A stretch of DNA of 64,000 bases from Candidatus Eiseniibacteriota bacterium (GTDB lineage Bacteria > Eisenbacteria > RBG-16-71-46): the NCBI GenBank assembly GCA_033853925.1, contig JAWOLC010000011.1, forward strand, positions 978 to 64,977, written 5' to 3'. This document shows positions 1 to 64,000 of this stretch, piece by piece. The notes under the pieces are model-generated. The model did no database searches. It was not told the origin of the DNA and saw nothing but the letters and a program-made list of their open reading frames with translations. The translations under genes were made by a program, and so were the position numbers. Within the stretch, counting starts at the first letter, position 1; each line of letters begins with the position of its first letter.

Positions 1-1465
1 CTGCCCCGGCACCTCGGAGAGGAGCATGTACAGCGGCTTGATGTAGTAGTCGGCGCCCCCGGCCAGGAGCACCGGGACGAACGCCTTCCAGGGAGCGATG
101 GAGAGGGCCACGCGCTTGCGGTCGCGGTCGGGGAGGGAGCGCCAGTTCGACACGAAGCGCTCGATCCCCGGCACGTCGGGCATGGGCGCAGCCGCGAAGC
201 GCGCCTCGTAGCCGGCCCGGTGCACGTCCACCGCGAAGCGCTGGAACTGGAGCGCCTTGGCGAGGATCGCGTGCGCCCGCCCGTACTCGGGGCAGAGGCG
301 CAGCGCCGCGAAGCAGCGCGCGCGCGCCGCGGCGAAGCGGCCCTCCTCGAAGTCCAGCGAGGCGAGGCGGGCGAGGACGTCCACCCAGCCCGGATGGGCG
401 TGCTGCACGGAGGCGTAGGCGGCGCGGGCGCCGCGGTGGTCGCCGGCCGCGAGCAGGGAATCGGCGCGGGCGAGCGCGTGCCGGCCGGGCTCGTCGGCGA
501 AGGCGCGCGGGTAGGCGGCCCGGAGCTGCGTGTAGTTGCGGCGCACGGTGTAGCCGTTGCCGCGCAGGTAGTGCCCCATCTCTCCATAGGGACTCAGGCG
601 CGTGCCCCATTCGGCCGCGGTGATCGCCTCGTCCGTGCGGCCCACGCGCAGGAGCGTCTGCGCCAGGAGGGTCATGGCGTCGCCCGAGACTCCCGCCTGG
701 AGCGCCCGGCGCGCCGCGGCCAGCGCGCCGTCCCAGTCGCGGTACCCGATCCTCACCTGCGCGAGGCCGATCAGGGCCGAGTCGCGGGCGGCGGCGAGGT
801 AGCGCGGCGGCTCGCCGCCCGCCGGCTGCCGGGCGGCGATCGTCGCGAGCGCCCAGTCGTAGCAGGACTCGGCGCGCGCGAAGGCGAGCAGGCTCGTGGC
901 CAGGCGGCCCGCAGCCAGCAACTCGGGGAGGCGGGCGGGCCCGGGTGCGGCGAGGGCGTCGCGTGTGAGCGTGTCGACCCGGGCCGCATCGTCGTGCGCG
1001 AAGAGCCAGGCCAGAGTCGCCTCGCGCTCCTCGTCGGTCGGATCGCGGAGCGTGGCCAGCTTCGCGAACCAGGGCGCCGCCGCGGCGAAGTCCTGGCGCG
1101 CCAGGAGGACGCGGGCGTCGAGGAGCGCGACCCGCCGGGGCTCGCCCTTCAGCTCGGGCAGCAGGGCCTTCGCCTCGTCCACGCGACCCAGCCGCAGGAG
1201 GAGATCCACGCGCATGCCGGCGTCCGCTCGGGCCGCGGAGGAGGCGAGCGAGGCACGCCAGGCGTCGACCTGCGCCTGCACGGGCGCGAAGAGATCGCTG
1301 TCCGGCGGGGCGACGGCGCGCGCCGCGGGGGCGGCGCCCGGGGCCCGGGAGCAGGGCAGGATGGCGAGCAGGAGCGCGAGCCCCGCGGCCCAGGGGCCGC
1401 GGCGCGAGCGGGCAGGTGCGGTGGGGAAGGCGGTGTGGCTCGTGAGAGGGCGACGGCGGAAAACG
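1..1465 (-). CDS. TPR-repeat protein with N-terminal signal peptide (GTG start near 1465; C-terminus runs off the window at position 1)
   Basis: Reverse-strand translation gives a continuous protein: VTAPLVFRRRPLTSHTAFPTAPARSRRGPWAAGLALLLAILPCSRAPGAAP...TPR-like helical repeats...AQCFAALRLCPEYGRAHAILAKALQFQRF...YIKPLYMLLSEVPGQ. It is absent from the ORF track only because no stop lies inside the window. The listed + strand ORF 220..1536 is its antisense artefact. Confidence 0.6.
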
Positions 1466-1787
1466 AGTGGGGCGGTCACGGCGGGCTCCCTGGCATGGAT
1501 GGCGCACGAGATTCGACCATCGAGGCTGGAATCTAGGCGGGGCCTGCGGGAGCGTCAACGGGCCGCCGCGGTGCGAGCGCGCCTGCTCGGCCACCCTCGG
1601 GCCGCCCGCGCGCGCGTGCGCTCCCGCCTCGTCTTCCACGCCGCGAAGCGCGCGAGGGCTCGGGGCTGCCGGTCCGGGCCTTCGGATTGGCCCGAGGACC
1701 CCGGGAGACTGGGTGGACGGGCATCTCGTGGTCCGGCAGGGAGCCGGCCGGACGGGCCGGGGGGAGGCCGGGCCGTGCCCGAGCCGG

Positions 1788-2771
1788 CTACGGCACCAGG
1801 ACGGCTGCTCCCCTGAGCTTCCCCTCGCGCAGGCGGGCGAGGGCTTCGTTGGCCTGGGCGAGCGGGAAGGTCTCGGTCTCCGTGCGCACGGGCACGCGGG
1901 GCGCGAGCGCCAGGAACTCCTCGCCGTCCCGACGCGTCAGGTTCGCGACCGAGCAGAGGGTGCGCTCCTCCCAGAGCAGCTCGTAGGGGAACGAGGGGAT
2001 GTCGCTCATGTGGATGCCACCGCAGACCACGACGCCGCCCCGCGCCACGGCGCGCAGCGCCAGAGGCACGAGCGAGCCCACGGGGGCGAAGATGAGCGCC
2101 GCATCCAGCTCGACCGGCGGCCGCGCCGTGGAGTCGCCCGTCCACGCCGCGCCCAGCTCGCGGGCGAAGCGCTGAGCCGCCTCGTCGCCCGGGCGGGTGA
2201 AGGCGTAGATCTCCCGGCCCTGCCAGCGCGCGACCTGGGCGACGATGTGCGCGGCTGCCCCGAAGCCGTAGATCCCGAGCCGCCGCGCTTCGCCGGCCTT
2301 CGTCAGGGTGCGGTAGCCGATGAGCCCAGCGCAGAGCAGGGGCGCCGAGGCCACGTCCGCGTACGAGGGAGGCAGGGCGAAGCAGAAGCGCTCGTCGGCC
2401 AGGGTGTGCTCGGCGTAGCCGCCGTCCAGCGTGTAGCCCGTGAAGCGCGCGCGCGCACAGAGGTTCTCGCGGCCGTTGCGGCAGTAGTCGCACTCGCCAC
2501 AGGTCCACCCCAGCCAGGGGATCCCCACGCGCTGGCCGGGCGCGAAGCGCGTGACGCCGGGACCCAGGGCCTCGATCTCACCCGCGATCTCGTGTCCGGG
2601 AACGAGGGGCAGCTTGGGGCCGGCCAGCTCGCCGTCCACGACGTGCAGATCGGTGCGGCACACGGCGCAGGCGCGCACGCGCACGCGCACCTGGCCCGGC
2701 CCCGGGACGGGCAGGGGCAGCTCGCCCCAGCGCAGCGGCGAGCGGGCCCTGTCCAGGATCATCGCGCGCAT
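1788..2771 (-). CDS. Zn-dependent alcohol dehydrogenase (MDR superfamily)
   Basis: Start at the internal ATG (MRAMILD...) preceded by GGAGGG. Catalytic Zn motif GHEIAGEI, structural Zn site CGECDYCRNGRENLC, and Rossmann motif GIYGFGAAAH. The 66-aa N-terminal extension of the listed ORF is GC-rich junk. Confidence 0.85.
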   Translation of the reverse strand: MRAMILDRARSPLRWGELPLPVPGPGQVRVRVRACAVCRTDLHVVDGELAGPKLPLVPGHEIAGEIEALGPGVTRFAPGQRVGIPWLGWTCGECDYCRNGRENLCARARFTGYTLDGGYAEHTLADERFCFALPPSYADVASAPLLCAGLIGYRTLTKAGEARRLGIYGFGAAAHIVAQVARWQGREIYAFTRPGDEAAQRFARELGAAWTGDSTARPPVELDAALIFAPVGSLVPLALRAVARGGVVVCGGIHMSDIPSFPYELLWEERTLCSVANLTRRDGEEFLALAPRVPVRTETETFPLAQANEALARLREGKLRGAAVLVP

Positions 2772-2964
2772 GCTCGCTCCCTCCGAGGCTCCCGGCCCGT
2801 CGAGTACCGGCGGCCCGTCCGCCGCATGATACCCCGCCTGGCTCGGGGCGTCCGGGGCCGGGGCGTGCGCCGCAGCCGTGCCTTCCCTCGGCCTCGCTCC
2901 CGATGCATCATGCGCGGCATCGTCGGTCGTAGCCGTGTCCCCTCCCCCGCAGGAGAGCCGATCC

Positions 2965-3600
2965 ATGAAGAGCTACCTCACGGAGTTCGTCGGGACGTTC
3001 TTCCTCGTGCTCACGGTCTGCCTCGCCGCGCCCAGCACCCCCGCGCTCGCGCCGCTGGCGATCGGCGCGGCGCTTATGATCATGGTGTACATGGGCGGGC
3101 ACGTGTCGGGAGGCCACTTCAATCCGGCGGTCTCCCTGGCCGCCACGCTGCGGGGTGCCCTGCCGGGACGGCAGCTCGTGCCCTACTGGATCGCCCAGCT
3201 CCTCGGCGCGGTCGTCGCGGCCCTGCTCGCCTTGTACGCCCTGGGCAAACCGTTCGCCTGCGCGCCGGGCCCGCAGGCGAGCGCCGGCCAGGCCCTGCTC
3301 GTCGAGTTCCTCTTCACCTTCGCCCTGTGTCTCGTGGTGCTGAACGTGGCCACGGCGAAGAAGACCGCGGGCAACTCCTACTTCGGTCTCGCCATCGGCT
3401 TCACCGTCACGGTGGGCGCCTTCGCGGGCGGCGGCATCTCGGGCGGAGCCTTCAATCCCGCCGTGGGCTTCGGGCCGATCCTCGTCTCCTCGCTCGCGGG
3501 CGCGAGCGGGTGGACGAACCTCTGGCTCTACATCGTCGGCCCGCTCCTGGGCGGCGCGCTCGCGGCCGTGGTGTTCAACCTGCAGGGGGCGGGCGAGTAG
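2965..3600 (+). CDS. MIP/aquaporin-family channel
   Basis: Start MKSYLTEF preceded by AGGAGA. Six TM segments. Two NPA boxes (SGGHFNPAVS and SGGAFNPAVG). The second box is NPA-V rather than the canonical NPA-R. Confidence 0.85.
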   Translation: MKSYLTEFVGTFFLVLTVCLAAPSTPALAPLAIGAALMIMVYMGGHVSGGHFNPAVSLAATLRGALPGRQLVPYWIAQLLGAVVAALLALYALGKPFACAPGPQASAGQALLVEFLFTFALCLVVLNVATAKKTAGNSYFGLAIGFTVTVGAFAGGGISGGAFNPAVGFGPILVSSLAGASGWTNLWLYIVGPLLGGALAAVVFNLQGAGE

Positions 3601-3618
3601 GCCCAGCCGCGACGCGAA

Positions 3619-3655
3619 GGCGGGCGAGGAGAGGCGCACCCTCTCCTCACCCGCC
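3619..3655 (+). terminator. GC-rich hairpin downstream of the aquaporin gene (9+6 bp stem, 5-nt loop, no U-tract)
   Basis: ggcgggcGAGGAGAGGcgcacCCTCTCCTCacccgcc lies immediately after the stop at 3600. Confidence 0.4.
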
Positions 3656-3895
3656 CGTGACAAGCGTCTCTCCTTCGGCCCGCTCTCCCGGCGCCACTAC
3701 TGACGAACTCCTGGCGCCGCTCGCGCATCCCAAGTGCAATGCCGATCCGGCCGACGATCGGCACCCCCTGTCGCGGCGGGACCGCAAGGCCGCCGCCATC
3801 GCTCCTGAGTGGTGCGAGGTGAACATGCGGGCTCTTCGCTGCCGGCCGCGTCGCGTCATGGGCTGCCGCGCCCCTTCCCCGGTCGTCCCCGCCTG

Positions 3896-5593
3896 ATGTC
3901 GCTCTGTCTGACGGGCAGCGTGGGTGGCCGCTCCTCGGTCTGGCCGCTCCAGGGGGCGAGCCTGAGCGTCGGGCGCTCCTCGCGTAGCGGCGTGCAGATC
4001 CCCGATCCCACCGTGTCGAAGGAGCACGCCGAGATCACCCGGCGCGACGAGCGGTGGGTCATCCGCGACCTGGGCAGCCGCAACGGCACGCGGGTGAACG
4101 GCGTGGACGCCCTCGAGCCGATCCCGCTCGCCGAGGGGGATCTGGTCGAGGTGGGCAGCGTGCTCCTGCGCGTCGCCGCCGAGCGCGTGGAGGCGGCGAC
4201 GCAGTTCAGCCCCTCGCCGGGGCTGGGCTCGACCGTGAAGCTCGCGGCCCAGGACTTCCTGGGCCGCTCGGCGCCCTCGGGGGAGGCCGCGGCGCGGATG
4301 GTGCACGTGCTCGCCGAGGCGGGGCGCGTGCTGGTCCTCCCTCGCCCCCTGGCGGAGACCTGCGAGAAGATCCTCGAGCTGGTCGAGCGGGCCGTGCCCG
4401 CCTCGCGGCTCGTCGTCCTCCTGCGCGACGCGCCGGGGGCCGAGCCCGTGCAGATCGCGGCGCGCAGCCGGGGCGGGAGCGCCCGCGAGCCGCTGGCGCT
4501 CTCGCGAGCCATCCTCTCCACGGTGCTCGACGAGTGCACCTCGGTCGTGATCAGCGACGCCCGGCACGATCCCCGCTTCCAGGCGCGGCAGAGCATCATC
4601 GCGGCCGCGATCCACTCGGCCATGGCGGTGCCGCTCTTCGACAACGAGCGCGTGCTGGGACTGCTCTACGCCGACACTCGCGACTTCGACGTGACCTTCG
4701 GGCAGGAGCACCTGGAGGTGCTCACCCTGCTCGCCAACATGGCGGCGGTGAAGATCACGAACGCGCGGCTGCTCGAGGCGGAGCAGGCTCGCGCCCGCAT
4801 GGCGCAGGAGCTGGCCACGGCGGCGCGCATCCAGCGCGGGCTACTCCCCCCGGAGCCGCCGGTGCTCGACGGCTGGGAGATCGACGACTTCCTCGAGAGC
4901 TGCTACGAGGTGGGTGGCGACCTCTACGACTTCCACCTCCGCCCCGACGGCAAGCTCCTCTTCGTCGCCGGAGACGTGGTCGGGAAGGGGATGGGCGCGG
5001 CGCTCCTGATGTCCTCCTTCCTCGCGTCGGCGCGCGTGCTCTACGAGGCCTGTCCCGAGCCCGGGGTCCTGGCCACACGCCTGGGCGCGCTCCTCGAGCG
5101 CGAGGCGGAGCGGGGCCGCTTCGTGACGGGGGTCGTGGCCTGCCTCGACCCGCGCACCGGGCGCCTCGAATACGTGAACGCGGGCCACCCGCCGCCGTGC
5201 GTGATCGACGCTTCCGGGCTGAGACGCCTGGAGAGCACGGGTCCGCCCTTCGGGGTGGTCGCGGGCGTGGTCTACGAGCCCGGCGTGGCGACGATCGCAC
5301 CCGGCGAGCTGCTGGCGCTCTACAGCGACGGCCTGCCGGAGGCGCAGCACGGCGACGAGTTCTTCGACGAGGAGCGCCTGGCCTCGGCGCTGCGCGAGTC
5401 CTACGGACTGCCGCTGGCGGAGGCACGGCGCCGGGTGATCGAGCGGGTGAAGACGTTCCAGGCCGAGACGCCACGGGGCGACGACCTCACGCTGCTCCTC
5501 ATTCGCCGCGGTGGGAGCGCGGTGACCGGGGCCTCGTCCGCCGGCGTGAGCGAGAGCGAGGCGGCCGTGGCCCCGGGCGGAGCGGTCCGGTGA
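3896..5593 (+). CDS. FHA domain - GAF domain - PP2C/SpoIIE-type Ser/Thr phosphatase
   Basis: N-terminal FHA (LSVGRSSRSGVQIPDPTVSKEHAEITRRDERWVIRDLGSRNGTRVNG). Central GAF. C-terminal PP2C/SpoIIE (GGDLYDF, VAGDVVGKGMGAALLMS, YSDGLPEA). An alternative upstream ATG at 3809 is possible. The stop is 7 nt before the first kinase gene. Confidence 0.8.
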   Translation: MSLCLTGSVGGRSSVWPLQGASLSVGRSSRSGVQIPDPTVSKEHAEITRRDERWVIRDLGSRNGTRVNGVDALEPIPLAEGDLVEVGSVLLRVAAERVEAATQFSPSPGLGSTVKLAAQDFLGRSAPSGEAAARMVHVLAEAGRVLVLPRPLAETCEKILELVERAVPASRLVVLLRDAPGAEPVQIAARSRGGSAREPLALSRAILSTVLDECTSVVISDARHDPRFQARQSIIAAAIHSAMAVPLFDNERVLGLLYADTRDFDVTFGQEHLEVLTLLANMAAVKITNARLLEAEQARARMAQELATAARIQRGLLPPEPPVLDGWEIDDFLESCYEVGGDLYDFHLRPDGKLLFVAGDVVGKGMGAALLMSSFLASARVLYEACPEPGVLATRLGALLEREAERGRFVTGVVACLDPRTGRLEYVNAGHPPPCVIDASGLRRLESTGPPFGVVAGVVYEPGVATIAPGELLALYSDGLPEAQHGDEFFDEERLASALRESYGLPLAEARRRVIERVKTFQAETPRGDDLTLLLIRRGGSAVTGASSAGVSESEAAVAPGGAVR

Positions 5594-5600
5594 GCCTCCC

Positions 5601-6100
5601 GTGCCGCTGAGCATCGGCCGGCGCCTCGGTCCCTACGAGGTCCTCGCTCCGCTCGGTGCCGGGGGCATGGGCGAGGTCTACCGCGCGCGCGACACCCGGC
5701 TCGGGCGCGAGGTGGCGGTCAAGGTGCTGCCCGAGCACCTCTCGGCCCACCCGGAGGTGCGGGCGCGCTTCGAGCGCGAGGCCAAGACGATCTCCAGCCT
5801 CAACCACCCGCACATCTGCGCGCTCTACGATGTCGGCCACGACGAAGGCGTGGACTACCTGGTGATGGAGCTGGTGGAGGGGGAGACGCTCGCCGAGCGG
5901 CTCAAGCGCGGCCGGCTGCCGGCGGAGCAGGTGCTTCGCCTGGGAGCCGAGATCGCGGACGCCCTGGACAGGGCGCACCGCTCGGGCATCGTCCATCGGG
6001 ACCTGAAGCCGGGCAACATCATGCTCGCGAAGGCGGGGGTGAAGCTGCTGGACTTCGGGCTGGCGCGCGCGGCGCTGTCCGCGGCGGCCTCGGTGGACCT
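5601..6100 (+). repeat. Direct repeat from tandem gene duplication: the kinase-domain coding region here is about 85-90% identical at the nucleotide level to 8243..8740 and, more weakly, to 10915..11400
   Basis: Visible by aligning ccgctcggtgccgggggcatgggcgaggtctaccgcgcgcgcgacacccggctcgggcgcgaggtggcggtcaaggtgctgcccgag with ccgctgggagccgggggcatgggcgaggtctaccgcgcgcgcgactcgcggctcgggcgcgacgtggcgatcaaggtgctgcccgag. Confidence 0.7.
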
Positions 6101-8246
6101 CTCCAGCACGCCGACGCTCACGCGACCTCTCACCACGGAAGGCACGATCGTCGGCACGTTCCAGTACATGGCGCCGGAGCAGCTCGAGGGCAAGGAAGTG
6201 GACGCCCGCGCCGACATCTGGGCGCTCGGCGCGGTGCTCTACGAGATGGCGACGGGGAAGAAGGCCTTCGAGGGGGCGAGCCAGGCGAGCCTGATCGGCG
6301 CCATCATGAACAAGGAGCCGGCCCCGGTCAGCTCGCTCACCCCCGAGCCGCCCGGGCTGGACCGGGTGGTGAGCCGCTGTTTGGCGAAGGACCCCGACGA
6401 GCGCTGGCAGACGGCGCGGGACGTGGGGCACGAGCTGCGCTGGATCGCCGGGCAGACCTCGCAGTCGGGCGCTCCGGCGGTGGTCGCGCCGCGACGGCGG
6501 CCCCGCGAGCCGCTGGCCTGGGCGATCGCCGGCGTGGCGGGGATCGCCGCGCTCTCCACTGGGATCGTGGACCTCGAGCGGCCGGCCGTGGAGCCCTCCA
6601 CCCTGCGCTTCAGCCTCGCGGTGGCCGGGGCCAAATCCATCGAGTGGCCGCGCATCTCGCCCGACGGTCGCACCCTGGCGTTCCAGGCGGCCGACTCGAC
6701 CGGGAAGATCATGATCTGGGTGCGGCCGCTCAACTCCCTCACCGCGGTCCCGCTCCCCGAGACGGAAGGCGCCGGGCGCCCCTTCTGGTCGCCGGACAGC
6801 CGCTTCCTCGGGTTCTTCATGGGCAATCAGCTCAAGAAGGTCCCCGTCGCCGGCGGACCGCCGCAGCTCATCTGCGACGTGCGCGGGGGCGCCGACGGCT
6901 CGTGGGGCAGCCGGGGCGTGATCGTCTTCGACGGCGCCCAGGGCGACTCGATCCGGCAGGTCTCGGCCGAGGGCGGTGAGGCGAGCGCGGCGACGACCCT
7001 GGCCCGCGCGCGCGGCGACCTCTATCACGCCTGGCCCTGCTTCCTGCCCGACGGCCGGCACTTCCTGTACCTGGCCTTCGGGAAGAGCCGCGAGGACACC
7101 CGGCTCGAAGCCGGCAGCCTGGGCTCGCCGAAGACGGTGGACCTGGGCCGGGTCCAGACCCGCGTGGACTACGCGCCCGAGGGCTACGTGCTCTTCGCCA
7201 GCGAGGGGACGCTGATGGCGCGCCCGTTCGACGCGCGTGCCCTCCGCTTCACCGGCGAGCCGTTCCCCGTGGCCGAGCGGGTTCGCTGCGCCCCCGGCGA
7301 CCGGGCCAACCTCTCCGTCTCGCGCACCGGCATCCTGGCCTTCATGCCCGGGGTCGCGGCCGCCAACCGCGAGCTGGTCTGGGTGGACCGGACGGGCAAG
7401 ACGTTGAGCACCGTCGGCGTGCACGCCGCCTACAACGACCCCGCTCTCTCGCCGGACGGCACGCGGCTGGCGTACAGCGTCACGGATCCCGAGTCGGGGA
7501 ACGACGACATCTGGGTGCGCGACCTCAAGCGCGACGTCGCCTCCAAGCTCACCTTCGATCCGGGCAACGAGATCTGGCCCGCGTGGTCGCCCGACGGCAG
7601 CCGCATCGCCTACGCCTCGGACGCTCGCGGCCCCTTCGCGCTGGTGCAGCGGCTGGCCAGCGGCGCGGGCGGCGTGGACACGCTCTACCATTCCCTGGGG
7701 AGCTCGGGCCCCAGCGACTGGTCGCGAGACGGACGCTGGCTCACCTTCATGAACTTCGACGCCGGGCACGCGGACCTCTGGGCGCTGTCCCTGTCCGGCG
7801 ACCATCGGGCGCAGCCCTTGCTCAAGTCCCAATTCACCACGCGCGACCCGGTGCTGTCTCCCGACGGCAAGTGGCTCGCCTACTTCTCCAACGAGTCCGG
7901 GCACATGGAGGTGTACGTCCAGCCCTTCCCCGGACCCGGCGGCAAGTGGCAGATCTCGACGAATGGCGGAGTCGAGCCGCGCTGGCGAGGGGACGGCAAG
8001 GAGCTGTACTACCTCACGCCGGACAACGAGCTCATGGCCGTGCCGGTGAGCGCCGGGGCCACGTTCGAGGCCGGGATCCCGGTCAAGCTCTTCGAGCACG
8101 CCCTGCCGCCCGGCCCCGGGACGCGCAACCGCTACGTGCCGACGGCCGACGGCAAGCGCTTCCTGCTCGTCGCTCCGGTGGAGAGCCCCGCCGCCGAGAC
8201 CTTCACCGTGGTCCTCGACTGGACCGCCGAGGCACGGAAGAGATGA
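5601..8246 (+). CDS. Ser/Thr protein kinase fused to TolB-like PD40 beta-propeller (paralog 1)
   Basis: GTG start. Hanks kinase motifs [41 protein letters not shown]. Then a TM segment and PD40 repeats ([50 protein letters not shown]). Confidence 0.9.
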
Positions 8247-10918
8247 GCCTCGCACCCGGCCGGCGCCTCGGCCCCTACGAGGTCCTCGCCCCGCTGGGAG
8301 CCGGGGGCATGGGCGAGGTCTACCGCGCGCGCGACTCGCGGCTCGGGCGCGACGTGGCGATCAAGGTGCTGCCCGAGGAGTTCGCGCACGATCCGGCTCG
8401 GCTCGCGCGCTTCGAGCGCGAGGCCAAGGCGATCTCCAGCCTCAACCACCCGCACATCTGCGTCCTCTTCGACGTCGGGCGGGAGAACGGCACCGGCTAC
8501 CTGGTGATGGAGCTGGTGGAGGGGGAGACCCTGGCCCAGCGGCTCGAGCGCGGGCCCCTGCCCGCGGCGGAGGTCGTGCGGCTCGGCGTCCAGATCGCGG
8601 ACGCGCTCGAGCGCGCGCACGCCTCGGGGATCGTGCACCGCGATCTGAAGCCGGGCAACATCATGCTCACGAGGTCGGGGGCGAAGCTCCTGGACTTCGG
8701 CCTGGCGCGGCCGGCCGGCCTCGGCGCCGCCGGGAACGACACGAGCACGCCCACCCAGGCGCGGGCGCTCACGAGCGACGGGGCGATCGTCGGCACCTTC
8801 CAGTACATGGCGCCCGAGCAGCTCGAGGGCCGCGAGGCGGACGCTCGCAGCGACCTCTGGGCTCTGGGCTGCGTGTTGTACGAGGCGGCGACGGGGAAGC
8901 GGGCCTTCGAGGGCACGACGCAGGCGAGCCTCGTGGGCGCGGTCATGCGGGACCAGCCGAGGCCCATCGCGGAGCTGGCGCCTCTGGCGCCGCCGGGCCT
9001 GGAGCGCGTGGTGACCGCTTGCCTGGCGAAGGACCCGGCCGACCGCCTGCAGAGCGCGCACGACGCGAAGCTCCAGCTCCAGTGGATCGCCGAGGGCGGG
9101 TCGCAGGCCGGGGTGCCGGCGGCGAGGGCCGCGCGGCGCCGCAGCCGCGAGCGGTACGCCTGGGCGCTGGCGGGGCTCTTCGCCCTGCTCGCCGCGGGAT
9201 CCGCCGCGCCGCGGCTGTGGAGCCGCCCCGCCGCGCCGCGGAGCGCGCATGTGTCGGTCCTGCCCCCCGAGGACGCCATCATCGACGACGAGATGATGCA
9301 CACGGCGATTTCCACGGACGGCGGGTCGGTCGCCTTCGTGGCCACGGATGCCAGCGGCACGTCGCAGCTCTGGGTGCGGGAGTTGGCTTCGCCCCAGGCG
9401 CGGCCCCTGCCGGGCACGGAAGCCGCCACCCTGCCGTTCTGGTCGCCCGACAGCCGCTGGATCGGCTTCTTCGCCGAGGGGAAGCTCAAGAAGGTGGACG
9501 TGGCGGGGCGCAACGTGGAGATCCTCTGCGACGCGCCCGACGGCCGCGGCGGGACGTGGGGGCGCCGGAAGACGATCGTCTTCGCGCCGGCCTCGGCGGG
9601 CCCGCTGGAGAAGGTGTCCGAGGACGGCGGGCAGCCCGTGCCGGTGACGCGGCTGGACGCGAAGCGCGGCGAAGAGGCGCATCGCTTCCCCTCGTTCCTG
9701 CCGGACGGCCGGCGCTTCCTGTACGTGGCGCTGGCCCCGGGGATCAGGCTCGTGACGCGCCTCGGCTCCCTCGACTCGTGGACGGCGGATTCCCTGGTGA
9801 GCGCGGACGGCGCGGCGATCTACGCCGCGCCCGGCTACCTCATCTTCTCGCGCAACGAAGCGTTGCTCGCCCAGCGCCTGGACGAGGGAGGCCGCCGGCT
9901 GACGGGCGAGCCCTTCGCCCTGGGGCCCGCTCCTCGCGGCCTGAGCCTCTACTCGGGGGCGCCCGACGCGTCCGTCTCCGCCAACGGCGTCCTGGTCCAG
10001 CGCCATCGCGCCCCGCGCCGCTCCCGGCTCGCCTGGATGGACCGGGAAGGCCGCGTGCTCGAGACCTTGCCCACGCCGGCGGCCGAGTACGACACGCCCG
10101 TGCTCTCTCCGGACGCGCGCCACGTGGCCATCGGGCGCACCTCGCCGGAGACCATCAAGGACCTCTGGGTCGTGGATCTCGGGAGCGGCGTGGCGAGCAA
10201 GCTGACGACCGATCGCCTCTACGCCGAGAGCCCGGTCTGGTCGCCGGACGGCCGCACGATCGCCTTCTCGTCCCTGGTCGGTGGCGACCGCGTGATCTTC
10301 ACGCGGCTGGCGAGCGGCGCCGGCGACGTGACCCCGCTCGTCCGCCTCGACGGCCCCTTCAACGATCCCGCCTGCTGGTCCGCCGACGGCCGCGAGATCT
10401 TCCTGCGCCGCCTGGATCCGCAGACCGGCGAGGACGTCTGGGTCCTGCCCCTGGAGGGCGGGCGCAGGCCCTATCCGCTGCTCCACAGCCCCTATCACGA
10501 GGAGGACCCGAGCCTGTCGCCCGACTGTCGCTGGCTGGCCTTCCGCTCGAACGAGTCGGGGCGCACGGAGCTGTACGTGCAGTCCTTCCCCGTGCCGGAC
10601 GCCAAGCTGAGGATCTCCACCGACGGCGCGGGGACCTCGCCGCGCTCGGGCTCGGGCCAGCCCTTCTGGCGGAAGGACGGCCGGGAGCTTCTCTACCTGG
10701 CCGGGGACGGCGTCACCATGATGTCCGTGCCGATCGAGACGGCTGGCGGCTTCCACGCCGGGACCCCGCGAGCGCTCTTCCGCGTCCCGGCCGACTGCAA
10801 CGCGATCGTGGCCACCCCCGACGCGCAGCGCTTCCTGGTACTGCGCGAAGAGAGCAGCAAGGAGGGGACCTCGGTCCAAGTGGTTCTGAACTGGCCGGCG
10901 GAGCTGAGGCAGCGATGA
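8243..10918 (+). CDS. Ser/Thr protein kinase fused to TolB-like PD40 beta-propeller (paralog 2)
   Basis: ATG at 8243 overlaps the upstream stop as ATGA. The kinase domain is about 80% identical to paralog 1. PD40 repeats follow. The first 660 nt of the listed ORF (from 7583) are an out-of-frame overlap with paralog 1. Confidence 0.9.
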
Positions 10919-13485
10919 CGCTCGTTCCTGGCAGGCGGCTCGGTCCCTACGAGATTCTCGGTCCGCTCGGCGCGGGCGGCATGGGCGAGGTGTGGCGCGC
11001 GCGCGACTCCCGGCTCGGGCGGGACGTGGCGATCAAGGTGTTACCCGACGAGTTCGCGCACGATCCCGCGCGACGCTCGCGCTTCGAGCGCGAGGCCAAG
11101 GCGATCGCGGCGCTCTCGCACCCGAACGTCCTCGCCCTGCACGACTTCGGCGCGGACGACGGGGCGATCTACGCGGTGATGGAGCTGCTCGAGGGCACGA
11201 CCCTGCGCGAGCGGCTGGCCGGCGGCCCGCTCTCCCCGCGCAAGGCGGTCGACTACGCGATCCAGATCGCGCACGGGCTCGCGGGGGCGCACGAGAGAGG
11301 CATCGTCCATCGCGACCTCAAGCCCGAGAACGTGCTCGTCACCCCGGACGGGCGGGTCAAGATCCTCGACTTCGGCCTGGCCCGGCTGGATCCCTACCAG
11401 AGCGACGGCGACACGCAGACGCCGACGCTCGCGGGCGCCACCCGCCCGGGGGCGGTCCTGGGCACGGTCGGCTACATGGCGCCCGAGCAGGTGCGGGGCG
11501 AGACGGCCGACGCCCGCGCGGACATCTTCTCCCTCGGGGCGCTTCTCTACGAGATGCTCTACGGCCGCCGGGCCTTCCAGCGTGACACGGCTGCCGAGAC
11601 CATGACGGCGATCCTGCGCGAGGATCCGCCGCCCCCACCCGCCGACACGAAGGTTCCCCCGGCCCTGGACCGCGTCGTGCGGGGCTGCCTGGAGAAGGCC
11701 CCCGGAGAGCGCTTCCGCTCGGCGCACGACCTGGCCTTCGCCCTGGAGATGGCCCTCGGCTCCAGCACCTCGCAGGCTGCGGCCGTGGCCGCGGCGAAGC
11801 CGCGGCGCGGCTCCCGCCTGCTGCTCGCGGGCGGCGTCGCGGTTCTCGTCCTGCTCGTGGCCGGGGCGCTCCTCGCCGGCGCGGCCCGCCGGTCCCGGCC
11901 CCTCTTCTATCGCCAGCTGACCTCCGAGCGGGGCAGCGTGGTCTCGGCGCGCTTCTCGCCCGACGGTCAGACCGTGGTGTACGGCGCCGCCTGGGTCGGC
12001 CACCCGCTCGAGCTGTTCTCCACCCGCACCGACGGCTTCGAGTCCCGCTCGCTCGAGCTGCCCTCCGGAGACATTCAGTCCATCTCCCGGACGGGCGACA
12101 TGCTCCTCCTCTCGGGGCGACGGAATCTCCAGAGCTGGATGGCCGTGGGAACGCTTGCCCGGGCCTCGTTCTCGGGGGGTGGGCAGCGGGACATCCTGGA
12201 CGGGGCCAGCGCCGCGGATCTCTCCCCCGATGGGGGGAAGACCGCGGTCGTGCATCGGGTCGGGGGCATGGATCAGCTGGAGTGCCCGCCGGGAACGCCC
12301 CTCTACCGGACCCTGGGCTGGATCGGGACGCCGCGCTTCAGCCCGAACGGCCAGCGCCTCGCCTTCATCGAGCATCCGCTGTTCGGCGACGATCGCGGCT
12401 ACCTCATGGTCGTGGACCTCGGCGGCGGCCGGCCGGCGCGGCTCACGGACGAGTACTCGAGCTTCCAGGGCCTCGCCTGGGCGGGCGGGGGCCGCGAGCT
12501 GTGGTTCACCGCCACGGCCGACAGCGACGCCTATTTCACGCTCTACGCCACCTCCGGCTCGCGCCGGACCCGAGTCGTGCTCTCGGCGCCCGTGGACCTC
12601 GTCATCCAGGACGTCAGCCCACGCGGCGTCGCCCTGCTCTCCGCGAACCAGAGCACGGGCGAGATCGCCGGGCGCTTCCCCGGGCAGGAGAGCGACCGGC
12701 TCGTGGACTTCTACGCCCAGTCCTCCACCGGCGGCCTGTCGGCTGACGGTCGCACGCTGGCGGTCACCTACGCCGGCGCGGGCAGCGGCTTCGACTACTC
12801 GGTGTGGATCATCCGTGCGGACGGCTCGCCCGCGGAGCACGTGGGCGAGGGCGCGGCGCGCGCGATCTCTCCCGACGGGAAGTGGGTGGTCACCACCTTC
12901 GCCTCGGCCCCGAGCCGACTGGAGCTGCTCTCGACGGGCACCGAGGCGTCGAGGAGCTTCGACCTCGGCGGCATCGCCCCGACGGTCAACATCGGCACGC
13001 CCATCACCTGGACCCGCGACGGCTCGGCCTTCCTCTTCACCGGGCGGACGGCGAAGAGCGGGACCCGCTCCTATCTCTTCCGCGTCGCCAAGGGCTCGGC
13101 CCGGCCGGTGACCCCCGAGAACACGAGCGACGCCCTCCTCTCGCCCGACGGGAGCGAGGTGCTGGCCCGCGACGCCGCGGGCTTCGCCCTGTGGCCGCTC
13201 GCGGGCGGCGAGCCGCGCAGGGTGCCCGCCCTGCGCGACGACGACATCCCCTTGCAGTGGGAGGCCTCGGGTGGGTCGGTCTTCGTCTGGAACGGCAGCT
13301 TCCCGGCGCACGTCGAGCGGCTGGACCTGGACACGGGTCGTCGCTCGCCGTGGACCACCATCACGCCGCCCGATCCCTCGGGCGTGCTCTACGGGAACCT
13401 GCTCCTCACCCCCGACGGGAAGTCCTACGTCTACCGCTACCGCCGCTGGCTCTCGAATCTCTTCGTCGTGAGGGGATTGCACTGA
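10915..13485 (+). CDS. Ser/Thr protein kinase fused to TolB-like PD40 beta-propeller (paralog 3, more divergent)
   Basis: ATG at 10915 overlaps the upstream stop (ATGA). Motifs [40 protein letters not shown] segment follows ([22 protein letters not shown]), then PD40-like repeats. Confidence 0.9.
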
Positions 13486-13600
13486 CGGAAGCGGCGCGCC
13501 CGGCGCCGCCGGACCCGGCCGTGGAGGCTGCGCGCCCGCGGGGCGGGGTGCCGCTCGCTCGCTTGGCGCGCGACCGCGCCCGTCTGGTAGGCTTTCCCGC

Positions 13601-14965
13601 ATGCGCTCTCACCTGCTCGCGGTCTGGTTGCTCGCGCTCGCCGGCGGCCTGGCGGCCGCCCCTTCGCCGGCGGCCGCGGTCCCGGCACCCTCCGCCTCCC
13701 TGCGGATGGTCCTTCCCTTCCTCTCCGACGATTACACCAAGGCGCTCGCCGAGGCGCGGGCGCGCCAGGTGCCGCTCTTCATCGAAGCCTGGGCGCCCTG
13801 GTGACACACCTGCCGGTCGATGAGGGCCTACGTCTTCACGGACTCGACCCTCACGCGGCACGCCGGACGGTTCGTCTGGCTCGAGCTGGACACGGAGAAG
13901 GCGAAGAACGCGGCCCTGAAGAAGAAGCTGGGGGTGGCGGCCCTGCCCACTTATTTCGTCCTGGACCCGGCGGACGAGAAGGTGCCCTTGCGCTGGACGG
14001 GTGCCTTCACCGTCGCCCAGCTGGATCGCCTGCTGGATGACGGCTCCGCCGCGGTGAGCGGCCGCCGGGGCACGGGGCTCGCGGACGCCGCGCTGGCCCG
14101 GGCCGACAGCGCCAACGGCGCCGGCGACTACGCCGGCGCGGCGACCGCCTATCGCCAGGCGCTGGCGGCCGCGCCCGCCGGTTGGCCGCCGTACGCTCGC
14201 GCGGTGGACGCGGCGCTGTTCGCGCTCTCGAGCGCCGAGAGCAACGAGGCGGCGGCGCGGCTGGCGCGCGACGCGTTCCCGCGGCTGGCGAGCACACCCT
14301 CGGCCGCCAGCGTGGCCGCGAGCGGGCTGGAGGCGGCGCTCGGACTGCCGCGGTCCCACCCGCAGCGCCGGGAGCTGATCGGGGCCATGGAGGCCGACGC
14401 GCGCGCCGTCCTCGCCGACAGCACCCTGGCGATCGCGGCCGACGACCGCTCCGGCCTCTACATCGATCTCATCAGCGCGCGCAAGGACGTGGTGGACCTG
14501 GGCGGCGCCCACGCGCTGGCGTTGGCCTGGGCGGCATTCCTCGAGCGCCAGGCGGCCGCGGCTCGCACGCCCGAGCAGCGCACGGTCTTCGATTCGCACC
14601 GGCTCTCCGCCTATCTGGAGCTGGGAACTCCGGAGAAGGCGATCCCCATGTTGCAGGCCTCCGAGCGCGACCTGCCCGACGACTACAACCCGCCGGCGCG
14701 CCTGGCGGTGACGTACCTGGCGCTGAAGCGCTGGGACGACGCGCTGGCGGCGTCGGATCGCGCGCTGGCCCGCGCGTACGGCCCGCGCAAGCTCGCGCTC
14801 CTCGCGACCCGCGCCGACATCTACGCGGGGAAGGGCGACGCGCCGGCGGCGCGCAAGACGCTCGAGGAGGCGATCGCGCTCGCGACCTCGCTGCCGCCCG
14901 GCCAGCAGTCCGAGAGCACCCTCGCGTCGCTCAAGCGGAAGCTCGACGCGATCAAGCCGTCCTGA
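13601..14965 (+). CDS. Exported thioredoxin-fold (Thioredoxin_7-like) protein with C-terminal TPR-like domain. It carries an in-frame TGA at 13802-13804 exactly at the first position of the CxxC motif, making it a candidate selenoprotein (UxxC)
   Basis: The ORFs 13601..13804 and 13820..14965 are in the same frame (219 nt apart). The 15 nt between them also read open (HTCRS). Read-through gives a signal peptide followed by ...VPLFIEAWAPW-[TGA]-HTCRSMRAYVFTDSTLTRHAGRFVWLELDTEKAKNAALKKKLGVAALPTYFVLDP... This is a complete thioredoxin fold with W-x-x-C and a cis-Pro PTYFVLD loop, followed by about 300 aa of TPR-like helices. Confidence 0.7.
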
Positions 14966-16055
14966 CGCCGCCGAACAGGTGCATCCAGAGGAAGTCCACC
15001 GCGGCATGGGTGAGCGCCGAGGCGGTCGCCCGGCGCGTGCGCATCCACACCCATCCGTACGCGAGCCCCGCCAGCGTGGCGAGCAGGGCGTAACGCAGGT
15101 CGGGTCGCGGCGGCTCGTCCAGATGCGCCGCGCCGAAGACGAGCGAGGCGAGAGCCAGGGCGGCCGCCCGCCCGCCGCGGCCCGGCCAGGAGCGCTCGAG
15201 GAAGTTCTGGATCAGGCCGCGGAAGAGCACCTCCTCCGGGCAGGCGACGCCCAGGTAGATCGCCAGCGCGCTCACCGCCCGCTCGAGCGGGCCCAGGTGC
15301 GGCCCGCCCGGGCGGATGAAGCCGCTGGCGAGGCCGAGAGGGATGGCCAGCGCGGCGAAGGCCGCGAGGCCGACCGCGGCGTGAGCGAGGTCCCGGCGGC
15401 TCAAGGCGAAGGTGTAGCCCACCCGGGGCACGTGCGCCTGGACCACGAAGACCAGCAAGCCGAGAGCGAAGAGCGCGAGGTGCGTGGCGTCGAAGGCCTG
15501 CGCGGCGCCGGCGGGAAGGCGCAGGCCGCCCACGAGCCGGAACTCCGCGGGCAGCCAGAAGACGAGCAGCGCGGCGAGGAAGGGGAGCCGGGCGGGAAAC
15601 GCGGGCGGGCCTGGCCGGCTCGGATCCGCGAGGGGGACGGCGGACGCGGGGCGCAGCCCCCCGCCGACGACGATCACGGCGATGCCGTAGACGGCGAGCC
15701 GGAGCAGCTCCGCGGGCACGAGCGCGTGGCACGCCGCCGCGTAGCCCGCGTAGGCGAGCAGCGCTAGGATCCACAGCCCCCCCGAGCGCAGCCGGGGCGC
15801 AGGCGCCAGCCAGGCGCGCAGGCCGGCGCGCCAGGGGCGAACCGAGAGCAGGACGCAGGGGATGAAGAAGAGCGCGAAGGCGGCGCCAGCGGCCGCCGCG
15901 GCCGCGGCTCCGGCGCCGCTTCGCCGGGCGAAGAGCGCGAAGGCGCCGAGCCCCGACGCGGCGAGCGCCAGGGCGATGGCGGCCTCGCGAGGCGCGCGCG
16001 ACCCCGGTGCCTGGGCTGCGCTCGAGCCCGTGGGGTTCGTGGCGCTCGTGCTCAT
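14952..16055 (-). CDS. CPBP-family intramembrane metalloprotease (CAAX protease/bacteriocin-processing type)
   Basis: All three CPBP motifs in the C-terminal half: EEVLFRG (EExxxR), FGAAHL (FxxxH) and HAAVDF (HxxxD). Multiple TM helices. Start taken at the only in-frame ATG (MSTSATN, 16053-16055). The upstream part of the listed ORF is junk. Start position is uncertain. Confidence 0.65.
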   Translation of the reverse strand: MSTSATNPTGSSAAQAPGSRAPREAAIALALAASGLGAFALFARRSGAGAAAAAAAGAAFALFFIPCVLLSVRPWRAGLRAWLAPAPRLRSGGLWILALLAYAGYAAACHALVPAELLRLAVYGIAVIVVGGGLRPASAVPLADPSRPGPPAFPARLPFLAALLVFWLPAEFRLVGGLRLPAGAAQAFDATHLALFALGLLVFVVQAHVPRVGYTFALSRRDLAHAAVGLAAFAALAIPLGLASGFIRPGGPHLGPLERAVSALAIYLGVACPEEVLFRGLIQNFLERSWPGRGGRAAALALASLVFGAAHLDEPPRPDLRYALLATLAGLAYGWVWMRTRRATASALTHAAVDFLWMHLFGGVRTA

Positions 16056-16635
16056 GTTCGAGTGGCTCGTGGCTCCGCGCGCGCCGGCGCCGGTCGTCGT
16101 CGCGGCGCTGGCGCTCCTCGCTCTGCTCCCGGTGGGCTCGAGCCGGCTGCACGGAGACGGGCTCCGGGATCTGGGCTTCCGCCGGGACAACCTCGCCCGC
16201 GCGGCCCGGGAGGCCGGGCTGGCCACCGCCTCCCTGGCCGTGGTCGTGCTCGTCCTCAGCGCGCTCTCGCGGAACGGGCTTCACCTGCGACCCGGGATCG
16301 CGCTGGCCCTCGCGGGCTATCCCTTCTGGGGGCTGGCGCAGCAGTATACGCTCCAGGGGTTCGCCTATCGCCGGCTGCGGGCGGGCCTCGGCTCCGCGCG
16401 CGCGGCGGCGCTCGTCGCCGCGCTTCTCTTCGGCGCCGTCCACTTCCCCAACCCGGCGCTCCTCGTGAGCACCGCGCTCGCGGGCTACGTGTGGTGCCGG
16501 CTCTACGAGCGTGAGCCGAACCTCTACGCGCTGGCGCTCTCGCACGCGTTGCTGGCGGCGCTCCTCCTCGCGGCGCTGCCCCGCGGGTGGCTCCATACGC
16601 TGCGCGTGGGGCCGGGCTACTGGCTGCACCTCTGA
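15862..16635 (+). CDS. CPBP-like membrane protein with degenerate catalytic motifs (possible inactive paralog)
   Basis: TM helices plus FGAVHF (FxxxH). The EExxxR position reads QQYTLQG and the third motif reads HALLA (no N/D). MKKSAKA looks like a genuine N-terminus. An alternative ATG at 16054 overlaps the minus-strand start codon. The 5' end is ambiguous. Confidence 0.45.
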   Translation: MKKSAKAAPAAAAAAAPAPLRRAKSAKAPSPDAASARAMAASRGARDPGAWAALEPVGFVALVLMFEWLVAPRAPAPVVVAALALLALLPVGSSRLHGDGLRDLGFRRDNLARAAREAGLATASLAVVVLVLSALSRNGLHLRPGIALALAGYPFWGLAQQYTLQGFAYRRLRAGLGSARAAALVAALLFGAVHFPNPALLVSTALAGYVWCRLYEREPNLYALALSHALLAALLLAALPRGWLHTLRVGPGYWLHL

Positions 16636-16653
16636 GCCCGCGGGGGGGCGCGC

Positions 16654-17685
16654 TCAGCGCGGCCGGTCGCCCGCGAGGGGACGGCGCGTGCGCACGGCCT
16701 CGACCACGTCCCGGACGGCCGCGACGACCTCCTTGGCGTAGCGGGGATCGGCGACGATCGAGCCGTGGCTCGCCCCGACCACGACGCGCTGCACGCCGTC
16801 CGTGGAGAGCGCCGCATTCCGCCCCTGGAAGCGCGCCCAGGCTCCCCAGCGCCGCGCGCTCCGTCCGGCGGTCAGGACCACGACCGGGCGCGAGCCCAGC
16901 CCGTCGAGCCGGCCCACCTCTCGATTCGTGAGCGGCGCCCACGCCCGCAGCTCGGCCACGATGCCCCGCCACTGCGGGGCCGAGGACATGAAAGCCCTCT
17001 GCTCGGCGCGATCGCGCGGCGGGAGCTGGTCGATGTCCGTGGGGAGGAAGAGGAGCGCCGCCCGCATCACGCCGATCCGCGCGAGGAACGGCGCCGCGGG
17101 CAGCGACGCGGCGAGCGGGCCCAGCCAGCGCGGCCCGCGTCGCCGAGGGCCGCCGAACTGGGCGGGGTGCGAGGACTCCACGAGCACGAGCCCGGCGACC
17201 TCCGCGGGATAGAGGTGCGTGAACATGCGCGCGATCAGCCCTCCGTACGAATGGCCGACGTACACGTACGGTCCGGAGAGGCCCGCGCTCGCCAGCGCCG
17301 CGTGCAGCTCCGTCGCCAGGCGGCGAGTGTCGCGGGGCAGGGGACCGGGATCGCTCCAGCCCAGCCCCGCGCGATCGTAGGCCACGACGGGGGCGAACAC
17401 GGCCACCGCCGGCTCCACCCAGCCCCAGCTCGCGGAGGTGGCGCCGCCGATGCCCGACTCCAGGATCACGACCGGGCCGCGTTGCCCGACGCCGCTCACC
17501 ACCACGTGGAGCCGGTGTCCTCCCGCGTCCACGAGGCGACCCACGAAGGGAATCGCCCGCCGGTCGAGCCGCTCCGCGATTGCCTCCCAGATCGCGCCCG
17601 CCAGGGCCAGGGCGACGAGACCGAGGCCGAGGCCGGCGACGAGGCGGCCGCTGCGGACCAGCCAGCGCGGCGAAGACAGGCTCAT
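16654..17685 (-). CDS. Membrane-anchored alpha/beta hydrolase
   Basis: N-terminal TM anchor. Nucleophile elbow GHSYGG. Oxyanion-hole region VVILESGIGG. Confidence 0.8.
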   Translation of the reverse strand: MSLSSPRWLVRSGRLVAGLGLGLVALALAGAIWEAIAERLDRRAIPFVGRLVDAGGHRLHVVVSGVGQRGPVVILESGIGGATSASWGWVEPAVAVFAPVVAYDRAGLGWSDPGPLPRDTRRLATELHAALASAGLSGPYVYVGHSYGGLIARMFTHLYPAEVAGLVLVESSHPAQFGGPRRRGPRWLGPLAASLPAAPFLARIGVMRAALLFLPTDIDQLPPRDRAEQRAFMSSAPQWRGIVAELRAWAPLTNREVGRLDGLGSRPVVVLTAGRSARRWGAWARFQGRNAALSTDGVQRVVVGASHGSIVADPRYAKEVVAAVRDVVEAVRTRRPLAGDRPR

Positions 17686-17990
17686 TCAGGCTCCAGGGCG
17701 AAGCAGGCACGGGCCCGTGGCCCGAGAGGAGGCACCCGGGAAGGCGTCCACAGAACTCACTGCCGGCCAGGAAGCTGGCGTATTCGCTTCGAGTTGATCG
17801 TCAAGGCCGTGCACATCGCCTCTCCGGGGCGAGGCCCCATCGAGTTCGCTCCGCTCCAGCCGACACTACCTTGAGACGAGGTCGGGTCGGCCGGGGATCC
17901 TCCGGCTCCGACGTGCCCGGCAGGCGGGGTGGTCCCGGATCGCGCTCCCCTGCGAACAGGCTCTCGTCCTCGAAGAGGGGAAGGACCTCG

Positions 17991-18913
17991 GTGGACACGT
18001 TCATCGCCCGGCAACCGATCCTGGACCGTGAGCTCGGCGTCTACGCCTACGAGCTTCTCTTTCGCACTGGGTTCAAGGAGTACTTCGACTGCGCGGACCG
18101 CGACCATGCCTCGTCGCGCGTGATCGCGGACAGCCTGTTCCTTCCCCGCCTCGACGCGATCGCGCGCGGCCGACCTGCCTTCATCAACATCACCCGCGAC
18201 GTGCTCGTGCGCAATCTGATCGAGGTCCTGCCCCCGGCCACGACGGTGGCCGAGATCACCGAGGACGTGGAGCCGGGCCGGGAGGTGCTCTCGGCCTGCC
18301 AGCGTCTGCACGACAGGGGCTACAGGCTGGCCCTCGACGACTTCAAAGCGGCTCGCGCCGGGACTCGTGGCTCGAGCGCGTGGACATCGTCAAGGTGGAC
18401 ATGCTGCCCACCCGGGCGCCGTTCCGCGCCGCGCTGGCTCGCCGGGTCCGGGCCGGCGGGCCGCTCCTGCTGGCCGAGAAGGTGGAGTCGCAGAAGGTCT
18501 ATCGCGACGCCCATGGGCTGGGGTTCGGCCTCTTCCAGGGCTTCTTCTTCGAGCGGCCGACGGTGGTGCCCGGGCGCGACATCCCCGCCTCGCGCCTGCA
18601 CCGGATCGAGCTGCTGCGCGAGATCCACAAGCCCGGCCTGGACTTCGCCGCCATCGCCGAGATCATCGAGCGTGAGGTCGGCCTCTCCTGCAAGCTCATG
18701 CGCTACCTCAACTCGGCCTTCTTCGGCTGGCGAGGTCCGGTCTCCTCGATCCACCACGCCCTGATGCTGCTCGGCGAGTCGGACTGGGCGGCCGTCTCGG
18801 CGCTGGCGGCGCGGCTGGCCGTGGACGAGGGGAGCGTGCCGGACCTCTACGTCGAGGCCCTGGAGTGGCTCGACGAGGGCGCCCCGTTCCTGGCCGGCAA
18901 CCGCGCCGCGTAG
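17991..18913 (+). pseudogene. EAL-HDOD (YuxH-type) c-di-GMP signalling protein interrupted by a +1/-1 frameshift near 18345-18348. It is either a pseudogene or a sequencing error at an A-run
   Basis: GTG start at 17991 with GAGGGGA upstream. N-terminus (V)DTFIARQPILDRELGVYAYELLFR, EITE motif and ...RLALDDF in frame A. The continuation ...DSWLERVDIVKVDMLP..., the EAL C-terminus and the HDOD domain (LMRYLNSAFFG..., HHALMLLGESDW) run to 18913 in frame B. The switch sits at ttcAAAgcg (18343-18350). Confidence 0.6.
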
Positions 18914-18957
18914 CGCAGGGCGGGCGGCTGGCTCCTCGCGGCTTCCCCCGCGGAGGC

Positions 18958-19881
18958 TCACCAGCCGCCGGCGCTCGGGGGCGCGAGCCGAGGAGCGGCC
19001 CGCGCGGCCACGACGATCCCCGCGAGGATGAGGAGGGCGCCGGCCAGCTCGAGCGCGCTCGGGATCTCGCGCAGCACGACCCAGGCCAGCGCCGTGGAGC
19101 CCACGGGCTCACCCAGCAGAACGATCGCCACGAAGGAGGCGGGCAGATAGCGCAGCGCCCAGTTGAAGCTGGAGTGACCGAGGAGCTGGGGCACGAGCGC
19201 GAGCAGGACGAGCCACACCCAGACTCGGGGCGGGAGGCTGGAGAAGCTCAGGCCGGAGAGGGCCATGAGGAGGAGGAGCACCAGGGCCGCCATGCCGTAC
19301 ACCACGAAGACGTAGGGCACGAGCGTGAGGGCTCCGCGCAGGCGGCGCCCCACGAGCAGGTAGCCGGTCATCATCCACGCGCCCGAGAGCGCGAGGAGGT
19401 CGCCCAGCCAGGCGCCGCCCCGGCCGTGAGCGAGGCCGCTCGCCGCCCGGCCGCCGCCCGTGCCGACGATGACGCCGCCCGCCAGGGCGATCAGGATGCC
19501 GATCGCGGCCGCGCGCGTCAGGGGCTCGCGCAGGACGACCGGAGCCAGCAGCGCCACCCAGAGAGGCGTGGTCGTGACCAGCACCACCGAGCTGGCCACC
19601 GTCGTGCGCTCGAGCGAGGCGATCCACAGGGCGAAGTGAAGGGCGAGAAAGAGGCCGGCCGCCAGCGCCAGCAACAGGTCGCGAGCGCGCAGCCGGGCGA
19701 GCGCGGGGCGGTCGCGGGTGAGCGCCAGCGGCGCGAGCGCCACGGTGGCGAGCGCGAGCCGGCCGGCGGCGATCGTGAGCGAGGGGGCGTCGTGCTGGGC
19801 GAAGCGGACGAAGATGGAGGCGGTCGAGACGGCCAGGATGCCGAGGGCCAGCACGGGCAGCGAGAGCCGACGCGGGTCCAC
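18958..19881 (-). CDS. EamA/DMT-family transporter (10 TM)
   Basis: Two EamA-like halves; strongly hydrophobic throughout. Confidence 0.8.
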   Translation of the reverse strand: MDPRRLSLPVLALGILAVSTASIFVRFAQHDAPSLTIAAGRLALATVALAPLALTRDRPALARLRARDLLLALAAGLFLALHFALWIASLERTTVASSVVLVTTTPLWVALLAPVVLREPLTRAAAIGILIALAGGVIVGTGGGRAASGLAHGRGGAWLGDLLALSGAWMMTGYLLVGRRLRGALTLVPYVFVVYGMAALVLLLLMALSGLSFSSLPPRVWVWLVLLALVPQLLGHSSFNWALRYLPASFVAIVLLGEPVGSTALAWVVLREIPSALELAGALLILAGIVVAARAAPRLAPPSAGGW

Positions 19882-20234
19882 GCCTCACCTCAGCAGCGAA
19901 TCGCGCAGCGCCGGCCAGAGGCAGGGATGGTCGCACCGCCTCGCCCAGCCGAAGTCGCCCGCGTGCGCGGGCGCGAGCTCCCGGGAGGGAAGCGGGCCGC
20001 GCGCGGGCTCGACGCCGGCGAGGCGGCGAAGCGAGACCCTGTGCGGGCGGCGGGGTGTCACCCGCGGATTATCGGCGATTTGCCCGGGCCGAGAAAGCGA
20101 GCGGGCCGCGCCCGTGCGCACCGCGTGGGCGCGCGAGGGCCGGTCCGCGCCGGCTCGCGCGCCCTCGAGGGCGGATGTACGATGCCTGCCGTTTCCCGCA
20201 CGCTTCTCGTCTTCGCCGCATGGGAGGGCCTCGG

Positions 20235-20906
20235 ATGAAGCGGATCCTGGTTCCGGCCGCGCTCGTCGGACTCGCGATCTACGTCCTCGCCGGCTGCGCC
20301 GGCCGGAAGACGGAGCCCGAGCGGTCGAGCGGCTCGTCGGGCATCGCCAGCGCTCACGGCTCCATGGGCGCCGGCCTCGACACCTCGGGCTCGCCGCGCG
20401 CCGGGACCCCCGCGTCCCCTTCGATCCAGGCGCAGACGGGAGGCTCACCCACGGCGGCCGCCGGCTTGCGCTGGCGTCTGCCCGCGCGCTGGATCGTCCA
20501 GCCCGACCGGCCCATGCGCGTGGCGACCTACGCGATCGCGCCCGTGCGCGGCGACTCGGGGGGCGCCGAGTGCGCCGTCTACTATTTCGGCCCCCACCAA
20601 GGCGGTGACGTGGACGCCAACTTCCAGCGCTGGACCCAGCAGTTCCAGCCCGCGACCGCGTCGCGGCGCTCGAGCCGGCGGGTGAGCGGTCTCGAGGTGA
20701 GCCTGCTCCAGGTGAGCGGCACGTACACGGCGCCCGGCGGACCGATGATGCAGTCGCAGGGGAGCAAGACGGGCTGGCGCCTGCTCGGGGCGATCGTGGG
20801 CGGGCCGCAGGGGTCCGTGTTCTTCAAGCTCACCGGCCCCGAGAAGACGGTGGCGATGGCCGCGTCGAGCTTCGACGAGCTGATCGGCTCGCTGCGCAGG
20901 GAGTGA
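20235..20906 (+). CDS. Lipoprotein of unknown function
   Basis: Start MKRILVPAALVGLAIYVLAGC (lipobox LAGC) preceded by GGGAGG. The 60 codons upstream in the listed ORF are junk. Confidence 0.7.
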   Translation: MKRILVPAALVGLAIYVLAGCAGRKTEPERSSGSSGIASAHGSMGAGLDTSGSPRAGTPASPSIQAQTGGSPTAAAGLRWRLPARWIVQPDRPMRVATYAIAPVRGDSGGAECAVYYFGPHQGGDVDANFQRWTQQFQPATASRRSSRRVSGLEVSLLQVSGTYTAPGGPMMQSQGSKTGWRLLGAIVGGPQGSVFFKLTGPEKTVAMAASSFDELIGSLRRE

Positions 20907-20948
20907 GCCGGCGGAATCGCCGGCAGGCCCCGCCCCCGGGCGGGGCCT
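20906..20948. terminator. Two adjacent perfect GC hairpins between convergent genes (bidirectional terminator candidate)
   Basis: GCCGGCGgaatCGCCGGC followed by CAGGCCCCGCCCccGGGCGGGGCCTG (12-bp perfect stem). Confidence 0.5.
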
Positions 20949-20963
20949 GTGCGCCAGACCGGG

Positions 20964-22229
20964 CTACAGCTCCTTGGGGATCGCGGCCGTGAGGACCTCG
21001 GGCTCGCCGGAGGTGACGAGCACGTCGTCCTCGATGCGGATGCCGCCGAAGCCGAGCAGCGAATCCACCTTCGTCCAGTTCACCGCATCGCGGTAGCGCG
21101 TCCGCCGCGCCGGGTCATGGAGCAGCGCCGGGACGAAGTAGAGCCCCGGCTCCACCGTGATCACGAAGCCCGCCTCGAGCGGGAAGTCGCAGCGCAGGAA
21201 GCTGAGGCCGAAGCGCTCGCTGCGCTTGCGGCCGGGCAGGTAGCCGCTCGCGTCGCGCACACCCAGGCCCACCAGGTGCCCGAGGCCGTGCGGGAAGAAG
21301 AGCGCGTGCGCGTCCTGCTCGACCAGTGAGTCGGGCGAGCCGCGCAGGATGCCGAGGGCCACCAGCCCCTCGGCCAGGTCGCGGGCCACGGCCAGGTGCA
21401 CGTCCCGCCACTCTCGGCCCGGGCGGCAGCCGGCGATGCCGCGCACCTGCGCGCCGAGCACGACCTGGTAGAGGTCGCGGAAGAAGCCGTCGCGCCCGCC
21501 AGCGCGGTACGTGCGGGTCACGTCGCTCACGTAGCGGCCGACGTCCGCGCCCGCGTCGATCAGCACGTTGTCGCCGTCCCGCGCCACGCGCTCGCCCGGG
21601 GTGAAGTGCAGCACCCCGGAATTGGCGCCCACGCCGACGATCGTGGTGAACGCCAGCCGGTCGCCGCCGCCGCGCAGGAACTCGGCCTCCAGCTCGACCT
21701 GCAGCGCCCGCTCGGTCACCCCCGGCGCGATCAGCCGCTGGAGGGCCGCGAATCCCCGGGCCGTCGCCGCCGTGGCGCGCCGCATGCGCTCGAGCTCCAC
21801 GTCGTCCTTGGGCCGCCGCGCCTGCAGGAGCCGCTCGCCGCTCGCCGCCGTGAGCGCCGCGTCCGCCGGCACGTCGGGAAGAGGCGTGCCCAGCATGGCG
21901 ATCTTGCGGCCGCGCCGCGCCGCCAGCCAGGCCGGGAGGCGGGAGAGCGGGGTGCCCTCGGCGTCCGTGCGCCCTTCCCAGACGCGCTCGTCCTCGGTCA
22001 CCTCGGGGACGAAGTCGACCCAGCCCTCCCGGGGATCGAAGGCCACGACGCCGCCCACGCACTCGCGGTCGGCGAGGAAGACGTAGTCGGTATGGGAGAG
22101 ATACGGATAGGTCTGATCGGCTCCGCCCGGGATCGGGATCGGCTGCCCCGCGCCCACGAGAACGAGCTGGTCCTGGAGGTCCCAGGCGGACGCGACGCGC
22201 TGGCGGCGGCGTTCGAGGTACGTGGTCAT
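20964..22229 (-). CDS. Xaa-Pro aminopeptidase / M24B family peptidase
   Basis: Start MTTYLERRRQ (ATG 22227-22229). Pita-bread fold metal ligands in HFTPGERVARDGDNVLIDAG, HGLGHLVG and a GIRIEDDVLVT-type C-terminus. The 54 upstream codons are junk. Confidence 0.85.
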   Translation of the reverse strand: MTTYLERRRQRVASAWDLQDQLVLVGAGQPIPIPGGADQTYPYLSHTDYVFLADRECVGGVVAFDPREGWVDFVPEVTEDERVWEGRTDAEGTPLSRLPAWLAARRGRKIAMLGTPLPDVPADAALTAASGERLLQARRPKDDVELERMRRATAATARGFAALQRLIAPGVTERALQVELEAEFLRGGGDRLAFTTIVGVGANSGVLHFTPGERVARDGDNVLIDAGADVGRYVSDVTRTYRAGGRDGFFRDLYQVVLGAQVRGIAGCRPGREWRDVHLAVARDLAEGLVALGILRGSPDSLVEQDAHALFFPHGLGHLVGLGVRDASGYLPGRKRSERFGLSFLRCDFPLEAGFVITVEPGLYFVPALLHDPARRTRYRDAVNWTKVDSLLGFGGIRIEDDVLVTSGEPEVLTAAIPKEL

Positions 22230-22317
22230 GCGTGGCACTCGCTCGGGACCGGGATCGTGAAGGGGAGCGCGCGCGTCCCGGGTCGCGCGCCCCCGCGTTC
22301 GCCTGCGGGAACGGCGC

Positions 22318-22731
22318 TCACACCTCCAGCGCCTTGGCCGCGCGGTCGTACTCCTCGGGGCGCACGTAGATGAGGTAGCCGTAGTGACCACGCCCGTCGG
22401 TGACGGCGGTCGAGGCGTAGACGTTCACCTGGACCTCGGCCAGCTTGGCGTGCACCTTGGCCAGGGCTCCCATCTCGTCGTCGCCCTGCACGAGCAGCGC
22501 GTGGTGCGGCCCGTCCAGGGCGAGCCTGGCGTTCTGGGCCGCGCTCACGAGGCGGTGCGCGTCCTCCGGGAAGAGCGTGAGCTGCGTGCTCTCCGGTCCC
22601 GTGGGAACGGCGGTGAAGGCGAGCAGGTTCACGCCCAGGCTCGCGAGCTGGGAGAGCAGATCGTAGGCCTGACCGGGTTGATCGGGGACCGTCGCGTAGT
22701 AGTAGCTCAACCGCCGGATCGTGCTGCCCAT
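22318..22731 (-). CDS. ACT-domain protein (137 aa)
   Basis: Start MGSTIRRLSYYY with GGAGGAGAGG 6 nt upstream. ACT-like beta-alpha-beta-beta-alpha-beta pattern. The remaining 400 codons of the listed ORF are junk. Confidence 0.75.
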   Translation of the reverse strand: MGSTIRRLSYYYATVPDQPGQAYDLLSQLASLGVNLLAFTAVPTGPESTQLTLFPEDAHRLVSAAQNARLALDGPHHALLVQGDDEMGALAKVHAKLAEVQVNVYASTAVTDGRGHYGYLIYVRPEEYDRAAKALEV

Positions 22732-22931
22732 GACCTCTCCTCCAGGTGTGGCCGGACCGCGGGGCTCGTGAGGGACTCGAGGCAAGCTGTCTCGATGGCG
22801 GCGACAGCCTACCGCCGGGTCCGCTCGCGCGCCAGACGAGACCCCGGCCGACGCGCTTGCGCCGGCTTCCGTCGCCGTGCCAGCCTTGGGATGCGCTGGG
22901 AGTGCCGCGAGACCGGGGAGGAAGGAAGGGC

Positions 22932-23392
22932 GTGAGCATCCGCGACGACGGTCCGGCCGCGCTCGAGTGGGTCGCGCGCTATCTCGAGCGGGTGGGAGAG
23001 CTGCCCGTGCTGGCGCAGGTGGAGCCGGGCGAGATCCGAGCGCGCCTGCCGGCCTCGCCGCCCGAGTCCGGCGAGCCCTTCGCCGCGCTTCTGGCGCGTA
23101 CGCCGGGGCGGCGATGGTGTGCCCCGAGCACCGCTGGGCCTTCGCGGGCGTCGAGCACGCCGACTCGCCCGTCCCGCGTCCCTTCTCGGTCGTGTGCTTC
23201 CGGCGCCTGGCGACGGACGCGGAGAACGCCGCGCGCCTCGAGCGCGTGAACCGCACGGGCGAGATCTTCCTCTCGGGAACGAAGCTCCGCGGCCGCACGG
23301 TCCTCCGGCTCGCGGTGGGGAACGCGCGCACGACCGAAGCCGACGTGGCCCGAGCCTGGGCGGTCCTCAGACGCGAGGCGGCGAAGGGGTAG
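22932..23392 (+). pseudogene. Remnant of a PLP-dependent aromatic-L-amino-acid decarboxylase (group II decarboxylase). N-terminal (~60 aa), mid and C-terminal (~80 aa) fragments are fused by out-of-frame deletions
   Basis: Frame 0: VSIRDDGPAALEWVARYLERVGELPVLAQVEPGEIRARLPASPPESGEPFAALLAR, resembling a DDC/TyrDC N-terminus. Frame +2 from about 23095: AYAGAAMVCPEHRWAFAGVEHADS, resembling DDC [25 protein letters not shown]. The next segment follows directly: FSVVCFRRLATDAENAARLERVNRTGEIFLSGTKLRGRTVLRLAVGNARTTEADVARAWAVL, resembling the DDC C-terminal VCFRLK...LRFAICSR...AW. About 300 aa of a normal ~470-aa enzyme are missing. Confidence 0.6.
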
Positions 23393-23747
23393 TGCGAGCC
23401 GCCAGCCGATCGCGAAGCGCGCGCGCCCGGCGTGGCGGGAGCGGCAAGACGCTCGCTCTTCCCCGCGTGCGTGGAGTAGAATCGCCCCGCTGTTCCTAGA
23501 GACTCGCGCAGCGATCCCTGGCCCCGGGTGCACTGCCACCCGAGGCCTTGTTGCGTTCCGGGCCGCATTCCGCCGGGCCCGATCGGGACCCGGGAGGCGG
23601 GAGCACAGCGGCGAGGCAGGTCGCGAGGCGCGGAGTGGGCCCGTACGCTCGAGCCCGGTCGCAGGCCGAAGGGAGCGCCGTGTAACAGATTCAGCCCGTT
23701 TTCAGGAAGGGCTGTCCATTCCTGACTTGACGAAACCAGGATACTCA

Positions 23748-23761
23748 TGTAACCGTTTTCA
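23748..23761. promoter_or_regulatory. LacI/CcpA-type operator-like imperfect palindrome TGTAACCGTTTTCA in a lower-GC intergenic island
   Basis: 12/14 match to the perfect palindrome at 47356. Flanked by CATG as at the other site. Lies 215 bp upstream of the first gene of the secreted-cargo/GH144 cluster. A TTGACG box sits at 23727-23732. TGTAAC and CCGTTTTCA each occur twice within 23681-23761. Confidence 0.4.
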
Positions 23762-23973
23762 TAAGGGAAAAGGCCCAGCCAGGGAAGACGGAGGGCCACC
23801 GCCGGACGGACCAAGCCGGCCGACGCGGGAGGGTAGAGCGGCGGGCCACCAGAGCCGCCGCAGCCCCGCGGGCCAGCCGCTCGGCGGTGGCTTTCCGGCA
23901 GGGCGAGCGCCGGGCCGCGAGAGTCCACCCAGCTTCAGCTGCTCCATTCACCGCAGCTCGAGGAGGTCGCAAC

Positions 23974-25878
23974 ATGAGAGCTGGACTGACCACGGCATTG
24001 CTCTTGGGCGTGGTCCTCGCCTGCGCGTCGCCAGCGCGGGCGCAGACGCCGCGCCTCGACGCCATCTGGGCCCGGTCGACGAACGGGGCCCCGATCACGC
24101 TCGACGGCATTCTGAGCGAGCCCGCTTGGGCGCAGGCGGAATCCGTCATCGTCCGCTACGGGGTGGACAACGGCATCCCCGGCAGCGGCTACCAGGAAGA
24201 GGGCGGCCGGCTCACGCGGGACAGCACGTACGCCGTCGTCAAGTTCCTGACCGTGGGGAACTACCTCTACATGGCGGCGTCGCTGCGCGACAGCTCGGTC
24301 GGCGGCGACGTGGACTTCAACAAGATCGACGGCCTGCAGATCGGGCTGAAGGATCACAGCGTGATCACGCGGCCGGCGCCGGTGCGCGAGTACTTCTACG
24401 CCTGGTGGTTCCCGACGGACACGCTCCACGCCCATGATCCCGGCCGGTCCCCCTGCTTCCGCGGCTGGTGGGCTCCGGACAGCTGCAAGCCCCGCACGCC
24501 CGAGCAGATCGACAACTGGGACGCCGTGACCGTCGTGCACGGCGTGTCCAACGACGACAGCGACACGGACCATGGCTACACGGTCGAGATGAAGTTCAAC
24601 CTGACGCCCATGGGCTACGACGTCACGAAGGCCGGGGGCGACATCGTCGAGTGGAACCTGGGCATCAAGGACGCCGACTGGAACTGGCCGCTCAACGTCA
24701 AGCGCTTCGCCTCGAACCGGACGTGGTGGCAGAGCCCGTGGTCGCTGGATGCCTGGTACGACGAGGTGCACATCTACGCCCGCCCGGACGTGTACGTCGG
24801 CTCGGGGGCCGCGCCCCTGATCCCGCCCGAGGTGCGCGTGGCCAACGCCGGCAACTGGCCCGCTCCCGTGATCGACGGCCATCTGAACGATCCCGTGTGG
24901 AGCCTGGCGCCGTCCTTCGACGTCCGCTGGGGAGACGACGCGCTGCGCGCCAGCTATCCGGGCGTGGGCCCGTGGCGCTCCGGGCAGTGGCAGCCGTCGG
25001 TGAACGACACGCTGGCCACCATCCAGGACCCGGGCGACGCCACCGTGCGCTGGTTCTTCAAGGAGGACACGCTCTACTTCGGCTTCGACGTGCGCGACCA
25101 GTACGTGCAGTACATTCCCCTGTTCACGCGCTACGACGGTGTGCAGGTGAACCTGAACGACCGCGGCGTCCGCTATCGTGACCGCAATCTCGAGGCCCGC
25201 TGGCTCACCTACCTGGTGGGGCCCACGGGCAGCGGGCTGGCCCTCGACTACCTGCCGTACCTGCGGGACACCCTGCTGGGCGCGCGCGTGGCCTGCCAGC
25301 TCAAGGGCGGCACGACCGTGGACACGATCGGCTTCGAGCCGGACTCCGGCTACACGATGGAGATGGCGATCGATCTGACGAAGCTCGGCTATCCTCACGG
25401 CCTCGGGGACCGGGCCTTGTTCCTCGGCCTCAGCCTGATGGACGGCGACTCGTTCGGCCCGTCGGGGGTCCACGACAGCTACGGCACGCACCAGTGGTGG
25501 TTCTGGCACCAGCAGCGCGAGTGCTGCCCGGTGTGGGCCTACCTGGATCCCACGCTCTACCTGACCACGGACGTGGCCGGGCCGGGCGGCGGGCAGCCCT
25601 ACACGCTGCTCGGCAACTACCCGAATCCCTTCCGGGCGCTGACCACGATCCAGTACGCGCTGGCGGCGGCGAGCGACGTCACGATCGAGGTCTTCGACGT
25701 GCAGGGGCGCCTGGTGGCGCGGCGCGTGCTCGGGCTGCAGGCGGCGGGCAAGCAGCGCGCGACGTTCTCCAACCCGGGTCTGAGGACCGGGATCTACCTC
25801 TACCGCCTGCGGGCGGCGGATCCGCTGTCGGGCAAGCAGAGAGCCGCGATGGCGGGGAAGATGCTGGTGCTGAAGTAG
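23974..25878 (+). CDS. Secreted protein with two CBM9-like (carbohydrate-binding) modules and a C-terminal FlgD-Ig-like / T9SS-type sorting domain
   Basis: AGGAGG 7 nt before ATG 23974. Signal peptide MRAGLTTALLLGVVLACASPARA. Repeated ITLDGILSEPAW / VIDGHLNDPVW modules. C-terminus GNYPNPFRALTTIQYAL...VTIEVFDVQGRLV...GIYLYRLRA...KMLVLK. Confidence 0.8.
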   Translation: MRAGLTTALLLGVVLACASPARAQTPRLDAIWARSTNGAPITLDGILSEPAWAQAESVIVRYGVDNGIPGSGYQEEGGRLTRDSTYAVVKFLTVGNYLYMAASLRDSSVGGDVDFNKIDGLQIGLKDHSVITRPAPVREYFYAWWFPTDTLHAHDPGRSPCFRGWWAPDSCKPRTPEQIDNWDAVTVVHGVSNDDSDTDHGYTVEMKFNLTPMGYDVTKAGGDIVEWNLGIKDADWNWPLNVKRFASNRTWWQSPWSLDAWYDEVHIYARPDVYVGSGAAPLIPPEVRVANAGNWPAPVIDGHLNDPVWSLAPSFDVRWGDDALRASYPGVGPWRSGQWQPSVNDTLATIQDPGDATVRWFFKEDTLYFGFDVRDQYVQYIPLFTRYDGVQVNLNDRGVRYRDRNLEARWLTYLVGPTGSGLALDYLPYLRDTLLGARVACQLKGGTTVDTIGFEPDSGYTMEMAIDLTKLGYPHGLGDRALFLGLSLMDGDSFGPSGVHDSYGTHQWWFWHQQRECCPVWAYLDPTLYLTTDVAGPGGGQPYTLLGNYPNPFRALTTIQYALAAASDVTIEVFDVQGRLVARRVLGLQAAGKQRATFSNPGLRTGIYLYRLRAADPLSGKQRAAMAGKMLVLK

Positions 25879-25900
25879 GCGCGAGATCGCGAGAGGAAGT

Positions 25901-25931
25901 GGCGGGGCGGGCCGGCAGAGTCCGCCCCGCC
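25901..25931 (+). terminator. Perfect 10-bp GC hairpin after the CBM9-like gene
   Basis: GGCGGGGCGGgccggcagagtCCGCCCCGCC. Confidence 0.4.
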
Positions 25932-25972
25932 GGGATGGACGAGTCGGAGCGGCCGGCGAGGGACCAGGGGGC

Positions 25973-28654
25973 ATGGGTCGCCAGCGGAAGGGACGTGTCG
26001 CAGGGAAGGCCTGGGTGGCGGGCCTCTGCCTGCTCTCGGCGTTGATCGCCTCGGGGGCGCTCGCCGGGACCACGGGGAAGATCTCGGGCCGGGTGCTCGA
26101 CAAGAAGAAGCAGGCCCTGGCGGGCGTGAACGTCACCATCCCGGCCGCCCGGCTGGGAGCGATCAGCGACGCCGAGGGTCGCTACACGATCATCGGCATC
26201 CCCGCCGGCACGTTCGAGGTGAAGGTGAGCCTCATGGGCTACGGGCCGGTGCTGGTGAAGGACGTCCTCGTCTCGGCGGACAACACGACGAGCCTGGACG
26301 TGGAGCTGGCCGAGGCGCCGGTGATGATGAAGGAGGTCGTGGTCTCCGCCCAGCGCCCGGTGGTGGACCTCAAGCTCACGAGCACGATGTCCACGGTGAG
26401 CCGGCAGGACATCCGCTCCCTCCCCGTCCAGGAGCTGCAGGACGTGGTCAACCTCCAGGCGGGCGTCGTGGACGGCCACTTCCGCGGCGGACGGCTGGGC
26501 GAGGTGCAGTACCAGGTGGACGGCGTCTCCGTGAACAACGCCTACGACAACACCTCCACGCTGCGCATCGACCGCTCCCTGATCGAGGAGGTGCAGGTCA
26601 TCAGCGGCACCTTCGACGCCGAGTACGGGCAGGCGATGAGCGGCGTGGTGAACGCGGTGCTGCGCCGCGGCACGGAGAAGCTGCAGTGGGACGCCGAGCT
26701 GCTCTCGGGCGGCTTCGCCTACGCGGGCGACCCGCGCGGCATCTCCTCGACCTTCCGCCAGGCGAGCCCGGCGGGCGCGCAGAACTACCAGGCGAGCCTG
26801 AGCGGGCCCGCGGGGCTGCCCCAGACGTTCTTCCTCGTGAACGGGCGGCGCTACAGCTTCGACGACTACCTGCAGGGCACGCGGCTGTTCGTCCCCACGG
26901 ACCGCTCGGCTCCCGAAGCCCTGATCGTGAACCCGACGGGAGACGGGGCCACCGTCCCGCTGGTGTACAGCCGCGAGTGGTCGGGGCTCGCCAAGGTCAC
27001 GAACCGGTCGGTCGCGAACCTCGAGCTGAACTACCAGGCCGTCGGGAGCCTGGTGAACGGCCGGCACATGACCGGCTCGACCTGGCTCTACCGACTGAAC
27101 CCCGACGGCCTCTCCAAGCAGCGCACCTTCTCCATCGTGCACGGTCTGGACGGCACCTACACGCTGTCGAAGAAGACCTTCTTCACCTCCAGCCTGCGGC
27201 AGAACTACTTCGACTACAAGGACCTGCTCTACGACGACGAGAACGACCCGCGCTACGACGCCGCCGGGCCGCCGCTGGGGAGCCAGGCGTACCAGCTCGG
27301 CGCCTACGTCCAGGGCGTGGACCTCACCCGCTTCGTGCAGAAGACGAGCACCATCGTCTGGAAGAGCTCCCTCGTGAGCCAGATGAAGAACGACCAGCAG
27401 GTCAAGGTGGGGGCCGAGTTCTCCTGGCCGCGCGTCACCTTCGGGAACCCGGGCGTGCTCACCTCGACGCAGTGGGGCAACACGCCGGTCATCGGCCGGG
27501 ACATTCCCGACTCCTACGGGATCCCGCCGCCGAGCGTCTACGAGTACCGGCCCTACGAGGCGGCCGCCTTCGCGCAGGAGGATCTGGAGTGGAACGACCT
27601 GCGCATCCGCGCCGGCCTGCGGGCCGAGTACTTCAACCCGCGGAGCATGCTGCCGGCGGATCTCCAGAACCCGGCCAACACGATCACGGGCGCCCCGGTC
27701 ACGCCCTGGCGCGCGACGACCCGCAAGATGTCGCTTGCCCCGCGGCTCGGCGTGTCGTACCCCATCACCCGGGACGCCGCGCTGTTCTTCGCCTACGGCC
27801 ACTTCTACCAGATGCCGCCGCTCGGGGACATGTTCCAGAACGCCGACTATGGGGTCCTCCGCAACCTGCAGGCAGGCGACACGAGGTACGGGGTCATGGG
27901 GAACCCCGACATCCGCCCCGAGAAGACGGTGCAGTACCAGTTCGGCTACAAGCAGGCGGTCACGGACTGGCTCGGCGTCGACCTCAACGTCTTCTACAAG
28001 GACATCCGCGACCTGCTGGGCGTCGAGTTCATCACCACCTACAACGACGCCGAGTACCCGCGGATGACGAACGTGGATTTCGGCAACGTCGTCGGGTTCA
28101 CGGTGGCGCTCGAGCAGCGGCGGCGCGGGATCGTGAGCACCTCGCTCGACTACACCTGGCAGATGGCGGAGGGGAACTCGAGCGACCCGCGGGAGACGGC
28201 GACCCGGGCGTCCGCGGGCGAGGATCCCCGGCCCCGGCAGATCCCCTTCAACTGGGACCAGCGGCACACGCTGAACCTGACCGTCATGCTCTCGCGGCCG
28301 GAGCGCTTCTCCGTGAGCACGGTCGTGCGCGTGGCCAGCGGGCAGCCCTACACCCCGGCCAGCAGCGCCTCGGGCTTCTTCCGGCTCTACGGCACGAACT
28401 CGGGGCGCAAGCCCGCCAGCGTCCTCGTGGACCTGCGCGCGGAGAAGAACCTGGTCCGCTCCCGCGTCGGCGCGAACCTGTTCGCCCGGGTGTTCAACCT
28501 GTTCGACACGAGGTACTCGAACGGCATGGTGTTCGAGTCGACCGGCAGTCCGTACTACTCGGTGGATCCGTCCGATCCCACGCTGAGGGATCCGACGCGC
28601 TTCTACGAGCCGCGGCGGATCGAGGCCGGTCTCAGCCTGAGCGCGGGCCGCTAG
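25973..28654 (+). CDS. TonB-dependent outer-membrane receptor with N-terminal carboxypeptidase-regulatory-like (CarbopepD_reg) domain and plug domain
   Basis: Signal peptide. GKISGRVLD...GVNVTI...DAEGRYTI (CarbopepD_reg). Plug: VVVSAQRP...VSRQDIRSLPVQELQDVVNLQAGVV. About 600 aa of beta-barrel follow. Confidence 0.8.
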   Translation: MGRQRKGRVAGKAWVAGLCLLSALIASGALAGTTGKISGRVLDKKKQALAGVNVTIPAARLGAISDAEGRYTIIGIPAGTFEVKVSLMGYGPVLVKDVLVSADNTTSLDVELAEAPVMMKEVVVSAQRPVVDLKLTSTMSTVSRQDIRSLPVQELQDVVNLQAGVVDGHFRGGRLGEVQYQVDGVSVNNAYDNTSTLRIDRSLIEEVQVISGTFDAEYGQAMSGVVNAVLRRGTEKLQWDAELLSGGFAYAGDPRGISSTFRQASPAGAQNYQASLSGPAGLPQTFFLVNGRRYSFDDYLQGTRLFVPTDRSAPEALIVNPTGDGATVPLVYSREWSGLAKVTNRSVANLELNYQAVGSLVNGRHMTGSTWLYRLNPDGLSKQRTFSIVHGLDGTYTLSKKTFFTSSLRQNYFDYKDLLYDDENDPRYDAAGPPLGSQAYQLGAYVQGVDLTRFVQKTSTIVWKSSLVSQMKNDQQVKVGAEFSWPRVTFGNPGVLTSTQWGNTPVIGRDIPDSYGIPPPSVYEYRPYEAAAFAQEDLEWNDLRIRAGLRAEYFNPRSMLPADLQNPANTITGAPVTPWRATTRKMSLAPRLGVSYPITRDAALFFAYGHFYQMPPLGDMFQNADYGVLRNLQAGDTRYGVMGNPDIRPEKTVQYQFGYKQAVTDWLGVDLNVFYKDIRDLLGVEFITTYNDAEYPRMTNVDFGNVVGFTVALEQRRRGIVSTSLDYTWQMAEGNSSDPRETATRASAGEDPRPRQIPFNWDQRHTLNLTVMLSRPERFSVSTVVRVASGQPYTPASSASGFFRLYGTNSGRKPASVLVDLRAEKNLVRSRVGANLFARVFNLFDTRYSNGMVFESTGSPYYSVDPSDPTLRDPTRFYEPRRIEAGLSLSAGR

Positions 28655-28664
28655 CGGGGGACAC

Positions 28665-31600
28665 GTGCGAGAACGCGGAGCGTCGTCGGCGAGAAGAAGC
28701 CCAGGGGATCCACGCTGGCTGGTCCTCCTGCTGGCGGGGCTGGGACTCGGGGCCGCCGCCGCGGCCAGCGCGGATTGCCCGACCCTCGCGCCGCCCGGGG
28801 ACCAGTCCAGGTGCGCCGACCCCGGTGGCAGGACGCGCTTCACCCTGAGCGGCACGGGGGCGGAGCAGTGCGCCTGGGTCCTGCTGCCCGGCCAGTCCAG
28901 CGGCGTCTACCGGGTCGCGCTGGGCAGCCCCACGGGCTGCGAGGTCGGCGTCGACGTCTTCAGCGACGGCCCCTGCACGGTGGCGGTGCAGTGGACGGGG
29001 CGGGCCGGCTCCGACTCGGCCTGCGTGCTGCGCGACACCGTCTACCTCGCGGTCGTCCCGGGGCCGGGCCCGCGCGGGACCATCGACGCGGAGCGCTCGG
29101 GCTTCCTCGACGCGAACCGCATCCGCACCGTGTTCTGGAACTACGGCATGGTCGGCGACTATCCGCAGGATCCCGCCAACGTGGACCTCAGCGTCTTCCA
29201 CTCCGTCGAGGTCCCGAAGGGCAGCGGGATGAACTACACGGACGGCATCACGCCCTTCGTGATGGCCCGGATCGCGCAGGCCGCGGGGGACACCGCCATC
29301 ATCATGGAGACGGGGTTCCGCGAGCGCCAGGGCATCAGCCCCCTCCACAACCGCGTCATGCGCTTCGAGCCGCGGCCGGGGTTCTTCCAGGCCGACCCGC
29401 TGATCAACCGCGGCCGCTCGCCGGCCATCAGCAACGACCCGCGCACCTGGCCCTCCGCGTGGCCCGACAAGAAGTACGACCCCGACGACGCCGGCTGGCC
29501 GGGGAGCTGGGACGGCTACTTCGGCAAGCGGGCGGCGGCGGACGAGGAGAGCTTCACCGTCATGGACGACGACTTCTACGACGCCTGGGACTACGCGCCC
29601 GACGCCTGCGACCCGGACCGGCGCGGTCTCGGTCTCAAGGTCGAGGTGCGCGGCTTCCAGTGGGCGAACCCGCAGGCCGGGAACGTCGTCTTCTGGCACT
29701 ACGACATCACCAACGAAAGCACCACCGACTACGACGACAACATCATCTTCGGCCTCTACATGGACTCGGGGGTCGGAGGCTCCGCGCTCTCCTGCGACGG
29801 CATCTACGAGTCGGACGACGACAACGCCTACTTCGACCGCTCCTCCGGCCTCAACCTGGTCTACACCTGGGACACCTACGGGCACGGCGTGGATCTGGCG
29901 GGCAACTGCAGCCCGACCGGCTACCTCGGCTACGCCTACATGGAGACACCCGGCAATCCCTACGACGGCATCGACAACGACAACGACGGCATCACCGACG
30001 AGTCTCGCGACGGCGGTCCCGGCCAGCTCATCGTCGGGCAGACGGCGATCCGCGAGTACGCGGCGGCGCACTACGACCTGGCCAAGTTCGAGGCGTTCTA
30101 CGGCCCGCTCGAGAACCGGCCCGCCTACCGCGCCGGGCGCTGGTGGACCGGGGACGAGGACATGGACTGGACGGCGGAGTTCGACGACGTCGGCGCGGAC
30201 GGCGTCCCCAACACCTTCGACACCGGCGAGGGCGACGGCATCCCCACCGACGGCGAGCCGCATTTCGACCGCACCGACAAGGACGAGTCGGACCAGATCG
30301 GGCTCACCGGCTTCAAGATGAACCGGATCAAGGCCGGCGTGGGGAATCCGAACCCCGCCACGGACGACATCCTCTTCTACACCGACGCCCACCACTGGCC
30401 CGAGCGGCTGTGGCAGCACTTCACCGATCCCAACCCGGCTGCCCGCTTCGACTCCGCGGTGGCCGCGAACTACAACATCGGCTTCCTCTTCGCCTCCGGT
30501 CCCTTCAAGCTGCCGCCCGGGAAGCGGGAGCGCTTCAGCCTGGCGCTGGCCTACGGGCAGGACCTCGCCGAGCTGCGCGAGACCGTGCACACGGTGCAGC
30601 TCATCTACAACGCGAATTACCAGTTCGCCGTGCCGCCCACGCTGCCGACCGCCTCGGCCGAGGCGGGCGACGGCTACGTCCGGCTCTCGTGGGACGACGC
30701 GGCGGAGCGCAGCCTCGACCCGGTCACGAACACCTTCGACTTCGAGGGGTACCGCATCTACCGGGCGACGGATCCCGAGTTCCGCGATCCGCAGATCGTG
30801 CCCACCGGCTCGACCCAGCTCTGGCTGCCCAACGGCAAGCCCATCGCCCAGTTCGATCTCGCGGACGGGCGGAAGGGCTACTCGCGCAAGGTGATCAACG
30901 GCATCGGCTACTACCTCGGCACGGACAGCGGGATCCGCCACACCTGGACCGACACCACGGTGACGAACGGCCAGGAGTACTACTACGCGGTCTGCGCGTA
31001 CGACTACGGCTACGACCCGGGCGCGGACTCCTTGGCCATCTACCCGTCGGAGAATTCGATCACGGTCTCGCGCACGCCCCGGGGCGGCCTGATCCTGCCC
31101 AGGAACGTGGTGCAGGTGCGGCCCAATCCGAGAGTGCCGGGCTACGTGCCCGGCTCGTCGAGCGGGGTGACCAAGGTCGCGGGGAACGGCACCGGCGCCG
31201 TGGGCATCCGGGTCGTGAACTCGGGCCTCGTCCCCGACGGGCATCTGTTCACGGTCGGCTTCGTCACCACCTCACCCGACAGCATCCACGCCACGAGCTA
31301 CGTGCTCCGGGACAGCACCTCGCGGCGCACGCTCTTCTCGACGGGCTCCGACTTCGACAGCCTGGGGACGGGCCCTTCCGGCGCCGGCTTGCTGCCGCTC
31401 GTCAGATCGGTCGAGCAGTGCAGCGTGGACGGCAGGGCCTCCGGATTCCGCTCGGGCAGCGGCACGAACGTGACGCTCTCCACCTACTACGCCAACAGCG
31501 CGATGCCCATGAACCTGAAGCGGCTCGGCTACCCGGACAACCTCACGATCGTGTTCGACAGCACCTTCGCCGACACGGGCCTGGGCTGGGGGCCGGTGCG

Positions 31601-32258
31601 GCGGAACCCGGCGAAGTTCCAGCTCTGGGCCCACACGGACACGGGCGACGTGCGTCTCAAGTTCCGCTTCAACGACCTGCCCTCGGGCAGGGGAGACGGC
31701 ACGCTCGACTCGCTGGGCGAGTGGATCGAGGTCATCGCCCCCGGCCCGCCGGTGCGCGTGGACTCGCTCGTGGCCTGGCGCATCCAGGTGGATCCGAGCG
31801 GGCCGCACGGCCGCCCCGACGTGGTCCCGCCCGGTGCCGGCGACGTCTACGACCTGGTCGTGGTCCGCCCCCTGAACCCCTCGGACCGCTTCCTCTTCAG
31901 CAGCGGCGGCGAGCGCGTCGACGCCGCGAAGGCCGCGACGGACTACGCCAGCAAGCCCTACGTGGTGCCCAATCCGTACGTGGGCGCCGCCGCCTTCGAG
32001 CCCGAGCGCTTCGCCGTCTCGGGGCGCGGCGACCGGCGCATGGAATTCCGCAACCTGCCGCAGAACGCCACGGTGCGCATCTACACCGTGCGCGGCGACC
32101 TCGTGCGCACCCTGCGCCAGGACGGCTCGCTGAACGGCTACGTGGCCTGGGACCTGCGCACCAAGGACAACCTGGACGTGGCTCCGGGCCTCTACATCTT
32201 CCACGTCGAAGCTCCCGGCGCGAACGGCTACGTCGGGAAGTTCGCGATCATCAAATGA
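28665..32258 (+). CDS. Large (1197 aa) secreted protein of unknown function with FN3-like region and C-terminal FlgD-Ig-like / T9SS-type sorting domain
   Basis: GTG start 11 nt after the upstream stop. Signal peptide. Asp-rich putative Ca-binding stretch GIDNDNDGITDESRDGG. C-terminus VVPNPYVGAAAFEP...VRIYTVRGDLVRTL...GYVAWDLRTKDNLDVAPGLYIFHVEA...KFAIIK. Confidence 0.8.
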   Translation: MRERGASSARRSPGDPRWLVLLLAGLGLGAAAAASADCPTLAPPGDQSRCADPGGRTRFTLSGTGAEQCAWVLLPGQSSGVYRVALGSPTGCEVGVDVFSDGPCTVAVQWTGRAGSDSACVLRDTVYLAVVPGPGPRGTIDAERSGFLDANRIRTVFWNYGMVGDYPQDPANVDLSVFHSVEVPKGSGMNYTDGITPFVMARIAQAAGDTAIIMETGFRERQGISPLHNRVMRFEPRPGFFQADPLINRGRSPAISNDPRTWPSAWPDKKYDPDDAGWPGSWDGYFGKRAAADEESFTVMDDDFYDAWDYAPDACDPDRRGLGLKVEVRGFQWANPQAGNVVFWHYDITNESTTDYDDNIIFGLYMDSGVGGSALSCDGIYESDDDNAYFDRSSGLNLVYTWDTYGHGVDLAGNCSPTGYLGYAYMETPGNPYDGIDNDNDGITDESRDGGPGQLIVGQTAIREYAAAHYDLAKFEAFYGPLENRPAYRAGRWWTGDEDMDWTAEFDDVGADGVPNTFDTGEGDGIPTDGEPHFDRTDKDESDQIGLTGFKMNRIKAGVGNPNPATDDILFYTDAHHWPERLWQHFTDPNPAARFDSAVAANYNIGFLFASGPFKLPPGKRERFSLALAYGQDLAELRETVHTVQLIYNANYQFAVPPTLPTASAEAGDGYVRLSWDDAAERSLDPVTNTFDFEGYRIYRATDPEFRDPQIVPTGSTQLWLPNGKPIAQFDLADGRKGYSRKVINGIGYYLGTDSGIRHTWTDTTVTNGQEYYYAVCAYDYGYDPGADSLAIYPSENSITVSRTPRGGLILPRNVVQVRPNPRVPGYVPGSSSGVTKVAGNGTGAVGIRVVNSGLVPDGHLFTVGFVTTSPDSIHATSYVLRDSTSRRTLFSTGSDFDSLGTGPSGAGLLPLVRSVEQCSVDGRASGFRSGSGTNVTLSTYYANSAMPMNLKRLGYPDNLTIVFDSTFADTGLGWGPVRRNPAKFQLWAHTDTGDVRLKFRFNDLPSGRGDGTLDSLGEWIEVIAPGPPVRVDSLVAWRIQVDPSGPHGRPDVVPPGAGDVYDLVVVRPLNPSDRFLFSSGGERVDAAKAATDYASKPYVVPNPYVGAAAFEPERFAVSGRGDRRMEFRNLPQNATVRIYTVRGDLVRTLRQDGSLNGYVAWDLRTKDNLDVAPGLYIFHVEAPGANGYVGKFAIIK

Positions 32259-33283
32259 GCGCCCGCGCGAGCACGAGTCGGCGGATCCTGGCCGGGGTGG
32301 CGGCGCTGCTGCTGGCGGCCCTGCCGGCCTGGGGCCAGAGCAAGACGGGCACCACGATCGGCCAGTTCCTGCTGATCGAGCCCAGCGCGCGCATCGCCGG
32401 CATGGGGAACGCCGGGGTGGCGATCGCCGACGGCCTGGACGCGGTCTACTTCAACCCGGCGACGATCGGGCTGCTGCGGGGCTACAACGTGCAGTTCACG
32501 CACAGCGCCTGGCTGGCCGACATCCGCTTCGACTACGCGGCGGCCTCGATTCCCCTCGGCAAGTGGGGCAGCGCGGTGGCCAGCGTGACGGCCCTGAACT
32601 CCGGGGCCATGGACGTGCGCACGGTCTCGCAGCCCCTGGGCACGGGGGAGACGTTCTCCGTGTCCGACGTGGCCCTCGGGCTGGGGTACGGGCGGCAGAT
32701 CACCGACCGCTTCTCCACGGGCGCCCAGATCCAGTACGTGCAGGAGACGATCTGGCACAGCTCGCTGAGCACGGTCGTGCTCGACCTGGGCACGCTGTAC
32801 CGGATCTCGGACCGCGGGCTCAGGATCGGCGCGAGCCTGTCGCACCTGGGCACGCAGGGGCGCTTCGCGGGCCGGGATCTGAACGTCGTCTACGACAACG
32901 ACCCGAGCCGGTACGGCGACAACGGCACGCTGCCCGGCGACATGTTCACCAGCGACTTCTCGGTCCCGACGCTCTTCCGCGTGGGCCTCGGCCTGCCGTT
33001 CCAGTTCGGGCCGCGGGCGCGGCTGGACCTCGCGGCGGACGCCTTCCACCCGGCCGACAATTCCGAGGGCCTGAGCGCGGGGGCGGAGTTCCGCTACGCG
33101 CGCGTCCTCTCGCTGCGGGCCGGCTGGCAGGACGCGTTCCAGCAGGACACCGAGGTCGGCCTGACGCTGGGCGCCGGATTGCAGGGGAAGGTGGACGTGT
33201 ACGGATACCGGGTCGACTACGGTTGGGCGGATCACAGGCGGCTGGGCGGCACGCATCGCCTGACCATCCAGCTCGCGTTCTAG
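32255..33283 (+). CDS. PorV/PorQ-family (UPF0164-like) outer-membrane beta-barrel
   Basis: ATG overlaps the upstream stop (ATGA). Signal peptide. Hallmark N-terminal motif SARIAGMGNAGVAIADGLDAVYFNPA. Alternating beta-strand pattern to a C-terminal aromatic (QLAF). It is the last 343 codons of the listed 1502-aa artefact ORF. Confidence 0.75.
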   Translation: MSARASTSRRILAGVAALLLAALPAWGQSKTGTTIGQFLLIEPSARIAGMGNAGVAIADGLDAVYFNPATIGLLRGYNVQFTHSAWLADIRFDYAAASIPLGKWGSAVASVTALNSGAMDVRTVSQPLGTGETFSVSDVALGLGYGRQITDRFSTGAQIQYVQETIWHSSLSTVVLDLGTLYRISDRGLRIGASLSHLGTQGRFAGRDLNVVYDNDPSRYGDNGTLPGDMFTSDFSVPTLFRVGLGLPFQFGPRARLDLAADAFHPADNSEGLSAGAEFRYARVLSLRAGWQDAFQQDTEVGLTLGAGLQGKVDVYGYRVDYGWADHRRLGGTHRLTIQLAF

Positions 33284-33347
33284 GGCGGGAGATCGCGGCC
33301 CGCCCGCAAGACGAGACGGCCGAGGAAGGCCGACGGGAGAGGTGGAC

Positions 33348-34919
33348 ATGCGCAACTGCATCCTGGCGTTCCTCGTGCTCCTGGGCGGGGCCGCCGACGC
33401 GAGGGCTCAGAGCACGGCGGCCGTCCTGGACACGATCCAGCACGCCACCTTCGACTACTTCTGGTACGAGGCGAACGCCGCGAACGGCCTGATCAAGGAT
33501 CGCAGCACCGCCACCTCCCCGGCGAGCATCGCGGCGGTGGGCTTCGGGCTCTCGGCCATCTGCGTGGGCGTCGACCACGGCTGGATCACGCGCGAGGCGG
33601 GCCGCGACCGGGTCCTCACCACCCTCCGCACGTTCTGGTACGGCCCGCAGGGAAGCGGCGCCAGCGGCATCATCGGCTACAAGGGGCTCTTCTACCACTG
33701 GCTCGACATGAGCACCGCGACCCGCACCTGGAGCTGCGAGCTGTCCACGATCGACACGGCCCTGCTGATGGCCGGCATCCTGGACAGCAAGCAGTACTTC
33801 ACCGGCGGCGACGCGGCGGAGGACTCGATCCGGACCCTGGCGGACGCGATCTACCAGCGGGCGGACTGGGAGTTCATGCGCAACGGCGCCCAGGGGATCT
33901 ACATGGGCTGGAAGCCCGGCACGGGCTTCTCCGGCTACGGCCTCTGGCAGGGCTACAACGAGGCCATGATCCTCTACCTCCTGGCCCTCGGCTCGCCCAC
34001 GCATCCGGTGCCGGCGAGCACCTGGACGTACTGGATGAGCGGCTACCAGTGGACCACGCAGTACGGCCAGACCTACATCATCTTCCCGCCGCTCTTCGGC
34101 CACCAGTACTCGCACTGCTGGGTCGACTTCCGCACGAGCCAGGACGCCTTCATGCGCGTCAAGGGCATCACCTACTTCGAGAACTCGCGGCGGGCCACGC
34201 TGGCCCAGCGGGCCTACGCGGCGGCCAATCCCTACGGCTGGACCGGCTACAGCGACAGCCTCTGGGGGCTGACCGCCTCCGACATCAAGAACGGCTACAG
34301 CGCCCGCGGCGCGCCGCCGACGCAGAACGACGACGGCACCATCACGCCCAGCGCGCCGGGGGGCTCGATCGCCTTCGCCCCCGACGAGGTGATCCCGGTG
34401 CTGCGCAACCTGTACCTGAACTATCCCGCGGCCTGGGGCACCTACGGCTTCCGGGACGCCTTCAACCTGAGCCTCAATCCGGACTGGTACGATACGGACT
34501 TCCTCGGCATCGACGAGGGGCCGATCGTGCTGATGATCGAGAACTACCTGCACTCCTCGGTCTGGCTGCGCTTCAATCGGAACCCGGACGTCCAGCGCGG
34601 GCTCGAGCGGGCGGGCTTCACCGCCATTGCCGCGGTCGGTCCGGGCCCGGGGGCGGAGGCCGAGCTGGCCGCCTGGAGCGAGCCCAACCCGTTCACGGGC
34701 TCGGCCACCGTGCGCTTCCGCCTGCCCGCGGCGGGCCCCGTGCGTCTGGCCGTTTTCGATCTGGGCGGCCGGCGGGTCGCGACTCTGCTCGACGGGACGC
34801 GCCCTGCGGGCGAACATGCGGTGACCTGGCGGGCCGCGGGGGCGCCGAGCGGCGTGTACTTCGTCCGGCTCGAAGCGGGTGGCCGATCGGTGACGCGGCG
34901 TTGCGTGCGGCTCGAATGA
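33348..34919 (+). CDS. Secreted GH144-like (glucoamylase-like PF10091 domain; endo-beta-1,2-glucanase family) enzyme with C-terminal FlgD-Ig-like / T9SS-type sorting domain
   Basis: GGGAGAGG before ATG 33348. Signal peptide. Motifs FGHQYSHCWVDFR, FENSRRATLAQRAY, DFLGIDEGPIVLMIENY. C-terminal NPFTGSATVRFRLP...VRLAVFDLGGRRVATL...GVYFVRLEAGGRSVTRRCVRLE. Confidence 0.75.
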   Translation: MRNCILAFLVLLGGAADARAQSTAAVLDTIQHATFDYFWYEANAANGLIKDRSTATSPASIAAVGFGLSAICVGVDHGWITREAGRDRVLTTLRTFWYGPQGSGASGIIGYKGLFYHWLDMSTATRTWSCELSTIDTALLMAGILDSKQYFTGGDAAEDSIRTLADAIYQRADWEFMRNGAQGIYMGWKPGTGFSGYGLWQGYNEAMILYLLALGSPTHPVPASTWTYWMSGYQWTTQYGQTYIIFPPLFGHQYSHCWVDFRTSQDAFMRVKGITYFENSRRATLAQRAYAAANPYGWTGYSDSLWGLTASDIKNGYSARGAPPTQNDDGTITPSAPGGSIAFAPDEVIPVLRNLYLNYPAAWGTYGFRDAFNLSLNPDWYDTDFLGIDEGPIVLMIENYLHSSVWLRFNRNPDVQRGLERAGFTAIAAVGPGPGAEAELAAWSEPNPFTGSATVRFRLPAAGPVRLAVFDLGGRRVATLLDGTRPAGEHAVTWRAAGAPSGVYFVRLEAGGRSVTRRCVRLE

Positions 34920-34976
34920 GGGAGCCGGGCGGGGCAAGGCCCGCGGCGCGGCCGCGGCGCCTGGCGGAGGGATAGC

Positions 34977-36041
34977 ATGGCGACGATCCGAGACGTGGCG
35001 CGGGCGAGCAACGTGTCCATCGCCACGGTGTCGCGGGTGTTCAACCAGAGCCCGCTCGTGAGCGAGGACACGCGCCAGCGCGTGGTCGCCGCGGCGAGCC
35101 GCCTGGGCTACTGGCCCAACGGTATCGCCCGCAGCCTCATCACCAACCGCACGCACACCCTCGGGCTCCTCCTCCCGGACCTGCACGGGGAGTTCTTCTC
35201 GGAGGTCATCCACGGGGTCGACCTCAAGGCGCGGGAGAGAGGCTTCCACCTGCTCGTGTCCCGCTCCAGCTCGAGCGCCGAGGAGCTGACGGACGCGCTG
35301 CGCGCCATGCGCGGCCGGGTGGACGGCCTCATCGTCATGGCGCCGGACGTGGACGCTTCGCGGGCGCTGCGCAGCGCGGCGGGCAACGTCCCCATCGTGC
35401 TCCTGAACCCGGAGGTGGAGCTGCCGGGCTCCGACACCGTCGGGATCGACAACCTGCACGGGGCGGCGACGATCGTCCACCACCTGATCGACCTCGGCAA
35501 CCGCCGCATCGCCACGATCACGGGGCCGGGCCAGAACATCGACGCGCGCCAGCGGCTCGACGGCTATCGCGCGGCGCTGCGGGAGGCCGGCCTCGCGCCC
35601 GACCCCGACCTCGAGTTCCACGGGGACTTCACGGAGCGGTCGGGGTACGAGGCGGCCCGGGCGATTCTGCGTCAGCGCAGCGGCGCCACGGCGATCTTCG
35701 TGGCCAACGACCACATGGCCATCGGCGTGATCGGCGCGCTCCAGGAGGCGGGCATGCGGGTGCCCGACGACATCGCCGTCACGGGCTTCGACGACATCCC
35801 GATGGCGCGCTACCTGACGCCGCCGCTCACGACCATGCACGTGAACATGCTGCAGATCGGGGAGCGGGCGGTCGAGCTGCTGGTGGACCCGGAGCGGGTG
35901 GCCGGCCCTCCCGAGGGTCGGCACGAGGTGCTGCCCACGACGCTGGTCGTGCGGGAGTCGTGCGGGGCCCGCCGGCCGCGCCGCAGCGGGGGGGCGCCGG
36001 GCTGGGATCGCGGCGAGCCTCCCGCCGCGGTGCCGCGCTGA
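34977..36041 (+). CDS. LacI-family transcriptional regulator
   Basis: HTH MATIRDVARASNVSIATVSRVFN. Periplasmic-binding-protein-like sugar-binding core. Confidence 0.9.
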   Translation: MATIRDVARASNVSIATVSRVFNQSPLVSEDTRQRVVAAASRLGYWPNGIARSLITNRTHTLGLLLPDLHGEFFSEVIHGVDLKARERGFHLLVSRSSSSAEELTDALRAMRGRVDGLIVMAPDVDASRALRSAAGNVPIVLLNPEVELPGSDTVGIDNLHGAATIVHHLIDLGNRRIATITGPGQNIDARQRLDGYRAALREAGLAPDPDLEFHGDFTERSGYEAARAILRQRSGATAIFVANDHMAIGVIGALQEAGMRVPDDIAVTGFDDIPMARYLTPPLTTMHVNMLQIGERAVELLVDPERVAGPPEGRHEVLPTTLVVRESCGARRPRRSGGAPGWDRGEPPAAVPR

Positions 36042-36049
36042 AGCCGGCC

Positions 36050-37513
36050 GTGGCCCTCCGCTCGCGCACCCGTCCGGCCGCCGGCCGCCGCGTGGCGCTC
36101 GCGGCGCTCCTCGTCCTGGTCGCGGCCTTGGGCTGCCGCGACGGCTTCACGGCGCGCGGCCCGCGTGGCCCCGCCCCCTCCGGCGAGACCGCCTTCCTCG
36201 ACACGCTCGAGTTGCGCACCTTCCGCTGGTTCTGGGAGCTGAGCGATTCCCGCACGGGGCTGACGCCGGATCGCTGGCCGAGCAAGTCGTTCTCGAGCGT
36301 GGCGGCGGTGGGCTTCGCGCTCACGGCCTACCCGATCGGGGCGGAGCGCGGCTACGTGACCCGGGCGGCCGCCTGCGAGCGCACGCTGGCCACGCTCCGC
36401 TTCTTCTGGACCGCGCCCCAGGGCTCCGCGGCGCGGGGCTGCACCGGCTACCACGGCTTCTTCTACCACTTCCTCGAGCCCGTGAGCGGCCAGCGCTTCG
36501 AGCGCGTGGAGCTCTCCACGATGGACACCGCGCTCCTCCTCGCGGGGGCGCTCTTCTGCCAGTCCTACTTCGACCGCGCGGACCCGCGCGAGGCGGAGGT
36601 GCGCGCCCTGGCCGAGTCGCTCTACGCGCGCGCGGACTGGCGCTGGGCACTGGTGCGGCCGCCCATGATCGTGCACGGCTGGACCCCCGAGGAGGGCTTC
36701 CTGCCCTGGGACTGGCAGGGCATGAACGAGTCCATGCTGGTTCCCATCCTGGCGCTCGGCTCGCCCACGCACCCGGTCGAGCCCGCGGTCTGGTCCTACT
36801 GGATGGGGGGCTGCCGCTGGGGCTCGTTCCAGGGCGTGGAGCACTTCGGCTTCGCGCCGCTCTTCGGCCACCAGTTCACCCAGGTCTGGCTCGACCTGCG
36901 CGGGCTCAGGGACAGCACCCTGCGGGCGCGGGGGATCGACTGGTTCGAGAACTCTCGACGGGCCACCCTCGCCCAGCGGGCCTACTGTCTGGCCAACCCC
37001 GGCGGCTTCCGCGGCTACGGAGCCGATCTCTGGGGGCTCACCGCCTGCGACGGGCCGCTCAACGACACGGTGGCGGTGGCCGGGCGCAGGCTCCGCTTCG
37101 AGACCTACGCCGCGCGCGGGGCCGGCGTCCAGCGCGTCTCCGACGACGGCACGATCTCGCCGGCCGCGGCCGGCGGCTCGATCGCCTTCGCGCCCGAGCT
37201 GGTGATCCCCACGCTGCAGGCCATGCGCCGCACCTACGGCGAGAACCTGTTCTCGCGGTACGGCTTCGTGGACGCGCTCAATCCGACGCTGGACGTGGCG
37301 GTACCCGTGCAGCACGGGCGGGTGATCCCGGGCACCGGCTGGTTCGACACCGACTACCTGGGGATCGACCAGGGCCCGATCCTGGCCATGCTCGAGAACT
37401 GGCGCAGCGGGCTCGTGTGGCGGACCATGCGGAAGAACGCGCACGTCGTCCGCGGCCTCGTGGCCGCGGGGTTCACGGGCGGATGGCTGGACTCGCTCTC
37501 CCGGGCCCGCTGA
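36050..37513 (+). CDS. GH144-like (glucoamylase-like domain) lipoprotein, paralog of 33348..34919
   Basis: GTG start giving M-ALRSRTRPAAGRRVALAALLVLVAALGC (lipobox LGC). Same conserved blocks as the paralog (FGHQFTQVWLDLR, FENSRRATLAQRAY, DYLGIDQGPILAMLEN). Start is uncertain; the listed ATG 35960 overlaps the lacI gene. Confidence 0.7.
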   Translation: MALRSRTRPAAGRRVALAALLVLVAALGCRDGFTARGPRGPAPSGETAFLDTLELRTFRWFWELSDSRTGLTPDRWPSKSFSSVAAVGFALTAYPIGAERGYVTRAAACERTLATLRFFWTAPQGSAARGCTGYHGFFYHFLEPVSGQRFERVELSTMDTALLLAGALFCQSYFDRADPREAEVRALAESLYARADWRWALVRPPMIVHGWTPEEGFLPWDWQGMNESMLVPILALGSPTHPVEPAVWSYWMGGCRWGSFQGVEHFGFAPLFGHQFTQVWLDLRGLRDSTLRARGIDWFENSRRATLAQRAYCLANPGGFRGYGADLWGLTACDGPLNDTVAVAGRRLRFETYAARGAGVQRVSDDGTISPAAAGGSIAFAPELVIPTLQAMRRTYGENLFSRYGFVDALNPTLDVAVPVQHGRVIPGTGWFDTDYLGIDQGPILAMLENWRSGLVWRTMRKNAHVVRGLVAAGFTGGWLDSLSRAR

Positions 37514-38814
37514 CGAGCCGGGCCGCGCGGGCGCTCGCCGTGGCGGGCCTCGTGGCGCTCGCCGGCTGCCGCGGCGCCGGCGAGGCGCGGACGACCGTGC
37601 GCTTCTGGGCGATGGGGCGCGAGGGCGAGGTCGTCCAGGAGCTGGTCCGCGACTTCGAGCGCGAGAATCCCACGGTGCGCGTGATCGTCCAGCAGATGCC
37701 CTGGGACGCGGCGCACGAGAAGCTGCTCACCGCCTTCGTGGGACGCTCCACGCCCGACCTCGCCCAGCTCGGCAACACCTGGATCCCCGAGTTCGTCGCG
37801 CTGCGCGCCGTGGAGCCGCTCGGCCCCTGGCTCGCGGGCTCCCGGGCCGTGGCGGAGTCCTCGTACTTCGCCGGCATCTGGGACACCAACGTGGTGGACG
37901 GCGTGCCCTACGGCGTGCCCTGGTACGTGGACACCCGCGTGCTCTTCTACCGCCGCGACCTGCTCCGGCAGGCCGGCTGGGACTCGATCCCGGGCGGCTG
38001 GAGCGAGTGGCTGCGGGCCATGGAGGACGTGAAGCGCCTGGGCCGCGGCCGCTTCGCCATCTTCCTCCCCACGAACGAGTACACGCCCTGGATCGTGCTC
38101 GGCATGCAGGCGGGCTCGCCGCTCCTGCGCGACGGAGAGTCGCGCGGGGACTTCTCGGGACCCGAGTACCGGCGCGCCGCCGCCTTCTATCTCGAGGTGT
38201 TTCGCCGCGGGCTCGCCCCGAACGTGGCCGGGGCCACGATCGCCAACCGCTACCAGGAGTTCGAGCGCGGCACGTTCGCCATGTACATCAGCGGCCCGTG
38301 GGACGTGGGCGAGTTCGGGCGCCGGTTGTCTCCGGCCATGAAGGGGGCCTGGTTCATCGCCACGCTCCCCGGCCCCGACGGCCCGGCCAGCGGCGTCTCC
38401 TCCGCCGGCGGCTCGAGCCTCGTGCTCTTCCGCGACTCCCGCCACAAGCGCGAGGCGTGGCGCCTCGTGGAGTACCTCTCGCGGCCCGAGGTGCAGCTCC
38501 GCTTCCAGCGGCTGTGCGGGAACCTGCCCGCGCGGCTCGAGGCCTGGCGCGACTCGTCCCTGGCGAACGATCCCTTCGCCCGCGTGTTCGAGCGGCAGCT
38601 CCGGCGCGTGGTCTCGACGCCGAAGGTGCCCGAGTGGGAGAACATCTCGAAGAGCCTCCAGGACTGCGTCGAGTCCATGGTGCTCGGGCACGCGCCGCCC
38701 GATTCGGCGCTGGCGAGCCTGGATCGGCGGGTGGACCGCATCCTCGAGAAGCGGCGCTGGCTCCTGGAGCGGGAGCGGCGGCGCGTGGCGGGCGGGACGG
38801 CGGAGGCGCGATGA
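37480..38814 (+). CDS. ABC transporter sugar-binding lipoprotein (SBP family 1)
   Basis: Lipobox LVALAGC. Typical oligosaccharide-SBP sequence. The start overlaps the upstream gene by about 34 nt; an alternative GTG is at 37540. Confidence 0.8.
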   Translation, partial: RMAGLALPGPLTSRAARALAVAGLVALAGCRGAGEARTTVRFWAMGREGEVVQELVRDFERENPTVRVIVQQMPWDAAHEKLLTAFVGRSTPDLAQLGNTWIPEFVALRAVEPLGPWLAGSRAVAESSYFAGIWDTNVVDGVPYGVPWYVDTRVLFYRRDLLRQAGWDSIPGGWSEWLRAMEDVKRLGRGRFAIFLPTNEYTPWIVLGMQAGSPLLRDGESRGDFSGPEYRRAAAFYLEVFRRGLAPNVAGATIANRYQEFERGTFAMYISGPWDVGEFGRRLSPAMKGAWFIATLPGPDGPASGVSSAGGSSLVLFRDSRHKREAWRLVEYLSRPEVQLRFQRLCGNLPARLEAWRDSSLANDPFARVFERQLRRVVSTPKVPEWENISKSLQDCVESMVLGHAPPDSALASLDRRVDRILEKRRWLLERERRRVAGGTAEAR

Positions 38815-39704
38815 GGGGCGCGATCGAGCTGCGGCAGCATCGCGCGGGCTGGGCGTTCGTGGCGCCCGCGCTGGTCCTGATCGGCGTCTTCTTCTTCGTG
38901 CCGGTGCTGGCCGGACTCGTGCTCAGCTTCACCGACTTCGACATCTACGCCATCGGCCGGCCGAGCGTCGCGCGCTTCGTGGGCCTGCGCAACTACGCCG
39001 ACGTGCTGGCGAACCCGCTCTTCTGGAAGGCCCTGGGCAACACGCTCTACTTCGTGCTCCTGGGCGGACCGCTCTCGGTCGTGACCTCGCTGGTGGCGGC
39101 CCTGCTCGTCAGCTCGAAGCTCACCCGCCTGCAGGGGCTCTTCCGCTCCATCTTCTTCATGCCGGTCGTCACCACGCTCGTGGCCGTGGCGGTCGTGTGG
39201 CGCTACCTCTACCAACCCGAGTACGGGCTGGCGAACTGGGCCCTCCGGGCCTTCGGGATCCGCCCCGTGGACTGGCTGGGCGACCCGCACTGGGCCATGC
39301 TCGCCATCATCCTCATGGCCGTGTGGAAGAACTTCGGCTACAACATGCTCATCTTCGTGGCCGGGCTGCAGGGCATCCCCGAGGAGCTGTACGAGGCCGC
39401 CGAGCTGGACGGCGCCAGCCCCTGGGCGCGCTTCGTCCACATCACCCTGCCCAGCCTGGGGCCCACCTTCCTCTTCGTGGGCGTCATCACCATGCTCGGC
39501 AACTTCCAGCTCTTCGCCGAGCCCTACGTGATGACCCAGGGCGGCCCGCTCAAGGCCACGACCACGCTGGTGATGCTCATGTACGAGGAGGGCTTCCGCT
39601 GGTGGCGCATGGGAGCGGGGGCCGCCATCGCCTTCCTCCTCTTCGTCCTCATGATGGCGGGCACGCTCCTGCAGATGCGCCTGCAGCGGGAGACGCGCAG
39701 GTGA
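38811..39704 (+). CDS. ABC sugar transporter permease (MalF/UgpA-like)
   Basis: ATG overlaps the upstream stop (ATGA). EAA-type loop EAAELDGASPWARFVHITLP. Six TM segments. Confidence 0.85.
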   Translation: MRGAIELRQHRAGWAFVAPALVLIGVFFFVPVLAGLVLSFTDFDIYAIGRPSVARFVGLRNYADVLANPLFWKALGNTLYFVLLGGPLSVVTSLVAALLVSSKLTRLQGLFRSIFFMPVVTTLVAVAVVWRYLYQPEYGLANWALRAFGIRPVDWLGDPHWAMLAIILMAVWKNFGYNMLIFVAGLQGIPEELYEAAELDGASPWARFVHITLPSLGPTFLFVGVITMLGNFQLFAEPYVMTQGGPLKATTTLVMLMYEEGFRWWRMGAGAAIAFLLFVLMMAGTLLQMRLQRETRR

Positions 39705-40522
39705 GGCGCGCGCTGCCCTCCCTGCTGCTCCACGCCGTGCTCGTCGCGGGGGCGGCGCTGACCCTGGCGCCGCTGCTGTGGATGGTCTCGGCGTCGTTTA
39801 TGCCCACGGGCGAGGCGAACAGCTTCCCGCCCCGCCTGCTCCCCAGCGTCCCCACCGCGCGGCACTACGCCGAGCTCTTCACCCGGCTCGACCTGGGCCG
39901 GCACTTCGCGAACAGCGCGCTCGTCGCCGTGGCCTCGACCCTCGTCTCCCTGATCGTCAACTCGCTCGCCGGGTACGCCTTCGCCAAGCTGCGCTTCGCC
40001 GGCCGGGAGCGCACGTTCCGCGCGCTGCTCGCCGCTCTGGTCATCCCCGCCCAGGTCGGGATGCTCCCCCTCTTCCTGCTCCTCAAGGCCATGGGCCTCG
40101 TGAACACCTACGCCGGCGCGGTCGTTCCCTTCATGGCCGGGGTGTTCGGCATCTTCATGATCCGCCAGTACGCGCTGAGCATCCCCGACGACCTGCTCGA
40201 CGCCGCCCGCGTGGACGGAGCGGGGGAGCTGCGCATCTACTGGAGCGTCGTCCTGCCGGTGATCCGGCCCATCCTGGTCACCCTGGCCGTGTTCGTCTTT
40301 CTCAGCGCGTGGAACGACTTCATGTGGCCGCTCATCGTCCTCAGCGACCAGGCCAAGTACACGCTGCCGGTGGCGCTGGCGAACCTCTCGGGCGAGCACG
40401 TGCAGGACACGGAGCTGATGATGGCCGGCTCGGTCCTCACCGTGCTGCCCGTCGTCGTCCTCTTCATCGCTCTGCAGCGCGCCTACATGCGCGGCGTGAT
40501 GATGGGCAGCGTCAAGGGCTAG
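39701..40522 (+). CDS. ABC sugar transporter permease (MalG/UgpE-like)
   Basis: GTG overlaps the upstream stop (GTGA). EAA-type loop DAARVDGAGELRIYWSVVLP. Confidence 0.85.
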   Translation: MRRALPSLLLHAVLVAGAALTLAPLLWMVSASFMPTGEANSFPPRLLPSVPTARHYAELFTRLDLGRHFANSALVAVASTLVSLIVNSLAGYAFAKLRFAGRERTFRALLAALVIPAQVGMLPLFLLLKAMGLVNTYAGAVVPFMAGVFGIFMIRQYALSIPDDLLDAARVDGAGELRIYWSVVLPVIRPILVTLAVFVFLSAWNDFMWPLIVLSDQAKYTLPVALANLSGEHVQDTELMMAGSVLTVLPVVVLFIALQRAYMRGVMMGSVKG

Positions 40523-40542
40523 GCCGCCTCCGAGGATTCCCC

Positions 40543-43500
40543 GTGCTCCCGCTGCCGCTCCGGATCGCCTGGCTGCTCGGCCTCCTGGCTCTGCCCGGGG
40601 CGGCGGCGGGGGACGTCGTGGACGCCTTCGACCGGCCCGAGGCGTGGCGTGCCCTGCCTTCCGACGGCGTCGAGATGAAGGTCTCGCGGGAGGCGGGCGA
40701 GAGCGGGAGCGCGCTGCGGCTGGACTTCCGCTTCGTCAAGGGCGGCGGCTACGCCGTGCTGCACCGCGACCTGGCGCTGGAGCTGCCCGAGAACTACCGC
40801 TTCACCCTGCGGCTCCGCGGCCAGTCCCCGCCCGAGAACCTCGAGTTCAAGCTCGTCGACTCGACCGGCGCGAACGTCTGGTGGCGGAACCAGCGGGACT
40901 TCGTCTTCACGAACGAGTGGCAGACGGTCGGCGTCCGCCGCCGGCAGGTGGAGTTCGCCTGGGGGCCGGCCGGGGGCGGCGAGATCCGCCACGTCGCGGC
41001 CATCGAGATCGCGGTCACCGCCGGCAGCGGGGGCGCGGGCACGGTGTGGCTCGACCGGCTCGAGCTGACGCCGCTGCCGGTGGCGGGGGCGGCCCCGCCG
41101 CCCGTGGCGAGCGCTTCGTCGGCGCGCGCCGGCGGCGGCCCGGAGCGGGCGATCGACGGCGACACCGGGACCGCCTGGGAGAGCGATCCGGGCGACCGCG
41201 CGCCCTGGCTCGAGCTGGACCTCGGCGCCGAGCGGGAGTTCGGCGGGCTGGTGGTGGAGTGGGCGAAGGGTCGCGAGCCCGCCCGCTACCTGGTGGAGGC
41301 CTCCCCGGACGGGCGGGCCTGGACCGTCCTGCGCGCGGTGAGCGGCTGGGGGCGGTCGCGGCGCGCGCTGGACCTTCCCGAGAGCGAAGGGCGCTACCTG
41401 CGGCTGCGCGCGCTGGATCTCGGGGGCGGCGCGGGCCCCGCCGTGCGCGAGGTGAGGCTGATGCCGCTCGAGTGGGGCGCGACCCCCGAGGCCTTCTATC
41501 GGGCGGTCGCCCGGGAAGCGCCCCGCGGCTCGTATCCGCCGGGCATCCGCGGCGAGCGGTCGTGGTGGACGGTGGTGGGCGTGGACGGAGACCGCGAGAA
41601 GGGGCTCCTGAGCGCGGACGGCGCGCTGGAGACCGGGAGCGGGCAGTACTCGGTCGAGCCCTTCCTCTACGCGGACGGGGCTCTCGTCACCTGGGCGGAC
41701 GTGCGCTCCGAGACCGCGCTCGAGGACGGCTCGCTCCCGATCCCCTCGGTGCGCTGGCAGCACGGCGACCTGGCGCTGACGATCACCGCCTTCGCCGACG
41801 GCGCCCCGCGCGCGTCCACGCTGGTGGCCCGCTATCGGCTCCGGAACCTCGGCAGCATGCCCCGCCGCGCCACCCTCTTCCTCGCCTTGCGCCCCTTCCA
41901 GGTGAATCCGCCCGAGCAGTTCCTCGGCACGCGCGGCGGGACGGCCCGGGTGCGCTCGCTGCGCCGGGAGGGCTCGCTCGTCCGCGTCAACGGGGATCGC
42001 GGGCTCTCGAGCCTCACCTCGCCCGCCGGCTTCGGCGCCGCGAGCTTCGACGAGGGAGACGTCGTGGCGGACTTCCTGCGCGCGGGACGCCTGCCGCCGC
42101 GGGAGCAGGTGAGCGACTCGCTGGGCCGGGCCTCGGGCGCGCTCGCCTATGCCTTCGAGCTGGCCGGCGGCGGGGAGGACGAAGTGGACATCGAGATCCC
42201 GCTCGGGGCCGCGCCCGAACCGCGCGCCGAGGGCGGCGACGGCGGGGGAGCCGCCGAGGTCGAGCGCCGGCTCTCGGCCTGCCGGCGGAAGTGGAGCGAG
42301 ACGCTCGGGCTCGCGCGCCTCCGCCTCCCGGCGGCTCCGGAGGTGGCCCGGGCCCTCGAGGCGCAGATCGGCTGGATCCTGGTCGAGCGCGACGGCGCGG
42401 CCCTGCAGCCGGGCGTCCGCTCCTACGCGCGCACCTGGATCCGCGACGGTGCGCTCATGTCCTCGGCCCTGCTCCGCACGGGCCACGCGCAGGCGGTGAA
42501 GGAGTTCGTGGACTGGTTCGCTCCCTACCAGTACGAGGATGGCAAGGTGCCCTGCTGCGTGGACGCTCGCGGCTCGGATCCCGTCCCCGAGCACGACAGC
42601 GGCGGCGAGTTCGTCTTCCTGGCGGCCGAGTACCTGCGCTACACCGGCGACCTCGCCTCGGCGGGGCGCTGGTGGCCGGCGGTCGCGCGCGCCGCCGCCT
42701 ATCTGGATTCCCTGCGCGGGCTGCGGCGCACGGCGGCCTGGCGCACGCCCGCGACCGAGGAGTTCTTCGGCCTCCTGCCCCCCTCGATCAGCCACGAGGG
42801 CTACTCGGCGAAGCCCATGCACTCGTACTGGGACGATCTCTTCGCCCTGCGCGGATTCGCCGACGCCGCCTATCTGGCGGAGGCGCTGGGGCACGGTGAC
42901 GCGGCCCGGCACTGGGCCGCGGTGCGCGACGAGTTCGCCGGCGACCTGACGGCGTCGGTGGCCGCGGCGATGCGCCGCCATCGCCTCGACTACCTGCCGG
43001 GCTGCGCCGACCTCGGCGACTTCGACGCCACCTCGACGACGATCGCGCTCGATCCCGTGCAAGCCGAGGGCGTCCTGCCGCGGGCGGCCCTGGAGCGCAC
43101 CTTCGCGCGCTACTGGGACTTCTTCCGCGACCGCCGCGACGGGACGCAGCCGTGGGAGGTCTTCACGCCCTACGAGATGCGCAACATCGGCGCCTTCGTC
43201 CGCCTGGGCTGGAGCGAGCGGGCCGACAGCCTCCTCGAGTTCTTCCTGGGGTTCCGCCGTCCGCCCGGCTGGCAGCAATGGCCCGAGGTGATCCGCCGCG
43301 ACGAGAAGGTCCCCTACTTCGTGGGCGACCTGCCGCACGCCTGGGTGGGCTCGGACTTCGCGCGCTCGGTGCTGGACTTCTTCGCCTTCGCGCGCGCGGC
43401 GGACAGCACGCTCGTCCTCGGTGCCGGCGTGCCGGCCGCCTGGGCCCTGCATCCGGATGGCCTGGACGTGCGCGGCCTCCGCACGCCCTGGGGAGCGGTC

Positions 43501-43698
43501 GCCTACACGATGCGGCCGCGGGGCGGCGGGATCGAGATGCGGATCGAGGCCGGGCCACGGCTGCCCCCGGGCGGGATCCGGGTGCGGGCGCCCCGGGGAT
43601 TCCCGCGGGTCACGGTGGACGGGGCGCCGGTTCCGGTCGGGGAGACCGGCGAGGTCAGCGTGCGCGCCCTGCCCGCGAGGCTGCGGTTCGCTCCCTGA
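40543..43698 (+). CDS. Secreted 1051-aa glycoside hydrolase: N-terminal F5/8 type C (discoidin) domain plus six-hairpin (alpha/alpha)6 catalytic domain, glucoamylase/GH15-like
   Basis: GTG start and signal peptide VLPLPLRIAWLLGLLALPGAAAG. Discoidin block ERAIDGDTGTAWESDPGDRAPWLELDLGAEREFGGLVVEW. (alpha/alpha)6 region with ARTWIRDGALMSSALLRTGHAQAVKEFVDWF. The 255 upstream codons of the listed ORF are an out-of-frame overlap. Confidence 0.7.
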   Translation: MLPLPLRIAWLLGLLALPGAAAGDVVDAFDRPEAWRALPSDGVEMKVSREAGESGSALRLDFRFVKGGGYAVLHRDLALELPENYRFTLRLRGQSPPENLEFKLVDSTGANVWWRNQRDFVFTNEWQTVGVRRRQVEFAWGPAGGGEIRHVAAIEIAVTAGSGGAGTVWLDRLELTPLPVAGAAPPPVASASSARAGGGPERAIDGDTGTAWESDPGDRAPWLELDLGAEREFGGLVVEWAKGREPARYLVEASPDGRAWTVLRAVSGWGRSRRALDLPESEGRYLRLRALDLGGGAGPAVREVRLMPLEWGATPEAFYRAVAREAPRGSYPPGIRGERSWWTVVGVDGDREKGLLSADGALETGSGQYSVEPFLYADGALVTWADVRSETALEDGSLPIPSVRWQHGDLALTITAFADGAPRASTLVARYRLRNLGSMPRRATLFLALRPFQVNPPEQFLGTRGGTARVRSLRREGSLVRVNGDRGLSSLTSPAGFGAASFDEGDVVADFLRAGRLPPREQVSDSLGRASGALAYAFELAGGGEDEVDIEIPLGAAPEPRAEGGDGGGAAEVERRLSACRRKWSETLGLARLRLPAAPEVARALEAQIGWILVERDGAALQPGVRSYARTWIRDGALMSSALLRTGHAQAVKEFVDWFAPYQYEDGKVPCCVDARGSDPVPEHDSGGEFVFLAAEYLRYTGDLASAGRWWPAVARAAAYLDSLRGLRRTAAWRTPATEEFFGLLPPSISHEGYSAKPMHSYWDDLFALRGFADAAYLAEALGHGDAARHWAAVRDEFAGDLTASVAAAMRRHRLDYLPGCADLGDFDATSTTIALDPVQAEGVLPRAALERTFARYWDFFRDRRDGTQPWEVFTPYEMRNIGAFVRLGWSERADSLLEFFLGFRRPPGWQQWPEVIRRDEKVPYFVGDLPHAWVGSDFARSVLDFFAFARAADSTLVLGAGVPAAWALHPDGLDVRGLRTPWGAVAYTMRPRGGGIEMRIEAGPRLPPGGIRVRAPRGFPRVTVDGAPVPVGETGEVSVRALPARLRFAP

Positions 43699-43748
43699 GC
43701 CCGGCCGCGACGAGCGCCCGGGAATCCGCGCGCCCGCTCGAGGAAGGG

Positions 43749-46139
43749 TCAGAGGCGCACGAGCACGCGGTGCTCGCGACCGTCCCCGAAGGCGGGGATC
43801 GTCTCCGTCCCGTGCGGCCGGCCGTCCACCCAGATGCCCCTGCGCCCCGAGCGCATGCGAACCGTGATGCGGTACACGCTCCCGCGGAAGCTCCTCCGCA
43901 TGGTGAAGCCGCGCCAGGCCCGCGGCAGGCACGGCCGCACCAGGAGCCCGTCGTACGTGGGCCGGACGCCCAGGACCCACTCGGTGCTCACCCGGAACGT
44001 CCAGGCCGCCGAGCCCGTGTACCAGGTCCACCCGCCGCGGCCATAGCGGGACGAGTCGGGTCCGTCCACGTTGCCCGGCGTCACGTAGGGCTCCACCTCG
44101 TAGAGGTCCGGCTTCAGGCCGCGACGGATGGGGCAGAACGAGCGCAAGAGCCGCCAGGCCTGATCGCCCCGGCCGAGCCGGCACTCCGCCTGCACGGCCC
44201 ACGCCGCGGCGTGGGTGTAGAGACCTCCGTTCTCGCGGGAGCCGGGGGCGTAGCGGGTGAGGTAGCCGATCTCGGGATCCGGCTTCCGGTAGGCGGGGGC
44301 GAGGAGCAGCGGACCGAAGTCCCGGTACAGGTGCCGACGCATCGCCCGCAAGAGCCGGGGAAGGCGCCGGGGTGGCACGATCCCGTTCAGGATCGCCCAG
44401 GTCTGGGCGTTGAGGTAGATGCGCCCCTCCTGGCACCGGCGTGAGCCGATCGTCTCCCCGCTGTCCTTCGTGGCCCGCGCGTACCAGTCGCCGTCCCAGA
44501 AGTGCCGATTGAGGGCCCTCCGCATCTTGACCGCCTCGCGCCGATACCTGGCCGCCGTGCGCGCATCGGGACGCGGGAGCCGGCCCTCGAGGTCCGCCCA
44601 CTCCTCGAGCACCCCCACCAGGAAGTGCCCGAGCCAGACGCTCTCCGAGCGCAGCCGCCGCCCGATGGCGGAGAGCCCGTCGTTCCAGTCTCCCGCGCCC
44701 ATGCGGGGCACGCCGCGCGGGGAGATCCGGGCCCAGAAGGAATCGATCGCGCGGCGGCAGTGGTCGTAGAGCGTGCCGCGCACGCGCCCCGGCTTGCCGT
44801 CGCGGCCCAGGAAGGCGACGCGCTCCGCGAGGATGGCGAAGTCCGCGGTCTCGCGCAGGTAGGCGAGCGTGACGAAGGGGAGCCAGAGCAGATCGTCGTT
44901 GTACTTCTTCGTCGCGCCTTCCTCGATGAGCGGGTGCCACCAATGGTAGGTGGTCCCGTCGCGGAACTGGTGGGCGGCGTGCAGGAGGATCTGGCGCCGG
45001 GTGTGCTCGGGGGCCAGGGGGAGGAAGGCGAGGCTGTCCTGGAGCTGGTCGCGGAAGCCGTAGGCGCCGCCCGGCTGGAAGTAGCCGGTGCGCCCCCAGA
45101 CGCGCGCCGAGAGCGTCTGGTACTTGAGCCAGGTGTTGGTGAGGAGATCGAAGGCCCGGTCGGGCGTGCGGACCTCGAGGGGCGCCAGGAAGGCGTCCCA
45201 GTGCCGGCGCATCCGCTGGCGCGCGGCCTCGACGGCGGCGGGGGCGCGATACCTGCGCGACAGGCGCAGGGCGGCGGCGCGAGTCGCCGCCAGGCCCAGG
45301 GTGAAGTCCACCTCGCGCGTCTCGCCCGGGGCGAGCCGCACGGCGACCTGCAGGGAGGCGACGCCGTCCTGCCACTTGCTCGTCGAGTTGGACAGCCGCG
45401 GCCGGTCGAGGGCGGCCGGGCGGGCGAGGTCGCCATAGGGCCCGACGAACTTCTCCTTGTCGCTCTCGTGGGCGACGGGCCCGGGGCTGGCACCGTGGAA
45501 GGCGACGTGCGGCCACTCGCAGTTCCACGGCTCGCCCCGGCCGTCCTCGGCGATCGTGTTCAGGCGCTTGGTCGCGAGCAGGGCGCCCGCCGCGGGCACG
45601 TACTCGGGCTCGATGAAGAGCCGGTGGAACTCGCGGTGCGTGTCGGGAGCGGGGCCCAGGTTCCACTCGAAGTAGCTGAAGAGGTCCAGGCGCCGCCGCC
45701 GCCGCGAGCGGTTCGTGAGGCGCACGCGCCAGATCTCGAGCGGCTCGCCGGGCGGGACGAAGATCAGGTACTCGCTCTCGATCTCCTCGTTGAGCGAGAG
45801 GATGGAGGTGTAGCCGATGCCGTGGTGACATTCGTAGTGCCGGGGCCGCGCCTTGACCGGCTGCCAGGCCAGGGACCAGGCGCGGCGCGAGTCGCGGTCG
45901 CGGCAGTACAGCCACTTGCCCCAGTCGTCCCGGATCAGGTCCTGCTCCCAGCGCGTCAGGCGGTTCAAGCTGGCGTGCCTCATCCAGGAGTAGCCGCCGC
46001 CGCACTGCGAGACCACCGTGCCGTACTCGCCGGGACAGATGACGTTCACCCAGGGGCGTGGCGTGTCCGGCCGAGTGACGACGTACTCGCGGCCATCGGC
46101 GCTGAAGTGGCCGTAGCGGGTGGGGAATTGCCTGCTCAT
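43749..46139 (-). CDS. GH94-family glycoside phosphorylase (cellobiose / beta-1,2-oligoglucan phosphorylase-like), cytoplasmic
   Basis: 796 aa, no signal peptide. N-terminal beta-sandwich, (alpha/alpha)6 catalytic domain (GGAYGFRDQLQDSLA, WNDGLSA) and C-terminal jelly-roll typical of GH94. Confidence 0.8.
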   Translation of the reverse strand: MSRQFPTRYGHFSADGREYVVTRPDTPRPWVNVICPGEYGTVVSQCGGGYSWMRHASLNRLTRWEQDLIRDDWGKWLYCRDRDSRRAWSLAWQPVKARPRHYECHHGIGYTSILSLNEEIESEYLIFVPPGEPLEIWRVRLTNRSRRRRRLDLFSYFEWNLGPAPDTHREFHRLFIEPEYVPAAGALLATKRLNTIAEDGRGEPWNCEWPHVAFHGASPGPVAHESDKEKFVGPYGDLARPAALDRPRLSNSTSKWQDGVASLQVAVRLAPGETREVDFTLGLAATRAAALRLSRRYRAPAAVEAARQRMRRHWDAFLAPLEVRTPDRAFDLLTNTWLKYQTLSARVWGRTGYFQPGGAYGFRDQLQDSLAFLPLAPEHTRRQILLHAAHQFRDGTTYHWWHPLIEEGATKKYNDDLLWLPFVTLAYLRETADFAILAERVAFLGRDGKPGRVRGTLYDHCRRAIDSFWARISPRGVPRMGAGDWNDGLSAIGRRLRSESVWLGHFLVGVLEEWADLEGRLPRPDARTAARYRREAVKMRRALNRHFWDGDWYARATKDSGETIGSRRCQEGRIYLNAQTWAILNGIVPPRRLPRLLRAMRRHLYRDFGPLLLAPAYRKPDPEIGYLTRYAPGSRENGGLYTHAAAWAVQAECRLGRGDQAWRLLRSFCPIRRGLKPDLYEVEPYVTPGNVDGPDSSRYGRGGWTWYTGSAAWTFRVSTEWVLGVRPTYDGLLVRPCLPRAWRGFTMRRSFRGSVYRITVRMRSGRRGIWVDGRPHGTETIPAFGDGREHRVLVRL

Positions 46140-46206
46140 TCGTTCTGCTCTCGCGCGAGGGCGGGTCGCACGCTCCTTGCCGGGAGGCTCGACCCAGCCC
46201 CATGAG

Positions 46207-46260
46207 CCGGAGCCCGCGTGCTGAGGCGCGCGGGCTCCGAGTTCACGGACTTCCAGTCCG
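46207..46260 (-). terminator. Two hairpins downstream of the 46278 gene (10-bp perfect GC stem plus a 6-bp stem)
   Basis: GGAGCCCGCGtgctgaggCGCGGGCTCC and CGGACTtccAGTCCG lie between the stop of the secreted-protein gene and the start of the GH94 gene. Confidence 0.45.
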
Positions 46261-46277
46261 CGTGAAACGCTCCAGGG

Positions 46278-47114
46278 CTACCGATACAGGGTCTTCAGCT
46301 TGCCCCAGGTCGTGCTCGTGGTCGGCGTGGCCTGCTCGCCCAGGTAGCCGATGTCCGACCAGGTGGTGGTGATGTCGTACGCAGCGCCGCCGTTGCCGTT
46401 GGGAAGCTGGAAGTAGCCGCCCACGCGCGTGGGATACAGCTCGCCCCACTGGCCGTGCGGCGGATCCTCGTTCGGGTTCCCCTGGTCGAAGGGCAGCAGA
46501 CCGCTGGTGTACACGTTGCCCAGGTAGGAGATGGTGTACTGGATGGTCGCCGGGTCGGCCTGGCTCAGCGTATGGGGATCGTAGTCGATCTCCATGTAGA
46601 TCGGGTTGCCGGCCGTGTAGGTGACACCGTGGCTCACGGTGAAGCTGTAGAACGGGAGCCGTCCGCCGAAGCAGGCGATCTCGCCATTCCCGTTGGCCCG
46701 CACCATGAACCGGCCGTCGACGTCCAAGGACCACCAGGGCGAGAGGCGCAAGCCGGCCTCGGCCTGCGCGCCCGAGCCGTTGATCGTGACCGTGGCCCAG
46801 TACTTGTAGTGGCTGCAGTTCTCGAAGACGGCGGGCGTGAGGCCGCCATCCTCCGAGAAGCTCCACACGTGCAGGTTCGCCCAGCCCACGCAGCCGTCGC
46901 CCGTGTCGCGGATCCAGACCTGGCTGGGATAGTTGTCGAAGAACGACACATCGGAACCCGGGCAGTCGTTGAAGACGCGCGTGGCGATGACCGCGCCATT
47001 CGGCGCCGGGGTGTGGACGGGCGACGTGCAGTCGCGCCCGTCGGCGGCGAAGGCGAGGCCCGCGAACAGAACGGCCGCGAACGCCAAGAGAGTGGAGTAG
47101 CAGAGACGCTTCAT
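46278..47114 (-). CDS. Secreted Cys-rich protein of unknown function (278 aa)
   Basis: AAGGAGG 9 nt upstream of the ATG. Signal peptide MKRLCYSTLLAFAAVLFAGLAFAA. Eight Cys residues. Ends ...TWGKLKTLYR. Somewhat lower GC than neighbouring genes. Confidence 0.65.
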   Translation of the reverse strand: MKRLCYSTLLAFAAVLFAGLAFAADGRDCTSPVHTPAPNGAVIATRVFNDCPGSDVSFFDNYPSQVWIRDTGDGCVGWANLHVWSFSEDGGLTPAVFENCSHYKYWATVTINGSGAQAEAGLRLSPWWSLDVDGRFMVRANGNGEIACFGGRLPFYSFTVSHGVTYTAGNPIYMEIDYDPHTLSQADPATIQYTISYLGNVYTSGLLPFDQGNPNEDPPHGQWGELYPTRVGGYFQLPNGNGGAAYDITTTWSDIGYLGEQATPTTSTTWGKLKTLYR

Positions 47115-47355
47115 GTTCCTGGGTCCTCCTTCCGGAGCTGGTGAGTTGCGGGGTGGATGAGTGGACCCTACAACGGACGGCCTACGACCTTGCAGGATCG
47201 TGACAGAATCTCGGGCCTCGACCTAGTCACGCGTGGCGCCCGCCGCAGCGCGCCGTGGCCGACTCGCCAGTTCGCCGTTTGCCTGGCGATTCGGACCCCT
47301 CGGGCGGCGCGTGACGTTGGCCGCGGGCCGGAGCCCAATCCTCCTCAGACCTGCA

Positions 47356-47369
47356 TGTAAACGTTTACA
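47356..47369. promoter_or_regulatory. Perfect 14-bp LacI/CcpA-type operator palindrome TGTAAACGTTTACA (central CG)
   Basis: Exact self-complement. Matches the LacI-family consensus TGnAAnCGnTTnCA. Lies in a 715-bp intergenic region, 242 bp upstream of the minus-strand gene start (47114) and 460 bp upstream of 47829. Confidence 0.55.
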
Positions 47370-47828
47370 CAGATGACCTGGCCTTGTCAACGAGTATGTT
47401 CGGGGGCGGGCCAGAAGCGTTCCGATCGTCCCTCGGGCTGGGCCTCAGAGGTGCGCCTGTCCGGTCTCGAGAGGTGGGAGTGGCGCCTCTCCCGGGAGTC
47501 GGCCGGCCCAATCCTTCGGCCGAGGCCCACGGCGCGAAACCCATGGCGGGCCGTCCTTTTGGCCGTTCGGCCCATCCGGTGTACCCTGCAGCGTCCCTCC
47601 GGCCGGCGGACCTGCGCTCGGCCTGGGGGCGCGCCCGGCCGGGCCGTCGGGCGCGCTCAGTCAGCCGGCCGCGAGAGGTAGCGGGGGCTCCAGGGGCCGC
47701 GTGGCGAGGGGCATATCGAGAGCCGCCTTGCTCGCCAGGGGCGGGCTCCCGACGGCCGGCTCCCCGGGTCGCGTTTCGAGGCGGGCGCTCTCCGCGCTGC
47801 GCGGGCCCTGGAGCCCCGCCGGCGCCGG

Positions 47829-50252
47829 ATGTGCCCGCACCGCGGGACGAGAGCCGCCCCGAGGCGGCAGGAGCCAGAATCGGTGATCACCTGCGAGCGA
47901 GGTCACTTCCGCCTGGACGGCGAGCCTCTCTTCCTCTACTCGGGAGAGATCCACTACTTCCGCCTGGCTCCCCGGCTGTGGGCCGCGCACCTCGATGCGG
48001 CCCGCGCGGCCGGCCTCAACGCGGTGAGCAGCTACATCCCCTGGATCTGGCACGAGCCCGAGGAGGGGCGCTTCGACTTCTCCGGGCGCACGCATCCCCA
48101 GCGTCACCTCGAGCGCTACCTGGCGCTCGTGCGGGAGCGTGGGCTGCGCTTCATCGCGCGCATCGGGCCGGTGGCGAACGCCGAGCTGGCGAACGAAGGC
48201 CTGCCTCACTGGCTCGTCCGGGAGCATCCGGAGATCGTCGCGCTCGGACGCGAGATCACGAACCTCCCGCACACCACCCTCCTGGCCTATCACAGCCCGA
48301 CCTTCCAGGAGCGCGTGAGCCGCTGGTACGACGCCGTGCTGCCCGTGGTGTCACGCCACGCGCATCCTCGCGGCCCCGTGGTGCTCGTGCAGCTCTGCAA
48401 CGAGATCGGGATGGTGCAATGGCTGCAGAAGGCCGCCGATCGCACCTCCGAGGCGGAGGCGATGTACCGGGATTTCCTCCGCCGGCTCTTCGGGGACGAC
48501 ATCGAGCGGCTCAACCAGGCGTACGGGACGCGCCATCTCGGCTTCGCCGAGCTGGCGCAGCCCGAGTCGGGCGAGGACCGCCAGAACCCGCGGCTCCTCC
48601 TGGACTGGATGAGGTTCTACCAGGACTATTTCGCCCGGTACTTCGGCGGGCTGCACCGGCGCTACGCCGCCCGCGGCCTCGAGCTGCCCGTGCTGGCGAA
48701 CATCCCGCAGTTCTACGATTTCGACGTGCGCGGCCGGGGCGTCTTCTCGCCGATGACGGCCACGATGTTCCGCGACTTCCCCGCGCGCGTGCCGGGCGTG
48801 GTCTTCGGCGGGGCCTATCAGATCCGGCGCCTCGACTTCGAGAACTTCCACGATCTGGCCATCACGACCGAGGTCCTCGAGATGATCGGCGGCCGCGAGA
48901 CGCCGGCCATGTGCGCCGAGCTGCAGACGGGGATCATGCGCGACCGGCCCCGGCTCTATCCCCAGGACGTGGAGCTGAACCTCAAGACCTCGGCGGCGCA
49001 CGGGCTCAACGCCCTCAACGCCTACATGTTCTCGGGCGGGTGCAATCCCTCGGGCCTGGGCGCCTTCGGCGCCTACCACGATTGGCAGGCCCCGGTGGCC
49101 GCGGACGGGCGCCGGCGGCCCCACTTCCGCGCCCTGCGCGACTTCGGCCGGCAGGTCCGCGCCTTCGGCCCGCGCCTCGCGGAGACCCGCAAGCAGGTGG
49201 ACCTGGTGGTCGGGTTCTACGCGCCGTACTGGACGACCGAGTATCTCTCCGGCCCCGCGATCGAGGAGCTGGAGTGGAAGAAGCACCACCTCTTCTTCGA
49301 CGGCCTCGGCCGCCTCCTGCACCTCGCCCACCTCAACTTCTCGCTCGTGGATCTGGAACGGGCGACGCTCGAGGAGCTGCGGCGCCTCCCGGCGATGGCC
49401 ATCTTCTCGCTCGACTTCATGGACGCCGAGACGCAGGCGAAGCTGGTCGCGTACGCGCGATCCGGGGGCCGGCTGCTCCTGAACCCCGAGCTGCCCATGC
49501 GCGACGTCGGCGGCGAGCCCTGCACGGTCCTCGCGGACTTCCTCCAGGCGAAGCCGGCGGGGCGGCTGAGCGGCACGCCCGTCTACCACCTGGGCGAGCT
49601 GGAATCCGTCTCGCCTGGCGGGCTGACCTGGTTCGAGGCCTCCGGGGCCGAGATCGTCGCCAGGACCGCCGAGGGGAAGCCCTGCGCCCTGGAGGTCCGC
49701 AGGGGAGACGGCCAGGTCCTGCTCTGCGGCTGCGGGCTCAATCACATGTTCGACTATCAGGTCGCGCTCGTCGGCGCGCTCGCCGGCCGTCTCGGCATCC
49801 GTCCGGCGATCCAGACCGACCCGGATCTGCACGTCTGCCTGCGCGCGACCGCCGACTACGGATTCCTGCTGGTCGCCAACTACCACGACGCGCCCCGCGC
49901 GGGGCGGATCCACATGAAGCTGCCGGGCGAGGCGCGCGCCGTCGTGTTCCCGGCTCGGGGCAAGCTGACCCTCGCCGCCCGCCGCGCCTATCTGCTCCCC
50001 CTCCGCCTGCCCCTGGCGAACGGGGACCGCCTCCGCTACGCGAGCGTGGAGGTCCTGGACGTGCGCGCCCGTGGCCGGGAGGTGCGCCTGCTCGTCGCCG
50101 GCGCCGCGGGGGCAGTGGGCGAGGTGGAGCTGATCACCGGCGCACGCGCCGGCTCCCTGGACGGCAGGCGGATCGCGGCCCAGCGGCTGGGCGCGCGCCT
50201 GCGTCTCCGCTTCACCGCCTCGGGAGCGCCGCAGCGTCTGGTCGTGCGCTAG
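47829..50252 (+). CDS. GH35-like beta-galactosidase-family glycoside hydrolase, cytoplasmic
   Basis: GEIHYFR (GH35 sGeiHYfR). LCNEIG (acid/base NE motif). AYMFSGGCNP (nucleophile-region GGTNFG-like). Start uncertain (ATG 47829 or GTG 47883). Confidence 0.7.
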   Translation: MCPHRGTRAAPRRQEPESVITCERGHFRLDGEPLFLYSGEIHYFRLAPRLWAAHLDAARAAGLNAVSSYIPWIWHEPEEGRFDFSGRTHPQRHLERYLALVRERGLRFIARIGPVANAELANEGLPHWLVREHPEIVALGREITNLPHTTLLAYHSPTFQERVSRWYDAVLPVVSRHAHPRGPVVLVQLCNEIGMVQWLQKAADRTSEAEAMYRDFLRRLFGDDIERLNQAYGTRHLGFAELAQPESGEDRQNPRLLLDWMRFYQDYFARYFGGLHRRYAARGLELPVLANIPQFYDFDVRGRGVFSPMTATMFRDFPARVPGVVFGGAYQIRRLDFENFHDLAITTEVLEMIGGRETPAMCAELQTGIMRDRPRLYPQDVELNLKTSAAHGLNALNAYMFSGGCNPSGLGAFGAYHDWQAPVAADGRRRPHFRALRDFGRQVRAFGPRLAETRKQVDLVVGFYAPYWTTEYLSGPAIEELEWKKHHLFFDGLGRLLHLAHLNFSLVDLERATLEELRRLPAMAIFSLDFMDAETQAKLVAYARSGGRLLLNPELPMRDVGGEPCTVLADFLQAKPAGRLSGTPVYHLGELESVSPGGLTWFEASGAEIVARTAEGKPCALEVRRGDGQVLLCGCGLNHMFDYQVALVGALAGRLGIRPAIQTDPDLHVCLRATADYGFLLVANYHDAPRAGRIHMKLPGEARAVVFPARGKLTLAARRAYLLPLRLPLANGDRLRYASVEVLDVRARGREVRLLVAGAAGAVGEVELITGARAGSLDGRRIAAQRLGARLRLRFTASGAPQRLVVR

Positions 50253-50479
50253 CCTCGCGCCGCCCGCACCCCGCTCGGACTCCGAGACGATCGCCCGCGC
50301 CCGTGCGGCCAGGCGGCGGTCCCGCCGAGCGCTCGCGCTCGACCGCGTGGCCTCACGGCCCCGCGCTGGTGTGGTCGTGGACGATGTGCCCGGTCGAGTC
50401 CGGCGGGGGCAAGCCGAGCGGGCCCGAGCCGCCCCGGGTCCCCTGCACGGCCTCGCCGTCTTCGGTAGAATGCTGCGCC

Positions 50480-51292
50480 GTGCGTCACCTGCGATTCCTC
50501 GCCAGCGCCCTCGCCGTGCTCGGCGGGCTGCTCGCTGCCGGCTGCGCGCCTTCGGACGCGGGCCGCTACCTCGGTGTGCGCGGCATCCGCCTGTACTACG
50601 AGGTGCACGGTCACGGTCCGACGCTCCTCCTCCTCCACGGCGGCACCGGCGACGGCACGCAGTTCGCCAGGCAGGTCCCCGCCTTCGCGCAGCGCTTTCG
50701 CGTGATCGTCCCCGACCTGCGCGCCCAGGGGCGCACGACGGACGGGCCCGGACCGCTGACCTACCACATCATGGCCGAGGACGTGGTCGCGCTCATGGAC
50801 CGGCTGCGCATCCGCAGCGCCGACGTCGTGGGCTGGAGCGACGGCGGCATCGTGGGGCTGGACATCGCCATCCATCACCCGTCCCGGCTCAAGCACCTCG
50901 TGACCTTCGGCGCCAACTTCCAGCCCGACGGACTGATGCCCGACGAGGTGGCGTGGGGGTCCACCGCCAGCGCGCAGAGCCTGGGCCCCGCGGTGCGCCT
51001 CGAGTACCAGCGGCTCGCTCCCGATCCCGGCCACTACGAAGTGGCGATGAACAAGATCCTGGCGATGTGGCGCGCGGAACCGCGCTTCACGCTGGCCGAG
51101 CTGCACTCCATCCGCGCGCGGACGCTGGTCGCCGCGGGCGAGCACGACCTGGTGCGTCGCGACCACACCGAGGCGCTGGCTCACGCCATCCCCGGGGCGC
51201 AGCTCTGGATCGTGCCGGGCGCCACCCACTCGGTGATCCACGAAGAGCCGGATCTCGTGAACGAGAGGGTGCTGGAGTTCTTGGGCCGCTAG
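50480..51292 (+). CDS. Alpha/beta hydrolase lipoprotein
   Basis: GTG start giving M-RHLRFLASALAVLGGLLAAGC (lipobox). HGGTGDG (HG oxyanion motif). GWSDGG nucleophile elbow. C-terminal His in PGATHSV. Only the last 271 codons of the listed 1302-aa ORF are real. Confidence 0.75.
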   Translation: MRHLRFLASALAVLGGLLAAGCAPSDAGRYLGVRGIRLYYEVHGHGPTLLLLHGGTGDGTQFARQVPAFAQRFRVIVPDLRAQGRTTDGPGPLTYHIMAEDVVALMDRLRIRSADVVGWSDGGIVGLDIAIHHPSRLKHLVTFGANFQPDGLMPDEVAWGSTASAQSLGPAVRLEYQRLAPDPGHYEVAMNKILAMWRAEPRFTLAELHSIRARTLVAAGEHDLVRRDHTEALAHAIPGAQLWIVPGATHSVIHEEPDLVNERVLEFLGR

Positions 51293-51537
51293 CGCCCCGG
51301 GACGCGCGGACGCGGGGCCGGACGCCGCGTCCAGCGCCCGCCGAGCGGAAACCGCGGCCACCCCCGTCACGTCCGTGTCACGCTCGGCGCCGCGCGCGGG
51401 CCGCCGCCACGCTCGGCGCCCGACAATTGTCCGCGCCTTGACGGCCCGGCCCGCTTCAGGATTGCGCGCGCCGCCCGGCGGGCTCTAGCGTTTCGTGCAG
51501 GCAATCGCCGCTCATCCCGCAAGTGTCGGAGGATCCC

Positions 51538-51945
51538 ATGAGGCTCCCTTGGATTCGTTCTCTCCTGCTGATCGGCTTTCTCGCCCTGCTCGCTCTGGCG
51601 ACGGGCACTCTGGCCAAGGAGGGCACGGGCCAGCAGGCGGCAGGCGCGGCGAAGGGCGCGAAGGGCGCGGCCGCCGAGCAGGAGTGGATCGTGGAGTGCT
51701 CGCACTCGAGCGCCGAGTGCCAGCAGGCGCTCGCCGAGATGGAGAAGACCGGGTACAAGAACCTCTCCCTGTGGCGCTTCGGCTGTCCGTACGGTGAGCA
51801 CAAGGGCTGGATCACCGTGCGCGCGGCCGACGAGAAGACCGCGCTCGAGATCGTGCCCACCGTCCTGCGCAGCAAGGCCGCGGCCCACCGGGTGAGCGCC
51901 CTCACGGTGGCGCAGCTCCGCGCCCTGCACGAGGAGAAGCCCTAG
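51538..51945 (+). CDS. Small secreted protein (135 aa) with two Cys pairs
   Basis: GGAGGA 7 nt before the ATG. Signal peptide MRLPWIRSLLLIGFLALLALATGTLA. ECSHSSAEC and FGCPYGEH. Confidence 0.55.
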   Translation: MRLPWIRSLLLIGFLALLALATGTLAKEGTGQQAAGAAKGAKGAAAEQEWIVECSHSSAECQQALAEMEKTGYKNLSLWRFGCPYGEHKGWITVRAADEKTALEIVPTVLRSKAAAHRVSALTVAQLRALHEEKP

Positions 51946-52152
51946 CCGGCTTCGCAGCTCCTGACTGGGGGCGTCTCGCGCCACGATGGCGGGGACGCCC
52001 TCGTCACGTCCGGCTGCGGCCGCTTTCCCGCGCGTGACGCGTGCCTGACCGGCGGTGGGCAATCTTCCCTTCAGTCCGGCATCCAAAGCGATGACGTCGC
52101 GGCGGGTCGCGAGGAGGCGGCCATTCTCCTCGTCGTCGGCGGTTCGCGGAGG

Positions 52153-52533
52153 ATGCGGATGAGCGTCCTGGAGGCGAGCATGCTCCTGGTCGCCGCGATC
52201 AACTTCGTGTTGCTCGTGGCGGTCGTGATCCTGCTCGTGCGGCTCACGAGCCTGCTCTCGCTGACGCAGCGGGTCATTCGCGAGCAGGGCGTGCCCTTCC
52301 TCGACAAGCTGAACCGGGTCGCCGACGACCTGAGCCGGGTCTCCGTGGACTTCCGCCGGGTGGGGGAGCGCGTGAGTGGGACCGCCACCCGCGTGATGAA
52401 CGAGGTCGAGCCGCCCATTCGTCAGCTCGCCGCGCTGCTGGCCGGCCTGCGAGCCGGCGTCGGCAAGATGTTCGAGCACGGTGGGCACCGGGACGGAGAC
52501 GCCGCGGAGGCGGGCGAGCGCAGAAAGGAGTAG
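52153..52533 (+). CDS. DUF948-like membrane-anchored coiled-coil protein
   Basis: N-terminal TM (MLLVAAINFVLLVAVVILLV) then a helical region. Immediately upstream of a YtxH gene, the usual arrangement. Confidence 0.6.
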   Translation: MRMSVLEASMLLVAAINFVLLVAVVILLVRLTSLLSLTQRVIREQGVPFLDKLNRVADDLSRVSVDFRRVGERVSGTATRVMNEVEPPIRQLAALLAGLRAGVGKMFEHGGHRDGDAAEAGERRKE

Positions 52534-52536
52534 GGC

Positions 52537-52842
52537 ATGAGCGACAACGAGCGGGGTACGAACGGCACCCTCGTGGCCTTCGGGCTGGGAGTGCTGGCGG
52601 GCGCGATCACCGCCCTGCTGGTCGCGCCGGCGAGCGGCCGGGAGACGCGCCGGCGCCTCGGGCAGGCGGCGCAGAAGGTGGGCGACCAGGCCAAGACCGG
52701 CTTCGAGGCGACGCGGCACCTGGTGAGCGACCAGAAGGAGCGCCTGACGCGCGCGGTCGAGGAGGCGCGCGAAGCCTATCGGCGCGAGTCCTCGAGCGGC
52801 GCGGGCGACGTCATGTCGGGGCCCCCGCCCGGCCACCTGTGA
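52537..52842 (+). CDS. YtxH-domain protein
   Basis: GTLVAFGLGVLAGAITALLVAPASGRETRRRL matches the YtxH motif GxxxGAxxGxLxAPKSGKETR. Confidence 0.7.
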   Translation: MSDNERGTNGTLVAFGLGVLAGAITALLVAPASGRETRRRLGQAAQKVGDQAKTGFEATRHLVSDQKERLTRAVEEAREAYRRESSSGAGDVMSGPPPGHL

Positions 52843-52857
52843 GCGGCCGGGCGCGGC

Positions 52858-55518
52858 TCAGCGCGGCCGGCCGCTGGCGTAGAGGGCGTTGAACAGGAAC
52901 TTGTAGGTCCCCACCATCTGGCCGCGGTGCTGGACGCGCGGGCCGAAGAGCACGACGTGCCCGGCGCCGAGGGTGACATCCACGACCGCCGCCCGTCCGG
53001 TCAGGAGGGAGACGCCCTCCGCCCAGCCGCTCTCGACCACCTGGTCCGGGTACTCGGGGTAGCGCGCCACCACCGCGCGGCCCGTGCCCGCCCCCGGCGG
53101 CGAGGTGGCGAAGGCGGGTCCGCCCGTGCAATAGGCCGCGCACTCCGCGGGGAGGCCGAAGCCCAGAGGATGCTCGGTGTCCACCGAGAGGCGCACGAGC
53201 GTGCCCGGCAGGGAGAACTCGCCGGCCTTCGCCTTCGCGATCACGTCCCGCACCGGGATGTTGAATTCCTCGATGGGTAGCGCCGAGGAGGCCGTGAGGC
53301 ACACGAGCGTGCCGCCCTGCTCGACGAAGGCCTTGAGGTTGGCCACGCCCTCCTTGCCGATGCCCCCCGCGTACGGCGGCGGCAGCGGCTCCTGGTAGCT
53401 CGGGCCGTCCTCGGCTCGCCGGCGGCCGTCCACGATGACCTCCTTCGGGACGCTGGGCAGGACGATGGCGTCGAAGCGGGCGCGCAGGTTGCCGGCGCGC
53501 ACGGCGGCGTTGTCGAGGCTCGCGTAGCGGAAGCCGTTCTGATCGAGCGCGAAGCGCGTCCACCCCTCGTCCTCGCTGGCCTGCCAGGGCTTGAACAGGC
53601 CGATGCGGGGGACCCGCAACGGGACGCGCTTCGCGGGCCACGAGGCGAGACCCACCAGGTCGACGTCCGCCTCGTGGCTCGCCCCGCCCCGGGTCGGGAG
53701 CGCGCCGGCCGGCACGAGGAAGGCACCCGCCGGTATCGTGGGGAAGTCTCCGCTGATCGGCTCGAGGGCGCGCTCCACCTTGACGCCGCGGGCCATGAGG
53801 CCGTTCACGAAGGGCACGGCCGCGCTCGTCGCGGGCGACACGGCCCAGCAGGCCCCGGCGGCGCCCTGCGTTCGTCCCGGCGGCCACGGCGCGCCGGCGA
53901 GCGCCGTGGTCCGCGGCGCGGGGGAGAAGGATGCCTCCACGCGCGCCCAGGCGACCCCCATCATCAGGGGCAGCGTCCAGGCCGTGACGTCGTAGGGCTT
54001 GTAGATGTCGCTGGCGTCCGGGCTCTGGCGCACCTCGGGGTAGCGCTGGCGCTCCATCATCTCGACGAGGAAGGCGCGGTACGGCTGGCTCGCGGGGAAG
54101 ATCACGCTGCCCTTGGGGAAGGTGCGCCCGTCCGCGCTCGCGAAGTCCTCTTCCGCGCGGACGGCCTCGAGGCCGTTCTCGCGCAGGATCTCGATCAGGC
54201 GGCGCGCCGCGGCGGGATCGCGCTGCGCGGCGGGGATGACGTAGGCGTAAGGATCTCCGCGCCCGCCGCGCCGCACCTCCTCGCGGCCCATCTCGTAGAA
54301 GGCGCGCAGGATCTCCGCGCGATAGCGGGAGCAGGTCTCGAGCAGGCTGTTCGAGGCGATCAGCTCGTAGTCCACGATGTCCCGCGGGCGCCACCAGCCG
54401 CCCGGCCAGGGGTTGGGGAAGTTGTGCTGGAGGCGATAGTCCGGGAGACCCTTGGCGCCGCCCGCCAGCTCGCCGGGGTCGACGAACACCGGCGTCGCCA
54501 CGCGGCACGACGCCACCTCGGTCAGGAGCCCGATCACGTTCTTCAGGCAGGCCGTGTTCTTGGTGCCTCCCGGCCAGTAGGCGTCGTACAGGTAGGAGTA
54601 GATCACTCCGGACTTGCGGGCCTGCTCGAGCCGCCAGGCCATGTTCGTGCCCATGAGATCGGTGAGCCGCCACTGCAGCGGGTGCACGAGCGGCGTCACG
54701 GGGTCGGCGTACGGCGGCACGAAGATGCGCGGCGAGGTCTGGCCCATCTGGTGCTCGTCGAGGAAGACCTGCGGGTACCAGGTGTGGTGCAGGACCCGGT
54801 TCACGAGCTTCGTCTCCGCCAGGTCGAGCATGAACCAGTCGCGGTTGTCGTCGTGGCCCGCGTAGTGGTGGTAGAGCCAGGGCATGCGCCCGCCTTCCCA
54901 CGGCGTGCCCAGGTACTTGCGGTACCAGTCGGCGACCAGGTCCGTGCCGTCGGGGTTCAGCGAGGGCACGAGGAGCAGGATCACGTCGTCGAGCCAGCCG
55001 CGCACCTTGGGATCCGCGCTCGTGGCCAGCGACCAGGCCCACTCCAGGGCCATCTGGCTGGCGCCGATCTCCGTCGAGTGGATGCTGCAGGTGACCAGCA
55101 GGACGACCTTGCCCTCGGCGACGAGACGCTCGGCCTCCGCGTCTCGCTCGGCGGTCCCGGAGTCGGGGTGGGCGAGGCGGCTCGACACCTCGCGCCAGTG
55201 ATCGGCCTCGCGCAGGTTGGCGGCGCTGGAGATGACGGCCATCACCAGCGGCCGGCCGAGCGTCGTCCGGCCCAGGGTATCGAGCCGCACGCGCTCCGAG
55301 GCGCGAGCGAGGGTCTCGAGATAGCGGACGATCTGCCCGTAGTCGGCGAGCCGGCGATCGGCGCCCACGCGGAAGCCGAGAAAGGCCTCGGGGCTGGCGG
55401 GCCCGCCGGCCGCGGGCGCGGGCGCGCCCGGCGCCGCTCCGGCGAAGGTGCACGGGGCGGGGACGAGGACGAGGAGCGCGAGCAGGACCAGCGGGGATCG
55501 GGGACTCATCGGCGGCAC
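52858..55518 (-). CDS. Secreted M14-family zinc carboxypeptidase (886 aa)
   Basis: Signal peptide. Zn-binding HxxE in CSIHSTEIGASQ. A later His in the HHYAGHDDNRDW region. Large C-terminal extension. Confidence 0.75.
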   Translation of the reverse strand: MPPMSPRSPLVLLALLVLVPAPCTFAGAAPGAPAPAAGGPASPEAFLGFRVGADRRLADYGQIVRYLETLARASERVRLDTLGRTTLGRPLVMAVISSAANLREADHWREVSSRLAHPDSGTAERDAEAERLVAEGKVVLLVTCSIHSTEIGASQMALEWAWSLATSADPKVRGWLDDVILLLVPSLNPDGTDLVADWYRKYLGTPWEGGRMPWLYHHYAGHDDNRDWFMLDLAETKLVNRVLHHTWYPQVFLDEHQMGQTSPRIFVPPYADPVTPLVHPLQWRLTDLMGTNMAWRLEQARKSGVIYSYLYDAYWPGGTKNTACLKNVIGLLTEVASCRVATPVFVDPGELAGGAKGLPDYRLQHNFPNPWPGGWWRPRDIVDYELIASNSLLETCSRYRAEILRAFYEMGREEVRRGGRGDPYAYVIPAAQRDPAAARRLIEILRENGLEAVRAEEDFASADGRTFPKGSVIFPASQPYRAFLVEMMERQRYPEVRQSPDASDIYKPYDVTAWTLPLMMGVAWARVEASFSPAPRTTALAGAPWPPGRTQGAAGACWAVSPATSAAVPFVNGLMARGVKVERALEPISGDFPTIPAGAFLVPAGALPTRGGASHEADVDLVGLASWPAKRVPLRVPRIGLFKPWQASEDEGWTRFALDQNGFRYASLDNAAVRAGNLRARFDAIVLPSVPKEVIVDGRRRAEDGPSYQEPLPPPYAGGIGKEGVANLKAFVEQGGTLVCLTASSALPIEEFNIPVRDVIAKAKAGEFSLPGTLVRLSVDTEHPLGFGLPAECAAYCTGGPAFATSPPGAGTGRAVVARYPEYPDQVVESGWAEGVSLLTGRAAVVDVTLGAGHVVLFGPRVQHRGQMVGTYKFLFNALYASGRPR

Positions 55519-55664
55519 CTCCGGGTTCCGGACGACGCCGGGAATGTGCGCCGGCGCCTCGGCGAAGGCAAGGCGGCGGCACGTTTGCCGAAAGGGCGCG
55601 GCTTCCCTAGTGTGCTGCCGGCGCGCTCGTTCCCGCCTCGGCGGAGCCCGGAGGAGGATGGCCC

Positions 55665-57198
<1,534 letters not shown>

Positions 57199-57389
57199 AG
57201 CGCCCGAGGTCGCAGCCCCGAGCGGCCTGAGCGATGTCTTCGCGGTCCTCGCCGGCGAGCGCGGCCGCGAGCGTGCCCCCTCTTTGGCAGCGTCTTCACA
57301 CCGCCGGACGCGCGCGGAGCGAGACTGCCTCGACGCGGTGACCGGAGGTTCCTCCTGCGGCCTCCCGCACGCCCCGGAACCCTTCGGCG

Positions 57390-58477
57390 ATGATCGGCAC
57401 CCTGCTCTTCGTCTCCTTCCCGCTGGCCGTCGCCCGCGCCATGGCCGCGAATCCCGCGCCCGCGGAGCGGCGGCTGCTCGTCTTCCTCGCCCTCGCCGCC
57501 TCCGGCGCCCTCGCCGCCTTCCTGCTGGCGCGGGCCCGGGTCTCGCGCGCGGTTCGCGAGCTGGTCGCCAGCGCCCGCCAGGTGGGAGCCGGCGATCTGC
57601 GCAAGCGCGTCCCCGTGCGCGGGCGCGGCGGGCTCGCGCGCCTCGCCCTGGAGTTCAACGCGATGTGCGAGCGGCTCGAGCAGACGCAACGCTCCCTGCT
57701 CGAGGAGCAGGAGGAACGCCGGCGCGTGGAAGCGAGGCTGCGCGAGGCCGAGCACCTGGCCAGCATCGGCCGGCTCGCCGCCGGCCTGGCCCACGAGATC
57801 GGCACGCCCCTGAACGTCATCAGCGGCCGCACGGAGTCCCTGCTGCGCCGGGGAGGCGGCGACGAGTCGGCGAGCCGCAGCCTGCGGATCATCGGCAGCC
57901 AGATCGAGCGCATCGCCCGCACCGTCCGGGCCATGCTCGACTTCGCCCGCGCCCACGAGCCGCGGCTCGCCCTCAGCGATGTGACGGAGCTGATCCGGGA
58001 CGTCCTCGACCTCGTCGAGCAGCGCTTCGAGCAGGCACGGGTGCGGGTGACGACCTCCATCGCCCCGGATCTGCCGGCCGTGGCCGTGGACGCCGACCAG
58101 ATCCAGGAGGTGTTCCTGAACCTGGCCTTGAACGCCGCCGACGCGATGCCGGCGGGGGGTGAGCTGCGCATCGCCGTCGAGCGCGTGTCGCGCCGTCGGC
58201 CGGAGCGCGAGGAGCCGTCGCGGCCCTTCGTGGCGGTGGCCTTCGAGGATACGGGCACGGGCGTCGCCGCCGAGAACCTGGGGCGGGTCTTCGATCCCTT
58301 CTTCACCACCAAGGAGATCGGGGTGGGCACCGGGCTCGGCCTCTCGATCGCCTACGGCATCGTCAGCGAGCACGGTGGCTGGATCGAGCTGGAGAGCGCG
58401 CCCGGCCGGGGCGCGCGGGCCACGGTGTTCCTGCCCCTCGAGCCGCTCGGCGCCCCCGCCGGCGCCGGAGCCCGGGC

Positions 58478-58484
<7 letters not shown>
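57390..58484 (+). CDS. Sensor histidine kinase (TM-HAMP-HisKA-HATPase)
   Basis: H-box LAAGLAHEIGTPL. N-box NLALNAADA. G-boxes DTGTGV and GTGLGL. Confidence 0.9.
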
Positions 58485-59827
<1,343 letters not shown>

Positions 59828-60020
59828 CCCGACAGGGTGTCCCGGGGTGCCACACCCGTGGCGTTCCGCCCCGAACCCGCGATCGGTGCGCTCCGGGGCG
59901 GCATCGCGCGGGTGGCGAGCCCTCCGTGGGACGCCGCGCTCGCCGGGGCCGGCGCGCGGCCGAGCGATCTCGGCCGCGCAACGGCTTGGCCGCCGCCGCG
60001 TTCGCGCGACAGGGGCGAGC

Positions 60021-60035
60021 TGGCACGTGAATCGC
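60021..60035 (+). promoter_or_regulatory. Candidate sigma-54 promoter (-24/-12) TGGCACgtgaaTCGC
   Basis: Matches TGGCACG-N4-TTGC with correct GG/GC spacing and one mismatch (T to C at -14). Lies between the sigma54 activator gene and the small paralog genes, about 160 nt upstream of ATG 60193. Confidence 0.45.
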
Positions 60036-60192
60036 CTCGTGGGGCGCGGGGCGAGGAGCGTGTCCGTCGCGCGGGACCAGGCCGCGCCGAGGAGAAGAGC
60101 GCGAGGGCTCACGGGCCGCCCAGTCTTCGCCCTGCCGAAGGGAGCCGGTCGCGCGAACGCGTATCCTCGTCACGGAACGAAGGAGGGTCATC

Positions 60193-60474
60193 ATGCCTCA
60201 GACCAAGGGTCAGACCATGTCGGCACAGCACCGTTCCTCGCGCCTCGCCGAGATGGGTTGGAACGACATCGACTTCCCGGGCTGCTACCTGCTCATCGAC
60301 TCCGGGGAGCTCGTCCGGATCCCGGAGGAGGCGCTGGCGCCGGGGCACTCGCCGCTCGTGACGATCACCTCCTCGCGGGACACGCGGGTGGCTCGGCTCT
60401 CCGAGAACCCCTCCGAGCCGATCTCGGTGCTGCGCGCCACCGCGGCGGACAACGACTACTTCGTCAACTTCTGA
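60193..60474 (+). CDS. Small conserved protein of unknown function, tandem paralog A (93 aa)
   Basis: GAAGGAGG 5 nt before the ATG. About 55% identical to paralog B over ~70 aa (GWNDIDFPGCYLL..SGELVR...PLVTITSSRDTRVARLS...PIS.LR..AADNDYFVNF). Confidence 0.65.
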   Translation: MPQTKGQTMSAQHRSSRLAEMGWNDIDFPGCYLLIDSGELVRIPEEALAPGHSPLVTITSSRDTRVARLSENPSEPISVLRATAADNDYFVNF

Positions 60475-60680
60475 AGGGTCGGGATGCGGCCGGGCGAGGG
60501 GCGGGCGAGCTGGCGCCGCGGTGAGCGAGCCGGGGCCTCGCGAGCCCGCCCCCCTCCCGGTGCTCGAGAGAGAGTGGCCGCCCGCCAAGGAGGCGCCAGT
60601 TGCCGAGAAGGAAATCGCACCCCAAGCGACGGGCTCCGGAGCCGGAGGGGCGGCGCGTCCGGGACGCCGGTCCTCCCGAG

Positions 60681-60902
60681 ATGGAGTGGAACGAGATCAC
60701 CCGGCCCGGGTGCTACCTGATGGTCGGCAGCGGTCAGCTCGTGCGCGTGCGCTCGGGGGTGGTGGGCAGCGGTCATCCGCCGCTCGTCAGCATCACGACC
60801 CGGGGGGACACGCGCGTCGCGCGGCTGTCCGACGACGCCGCGGCGCCGATCTCGTCCTTGCGGACGATGGCGGCGGACAACGACTACCTCGTGGCCTTCT
60901 GA
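60681..60902 (+). CDS. Small conserved protein of unknown function, tandem paralog B (74 aa from ATG 60681; 100 aa if the listed TTG start at 60600 is used)
   Basis: MEWNEITRPGCYLMVGSGQLVRV...PLVSITTRGDTRVARLSDDAAAPISSLRTMAADNDYLVAF. The listed ORF start at 60600 is a TTG codon. Confidence 0.6.
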   Translation: MEWNEITRPGCYLMVGSGQLVRVRSGVVGSGHPPLVSITTRGDTRVARLSDDAAAPISSLRTMAADNDYLVAF

Positions 60903-61121
60903 GCGGAGGCGAGACGACCGGCGCCCAGCATGCTGCACCGGCAGCGGAACGCGTTTGGAGGCATGCCGCTGCGCGTGAAGTCTGGGCGTCAGGCTCCGCC
61001 TCCGCTCAGGAGGAGTGACGAGGCCGGGGGAGCCGGGGACCGGGCGGTGGCCGGGTCCCCTCGCGGGAAGGGAGCACTTTTCTTGCTCCTTCTCCGGCCC
61101 GATCTCATCCATCCGGCCGAT

Positions 61122-62660
61122 ATGAGCGATCTCTCTTCCAGGGGGGGTGGGGATCTCTACCGGCTGGCCGTGGAGCTGTCGCCCTCGGGCATGCTGGCCG
61201 TGGATGCCTCCGGCACGATCCTCCTCGTCAACCGCGAGGTCGAGCGGCTCTTCGGCTACGGCCGCGACGAGCTGAACGGCCGCCCGGTCGAGTTGCTCGT
61301 GCCCGAGCGCTTTCGCGGGCGGCATCCGGCCCTGCGGCACGCCTTCTTCCAGGAGCCCGAGATGCGCCCCATGGGAGCGGGGCGCGAGCTGTTCGGCCTG
61401 CGCAAGGACGGCACCGAGTTCCCCGTCGAGATCGGGCTCAACCCCATCCGCACCGAGCTGGGCCTGCTGGTCTTCGCCTCGATCGTGGACGTGACCCACC
61501 GCCAGCAGCTCGAGGAGCAGCTTCGGCAGTCGCAGAAGCTCGAGGCGATCGGGACGATCGCCGGGGGCATCGCCCACGACTTCAACAACCTGCTCCTGAG
61601 CGTCGTGGGGCACGCCGAGCTGGCGCGCGCCAGCCTGGCCGCGGATCCCAAGGAGAGAGAGGACATCGATCAGATCCTGAAGGCCGCCCAGCGCGGGCGC
61701 GAGCTGGTGCAGCGGATCCTGACCTTCAGCCGGCGGCACGTGACCGCCCGCGTGCCCCTGCGTCTCGAGCGTCCGGTCCGCGACGCGCTCGGCTTGCTGC
61801 GCGCCTCGCTGCCGAGCACGATCGAGCTGCGCGAGGACTTCGATCCGCGCACCCCCGCCGTGCTGTCGGACGAGACGGACGTCCACCAGATCCTGATGAA
61901 CCTGGTGACGAACTCGGCGCACGCCCTGGAGGGGGGCGGGCGCATCGACATCGCGCTCGCGCCCCACCTCGTGTCCGCGGGGAGCGACTCGCTCCATCCC
62001 GATCTGAAGCCCGGCGCCTACGCGCGCCTCACCGTCGTGGACAACGGGCACGGGATGACCCCCGAAGTGGCGCAGCGGGCCTTCGAGCCGTTCTTCACCA
62101 CCAAGCCCGTGGGGACGGGCACGGGGCTCGGCCTCTCCGTCATCCGCGGCATCGTGCGCAGCCTCGGCGGCGTGATCGCGCTGGAGACCCGGCCGAACGA
62201 GGGCACGCGGGTGGACATCTTCCTCCCCGCGCTGTCGGAGGAGGAGGCGCCGCTGCGGGGGGCGGAGACGGACCCCGAGGCGCACGCGGAGGCCCGCGTG
62301 CTGCTCGTGGAGGACGAGGAGATTCTGGCCACGCTGCAGCGCCGTCGCCTCGAGGACTTCGGCGTGCGCGTGACCGTGCACACGTCCAGCGTGGAGGCGC
62401 TCGCGGACTTTCGCGCCAGGCCCGAGGCCTTCGATCTCCTGATCACCGACAACACGATGCCGGGCCTCACGGGCTCGGCCCTCGCCCGCGAGGTGCACCG
62501 CCTGCGCCCGAGCCTGCCCATCCTGATGATCTCGGGCGTGCTGGAGACCGACGACCCGGTGGTTCTCCGCGCGCGCGGCGTGGTGGGCGTGCTGCGCAAG
62601 CCTCACAGCGCGAAGGAGCTGGAGGACGCCGTCCGCCAGGCTCTCCGCGCGACCGCCTGA
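61122..62660 (+). CDS. Hybrid sensor histidine kinase (PAS - HisKA - HATPase - C-terminal receiver)
   Basis: Start MSDLSS. PAS (LFGYGRDELNGRPVELLVPERFRGRH). H-box GIAHDFNNLL. HATPase (DNGHGM, GTGLGLS). Receiver with D in DLLITDNTMPG. The 64 upstream codons of the listed ORF are junk. Confidence 0.85.
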   Translation: MSDLSSRGGGDLYRLAVELSPSGMLAVDASGTILLVNREVERLFGYGRDELNGRPVELLVPERFRGRHPALRHAFFQEPEMRPMGAGRELFGLRKDGTEFPVEIGLNPIRTELGLLVFASIVDVTHRQQLEEQLRQSQKLEAIGTIAGGIAHDFNNLLLSVVGHAELARASLAADPKEREDIDQILKAAQRGRELVQRILTFSRRHVTARVPLRLERPVRDALGLLRASLPSTIELREDFDPRTPAVLSDETDVHQILMNLVTNSAHALEGGGRIDIALAPHLVSAGSDSLHPDLKPGAYARLTVVDNGHGMTPEVAQRAFEPFFTTKPVGTGTGLGLSVIRGIVRSLGGVIALETRPNEGTRVDIFLPALSEEEAPLRGAETDPEAHAEARVLLVEDEEILATLQRRRLEDFGVRVTVHTSSVEALADFRARPEAFDLLITDNTMPGLTGSALAREVHRLRPSLPILMISGVLETDDPVVLRARGVVGVLRKPHSAKELEDAVRQALRATA

Positions 62661-62676
62661 GCTTCGCCGCTCCGCC

Positions 62677-64000
62677 TCAGGTCCCCAGCGCCTCGCAGGT
62701 CCGGCGGAAGTGGTGGCCGTAGATCGCCAGGGTCACGGCCACGCGCAGGAGCGCGGGTCGCCGGCAGAACGTCCACGCGAGCAGGTGCCAGTAGTGGAAG
62801 CGCTCGCGGCCCAGGACCCCCAGCCGCAGGCTCGAGTAGGCGAACGCCCAGGCGCTGCGCCAGTCCAGGCGCCAGCCGATGCGCGGCGGCCGGTACTCGC
62901 GCAGGAAGGTGCGGATGCGCCCGTAGTAGGAGCCGGGCGCGTAGAGCCGGGCGAGGAGGTTGCGGTAGCCCGAGCGCAGCACCTCCGCGTTCATGCGTGG
63001 CACGAAGTTCGTCGAGCCGTCCACGTTGTCGCCGGTGCTCTCGCCGAGGATCCGGCCCTCGCGCTTCAGCCGCTCGTAGAGGCGCGTCCGCGGCGCGGCG
63101 TTCAGCAGCCCCACCATGGCCGTGACGATGCCGCTCCGCTGGATGAACTCGATCTGCGTCTGGAAGATCGCGGGCGTGTCGCTGTCGAAGCCGATGATGA
63201 AGCCTCCCTGCACCTGCAGGCCCGCCCGCTGGATCCGCTTCACGTTCGCGACGAGATCGCGGCCCCGGTTCTGCCGCTTGTTGCACTCCGCGAGCGCCGC
63301 GTCCTCCGGCGTCTCGATGCCGATGAACACGGTGTCGAAGCCCGCCGCCACCAGCATGCGCATCAGGGCCTCGTCGTCGGCCAGGTTGATCGAGGCCTCG
63401 GTGTAGAAGCTGAAGCCGGGCCGCGTGCGCCGCCAGGCGATCAGCTCCGGCAGGAGCCCCTCCTTCAGCTCGCGTTTGTTGCCGATCAGGTTGTCGTCCA
63501 CGAAGAACACCGCGCCGCGCCAGCCCAGGCGATGGATCGCCTCCAGCTCGGCGATGACCTGGGCAGGACTCTTCGTGCGCGGCCGGCGGCCGAAGAGAGC
63601 AGTGACGTTGCAGAACTCGCAGTCGAAGGGACAGCCCCTCGAGAACTGCACGCTCAGGGAGTGGTAGCGCCTGAGATCGGCCAGGTCCCAGAGGGGCGCG
63701 GGGGTCTCGTGCAGCTCCGGGAACTCGCTGGCCGTGTAGATCCGCTCCGCCTTGCCCCGCTCCAGGTCGCGCAGGAAGGGGGCCAGGGTGGCCTCGGCCT
63801 CGTCGAGGACGAAGTGATCCACCTCGGGAAACCGCTCGTGCTCGGCGGTGAAGAGCGGGCCGCCGGCGACGATCTTCTTGCCCGCGGCACGGCAGCGGGC
63901 GATCAGCGCCCGCGCCGAATCCCGCTGGGCGATCATGGCGCTCACGAGCACGATGTCGGCCCAGGCCAGGTCCGCGTCGCGCAGGCGGCGGACGTTCTCG
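62677..64000 (-). CDS. B12-binding-domain radical SAM protein (5' end beyond the window)
   Basis: Cobalamin-binding N-terminal region continuing past position 64000 in frame. Radical SAM cluster motif SRGCPFDCEFC. TIM-barrel-like remainder. Confidence 0.8.
   Translation of the reverse strand, partial: ENVRRLRDADLAWADIVLVSAMIAQRDSARALIARCRAAGKKIVAGGPLFTAEHERFPEVDHFVLDEAEATLAPFLRDLERGKAERIYTASEFPELHETPAPLWDLADLRRYHSLSVQFSRGCPFDCEFCNVTALFGRRPRTKSPAQVIAELEAIHRLGWRGAVFFVDDNLIGNKRELKEGLLPELIAWRRTRPGFSFYTEASINLADDEALMRMLVAAGFDTVFIGIETPEDAALAECNKRQNRGRDLVANVKRIQRAGLQVQGGFIIGFDSDTPAIFQTQIEFIQRSGIVTAMVGLLNAAPRTRLYERLKREGRILGESTGDNVDGSTNFVPRMNAEVLRSGYRNLLARLYAPGSYYGRIRTFLREYRPPRIGWRLDWRSAWAFAYSSLRLGVLGRERFHYWHLLAWTFCRRPALLRVAVTLAIYGHHFRRTCEALGT

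Follow-up and report, generated by a model that had tools for sequence, protein, structure and literature searches.

The plant phosphatase KAPP, which combines an FHA with a PP2C domain, binds and dephosphorylates receptor kinases, and a single KAPP down-regulates several single-pass receptor Ser/Thr kinases (PMC2553837). This may be a candidate parallel for the locus described here. In Deinococcus radiodurans, DRA0334 (KI-FHA and PP2C) shares an operon with an STPK and removes phosphate from STPKs in vitro (bioRxiv 10.64898/2026.01.23.701218). Phosphatases of the FHA-PP2C type are already described in kinase operons in Deinococcus, and plant KAPP is also known. Other systems share part of this content. 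The mycobacterial pknA/pknB-pstP-fhaA/fhaB cluster encodes one or more FHA readers and a PPM phosphatase alongside a receptor Hanks kinase, and the Pseudomonas T6SS system PpkA-PppA-Fha1 also encodes its kinase, PPM phosphatase and FHA reader together. The ectodomain of the Mycobacterium tuberculosis receptor Hanks kinase PknD is a single six-bladed NHL propeller, and this kinase is linked to partner-switching regulators. RsbU, SpoIIE, RssB and SiaA function together with kinases of the GHKL type and STAS-like substrates. Both kinase/phosphatase/FHA cassettes and receptor kinases of the propeller type have been established before, and the locus presented below varies a familiar type of cassette without bringing a new principle.

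Here, we analyzed a stretch of 64,000 nucleotides (the window) from an uncultured soil bacterium of Candidatus Eisenbacteria, whose genome has a GC content of 74%. The features of interest are the following:

3601 to 3895, + strand: upstream intergenic region of 295 nt, from the aquaporin stop (3600) to the ATG at 3896; presumed promoter region
3896 to 5593, + strand: gene 1, encoding a soluble FHA-GAF-PP2C (SpoIIE/RsbU-type) phosphatase of 565 aa (Pfam)
3965 to 4156, + strand: FHA domain, aa 24-87, predicted phospho-Thr binding module (Pfam PF00498)
4349 to 4756, + strand: GAF domain, aa 152-287 (Pfam PF01590); a highly conserved helical linker comes next, at aa ~288-320
4943 to 5509, + strand: PP2C catalytic domain of the SpoIIE/RsbU subfamily, aa 350-538 (Pfam PF07228)
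5601 to 8246, + strand: K1, receptor Hanks Ser/Thr kinase; kinase domain aa 12-273, TM aa 305-323 (nt 6513-6569), ectodomain aa ~336-881
8243 to 10918, + strand: K2, paralogue of K1; TM aa 305-323 (nt 9155-9211), weakly hydrophobic
10915 to 13485, + strand: K3, more distant paralogue with an ectodomain of another family; TM aa 302-320 (nt 11818-11874)
13601 to 14965, + strand: downstream neighbour, encoding a signal peptide, a thioredoxin fold (W-U-H-T-C) and TPR; in-frame TGA at 13802-13804

All four genes are in a coding frame with high GC3. Gene 1 runs from the ATG at 3896 to the stop at 5591-5593 and K1 starts with a GTG at 5601, after a gap of 7 nt; ATGA sequences at 8243-8246 and 10915-10918 form the K1/K2 and K2/K3 junctions, and K3 ends at the stop codon 13483-13485. 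These ORFs and junctions match the head-to-tail, same-strand arrangement given in the first-pass annotation, with one 7-nt gap and two ATGA overlaps. The true upstream neighbour is an aquaporin gene (2878-3600). A + strand ORF at 1467-3896, overlapping the start of gene 1, was discarded as spurious on the basis of GC3 and Pfam. Between 3601 and 3895 we found no sigma-70 consensus, and the Rfam search returned no match. In a search for separate promoters and terminators, the junctions, like the region directly after the K3 stop, showed no sigma-70-like promoter or terminator-like site, but such a scan is weak and uninformative for this phylum. The three terminator-like matches (1.5 expected from shuffles) lie within K1 (minus strand), K3 and the next gene. 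We infer a single transcript for gene 1 and K1-K3.

The three domains assigned to gene 1 at first pass were all matched in the Pfam search. The FHA domain scores 66 bits (cutoff 20.7, E 4e-18), the GAF domain 57.4 bits (cutoff 22.4, E 3e-15) and the SpoIIE model 157.8 bits (cutoff 25, E 4e-46), the last over profile positions 1-191 of 192. We looked for a TM segment in this protein and found none. Full-length relatives of the same architecture are 100% and 57-72% identical, and the orthologues, from Candidatus Eisenbacteria, have 45-72% identity. Across 25 orthologues, the FHA residues G26-R27, S41-K42-x-H44 and N63-G64-T65 are invariant and correspond to the pThr-binding motifs GR, SxxH and NG. 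The acidic PP2C residues D342, D345, D360, D478, D529 and D530 are also invariant in this set; we take them to be the metal-binding aspartates of the GGD..D, GDVxGKG, SDG and DDxT motifs of PPM phosphatases. The linker after the GAF domain is nearly invariant, with the consensus NARLLEAEQxRARMAQELATATRIQRGLLP.

The comparison of gene 1 with the described phosphatases reveals both likenesses and differences. As in KAPP, the FHA domain is N-terminal to the PPM/PP2C domain in one polypeptide, and a profile of the orthologues detects the KAPP KI-FHA (1mzk) with an E value of 1e-6. The solved FHA domains closest to that of gene 1 are GarA/OdhI, FhaA (TB39.8), EmbR and KAPP; among FHA proteins, the mycobacterial ones (GarA, FhaA, EmbR) are the nearest. 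Yet KAPP is eukaryotic and membrane-anchored, lacks a GAF domain and has a PF00481-type PP2C, whereas gene 1 encodes a soluble protein with a GAF domain, a linker and PF07228. The Deinococcus operon DRA0331-DRA0334 (vWA protein, STPK, FHA protein, KI-FHA-PP2C) likewise brings together a Hanks kinase and a phosphatase that has an FHA-type docking domain of its own. It differs in that it lacks a GAF domain, its PP2C domain is of another subfamily, its single kinase carries no propeller ectodomain, and it includes a stand-alone FHA protein, of which there is none here; the Deinococcus FHA domain is divergent and lacks the canonical motifs, while that of gene 1 has an invariant GR/SxxH/NG. In the mycobacterial cluster and in PpkA-PppA-Fha1, the FHA and the phosphatase are separate proteins and the ectodomains are PASTA or vWA, not propellers. 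Gene 1 shares with RsbU, SpoIIE, RssB and SiaA the PF07228 catalytic subfamily and an N-terminal regulatory domain connected via a helical linker, but its regulatory region begins with FHA and GHKL/STAS partners were not found nearby. Against the NCBIfam equivalogs, it scores far under every cutoff.

Genes 2-4 each encode a Hanks kinase domain and a TM segment, as initially annotated. The Pkinase model (PF00069) matches K1, K2 and K3 with E values of 2e-50, 2e-48 and 2e-49 (166-172 bits). We compared K1-K3 with nine related kinases that are also encoded next to the phosphatase, and each of the 12 retains the G-loop, VAIK Lys, alphaC Glu, HRD, DFG and APE; all 12 are RD kinases with an activation-loop [S/T]-P-T motif. 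The PknB_PASTA model (NF033483) aligns to the kinase domain only and gives 299-305 bits for K1-K3, under its cutoff of 450. One hydrophobic segment follows each kinase domain, with an Arg-rich stretch before it; in K2 its Kyte-Doolittle value is 1.42. These sequence signals fit an N-in/C-out topology.

The ectodomains had been described as TolB-like PD40 propellers, a description that holds for the PD40 repeats of K1 and K2 but is too narrow, given the double-propeller matches and the distinct family of K3. All three are all-beta, span ~520-550 aa and are about twice the size of the TolB propeller. Summed PD40 scores are 116.8, 91.2 and 34.8 bits for K1, K2 and K3 (cutoff 20.9), with four individually significant repeats in K1, two in K2 and none in K3. 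TolB is the best solved sequence match of the K1 ectodomain (E 3e-16 over 150 aa) and one of its top fold matches. Still, it covers about half of the ectodomain (query-normalised TM-score ~0.35), and its N-terminal alpha/beta domain is absent here. The AF2 model of the K1 ectodomain (pLDDT 88.9) is confidently all-beta and aligns with TolB along roughly half of its length, with double propellers as further matches; that of K3 is confidently all-beta (pLDDT 91.2, pTM 0.86), with double-propeller matches. Judging from these models, the ectodomains are probably double propellers. That of K3 is a separate family, barely PD40-like. We rejected an assignment to TolB proper, considering the size of the ectodomains, the partial alignment of TolB and the scores of K1-K3 against its family model (TIGR02800), which are 98, 81 and 27 bits for an equivalog cutoff of 343. 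PknD is likewise a receptor Hanks kinase whose sensor is an extracytoplasmic beta-propeller, but the PD40-like ectodomains of K1-K3 are about twice the size of its propeller, and the NCBIfam model named PknD (NF009651, PRK13184) reaches 166 bits for a cutoff of 839.

The diversification of the propellers suggested at first pass is supported by the identities between paralogues. K1 and K2 are 70% identical in the kinase domain and 43% in the ectodomain, and K3 is 52-57% identical to them in the kinase domain and 23-25% in the ectodomain, so the ectodomains diverge faster. The three genes are indeed tandem paralogues. They are old paralogues and not recent copies, and in L006, a related contig from a metagenome, each is matched by one orthologue of its own (1:1). 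The order in that contig is K2'-K1'-K3'-K4', the last being a fourth kinase.

Do the phosphatase and the kinases belong together? The comparison of orthologous loci supports this part of the earlier annotation: a Hanks kinase-propeller gene adjoins the phosphatase in 8 of 20 contexts, in three orientations. Arrays with identical types of junctions occur in L006, where four kinases follow a 7-nt gap and then 4-nt overlaps as in the window, and in the P0009 contig, with two kinases. A single kinase is found downstream of the phosphatase in three loci (L004, L008, L013), upstream in another (L011) and convergent with it, with overlapping 3' ends, in L001. The persistence of the linkage despite these changes of orientation suggests a functional link, not mere inheritance. 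On the other hand, 11 of the 20 contexts have no kinase in the available flanks (1 to 10 kb). The phosphatase is thus linked but not strictly "dedicated" or tied to these particular kinases, and it may have other targets.

One could also propose that these genes are neighbours without a specific link: the phosphatase would have a general Ser/Thr role in the phylum, the kinases would be members of a very large, mobile family of paralogues that expanded here, and the stop/start overlaps would result from compact gene packing only. Kinase-propeller proteins are extremely abundant in metagenomes; clustering at 90% identity gives at least 7,932 clusters for one ectodomain type and at least 4,072 for the other. 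The number of kinases per phosphatase locus varies from 0 to 4, and their order differs between the window and L006. Moreover, in L018 the phosphatase gene directly precedes the thioredoxin-fold/TPR gene, which suggests that this synteny is older and that the kinases were inserted into it. Yet 8 of the 20 contexts show phosphatase and kinase genes side by side, in three orientations and with kinases of at least two clades. All 14 kinase domains in the ~334 kb of these loci are in phosphatase-associated arrays, with none elsewhere, and a fusion of FHA and phosphatase has no obvious role if there is no Thr kinase partner. We consider this absence of a link improbable. The thioredoxin-fold/TPR gene itself, which adjoins K3 in the window and shows recurrent synteny with the phosphatase gene, has a product that looks like a selenocysteine (UxxC) protein.

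We propose that the locus is a receptor-kinase cassette with a KAPP-like docking feedback phosphatase, a reading that we hold with about even confidence. It builds on the domain content, the intact catalytic and pThr-binding residues, the topology signals, the coupled junctions and the recurrent linkage. KAPP and DRA0334 speak for it as precedents, as does the finding of no STAS or anti-sigma-kinase gene in the window genes scanned and the neighbourhoods examined. K1-K3 would be single-pass inner-membrane proteins, with double-propeller-type ectodomains in the periplasm, each answering different ligands. Activation by ligand would lead to autophosphorylation of the activation-loop [S/T]-P-T threonines of these RD-type kinases. 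The N-terminal FHA domain of gene 1 could then dock on the phospho-threonines of the kinases, or on those of a shared substrate, delivering the Mn/Mg-dependent PP2C domain that would dephosphorylate and reset the kinases. The GAF domain and the helical linker may gate the phosphatase, as do regulatory domains in other RsbU/SpoIIE-type enzymes, so that a cytoplasmic cue could tune the gain on as many as three inputs from outside the cytoplasm. Co-translation from one mRNA would maintain the stoichiometry. The biochemical steps, ligands and substrates of this docking-phosphatase model are inferred.

The catalytic subfamily raises another question: which way does the signal flow? The write/erase module suggested at first pass is plausible, but the catalytic domain is of the RsbU/SpoIIE subfamily, whose solved relatives are not known as erasers of Hanks kinases. 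We know of no action on Hanks kinases by RssB, Rv1364c, SiaA or SpoIIE, the relatives of this domain in the PDB. A survey of myxobacterial phosphatomes left undecided whether phosphatases resembling SpoIIE counteract Hanks kinases at all (PMC2887360). Alternatively, the phosphatase could be the output of the kinases, whose target would be a Thr of the phosphatase itself (e.g., in the linker between FHA and GAF) or of a scaffold. Binding of the FHA domain at that Thr would toggle the PP2C domain, which would act on a different substrate, e.g., an anti-sigma antagonist of the STAS type or some other regulator encoded elsewhere, and transcription would in this way respond to periplasmic signals. 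In addition to the subfamily of the catalytic domain and the annotation of homologues as RsbU (JGI), this possibility is favoured by the conservation of the orthologue: its identity stays at 57-72% whether kinases are encoded beside it or not, which is what one would expect of a hub that has a substrate of its own. Intramolecular binding of pThr by an FHA domain is the mechanism of GarA/OdhI, which are among its closest solved FHA domains. There is also a precedent, since the propeller-type receptor kinase PknD of M. tuberculosis phosphorylates the anti-anti-sigma homologue Rv0516c (PMC1847690). Against it, no STAS, anti-sigma-kinase or sigma factor gene adjoins the phosphatase: STAS and anti-sigma-kinase genes are absent from the window genes scanned (most of the 64 kb) and from the neighbourhoods of 12 orthologues, and the one sigma-70 family gene, in L003, is 3 kb upstream of the phosphatase. 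We regard such a relay, in all its steps, as possible but tentative.

A broader and rather unlikely scenario would have a lineage of the RsbU/SpoIIE type rewired from partner-switching to Hanks-kinase signalling by the gain of an FHA domain. The phosphatase would then be a phylum-wide hub of Eisenbacteria, with relatives in Acidobacteriota, joining the GAF cue to 0-4 locus-encoded double-propeller kinases, and might be tied to the selenocysteine thioredoxin-fold/TPR protein.

If the docking-phosphatase model is true, the locus would be a compact bacterial counterpart of the arrangement of KAPP and receptor kinases in plants. It would also show clearly that a phosphatase of the SpoIIE/RsbU type can oppose Hanks kinases, a point that had been left open for such enzymes (PMC2887360). 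Finally, it would provide a first entry point into two uncharacterised families of soil-bacterial receptor kinases whose ectodomains are double propellers, both very abundant (at least 7,900 sequence clusters in one and at least 4,000 in the other).

The phosphatase gene (gene 1) and the three downstream receptor kinase genes (K1, K2 and K3) lie in a region of very high GC (72-78% over the first 20 kb of the window and about 74% across the four genes). Since long spurious open reading frames are common in DNA of such composition, the real frames were chosen by their GC content at third codon positions (GC3).

Genes of the array and its upstream flank
3896-5593, plus strand: gene 1, phosphatase (GC3 frame, Pfam)
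5601-8246, plus strand: K1, receptor kinase (GC3 frame, Pfam)
8243-10918, plus strand: K2, receptor kinase (GC3 frame, Pfam)
10915-13485, plus strand: K3, receptor kinase (GC3 frame, Pfam)
2-1554, minus strand: TPR gene, a real gene under a spurious open reading frame
1788-2966, minus strand: alcohol dehydrogenase-like (ADH-like) gene, high-GC3 frame
2878-3600, plus strand: aquaporin gene, high-GC3 frame, the real upstream neighbor of gene 1

The junctions are exactly those described in the first-pass annotation: 7 nt separate the TGA of gene 1 (5591-5593) from the GTG start of K1 (5601), and the kinase genes overlap by ATGA at 8243-8246 and 10915-10918. The GTG start is backed by the N terminus of K1, which lines up residue by residue with the N termini of K2 and K3. 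An open reading frame of 809 codons (1467-3896, plus strand), joined by TGATG to the start of gene 1, was considered as a fifth coupled gene and rejected. It has no Pfam match and overlies high-GC3 frames of other genes, so we regard it as a high-GC artefact; hence, a 295-nt intergenic region precedes gene 1. A promoter and terminator scan, which is uninformative in this phylum, returned nothing in the gene junctions, and Rfam gave no match over the whole window, so that no leader or riboswitch was found.

The three domains initially proposed for gene 1 were all recovered with Pfam: FHA (residues 24-87, E 4e-18), GAF (152-287, E 3e-15) and SpoIIE-type PP2C (350-538, E 4e-46). The protein has no transmembrane segment. 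Among 25 phosphatase orthologues, the phosphothreonine-binding residues of the FHA domain (G26-R27, S41-x-x-H44, N63-G64) and the acidic residues of the PP2C domain (D342/345, D360, D478, D529/530) are invariant, and the helical linker that follows the GAF domain is nearly so. Homologues fall into more than 1,400 clusters, the best 120 of which, the window's own entry aside, all have the FHA-GAF-SpoIIE architecture at 56-72% identity. Scanning species-representative genomes revealed full-length orthologues in Candidatus Eisenbacteria MAGs (45-60% identity) and more distant full-length relatives in Acidobacteriota (31-38%).

Each of K1, K2 and K3 has a full protein kinase domain (Pfam, E about 1e-50), and we found no further kinases elsewhere in the window. 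The G-loop, VAIK, αC Glu, HRD, DFG and APE motifs are kept in these and in nine related kinases, which also share an activation-loop [S/T]-P-T motif; by their motifs, all twelve are RD kinases, a class usually dependent on activation-loop phosphorylation. The expected transmembrane segment was found in all three, as one hydrophobic segment about 30 residues past the kinase domain and preceded by an Arg-rich stretch, the segment of K2 being weakly hydrophobic. This fits a topology with a cytoplasmic kinase domain and a periplasmic C terminus. None of the four proteins reached the cutoff of a curated NCBIfam family.

The ectodomains had been described as TolB-like PD40 propellers. The PD40 assignment stands for K1 and K2 (116.8 and 91.2 bits in Pfam), and K3 reaches 34.8 bits only as a sum, with no single significant repeat; the TolB part is too narrow, and all three stay below that family's cutoff. 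At 520-550 residues, the ectodomains are about twice the size of the TolB propeller. AlphaFold models built on homologue alignments (pLDDT 88.9 for K1; pLDDT 91.2 and pTM 0.86 for K3) are confident and entirely beta, with some 40-45 strands. In Foldseek searches, TolB covers just a part of the K1 model (TM-score normalised to the query about 0.35), which also matches double propellers, i.e., tricorn protease, LRP6 and SSU-processome WD proteins; the K3 model has its best matches among double propellers (2ymu, Aip1 "two seven-bladed propellers," LRP6 and tricorn). Fold matches and strand count thus suggest tandem propellers. Fusions to kinases are very common: the K1-type ectodomain accounts for at least 7,932 clusters and the K3 type for at least 4,072. 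Eisenbacteria and Acidobacteriota (Thermoanaerobaculia, Terriglobales) are their main source, and annotators label such proteins "protein kinase / Tol biopolymer transport system component."

K1 and K2 are the closest pair (70% identity in the kinase domain, 43% in the ectodomain), with K3 at 52-57% and 23-25% from either. The history of the array can be read from L006, a locus whose phosphatase is 72% identical to gene 1 and whose four kinase genes include a second K3-like one. Neighbor-joining trees built separately for kinase domains and ectodomains, the comparison proposed in the first-pass annotation, give the same pairings: K1 with L006_b (76% identity in the kinase domain, 66% in the ectodomain), K2 with L006_a (84% and 74%) and K3 with L006_c (80% and 75%). 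Domain shuffling was therefore rejected for these proteins; only the placement of the L008 kinase differs between the trees, and weakly. These one-to-one pairings imply that the triplication is older than the split of the two genomes. All kinase copies have been kept since then with a change of order, which is K2'-K1'-K3'-K4' in L006. Hence, the array is tandemly duplicated only in the sense of being an old set of paralogues.

We compared 20 contexts of phosphatase orthologues, including the window.

Kinase genes around the phosphatase gene
Window: three, directly downstream
L006: four, directly downstream; gap (7 nt) and overlaps (4 nt) as in the window
P0009 contig: two, directly downstream
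L004, L008 and L013: one each, directly downstream
L011: one, directly upstream, same strand
L001: one, convergent, with overlapping 3' ends
L009: two, starting 3.8 kb downstream
Other 11 contexts: none within 1-10 kb of flank

The kinase-free contexts have unrelated neighbors (amidohydrolase, PEGA protein, oxidoreductases). Across about 334 kb of sequence from these loci, 14 kinase domains are detectable, and every one sits in a phosphatase-associated array. Together with the survey, this shows that the linkage is common, is retained when the orientation changes and extends to at least two clades of kinases, but is not obligatory. The phosphatase, first described as "dedicated," is thus linked to kinases without being strictly dedicated to them, 11 of the 20 contexts being kinase-free within the 1-10 kb of flank. 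That phosphatase and kinases are mere neighbors with no specific link seems quite improbable, given this recurrence and the concentration of kinases at the phosphatase locus.

Two of these loci deserve a comment. The first kinase gene of L009 (15168-17720) lacks in frame the first 55 or so residues of the kinase domain, and the in-frame sequence upstream is unrelated; the gene is either a decaying copy or the product of a frameshift or assembly error. L008 and L011 (DATKKS010000084.1 and DATKKS010000075.1) come from one MAG labelled "Candidatus Saccharimonadales," with two paralogous FHA-GAF-SpoIIE genes, each beside a kinase-propeller gene. Their phosphatases are 57-60% identical to those of Eisenbacteria, and the bin is probably mislabelled or contaminated.

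The gene that follows K3 (13601-14965, plus strand) encodes a signal peptide, a thioredoxin-fold motif (W-U-H-T-C) and TPR repeats, and has an in-frame TGA at 13802-13804 (FIEAWAPW-[TGA]-HTCRSM). Full-length homologues have Cys at this position (WAPWCHTC), and many others are truncated gene calls that begin with a Met five codons past the TGA. The same in-frame TGA occurs in four further loci, making five independent ones with the window.

Other Trx-TPR genes with the in-frame TGA
L087, 2767-4140
L018, about 11660-13064
L004, 1748-3166
L005, about 6302-7696

The TGA is followed by 70 nt that fold into a hairpin, a SECIS candidate; this stretch is 92% identical between the window and L087, against only 65% for the proteins. 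We found no tRNA-Sec in the window. The simplest reading is that the product is likely a selenocysteine (UxxC) protein. In the window, the Trx-TPR gene follows the phosphatase gene with the kinase array in between. In L018 it comes directly after the phosphatase gene, and it lies upstream of that gene in L005 (close by) and in L004 (at 6 kb); on the P0009 contig it probably follows the kinases, as judged solely from a pair of gene calls of 73 and 362 codons. This recurrent synteny suggests either an older phosphatase/Trx-TPR neighborhood into which the kinases were inserted as an array, or a functional tie.

Just beyond, two overlapping open reading frames (14952-16226, minus strand, and 15862-16635, plus strand) both match the Rce1-like CAAX protease family; one call may, at least in part, be the shadow of the other, or they may be two adjacent convergent genes. 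A polysaccharide-utilisation-like cluster (about 23700-50300) comprises a protein bearing a T9SS sorting tail, a TonB-dependent receptor that includes a CarboxypepD_reg domain, a 1,205-residue protein without Pfam match (28641-32258), two glucoamylase-like genes and a LacI regulator, together with a 1,306-residue F5/8 type C protein, a GH94 phosphorylase and a GH35/42 galactosidase. The TonB-dependent receptor, sorting tails and glycoside hydrolases fit an Eisenbacteria-type organism. A two-component/sigma-54 cluster (57342-62660), with a HAMP histidine kinase, an NtrC-type sigma-54 activator, a PAS hybrid histidine kinase and two small proteins without Pfam match, is unrelated to the kinase/phosphatase finding but illustrates how rich the region is in signalling genes.

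How could the phosphatase and the kinases work together? The best-supported reading, in which we have intermediate confidence, is a docking phosphatase resembling KAPP, the plant kinase-associated protein phosphatase (FHA and PP2C). The FHA domain would bind phosphothreonine made by the co-encoded kinases, most simply on their own activation loops, and docking would bring the PP2C domain into position for resetting these kinases. By likeness to other RsbU/SpoIIE-type phosphatases, whose activity is under regulatory gating, the GAF domain and the nearly invariant linker could gate phosphatase activity. There are precedents: several receptor kinases interact with Arabidopsis KAPP, which dephosphorylates CLV1 (PMC2553837), and Deinococcus DRA0334, a KI-FHA-PP2C phosphatase encoded in an STPK operon, dephosphorylates STPKs in vitro (bioRxiv 10.64898/2026.01.23.701218). 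Alternatively, and more doubtfully, the kinases could regulate the phosphatase through its FHA domain, with another protein as its substrate. The catalytic domain is indeed of the RsbU/SpoIIE type (nearest solved relatives RssB, Rv1364c, SiaA and SpoIIE), the phosphatase is conserved without kinase neighbors in about half of the contexts, and a receptor kinase of the propeller type, PknD of M. tuberculosis, has an anti-anti-sigma homologue as a substrate (PMC1847690). Yet, neither the window genes scanned nor the neighboring loci examined were found to include a STAS or anti-sigma gene.

Our literature searches found nothing relevant on PD40-type bacterial kinases, nor on this module when combining Eisenbacteria and kinase. 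A 2010 paper noted SpoIIE-like phosphatases in Sorangium that are fused, in separate proteins, to FHA or to GAF; it also described co-organisation of kinases and phosphatases there as rare, and left unclear whether such phosphatases oppose Hanks kinases (PMC2887360). The cassette belongs with the known cassettes of Hanks kinases, PPM phosphatases and FHA domains, and introduces no new principle. Its known parts are found in an uncharacterised combination: FHA and GAF domains together on an RsbU-type phosphatase, and this phosphatase coupled to an array of receptor kinases with predicted double propellers, conserved in an uncultured phylum.

What the first reader, a model, noticed from the sequence alone, without database searches (positions are those of the whole stretch)
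13601..14965. In-frame TGA exactly at the CxxC position of an exported thioredoxin-fold/TPR protein: candidate selenoprotein (UxxC)
Two ORFs (13601..13804 and 13820..14965) are in the same frame. The 15 nt between them are open, and the only interruption is the TGA at 13802-13804. Read-through gives ...VPLFIEAWAPW-[TGA]-HTCRSMRAYVFTDS...GVAALPTYFVLDP..., a textbook Thioredoxin_7-type fold in which the TGA occupies the first redox Cys of W-C-x-x-C. A chance stop landing precisely on the catalytic Cys codon of an otherwise intact, signal-peptide-bearing redox protein is unlikely. Cys-to-Sec in CxxC thioredoxin-like proteins is an established class of bacterial selenoproteins. A possible SECIS-like hairpin begins about 13 nt downstream (GAUGAGGGCC-UACGUCUUCACGGACUC-GACCCUC, with an apical GUC/GAC mini-stem and a G-containing loop about 30 nt from the UGA). 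The periplasmic Trx-TPR architecture resembles a secreted chaperedoxin.
Basis: partly seen in the sequence, partly recalled or inferred. Interest (0 to 1): 0.8.

Follow-up and report, generated by a model that had tools for sequence, protein, structure and literature searches.

The report
Exported thioredoxin-TPR selenoprotein, distant SECIS hairpin
The "stop" inside this gene is almost certainly a selenocysteine codon at the active site of a secreted redox protein that databases routinely cut in half, and the RNA hairpin that appears to direct the recoding lies unusually far downstream.

Summary
Window 13601-14965 is one reading frame, interrupted only by TGA at 13802-13804. The TGA sits at the first Cys of the W-C-H-T-C motif of a Thioredoxin_7 domain, which is followed by a TPR superhelix.

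It is not a decayed gene. Of the 80 closest species-level genomes (51-79% protein identity), 74 have TGA at exactly this codon and 6 have TGC or TGT. Full-length database homologues have Cys there. Sec and Cys forms are interleaved in a tree (at least 13 switches).

One TGA-form genome has a tRNA-Sec 8 kb away. Another has a known PDO selenoprotein gene nearby.

It is a 7-bp hairpin with loop [G/A]GUU[C/U] at 13862-13880. It is fully paired in 71 of 72 distinct Sec sequences against 4 of 53 Cys sequences. Its synonymous sites are nearly frozen in Sec forms only.

It fits the published bacterial SECIS model except for spacing: 64 nt from UGA to loop, against 16-37.

No selA, selB or selD lies in the window. 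The family is missing from NCBIfam and from a 2026 selenoprotein inventory. It is a new member of a known class, with an atypical SECIS.

The parts
13601..14965 (+). Complete selenoprotein gene (454 codons including Sec67, plus the stop): signal peptide, Thioredoxin_7 domain with a U-H-T-C active site, and a TPR superhelix. Its own terminator is also TGA (14963-14965).
   Evidence: Translation. Pfam. Cys-containing full-length homologues. TGA conserved in 74/80 genomes.
13601..13678 (+). Predicted Sec-type signal peptide (MRSHLLAVWLLALAGGLAAAPSPAAA | VP). It has no lipobox Cys. The cleavage site is inferred from the A-x-A rule.
   Evidence: Read from the sequence. Homologues have comparable hydrophobic N-termini. 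In the AF2 model of orthologue P0004, residues 1-42 have low confidence and no structure. No signal-peptide predictor was run.
13802..13804 (+). UGA read as selenocysteine (residue 67), the N-terminal attacking position of the U-x-x-C redox motif.
   Evidence: Aligned with Cys in full-length homologues. TGA in 74/80 loci, TGC/TGT in 6. At least 13 Sec/Cys switches on an NJ tree.
13811..13813 (+). TGC, the resolving Cys (residue 70) of U-H-T-C.
   Evidence: Present in every Sec and Cys form retrieved. Both retrievals required this Cys, so its invariance was not independently tested.
13727..14035 (+). Thioredoxin-fold domain (Thioredoxin_7 / DsbD-gamma-like), including the invariant cis-Pro loop (ALPT, Pro116 at 13946-13948).
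   Evidence: Pfam PF13899, PF13098 and PF00085. PDB profile hits 2kuc and DsbD-gamma. Foldseek 1vrs and 1uc7, TM 0.73-0.77. P116 invariant.
14078..14962 (+). All-alpha TPR superhelix of about 300 aa, with family-specific invariant motifs (AADDRSG, FDSHRLSAY, DYNPPARLA, AYGPRKL).
   Evidence: Pfam TPR_12 and TPR_19. AF2 model of orthologue P0004, pLDDT 89.5. Foldseek hits to LGN, OGT and consensus TPR structures. Invariant columns.
13862..13880 (+). Hairpin 2, the best candidate for the SelB-binding SECIS core: GCCGGAC-GGUUC-GUCUGGC. It has a 7-bp stem and a 5-nt loop at 13869-13873, with G13870 and U13871 invariant. There are 64 nt between the UGA and the loop.
   Evidence: RNAalifold. 99.8% of cells paired, with A-U, G-U and G-C at pair 66-74. 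7/7 pairs in 71/72 Sec against 4/53 Cys sequences, and MFE -12.8 against -7.1 kcal/mol. Third-position entropy 0.30 against 1.05 bits. It is the only hairpin of the published loop/stem type present in 72/72 Sec sequences.
13821..13853 (+). It is read here as a structured spacer or accessory stem between the UGA and hairpin 2.
   Evidence: Mean base-pair probabilities 0.4-0.7 across Sec forms. 81.6% and 87.2% of cells paired, with a few compensatory changes. More stable in Sec than in Cys forms, -16.9 against -11.8 kcal/mol. Synonymous constraint is only modest, ratio 0.76. The single-sequence fold is not significant.
13810..13861 (+). Possible outer helix P0 (13810-13816 pairing with 13855-13861) that encloses hairpin 1. 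It is weaker in the window itself, with 5 of 7 pairs.
   Evidence: Mean pair probabilities 0.4-0.66. 80.4% of cells paired, and pair 9-60 shows GC in 32 and CG in 8 sequences.

Best explanation
Window 13601-14965 is a single intact gene for an exported selenoprotein. It has an N-terminal signal peptide, a DsbD-gamma/Thioredoxin_7-type thioredoxin fold whose active site is W-U-H-T-C, and a C-terminal TPR superhelix of about 300 residues. Selenocysteine is encoded by UGA 13802-13804.

Shown: the UGA is conserved at this codon across many divergent genomes and alternates with Cys. The mRNA just downstream carries structure that is under selection only when the codon is UGA.

Inferred mechanism of decoding: SelB carrying Sec-tRNA(Sec) binds the 7-bp hairpin at 13862-13880, whose loop [G/A]GUU[C/U] has an invariant GU. 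It then delivers Sec to the UGA. The intervening stem-loop (13821-13853) folds back on itself. The path from UGA to the loop is then about 31 unpaired or stem nucleotides rather than the 64 in linear sequence.

Inferred function: after export, the selenolate of U67 attacks disulfides or sulfenic acids on envelope client proteins recruited by the TPR domain. C70 then resolves the mixed selenosulfide. The protein would therefore act as a thiol-disulfide reductase or isomerase.

My confidence in each step is: selenoprotein about 0.93, hairpin 2 as the SECIS core about 0.7, and reductase/isomerase with TPR-bound clients about 0.5.
For: One frame, with a Thioredoxin_7 domain spanning the TGA. Cys aligns with the TGA in about 30 full-length homologues among the top 120 hits. 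The other 90 are calls of 376-410 aa that start at the internal Met.

Relatives are encoded in 513 species genomes. In the best 80, TGA occurs 74 times, TGC 5 times and TGT once at this codon, with conserved protein sequence in frame on both sides. Sec and Cys forms are interleaved, with at least 13 changes by parsimony. The contrasts below are therefore replicated and not one clade effect.

Hairpin 2 is fully paired in 71/72 Sec against 4/53 Cys sequences. Codon choices are GCC 70/72, GGA 53/72 and GTC 71/72 in Sec forms, against mixed usage in Cys forms that encode the same AG[RQ]FVWL peptide. Third-position entropy over 61-81 is 0.30 against 1.05 bits, while the flanks are equal. One compensatory G-C occurs at pair 66-74.

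Hairpin 2 meets the published bSECIS criteria for loop size, stem length, G in the first two loop positions and MFE (PMC13188914).

tRNA-Sec lies 8 kb from a TGA-form gene in L051 (ARAGORN; Rfam RF01852 at 71 bits). A second selenoprotein gene, TIGR02187 at 274 bits, lies near the TGA-form gene in L032.

The gene's own stop is TGA, so UGA is not globally reassigned.

The AF2 model of a 65%-identical Cys orthologue shows a Trx fold plus a TPR solenoid (pLDDT 89.5). The nearest solved relatives are DsbD-gamma and 2kuc.
Against: No selA, selB, selD or tRNA-Sec lies in the 64-kb window. The rest of the source genome could not be searched, so Sec machinery is shown only for a related genome.

The hairpin-to-UGA spacing of 64 nt violates the 16-37 nt rule of the consensus bacterial SECIS model. 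It also departs from the roughly 20 nt to the conserved loop G quoted in PMC4605307. SelB binding to hairpin 2 is an inference.

Hairpin 2 varies too little to give much covariation: 3 of 7 pairs never vary. Its support comes mainly from the Sec-versus-Cys contrast.

There is no protein-level evidence for Sec. Substrates, redox direction and the role of the TPR domain are untested. No conserved gene neighbours give a functional hint. The signal peptide was judged by eye only.
Confidence: 0.85

Rival explanations
1. This is a selenoprotein, but the functional SECIS is the canonically spaced hairpin 1 (13819-13853). Hairpin 2 would then be an accessory element, for example stabilising the fold, slowing the ribosome or raising efficiency, and not the SelB-binding site.
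For: Hairpin 1 lies where the consensus model expects a SECIS, with its apical region 27-31 nt from the UGA. It is more stable in Sec than in Cys forms (-16.9 against -11.8 kcal/mol, p = 6e-12). It shows some compensatory changes (24-48 CG x4). In L032 another selenoprotein gene of the same genome has a hairpin at a spacing of 17 nt, so that organism's SelB can work at canonical distance.
Against: No hairpin with G in the first two loop positions and a stem of at least 4 bp is conserved at spacing 16-37. The best candidates occur in at most 52 of 72 sequences, with stem energies from -0.5 to -2.5 kcal/mol, against the model's threshold of -7.5 or lower. The predicted apical loop is UCAC. The pairing register shifts between sequences. 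Synonymous constraint is weak, ratio 0.76 against 0.28 for hairpin 2. G31 and U32 are fixed by the Val codon in Cys forms too.
Confidence: 0.2
2. This is a split or decaying gene. On this reading the TGA is a real stop, so a 67-aa secreted peptide and a separate 381-aa TPR protein starting at Met73 (13820) would be made, or nothing functional at all.
For: Gene callers annotate the 379-381-aa ORF as a separate gene in most databases. No Sec machinery is in the window.
Against: The same TGA is kept in 74 of 80 genomes at 51-79% protein identity, with in-frame conservation of the upstream half of the thioredoxin fold. The 'start' Met is invariant in Cys forms too, so it is an internal residue. 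An RNA structure is selected only in TGA forms. tRNA-Sec and another selenoprotein gene occur in related TGA-form genomes.
Confidence: 0.02
3. The UGA is decoded by something other than SelB and Sec. Candidates are stop-codon reassignment (UGA to Trp or Gly), near-cognate readthrough inserting Cys or Trp, or a sequencing error for TGC/TGT.
For: UGA followed by C is a weak termination context (established knowledge). TGA differs from TGC/TGT by one base.
Against: The gene ends in TGA, and TGA closes ORFs throughout the window, so there is no reassignment. The aligned residue in homologues is always Cys, never Trp or Gly. 74 independent assemblies share the TGA. A downstream hairpin specific to the Sec forms has no role in simple readthrough.
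Confidence: 0.03

Closest known systems
[quoted passage not shown]
   Same: In-frame UGA at the N-terminal Cys position of a CxxC motif in a thioredoxin fold. Many Cys-containing homologues exist. A stem-loop lies downstream within the coding region.
   Different: The domain architecture (signal peptide + Thioredoxin_7 + roughly 300-aa TPR superhelix) is not in that inventory, where 'TPR' and 'tetratricopeptide' occur 0 times. No NCBIfam model reaches its cutoff. The conserved hairpin is 64 nt from the UGA to its loop, not 16-37.
Trx7/PDZ domain-containing (seleno)protein, NCBIfam NF041199
   Same: A Thioredoxin_7-type domain that carries Sec and is fused to a protein-binding module.
   Different: The score is only 12.6 bits against a cutoff of 300. 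The listed motif is CxxU, whereas here it is UxxC. The partner domain is PDZ, not TPR. This gene is not a member.
DsbD gamma domain and 2kuc-type periplasmic thioredoxin-like proteins
   Same: These are the closest solved structures to the thioredoxin domain. The profile search gives 2kuc at 8e-15 and DsbD-gamma at 4e-10. Foldseek gives TM 0.73-0.77 at rmsd 2.2-2.9 A. They are also extracytoplasmic and have a W-C-x-x-C active site with a cis-Pro loop.
   Different: DsbD-gamma is the C-terminal domain of a membrane electron transporter and uses Cys. This protein is soluble or secreted, carries a TPR domain and uses Sec. No DsbD-beta-like or CcdA-like partner is encoded next to it.
CnoX (YbbN) chaperedoxin: thioredoxin domain + TPR domain
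   Same: The two-module idea of a thioredoxin fold plus a TPR client-binding domain. JGI labels several full-length homologues 'thioredoxin-like negative regulator of GroEL', the COG name for YbbN.
   Different: CnoX is cytoplasmic (established knowledge), whereas this protein has a signal peptide. No CnoX structure was among the top 50 Foldseek matches or the top 60 PDB profile matches. The TPR domain here is much longer. This is an analogy of design, not shown homology.
Consensus bacterial SECIS (bSECISearch model; E. coli fdhF type)
   Same: [quoted passage not shown] It lies inside the ORF downstream of the UGA. PMC4605307 describes a 6-8 bp stem with a conserved loop G.
   Different: The spacing between UGA and apical loop is 64 nt, against 16-37, and about 20 nt to the loop G in the classical cases. 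A second, less constrained stem-loop fills the gap.

Membership tests
Bacterial selenoprotein gene (SelB/SECIS-dependent UGA recoding) | In-frame UGA aligned with Cys in homologues, in a redox-active position | tested here: met
   APW-[TGA]-HTC aligns with APW-C-HTC in full-length homologues. Thioredoxin_7 spans the site.
Bacterial selenoprotein gene (SelB/SECIS-dependent UGA recoding) | UGA conserved at the same codon in orthologues of other organisms, with coding conservation on both sides | tested here: met
   74/80 genome loci have TGA and 6 have TGC/TGT. The flanking peptide is conserved. Sec and Cys forms are interleaved in the tree.
Bacterial selenoprotein gene (SelB/SECIS-dependent UGA recoding) | Conserved stem-loop downstream of the UGA that is selected only in the UGA forms | tested here: met
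   Hairpin 13862-13880: 71/72 Sec against 4/53 Cys sequences fully paired. Synonymous-site entropy 0.30 against 1.05 bits.
Bacterial selenoprotein gene (SelB/SECIS-dependent UGA recoding) | selA, selB, selD and tRNA-Sec present in the same genome | not testable with these tools
In related TGA-form genomes, tRNA-Sec is found in L051 and a TIGR02187 selenoprotein gene in L032.
Bacterial selenoprotein gene (SelB/SECIS-dependent UGA recoding) | Selenium shown in the protein (75Se labelling or a Sec peptide by mass spectrometry) | not testable with these tools
   No experimental data are available.
Consensus bacterial SECIS (bSECISearch model, as given in PMC13188914) | Apical loop of 3-9 nt, upper stem of 4-16 bp | tested here: met
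   5-nt loop and 7-bp stem in 72/72 distinct Sec sequences.
Consensus bacterial SECIS (bSECISearch model, as given in PMC13188914) | G in one of the first two loop positions, usually followed by G or U | tested here: met
   The loop is GGUUC, AGUUC, AGUUU or GGUAC. The G at loop position 2 and the following U are invariant.
Consensus bacterial SECIS (bSECISearch model, as given in PMC13188914) | [quoted passage not shown] | tested here: not met
   The spacing is 64 nt. No conserved hairpin that fits the model exists at 16-37 nt.
Consensus bacterial SECIS (bSECISearch model, as given in PMC13188914) | MFE of -7.5 kcal/mol or lower | tested here: met
   Mean -12.8 kcal/mol for positions 58-82. 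The stem alone gives -10.9.
Pfam Thioredoxin_7 (PF13899) | Score above the gathering threshold | tested here: met
   42 bits against 27, E = 1.1e-10, with Cys substituted for Sec.
TPR superhelix | Pfam TPR model above threshold, and a repeated helix-turn-helix solenoid in the structure | tested here: met
   TPR_12 at 34.7 bits against 30.1. The AF2 model of orthologue P0004 shows an all-alpha repeat over residues 172-463. Top Foldseek hits are LGN, OGT and consensus TPR structures.
NCBIfam NF041199 Trx7/PDZ (seleno)protein | Score above the curated cutoff, and a CxxU motif | tested here: not met
   12.6 bits against 300. The motif here is UxxC.
NCBIfam NF045694 TsoB (rhodanese/DsbD fusion-like selenoprotein) | Score above the curated cutoff | tested here: not met
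   26.2 bits against 805, a local match to the DsbD-like thioredoxin part only.
CnoX/YbbN chaperedoxin | Homology of the Trx+TPR protein to CnoX, and a cytoplasmic location | tested here: inconclusive
   Only a COG-level label from JGI on some homologues. No CnoX chain is among the top PDB sequence or fold matches. A signal peptide is present here. No direct comparison with a CnoX sequence was made.

The most novel reading that the evidence does not exclude
This family uses a distinct class of bacterial SECIS. The SelB-binding hairpin (7-bp stem, RGUUY loop) begins 58 nt after the UGA, and its loop lies 64 nt after the UGA, about three times the classical distance. A folded spacer stem-loop brings it within reach of the ribosome. 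If so, bacterial Sec insertion is less tightly bound to 'immediately downstream' than the E. coli paradigm implies. Part of the roughly 13% of bacterial selenoprotein genes reported to lack a canonical SECIS (BSepDB, PMC13326102) could then be explained by distal or bipartite elements.
Probability: 0.5. Interest if true: 0.7.

Novelty: new member of a known kind. Interest (0 to 1): 0.55.

Why it matters
Annotation. This family is common in soil and sediment phyla (Candidatus Eisenbacteria, Acidobacteriota including Thermoanaerobaculia and Vicinamibacteria, Krumholzibacteriia). Relatives occur in 513 species genomes. Public annotations almost always record only the C-terminal five-sixths, as a 'TPR repeat protein' or a truncated 'thioredoxin family protein' (for example MBI5710135.1). 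They lose the signal peptide and the active site. Recognising the Sec codon restores a secreted redox enzyme.

Selenium biology. The gene adds an extracytoplasmic Sec oxidoreductase with a client-binding TPR domain to the selenoproteome of poorly studied, largely uncultured lineages.

Mechanism. The Sec/Cys contrast provides a natural experiment with many replicates. It points to a hairpin well outside the accepted UGA-SECIS spacing. That gives a concrete, testable example of the 'atypical bSECIS' that current predictors (bSECISearch, deep-Sep) are acknowledged to miss.

Tried and rejected
- Rfam at gathering thresholds over the whole window found nothing. A permissive scan of 13700-14000 gave only chance-level miRNA and lncRNA matches and no SECIS family.
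- ARAGORN found no tRNA in the window.
- tblastn with E. coli SelA, SelB and SelD sequences written from memory gave nothing below E = 0.09 against the window plus 133 loci (1.5 Mb). The machinery is therefore not near this gene in any locus.
- The look-up of encoding contigs for P0001, the window's own truncated product, returned no record. The source contig could not be extended.
A 65%-identical Cys orthologue was modelled instead.
- The afdb50 fold library was unavailable.
- Synteny: none of the window's neighbours (kinase-PD40, Rce1-like, abhydrolase) is conserved next to the gene elsewhere. No neighbour family occurs in more than 14 of 81 loci.
- RNAalifold's alternative pairing for the proximal region (16-41 ... 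26-31) is almost invariant and uninformative.
- Literature searches found no paper that mentions Eisenbacteria together with selenocysteine. No Trx+TPR selenoprotein appears in the two reviews, deep-Sep or BSepDB texts.
Full report
**1. The observation**

- An ATG at 13601 starts a reading frame that runs to 14965.
- The only interruption is TGA at 13802-13804.
- The product reads MRSHLLAVWLLALAGGLAAAPSPAAAVP...VPLFIEAWAPW-[TGA]-HTCRSMRAYVFTD...ALPTYFVLDP... and ends in a long alanine- and leucine-rich helical region.

With Cys placed at the stop, Pfam finds four thioredoxin-family or TPR models above threshold:
- Thioredoxin_7 across the interruption: aa 43-123, E = 1.1e-10, 42 bits against a cutoff of 27.
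- Thioredoxin_2 and Thioredoxin.
- TPR_12 at the C-terminus.

NCBIfam gives only sub-threshold local matches: the C-terminal part of DsbD, TsoB and Trx7/PDZ. A scan of the whole window for in-frame TGA codons with a coding-type GC3/GC2 signature on both sides returns this site only.

**2. It is a Sec/Cys family, not a decayed gene**

A protein search found 2743 relatives.
- Of the best 120, about 30 are full length (435-474 aa) and carry Thioredoxin_7.
- The other 90 are 376-410 aa and cover only 83-84% of the query.
- The full-length proteins read APW-C-HTCRSM, with Cys aligned to the window's TGA.
- The short ones all begin at the Met of CRS-M-RA, which is invariant in the full-length proteins as well. 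It is therefore an internal residue that gene callers have mistaken for a start.

A scan of one genome per species found relatives in 513 genomes, and I analysed the best 80.
- They come from Candidatus Eisenbacteria, Acidobacteriota (Thermoanaerobaculia, Vicinamibacteria, Holophagales) and Krumholzibacteriia, at 51-79% protein identity.
- At the codon aligned with 13802-13804, 74 have TGA, 5 have TGC and 1 has TGT.
- The peptide is conserved in frame on both sides.

On a neighbour-joining tree of 112 Sec and Cys forms the two states are interleaved. Parsimony requires at least 13 switches. Sequencing error, a recent pseudogene, or two separate genes cannot produce this pattern. The gene's own terminator is TGA, so UGA is not reassigned genome-wide.

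**3. Sec-decoding capacity**

The window holds no tRNA and no Rfam family. tblastn with E. coli SelA, SelB and SelD probes, written from memory and used only as leads, found no homologue in the window or in any of the 133 fetched loci.

Two related genomes give indirect support:
- In L051, an Acidobacteriota MAG, a tRNA-Sec with anticodon TCA lies 8 kb downstream of the TGA-form gene (ARAGORN; Rfam RF01852 at 71 bits against 47).
- In L032, a Krumholzibacteriia MAG, a second in-frame-TGA gene lies within 7 kb. It reads ...VFVTPT-U-PHCP... and scores 274 bits against a cutoff of 185 on TIGR02187 PDO_seleno_TRX, a recognised selenoprotein family.
- Acidobacteriota are also listed among Sec-utilising bacteria in PMC12013277.

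**4. The RNA signal**

I stacked the 90 nt from the TGA onward for the 75 Sec forms. The alignment is gapless. Positions below are numbered with the T of the TGA as 1.

As a control I retrieved 53 Cys forms from metagenomes with a pattern covering only the active site. Together with the six Cys forms from the genome scan, this gave 53 distinct Cys sequences.

RNAalifold predicts one hairpin in every Sec sequence:
- Columns 61-67 pair with columns 73-79, which is window 13862-13880.
- The sequence is GCCGGAC-GGUUC-GUCUGGC.
- 99.8% of its cells are paired. Pair 66-74 occurs as A-U (53), G-U (18) and G-C (1, changed on both sides).

The contrast with Cys forms is the decisive point.

| Measure | Sec forms | Cys forms |
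|---|---|---|
| All seven pairs formed | 71 of 72 distinct | 4 of 53 distinct |
| Local MFE, positions 58-82 | -12.8 kcal/mol | -7.1 kcal/mol (Mann-Whitney p = 2e-19) |
| Third-codon-position entropy, 61-81 | 0.30 bits | 1.05 bits |
| Third-position entropy, upstream flank (-84..0) | 1.01 bits | 1.06 bits |
| Third-position entropy, downstream flank (82-222) | 1.18 bits | 1.05 bits |

Both groups encode the same peptide, AG[RQ]FVWL, but their codons differ:
- Sec forms use GCC in 70 of 72, GGA in 53 of 72 (a rare codon at 73% GC) and GTC in 71 of 72.
- Cys forms mix GCG with GCC, mainly GGC with other codons, and GTC with GTG.

Because Sec and Cys forms alternate in the tree, this contrast is replicated many times. 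The few Cys forms that keep the hairpin (L012, L085, L086, L114) look like recent conversions.

**5. Comparison with the published SECIS model**

The consensus model, as given in PMC13188914, asks for four things:
- a 3-9 nt loop on a 4-16 bp stem;
- G in the first two loop positions, usually followed by G or U;
- 16-37 nt between the UGA and the loop;
- an MFE of -7.5 kcal/mol or lower.

Hairpin 2 satisfies all but the spacing. It has a 5-nt loop [G/A]GUU[C/U] with an invariant GU, a 7-bp stem, and a stem energy of -10.9 kcal/mol. Its spacing is 64 nt.

An explicit scan of all 72 distinct Sec sequences for hairpins of the model's type gave two results:
- This is the only stable one present in all of them. 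A second candidate, in 71 of 72, has a stem energy of +0.8 kcal/mol.
- Candidates at spacing 16-37 occur in at most 52 of 72 and have stem energies from -0.5 to -2.5 kcal/mol.

PMC4605307 puts the conserved loop G of classical SECIS elements about 20 nt from the UGA, on a 6-8 bp stem.

In L032 the neighbouring PDO selenoprotein gene has a model-conforming hairpin at spacing 17 (GCGGGC-CGUGUU-GCUCGC, -8.2 kcal/mol). That rests on a single sequence. If it holds, the same organism appears to use both spacings.

**6.

The region between the UGA and hairpin 2 is also structured. Averaged base-pair probabilities over the Sec forms give three helices:
- an outer helix, 9-15 with 54-60;
- a helix, 20-28 with 44-52;
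- an apical helix, 31-34 with 39-42, with loop UCAC.

The evidence that it is selected is real but moderate:
- 80-87% of its cells are paired, and there are a few compensatory changes.
- It is more stable in Sec than in Cys forms, -16.9 against -11.8 kcal/mol.
- Its synonymous-site constraint is weak, with a Sec/Cys entropy ratio of 0.76.
- Its pairing register shifts in some sequences.
- In the window alone it is no better than shuffled sequence.

My reading, which is an inference, is that it acts as a folded spacer. With the UGA in the A site, the first 12 to 15 nt or so are inside the ribosome. Hairpin 1 can stay folded at the mRNA entrance. The path to the hairpin 2 loop is then about 16 + 8 + 7 = 31 nt, back inside the model's range.

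The rival reading is that hairpin 1 is the SelB site and hairpin 2 is an accessory. It cannot be excluded without experiments. I give it about 0.2.

**7. The protein**

An AlphaFold2 model of the 65%-identical Cys orthologue P0004 is confident (pLDDT 89.5, pTM 0.85). It shows:
- a disordered N-terminus, residues 1-42, covering the signal peptide and a linker;
- a thioredoxin fold, residues 57-165;
- an all-alpha repeat domain, residues 172-463.

Structural and sequence comparisons place the two domains as follows:
- Foldseek matches the repeat domain to TPR superhelices such as LGN, OGT and designed consensus TPRs.
- Foldseek matches the thioredoxin domain to DsbD-gamma (1vrs, 1uc7; TM 0.73-0.77, rmsd 2.2-2.7 A) and to 2kuc.
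- A profile search of PDB sequences agrees: 2kuc at 8e-15 and DsbD-gamma at 4e-10.
- The cis-Pro of the thioredoxin fold (Pro116, ALPT) is invariant, and both groups carry Cys70. The retrieval required Cys70, so its invariance was not independently tested.

The N-terminus has the n-, h- and c-regions of a Sec-type signal peptide ending in AAA, and it has no lipobox Cys. I judged this by inspection only.

No gene neighbour is conserved. In the window the neighbours are a Ser/Thr kinase with PD40 repeats, Rce1-like proteases and an alpha/beta hydrolase.

The most likely function, again an inference, is an exported thiol-disulfide reductase or isomerase. Its selenolate at the attacking position would act on envelope proteins held by the TPR domain. 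The direction of electron flow and the reductant are unknown.

**8. What is known, and novelty**

Sec in place of the first Cys of CxxC in thioredoxin-fold proteins is a well-established class. [quoted passage not shown]

This architecture does not appear in the sources I could check:
- It is absent from that inventory, where the words TPR and tetratricopeptide do not occur.
- It is absent from the 2022 review and from the deep-Sep and BSepDB papers.
- No NCBIfam model claims it.
- No paper in the library mentions Eisenbacteria together with selenocysteine.

I could not query BSepDB itself, so prior listing under a generic 'thioredoxin-like' name cannot be excluded.

I therefore file it as a new member of a known kind. 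The less ordinary aspect is the distal, strongly constrained hairpin. BSepDB reports that 12.6% of bacterial selenoprotein entries lack a canonical SECIS. This family offers a clean, replicated example of what such elements may look like.

**9. Verdict**

- The selenoprotein interpretation is supported at about 0.93.
- The SECIS assignment is revised to 13862-13880, at about 0.7.
- The function as an exported, TPR-guided selenol oxidoreductase is plausible, at about 0.5.
- The main gap is that the Sec machinery could not be checked in the source genome.

Noticed in passing
L032, minus strand, TGA at locus coordinate 3368 (ORF about 3839-3140): A second in-frame-TGA gene lies about 7 kb from the Trx-TPR gene in a Krumholzibacteriia MAG. 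It reads ...EVFVTPT-U-PHCPRAV... and matches TIGR02187 PDO_seleno_TRX at 274 bits (cutoff 185). Its downstream hairpin GCGGGC-CGUGUU-GCUCGC has canonical spacing (17 nt, -8.2 kcal/mol), unlike the 64-nt spacing in the Trx-TPR gene of the same genome.
   Followed up: partly
L051 19441-19537 (+): A tRNA-Sec (anticodon TCA; Rfam RF01852 at 71 bits) lies 8 kb downstream of a TGA-form Trx-TPR gene in an Acidobacteriota MAG. It is flanked by an unannotated 317-aa ORF (18413-19366, minus strand) and an unannotated 266-aa ORF (19742-20542, plus strand). tblastn with E. coli SelA and SelB probes found no selA or selB in the locus.
   Followed up: partly
L012, L085, L086, L114 (Cys-form loci), the region equivalent to window 13862-13880: Four Cys forms keep all seven pairs of hairpin 2. 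L012 (TGT) is adjacent to Sec forms L009 and L003 in the NJ tip order. These look like recent Sec-to-Cys conversions that carry a 'fossil' SECIS.
   Followed up: partly
Database homologues P0001-P0120 (for example P0054 = MBI5710135.1): 90 of the top 120 protein records are calls of 376-410 aa that start at the internal Met just after the Sec codon. They are labelled 'TPR repeat protein' or 'thioredoxin family protein'. This is a systematic truncation across NCBI, JGI, ENA and Logan gene calls.
   Followed up: yes
window 5610-8246 (+) and 10918-13485 (+): Two paralogous genes upstream of the selenoprotein gene each encode a Ser/Thr protein kinase domain fused to PD40 (TolB-like beta-propeller) repeats. 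They are not conserved next to the Trx-TPR gene in other genomes.
   Followed up: partly
window 14952-16226 (-) and 15862-16635 (+): Two ORFs on opposite strands both match Rce1-like (CPBP/CAAX protease) and overlap by about 365 nt, so at least one start or call is probably wrong. The minus-strand ORF also overlaps the 3' end of the selenoprotein gene by 14 nt.
   Followed up: no
window 13805-13807 and the equivalent position in all 75 Sec-form sequences: The base after the UGA is always C (His codon CAC or CAT). UGA-C is regarded as a weak termination context. The same His is present in Cys forms, so the protein sequence explains the conservation and it may be only a fortunate side effect.
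   Followed up: no

Follow-up and report, generated by a model that had tools for sequence, protein, structure and literature searches.

A predicted LacI-controlled beta-1,2-glucan utilisation locus with a receptor, a large secreted protein and a PorV/PorQ-family barrel in Candidatus Eiseniibacteriota

Polysaccharide utilisation loci of the SusC/SusD type in Bacteroidia are co-regulated clusters with a dedicated regulator, in which a TonB-dependent importer with an N-terminal CarboxypepD_reg-like domain is followed directly 3' by the gene for its partner SusD, a helical lipoprotein of ~550 aa, and is accompanied by a surface glycan-binding protein, a surface endo-glycanase, periplasmic trimming enzymes and an inner-membrane importer. 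A three-gene logic is also found in Neisseria, where the Slam barrel, a DUF560 protein, displays the substrate-capturing lipoprotein TbpB beside the TonB-dependent receptor TbpA, the cargo being iron. Clusters for beta-1,2-glucan or sophoro-oligosaccharides are known from several bacteria (e.g. Chitinophaga pinensis GH144 Cpin_6279, Xanthomonas XCC2207, and Listeria innocua Lin1839-1841). In the PorZ-PorQ and PorU-PorV pairs of Porphyromonas gingivalis, the retained C-terminal domain (CTD) of a surface protein is bound by a cognate 14-stranded barrel of the PorV family, which provides a published precedent for CTD retention on PorV-like barrels (PMC10202324, PMC11285876).

In the window, a stretch of 64,000 nucleotides, the first-pass annotation described five co-directional genes as a self-contained unit for polysaccharide binding, degradation and import. 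That outline is supported but too narrow, as the unit runs on downstream to ~47.4 kb and also takes in a regulator of the LacI family, another GH144, the genes of an ABC importer, an F5/8C protein of 1051 aa, a GH94 and a 278-aa secreted protein:

23748..23761, + strand: LacI-type operator TGTAACCGTTTTCA, in an AT-rich island ~210 nt 5' of the first + strand operon gene
23974..25878, + strand: secreted protein, 634 aa, ATG after GAGGAGG, type-A T9SS CTD at ~residues 545-634
25973..28654, + strand: TonB-dependent receptor, 893 aa, with N-terminal CarboxypepD_reg, Plug and barrel
28665..32258, + strand: protein X, 1197 aa, start GTG, of a large family without a Pfam domain
31950..32258, + strand: CTD of X (VVPNPY...GKFAIIK), candidate retained docking domain for the downstream barrel
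32255..33280, + strand: PorV/PorQ-family outer-membrane barrel, 341 aa (NF033709 181.4 bits, cut-off 90)
33348..34919, + strand: GH144 with type-A T9SS CTD, 523 aa (PF10091 264.9 bits, TIGR04183 30.9 bits)
34977..36041, + strand: LacI-family repressor (PF00356 64.1 bits, PF13377 137.7 bits)
36050..37513, + strand: second GH144, without CTD (PF10091 256.9 bits)
37417..40522, + strand: ABC importer, one solute-binding protein and two permeases (SBP_bac_1 134.5 bits, two BPD_transp_1 matches), start codons approximate
40543..43698, + strand: 1051-aa protein with F5/8 type C domain (PF00754 65.9 bits)
43749..46139, - strand: GH94 phosphorylase (PF17167 359.7 bits, PF06165 271.2 bits)
46278..47114, - strand: 278-aa secreted protein with conserved C-terminal tail TWGKLKTLYR
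47356..47369, + strand: second LacI-type operator TGTAAACGTTTACA, a perfect palindrome between the divergent - strand operon and a GH35-like gene

All five + strand genes of the original region were confirmed at their coordinates, with coding-type GC3 of 0.92-0.98, and the C-terminal ends LVLK, AIIK and VRLE reported for three of their products are real. As judged from its genes and operators, the segment from about 23.7 to 47.4 kb appears to be a LacI-controlled beta-1,2-glucan utilisation locus of a high-GC bacterium, whose substrate can be named because it combines two GH144 enzymes, a Lin1841-like binding protein, a GH94 and two bracketing conserved operators. The operator pattern TGNAANCGNTTNCA occurs twice in the 64 kb against an expectation of 0.00, and the motif was found in 51 of 89 related loci, where, among those checked, it lies just 5' of the LacI gene or of the first module gene; several related loci carry a second operator upstream of a homologue of the 278-aa protein. 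These matching operators argue that the LacI-family protein is the repressor of the locus. There is roughly an even chance that the five genes first noted represent its cell-surface and outer-membrane half.

The enzymes and importer place the locus beside the known beta-1,2-glucan clusters, with which it shares an endo-beta-1,2-glucanase of GH144, an ABC importer whose binding protein resembles Lin1841, and a phosphorylase of the GH94 type. The GH144 call at 33348-34919 holds, with PDB matches to 8XUL (deposited as XCC2207; 371.6 bits, the top match) and 5GZH (deposited as an endo-beta-1,2-glucanase; 173.5 bits), and the protein is predicted to be a surface endo-beta-1,2-glucanase; its CTD scores 23.1 on PF18962, just under the cut-off of 27. 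The second GH144, in which CTD profiles found no match, is presumed to be periplasmic. The ABC solute-binding protein matches PDB chains deposited as the Lin1841 protein (5YSB; 233.9 bits), which we take to be the Listeria sophoro-oligosaccharide binder. The GH94, a predicted cytoplasmic phosphorylase, has its best PDB match in the GH94 domain of cyclic beta-1,2-glucan synthase (465 bits) and is nearer to this domain and to cellobiose phosphorylases than to the 1,2-beta-oligoglucan phosphorylases of known structure. A further candidate glucan-active enzyme is the 1051-aa F5/8C protein, which weakly matches the oligosaccharide amylase model TIGR01577 and occurs in some related loci. The 278-aa secreted protein matched no Pfam or NCBIfam family and has homologues in 32 related loci. 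What sets the locus apart from the known clusters is that the pathway is joined to T9SS-type sorting and to a core of receptor, X and barrel.

The likeness to SusC/SusD loci extends to the dedicated regulator of a co-regulated cluster, the importer with its CarboxypepD_reg-like domain, the partner gene directly 3' of it, and the predicted surface glycan-binding protein, surface endo-glycanase, periplasmic trimming enzymes and inner-membrane importer. In contrast to those loci, surface components here bear CTDs instead of lipoprotein signals, a PorV/PorQ-family barrel forms a third obligatory gene, and no gene of the locus was recognised as SusD. The earlier call of a TonB-dependent receptor is borne out by PF00593 (92.9 bits), PF07715 Plug (33.9) and PF13715 CarbopepD_reg_2 (69.6), each over its cut-off. 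Assignment to the SusC family was rejected, as TIGR04056 (SusC/RagA) gives 57.1 bits against a cut-off of 368 and covers the N-terminal domain only. The 634-aa protein upstream, which had been called CBM9-like, has no Pfam CBM9 match even at E<=5; faint or clear CBM9_1 matches are confined to its positional homologues elsewhere, and a PDB sequence search found no relative. Its CTD scores 34.5 bits on TIGR04183 (cut-off 23) and 28.7 on PF18962 (cut-off 27), and we regard it as a putative surface glycan-binding protein. A homologue stands at the same position in 58 of 58 orthologous loci, and in paralogous modules the upstream protein has only the CTD in common with it.

The gene order of receptor, X and barrel recurs beyond chance in related loci. 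Among orthologous loci with enough flank, the receptor gene lies directly 5' of X in 62 of 64 and the barrel gene directly 3' of X in 74 of 74 (median gap about -1.5 nt); these loci come from metagenome-assembled genomes labelled Eisenbacteria, Ignavibacteria, KSB1, Krumholzibacteriia, Latescibacterota, Caldithrix, Kryptoniota, and others. The same order was found in all nine paralogous modules, which adjoin GH26 and GH16, GH130, GH3 and GH5, or GH144 and GH94. In five of these modules the receptor, X and barrel align near full length with the window proteins at 33-40% identity, and each module has its own barrel copy. We judge it an evenly balanced proposition that the triad is a general-purpose core, independent of substrate, which is combined elsewhere with different CAZyme sets.

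Protein X is the largest member of the triad. The first search returned at least 1149 homologues, and the family comprises 869 clusters at 50% identity (E<1e-30), while no Pfam family and no PDB sequence relative were found for X. A signal peptide of the signal-peptidase-I type, lacking a lipobox, is followed by a clade-specific Cys-rich extension (~residues 38-130), a conserved head formed by a beta-sandwich with DxDxDG acidic loops (131-660), an FN3-like domain (661-830), a poorly conserved beta-sandwich stalk (831-1095) and the highly conserved CTD (1096-1197). Structure prediction, which had been proposed for this protein, gave a confident AF2 model of residues 131-1197 (pLDDT 88.8, pTM 0.83) with beta-sandwich, FN3-like and CTD domains and no catalytic barrel, in agreement with the first-pass view that X has no recognisable catalytic domain. 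The head shows a fold-level likeness in Foldseek to the non-catalytic beta-supersandwich of GH94 and GH15-like enzymes (TM ~0.18, query-normalised), a likeness to which hhalign lends no profile support (probability 0.4%).

Since X carries a signal peptide without a lipobox, its family has no invariant Cys or His, and the model of X lacks a catalytic barrel, we infer that it is a non-catalytic surface protein; with no SusD in the locus and the receptor outside the SusC family, it would be the partner of the receptor. Such a partner, at 1100-1200 aa in its family, beta-rich, and with a T9SS-like CTD, differs from SusD in size, fold and signal. Alternatively, X could belong to a new enzyme family, for example as a glycanase or lyase at the surface or as a modifier of the cell's own surface, with its conserved acids as the active site. 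The head is very highly conserved and several of its Asp, Glu, Arg and Trp residues are invariant; the acids among these (e.g. E295 and D302, numbered on the full-length protein) might serve in catalysis instead of binding calcium or sugar, no family annotation speaks against an enzyme, and beta-sandwich glycanases exist. We nonetheless consider this improbable, as the same head accompanies modules for glycans that differ chemically (GH26/GH16, GH130, GH3/GH5, and GH144), suitable CAZymes are already encoded in each locus, DxDxDG-type motifs that we read as calcium loops account for many acidic residues of X, and the fold matches of X are to non-catalytic domains. Even as a partner, X may play no part in recognising the substrate, because the same head is kept across modules for different glycans and because a Delongbacteria-labelled beta-1,2-glucan locus has an X that is only 38% identical.

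The CTDs were first described as being of one class on all three secreted proteins. This stands for the first and last, which are type-A, and not for X, because its CTD as an isolated domain scores 15.9 bits on the generic type-A model TIGR04183, under the cut-off of 23, and matches PorZ and PorU. The match to the PorZ C-terminus, at 33.2 bits, is weak against an equivalog cut-off of 260, yet it exceeds the generic type-A score, as does that to PorU, and both C-termini were matched in nine of nine X-family members. The CTD of X has a median identity of 74.5% across 81 loci compared with 44-45% for both cargo CTDs, and between paralogues it keeps 47-56% identity compared with 34-40% for whole X. 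That X keeps its CTD would follow only from this conservation and the weak profile matches.

The barrel was correctly placed in the PorV/PorQ family. Its membership in FadL/Toluene_X was ruled out, at 20 bits against a cut-off of 29.7. Among specific NCBIfam models it scores best on the PorQ equivalog (86.6), followed by PorV (59.5 against a cut-off of 250), both under cut-off, and PorV 6H3I is its sole PDB sequence match. Its ATG overlaps the X stop in the ATGA at 32255-32258, a reported overlap that is real. The overlap, the constant adjacency and the presence of one barrel per module, together with the well-kept, PorZ/PorU-like CTD of X, the best score on PorQ and the place of PorZ at the top of a Foldseek PDB search with the X model, point to a pair like PorZ-PorQ, in which the barrel would be the cognate anchor of X.

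These findings bear on the earlier proposal that the barrel is a dedicated shuttle for three cargoes, which is probably wrong. Under that proposal the barrel, as the PorV-type shuttle of the locus, carries all three CTD proteins, as T9SS cargoes of equal standing, from the translocon to the attachment complex, and X is simply a large secreted binding protein. All three proteins do bear CTD-like domains, the barrel does belong to the PorV/PorQ family, and PorV is a known shuttle (PMC10202324). We consider it unlikely, given the distinct and better conserved CTD of X and the low score on the PorV equivalog; moreover, the barrel is translationally coupled to X and always shares an operon with it while the other cargoes vary in position, and barrels come one to a paralogous module, whereas a single PorV handles every cargo in the species studied.

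X and the barrel might instead make up an attachment or processing complex dedicated to the locus, an analogue of PorU-PorV or PorZ-PorQ that cleaves the CTDs of the cargoes encoded there or anchors these to the surface. The resemblance of the CTD of X and the barrel to PorZ/PorU and PorQ/PorV, the rank of PorZ in Foldseek, and the adjacency of porU and porV in Bacteroidota are in keeping with such a complex. However, X lacks the invariant Cys and His of a PorU-type catalytic dyad, the secondary-structure readout of its model gives no sign of PorZ-type beta-propellers, and the TM-scores to PorZ are just 0.10-0.14, which suggests that little superposes beyond one small domain, probably the CTD; nothing else in common with PorZ or PorU is detectable. 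The pair also sits within catabolic loci beside a TonB-dependent receptor and in several paralogous copies, unlike the Porphyromonas pairs, neither X nor barrel reaches equivalog cut-offs, and the strict linkage to the receptor would be left unexplained. We therefore rate an attachment complex as highly improbable.

The architecture of receptor, surface partner and small barrel is also that of TbpA-TbpB-Slam, and the 14-stranded barrel could itself bring X to the surface with no need of a T9SS. To this route we give hardly any credence: the barrel is assigned to PorV/PorQ, a family other than the DUF560 of Slam, X has a T9SS-like CTD and is no lipoprotein, the neighbouring proteins with bona fide type-A CTDs imply a T9SS, and it is implausible that a small barrel could pass a folded protein of 1100 aa. 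The cargo here would, moreover, be a glycan rather than iron.

We hypothesize, with confidence that stands at about the midpoint, that X is exported by a T9SS, docked on its own barrel, and acts as a SusD-like partner of the receptor. The three CTD proteins would cross the outer membrane via a T9SS encoded elsewhere in the genome, whereupon the binding protein and the GH144 would have their ordinary type-A CTDs removed or exchanged for a surface anchor. X would retain its CTD and stay docked on the barrel encoded by the overlapping gene, as PorZ is on PorQ and PorU on PorV. Docking would put its conserved, calcium-loop-rich head beside or over the receptor, where X may capture oligosaccharides or gate their entry, a role toward the receptor like that of SusD toward SusC. 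In the searchable literature we found no description of such a three-gene unit, and susCD genes are reported to be scarce in Ignavibacteriales CAZyme clusters (PMC10576277). More generally, a core of uptake channel, large surface protein and dedicated PorV-like barrel appears to recur across many little-known phyla that lack SusD, in loci labelled with FCB phyla.

The window is very GC-rich (69-77%), so that raw ORF lists are noisy, and genes were called by codon-position GC analysis, which gave one clear run on the forward strand. This run comprises five genes, and the translations bear out both the C-terminal ends of the three secreted products (LVLK, AIIK and VRLE) and, at 32255, the ATGA overlap between the stop of the 1197-aa protein (hereafter X) and the start of the following barrel, that the first-pass annotation had described. 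Together with the genes downstream, these five form a beta-1,2-glucan locus that extends further than that annotation had it.

Features of the locus, in order of position
23748-23761: operator 1, upstream of the first gene
23974-25878, +: gene 1, 634-aa protein with a T9SS-type C-terminal sorting domain (CTD)
25973-28654, +: gene 2, TonB-dependent receptor
28665-32258, +: gene 3, X, 1197 aa
32255-33280, +: gene 4, PorV/PorQ-family barrel
33348-34919, +: gene 5, GH144 protein with CTD
34977-36041: LacI repressor, downstream of the five-gene run
36050-37513: second GH144 protein, without CTD
about 37.4-40.5 kb: ABC binding protein and two permeases
40543-43698: 1051-aa F5/8 type C protein
43749-46139, -: GH94 protein
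46278-47114, -: 278-aa secreted protein
47356-47369: operator 2, in a divergent promoter region
47829-50252: GH35-like gene

Scans of the window gave no Rfam or tRNA match. Outside the locus, at 3812-13485, lies a tandem signalling array with no relation to the glucan locus: an FHA-GAF-SpoIIE phosphatase gene and, after it, three Ser/Thr kinase genes in a row, whose products (about 860-990 aa) carry PD40 beta-propeller repeats at the C-terminus.

The GH144 identity proposed earlier for the protein at 33348-34919 is borne out by PF10091 (264.9 bits) and by its closest solved relatives, which are 8XUL (deposited as XCC2207; 371.6 bits), 5GZH (deposited as an endo-beta-1,2-glucanase) and 5Z06. 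The ABC binding protein matches, at 234 bits, PDB chains whose deposited name is Lin1841 protein, the sophoro-oligosaccharide binder of Listeria. Among solved structures, the GH94 protein comes closest to the GH94 domain of cyclic beta-1,2-glucan synthase (465 bits), with cellobiose phosphorylases slightly behind (435 bits). These three PDB comparisons point to beta-1,2-glucan as the substrate, and we regard the assignment of the locus and its substrate as very probable; the catabolic pathway belongs to a known type. Within the 64 kb, exactly two sites match the LacI-family operator consensus TGNAANCGNTTNCA (0.00 expected), and they bracket the locus. Of 89 fetched loci, 51 also have the motif; where its position was compared with gene maps, it lies just upstream of LacI or of the first-module gene, and in several loci also upstream of the homologue of the 278-aa gene. 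The 1051-aa F5/8 type C protein, which has a weak match to an oligosaccharide amylase (GH15-like) and is conserved in some related beta-1,2-glucan loci, is a candidate uncharacterised glucan-active enzyme.

The secreted proteins of the run had been described as bearing CTDs of one class. This holds for the two ordinary cargoes, both above the TIGR04183 cut-off of 23 bits: the 634-aa protein carries a type-A CTD (TIGR04183 34.5 bits; PF18962 28.7, cut-off 27), and the GH144 protein scores 30.9 with TIGR04183 and 23.1 with PF18962, under the cut-off of the latter. It does not hold for X, whose isolated CTD reaches only 15.9 bits with TIGR04183. The sole detail of the first-pass annotation left without support is the CBM9-like character of the 634-aa protein, for which there was no PF06452 match even at E<=5 and no PDB relative; proteins at the same position in other loci have faint or clear CBM9_1 matches. 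The roughly 45 genes in the window include no T9SS core gene (sprA/sov, porK/L/M/N, porU/V). A Slam-like display route that operates without a T9SS accounts less well for the data, including the CTD conservation described below, than does export by a T9SS presumably encoded elsewhere in the genome, which we favour.

The gene 2 product proved to be a CarboxypepD_reg/plug TonB-dependent receptor, as had been proposed, with PF07715 (33.9 bits, cut-off 23.9), PF00593 (92.9, cut-off 27) and CarboxypepD_reg domains all above their cut-offs, and with a TonB-box-like KEVVVSAQR after the N-terminal domain in the translation. It is not a SusC/RagA protein (TIGR04056 57.1 versus a cut-off of 368, in the N-terminal domain only), and no gene called from 23.9 to 50.3 kb gave a SusD-family match. 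The barrel likewise fits its earlier description as PorV/PorQ-like, with NF033709 scoring 181.4 bits against a cut-off of 90 over profile positions 1-324 of 326. It falls below the equivalog cut-offs for PorV (NF033710; 59.5 versus 250) and PorQ (NF033711; 86.6 versus 220, its top score among the specific models) and below that for PorV2 (43.5 versus 325), and these scores place it in a separate branch of the PorV/PorQ family. A FadL/TodX identity was rejected (PF03349 20 bits, gathering score 29.7).

X itself matches no Pfam family in profile searches and has more than 1000 homologues, all unnamed and none with a precomputed Pfam domain; against 1.84 billion cluster representatives, its profile recovered 869 50%-identity clusters at E<1e-30, a number that rises to 3200 at E<1e-10. 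An exact-sequence look-up of X of the window matched no record. By sequence, the PDB yielded a marginal FN3 match only. X is the best conserved envelope protein of the locus, with a median identity of 63.5%, where the receptor has 56% and the barrel 55%. Five regions of X were compared for conservation across orthologous loci, among them the following.

Conservation within X (median identity)
Residues 137-660: head, 73-74%
Residues 661-830: FN3-like domain, 66%
Residues 831-1095: stalk, 41%
Residues 1096-1197: CTD, 74.5%

In the two ordinary cargoes, by contrast, the CTDs are 44-45% identical, below their own bodies (50% and 64%). Between paralogues, the CTD of X retains 47-56% identity, above the rest of the protein. 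Scanned alone, nine of nine X-family CTDs match the C-termini of PorZ (NF052228) and PorU (NF033707), and the generic type-A model matches seven of them; for X of the window the best match is the PorZ C-terminus at 33.2 bits, with PorU also matched. Judged from these profiles, the CTD of X is T9SS-like, yet no standard type-A member. PorZ and PorU are T9SS proteins whose CTD is not removed and which stay on the PorQ and PorV barrels, respectively (PMC10202324, PMC11285876), and cognate PorV-like barrels have been suggested in review to protect CTDs from cleavage (PMC10202324). X is neither of these proteins: in the isolated-CTD scan the PorZ match (28.6-33.2 bits versus an equivalog cut-off of 260) is confined to the last ~70 residues, and a PorU-like sortase is rejected by family alignments that contain no invariant Cys or His, the NF033707 match lying in the CTD only. 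One could read X and its barrel as a locus-specific attachment complex of PorU/PorZ type, or, as in the first-pass annotation, the barrel as a general shuttle for three equal cargoes. Both explain the observations less well than anchoring of X on its own barrel, a reading to which we give somewhat better than even odds.

A first AlphaFold2 run on X with 22 close orthologues, a shallow alignment, gave a pLDDT of 49 and left the head unresolved, while a second alignment of 118 sequences that included 37-44% identical paralogues gave a model of residues 131-1197 with pLDDT 88.8 and pTM 0.83. From the secondary structure of the model and the conservation profile, we propose that the head is a large beta-sandwich split by an insert of helices and loops with many acidic motifs of the DxDxDG type, and that it is followed by a long helix, the FN3-like domain, two further beta-sandwich domains and the CTD. 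Foldseek against the PDB placed PorZ first (E 2.9e-7, TM only 0.10-0.14), a match that we take to be little more than the CTD. The next matches, all with probability 1.0 and a query-normalised TM of about 0.18, are GH94, GH149 and other glycan-active enzymes, which have in common a non-catalytic N-terminal beta-supersandwich. Since hhalign of the head against a GH94 N-domain alignment was not significant (probability 0.4%), the resemblance stands at the level of fold and is not demonstrated homology. That X is a new enzyme also explains the data less well than an anchored surface protein, and nothing in the helix and strand pattern of the model suggests a catalytic barrel. Residues 1-130 (28665-29054) include a Cys-rich extension of about 90 residues after the signal peptide, with a fold predicted at low confidence only; it is common only to the closest relatives (P0002, P0005 and P0008), and most orthologues begin at about residue 110-130.

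Orthologues of X, 60-75% identical to it, came from 80 species-level genomes, mostly labelled Candidatus Eisenbacteria (including the nearest loci, at 74-75% identity), with further labels from Ignavibacteria, KSB1/Zhuqueibacter, Krumholzibacteriia, Latescibacterota, Caldithrix and Kryptoniota as well as some Gemmatimonadetes-, Fibrobacteraceae- and Bacteroidota-labelled MAGs. These labels are those of the MAG records, in some of which mis-binning is clear. The same conserved locus also appears under the labels Candidatus Udaeobacter, Limnocylindria, Saccharimonadaceae and Actinokineospora (L008, L009, L011 and L038), lineages in which, to our knowledge, T9SS-type CTDs are not expected; binning contamination in public MAGs is the most likely cause. 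In tblastn comparisons of the window proteins with orthologous loci, counted where enough flank was available, the barrel directly follows X in 74/74 loci (median gap about -1.5 nt), the receptor directly precedes X in 62/64, and a CTD-bearing protein precedes the receptor in 58/58, with GH144, GH94 and LacI genes nearby.

Paralogues about 34-44% identical to X were looked up in nine other contexts, one of them in a cultured organism, Rosettibacter firmus. In all nine, X stands between a CarboxypepD_reg receptor upstream and a PorV-family barrel downstream, and a CTD protein precedes the receptor wherever a usable, gene-bearing upstream flank exists. A LacI regulator and an ABC importer are usually nearby, and the enzymes differ by context (GH26 and GH16; GH130 with or without GH94; three GH3 and a GH5; or GH144 and GH94). 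In five of these modules, receptor, X and barrel of the window each aligned by tblastn almost end to end, at 33-40% identity, whereas the upstream protein aligned in its CTD only. By this comparison the triad is generic and inherited as a unit, and the binding protein and the enzymes are what varies. A second, deeply divergent beta-1,2-glucan locus with GH144 plus CTD and GH94, from a Delongbacteria-labelled MAG (L087), has a triad only 33-38% identical to that of the window, so that triad divergence does not simply track substrate. The rule of one barrel per module, the conservation of the CTD and the strict linkage to the receptor are fitted more poorly by the shuttle, enzyme, attachment-complex and Slam-like explanations alike than by an X anchored beside its receptor.

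From the observed family memberships and gene order, and the conservation of both, we infer the following course. Inducing oligosaccharides would lift repression by LacI at both operators, and the three CTD proteins would be exported by a T9SS encoded elsewhere. The GH144 and 634-aa proteins would be processed like ordinary cargo, while X would retain its CTD and sit on its own barrel beside the receptor, where its head may capture oligosaccharides released by GH144 or gate their entry into the receptor. The CTD-less GH144 would then trim these in the periplasm, the ABC system import them, and GH94 phosphorolyse them in the cytoplasm. We advance a SusD-like role for X tentatively.

The 278-aa secreted protein belongs to no recognised family and has homologues in L012, L018, L020, L022, L031, L034 and other related loci. 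It has no transmembrane segment, and a Thr/Pro-rich linker leads to a tail at the extreme C-terminus with the conserved pattern [ST]WGx[LIVM]Kx[LIVM][YF][RK]-stop (TWGKLKTLYR in the window). In another related locus, L001, the domain is duplicated and a T9SS CTD stands in place of the tail, a swap which suggests that tails of this type may act as an undescribed alternative signal for sorting or anchoring.

By class, the outer-membrane core of the locus is one of TonB-dependent glycan import with a surface partner. It differs from known systems in that it is not a SusC/SusD pair and in that X and the barrel both fall outside PorZ, PorU, PorV and PorQ proper. Searches of the open-access literature turned up neither an account of the triad nor one of a T9SS in Eisenbacteria. 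Polysaccharide utilisation loci are now recognised mainly by the SusC/SusD gene pair. This pair is scarce or absent in CAZyme clusters of Ignavibacteriales and Kapabacteria, and for the former it has been noted that the machinery must differ (PMC10576277); glycan uptake there is thus largely uncharted. We hypothesize, as a possibility that falls short of an even chance, that the triad is an undescribed, widespread outer-membrane glycan-import machine of non-Bacteroidia FCB lineages (Eisenbacteria, Ignavibacteria, Calditrichota, KSB1, Latescibacterota, Krumholzibacteriia and Kryptoniota), in which a T9SS-exported protein of ~1100 aa held on its own PorQ-like barrel stands in for SusD beside a TonB-dependent transporter that is not SusC.

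If this is true, the T9SS would serve to build nutrient-uptake complexes, beyond secreting enzymes and adhesins, and the roles of PorV-like barrels and retained CTDs would extend past the T9SS attachment complex. The three-gene core of CarboxypepD_reg-type TonB receptor, X family and PorV/PorQ-family barrel would be a practical, easily recognised marker of polysaccharide utilisation loci for phyla of soil, sediment and groundwater, and for those in which searches based on SusC/SusD detect little, and the system is testable in at least one cultured carrier, R. firmus. Beta-1,2-glucans are the cyclic and periplasmic glucans made by Proteobacteria, and the locus suggests that Eisenbacteria-like soil bacteria scavenge them.
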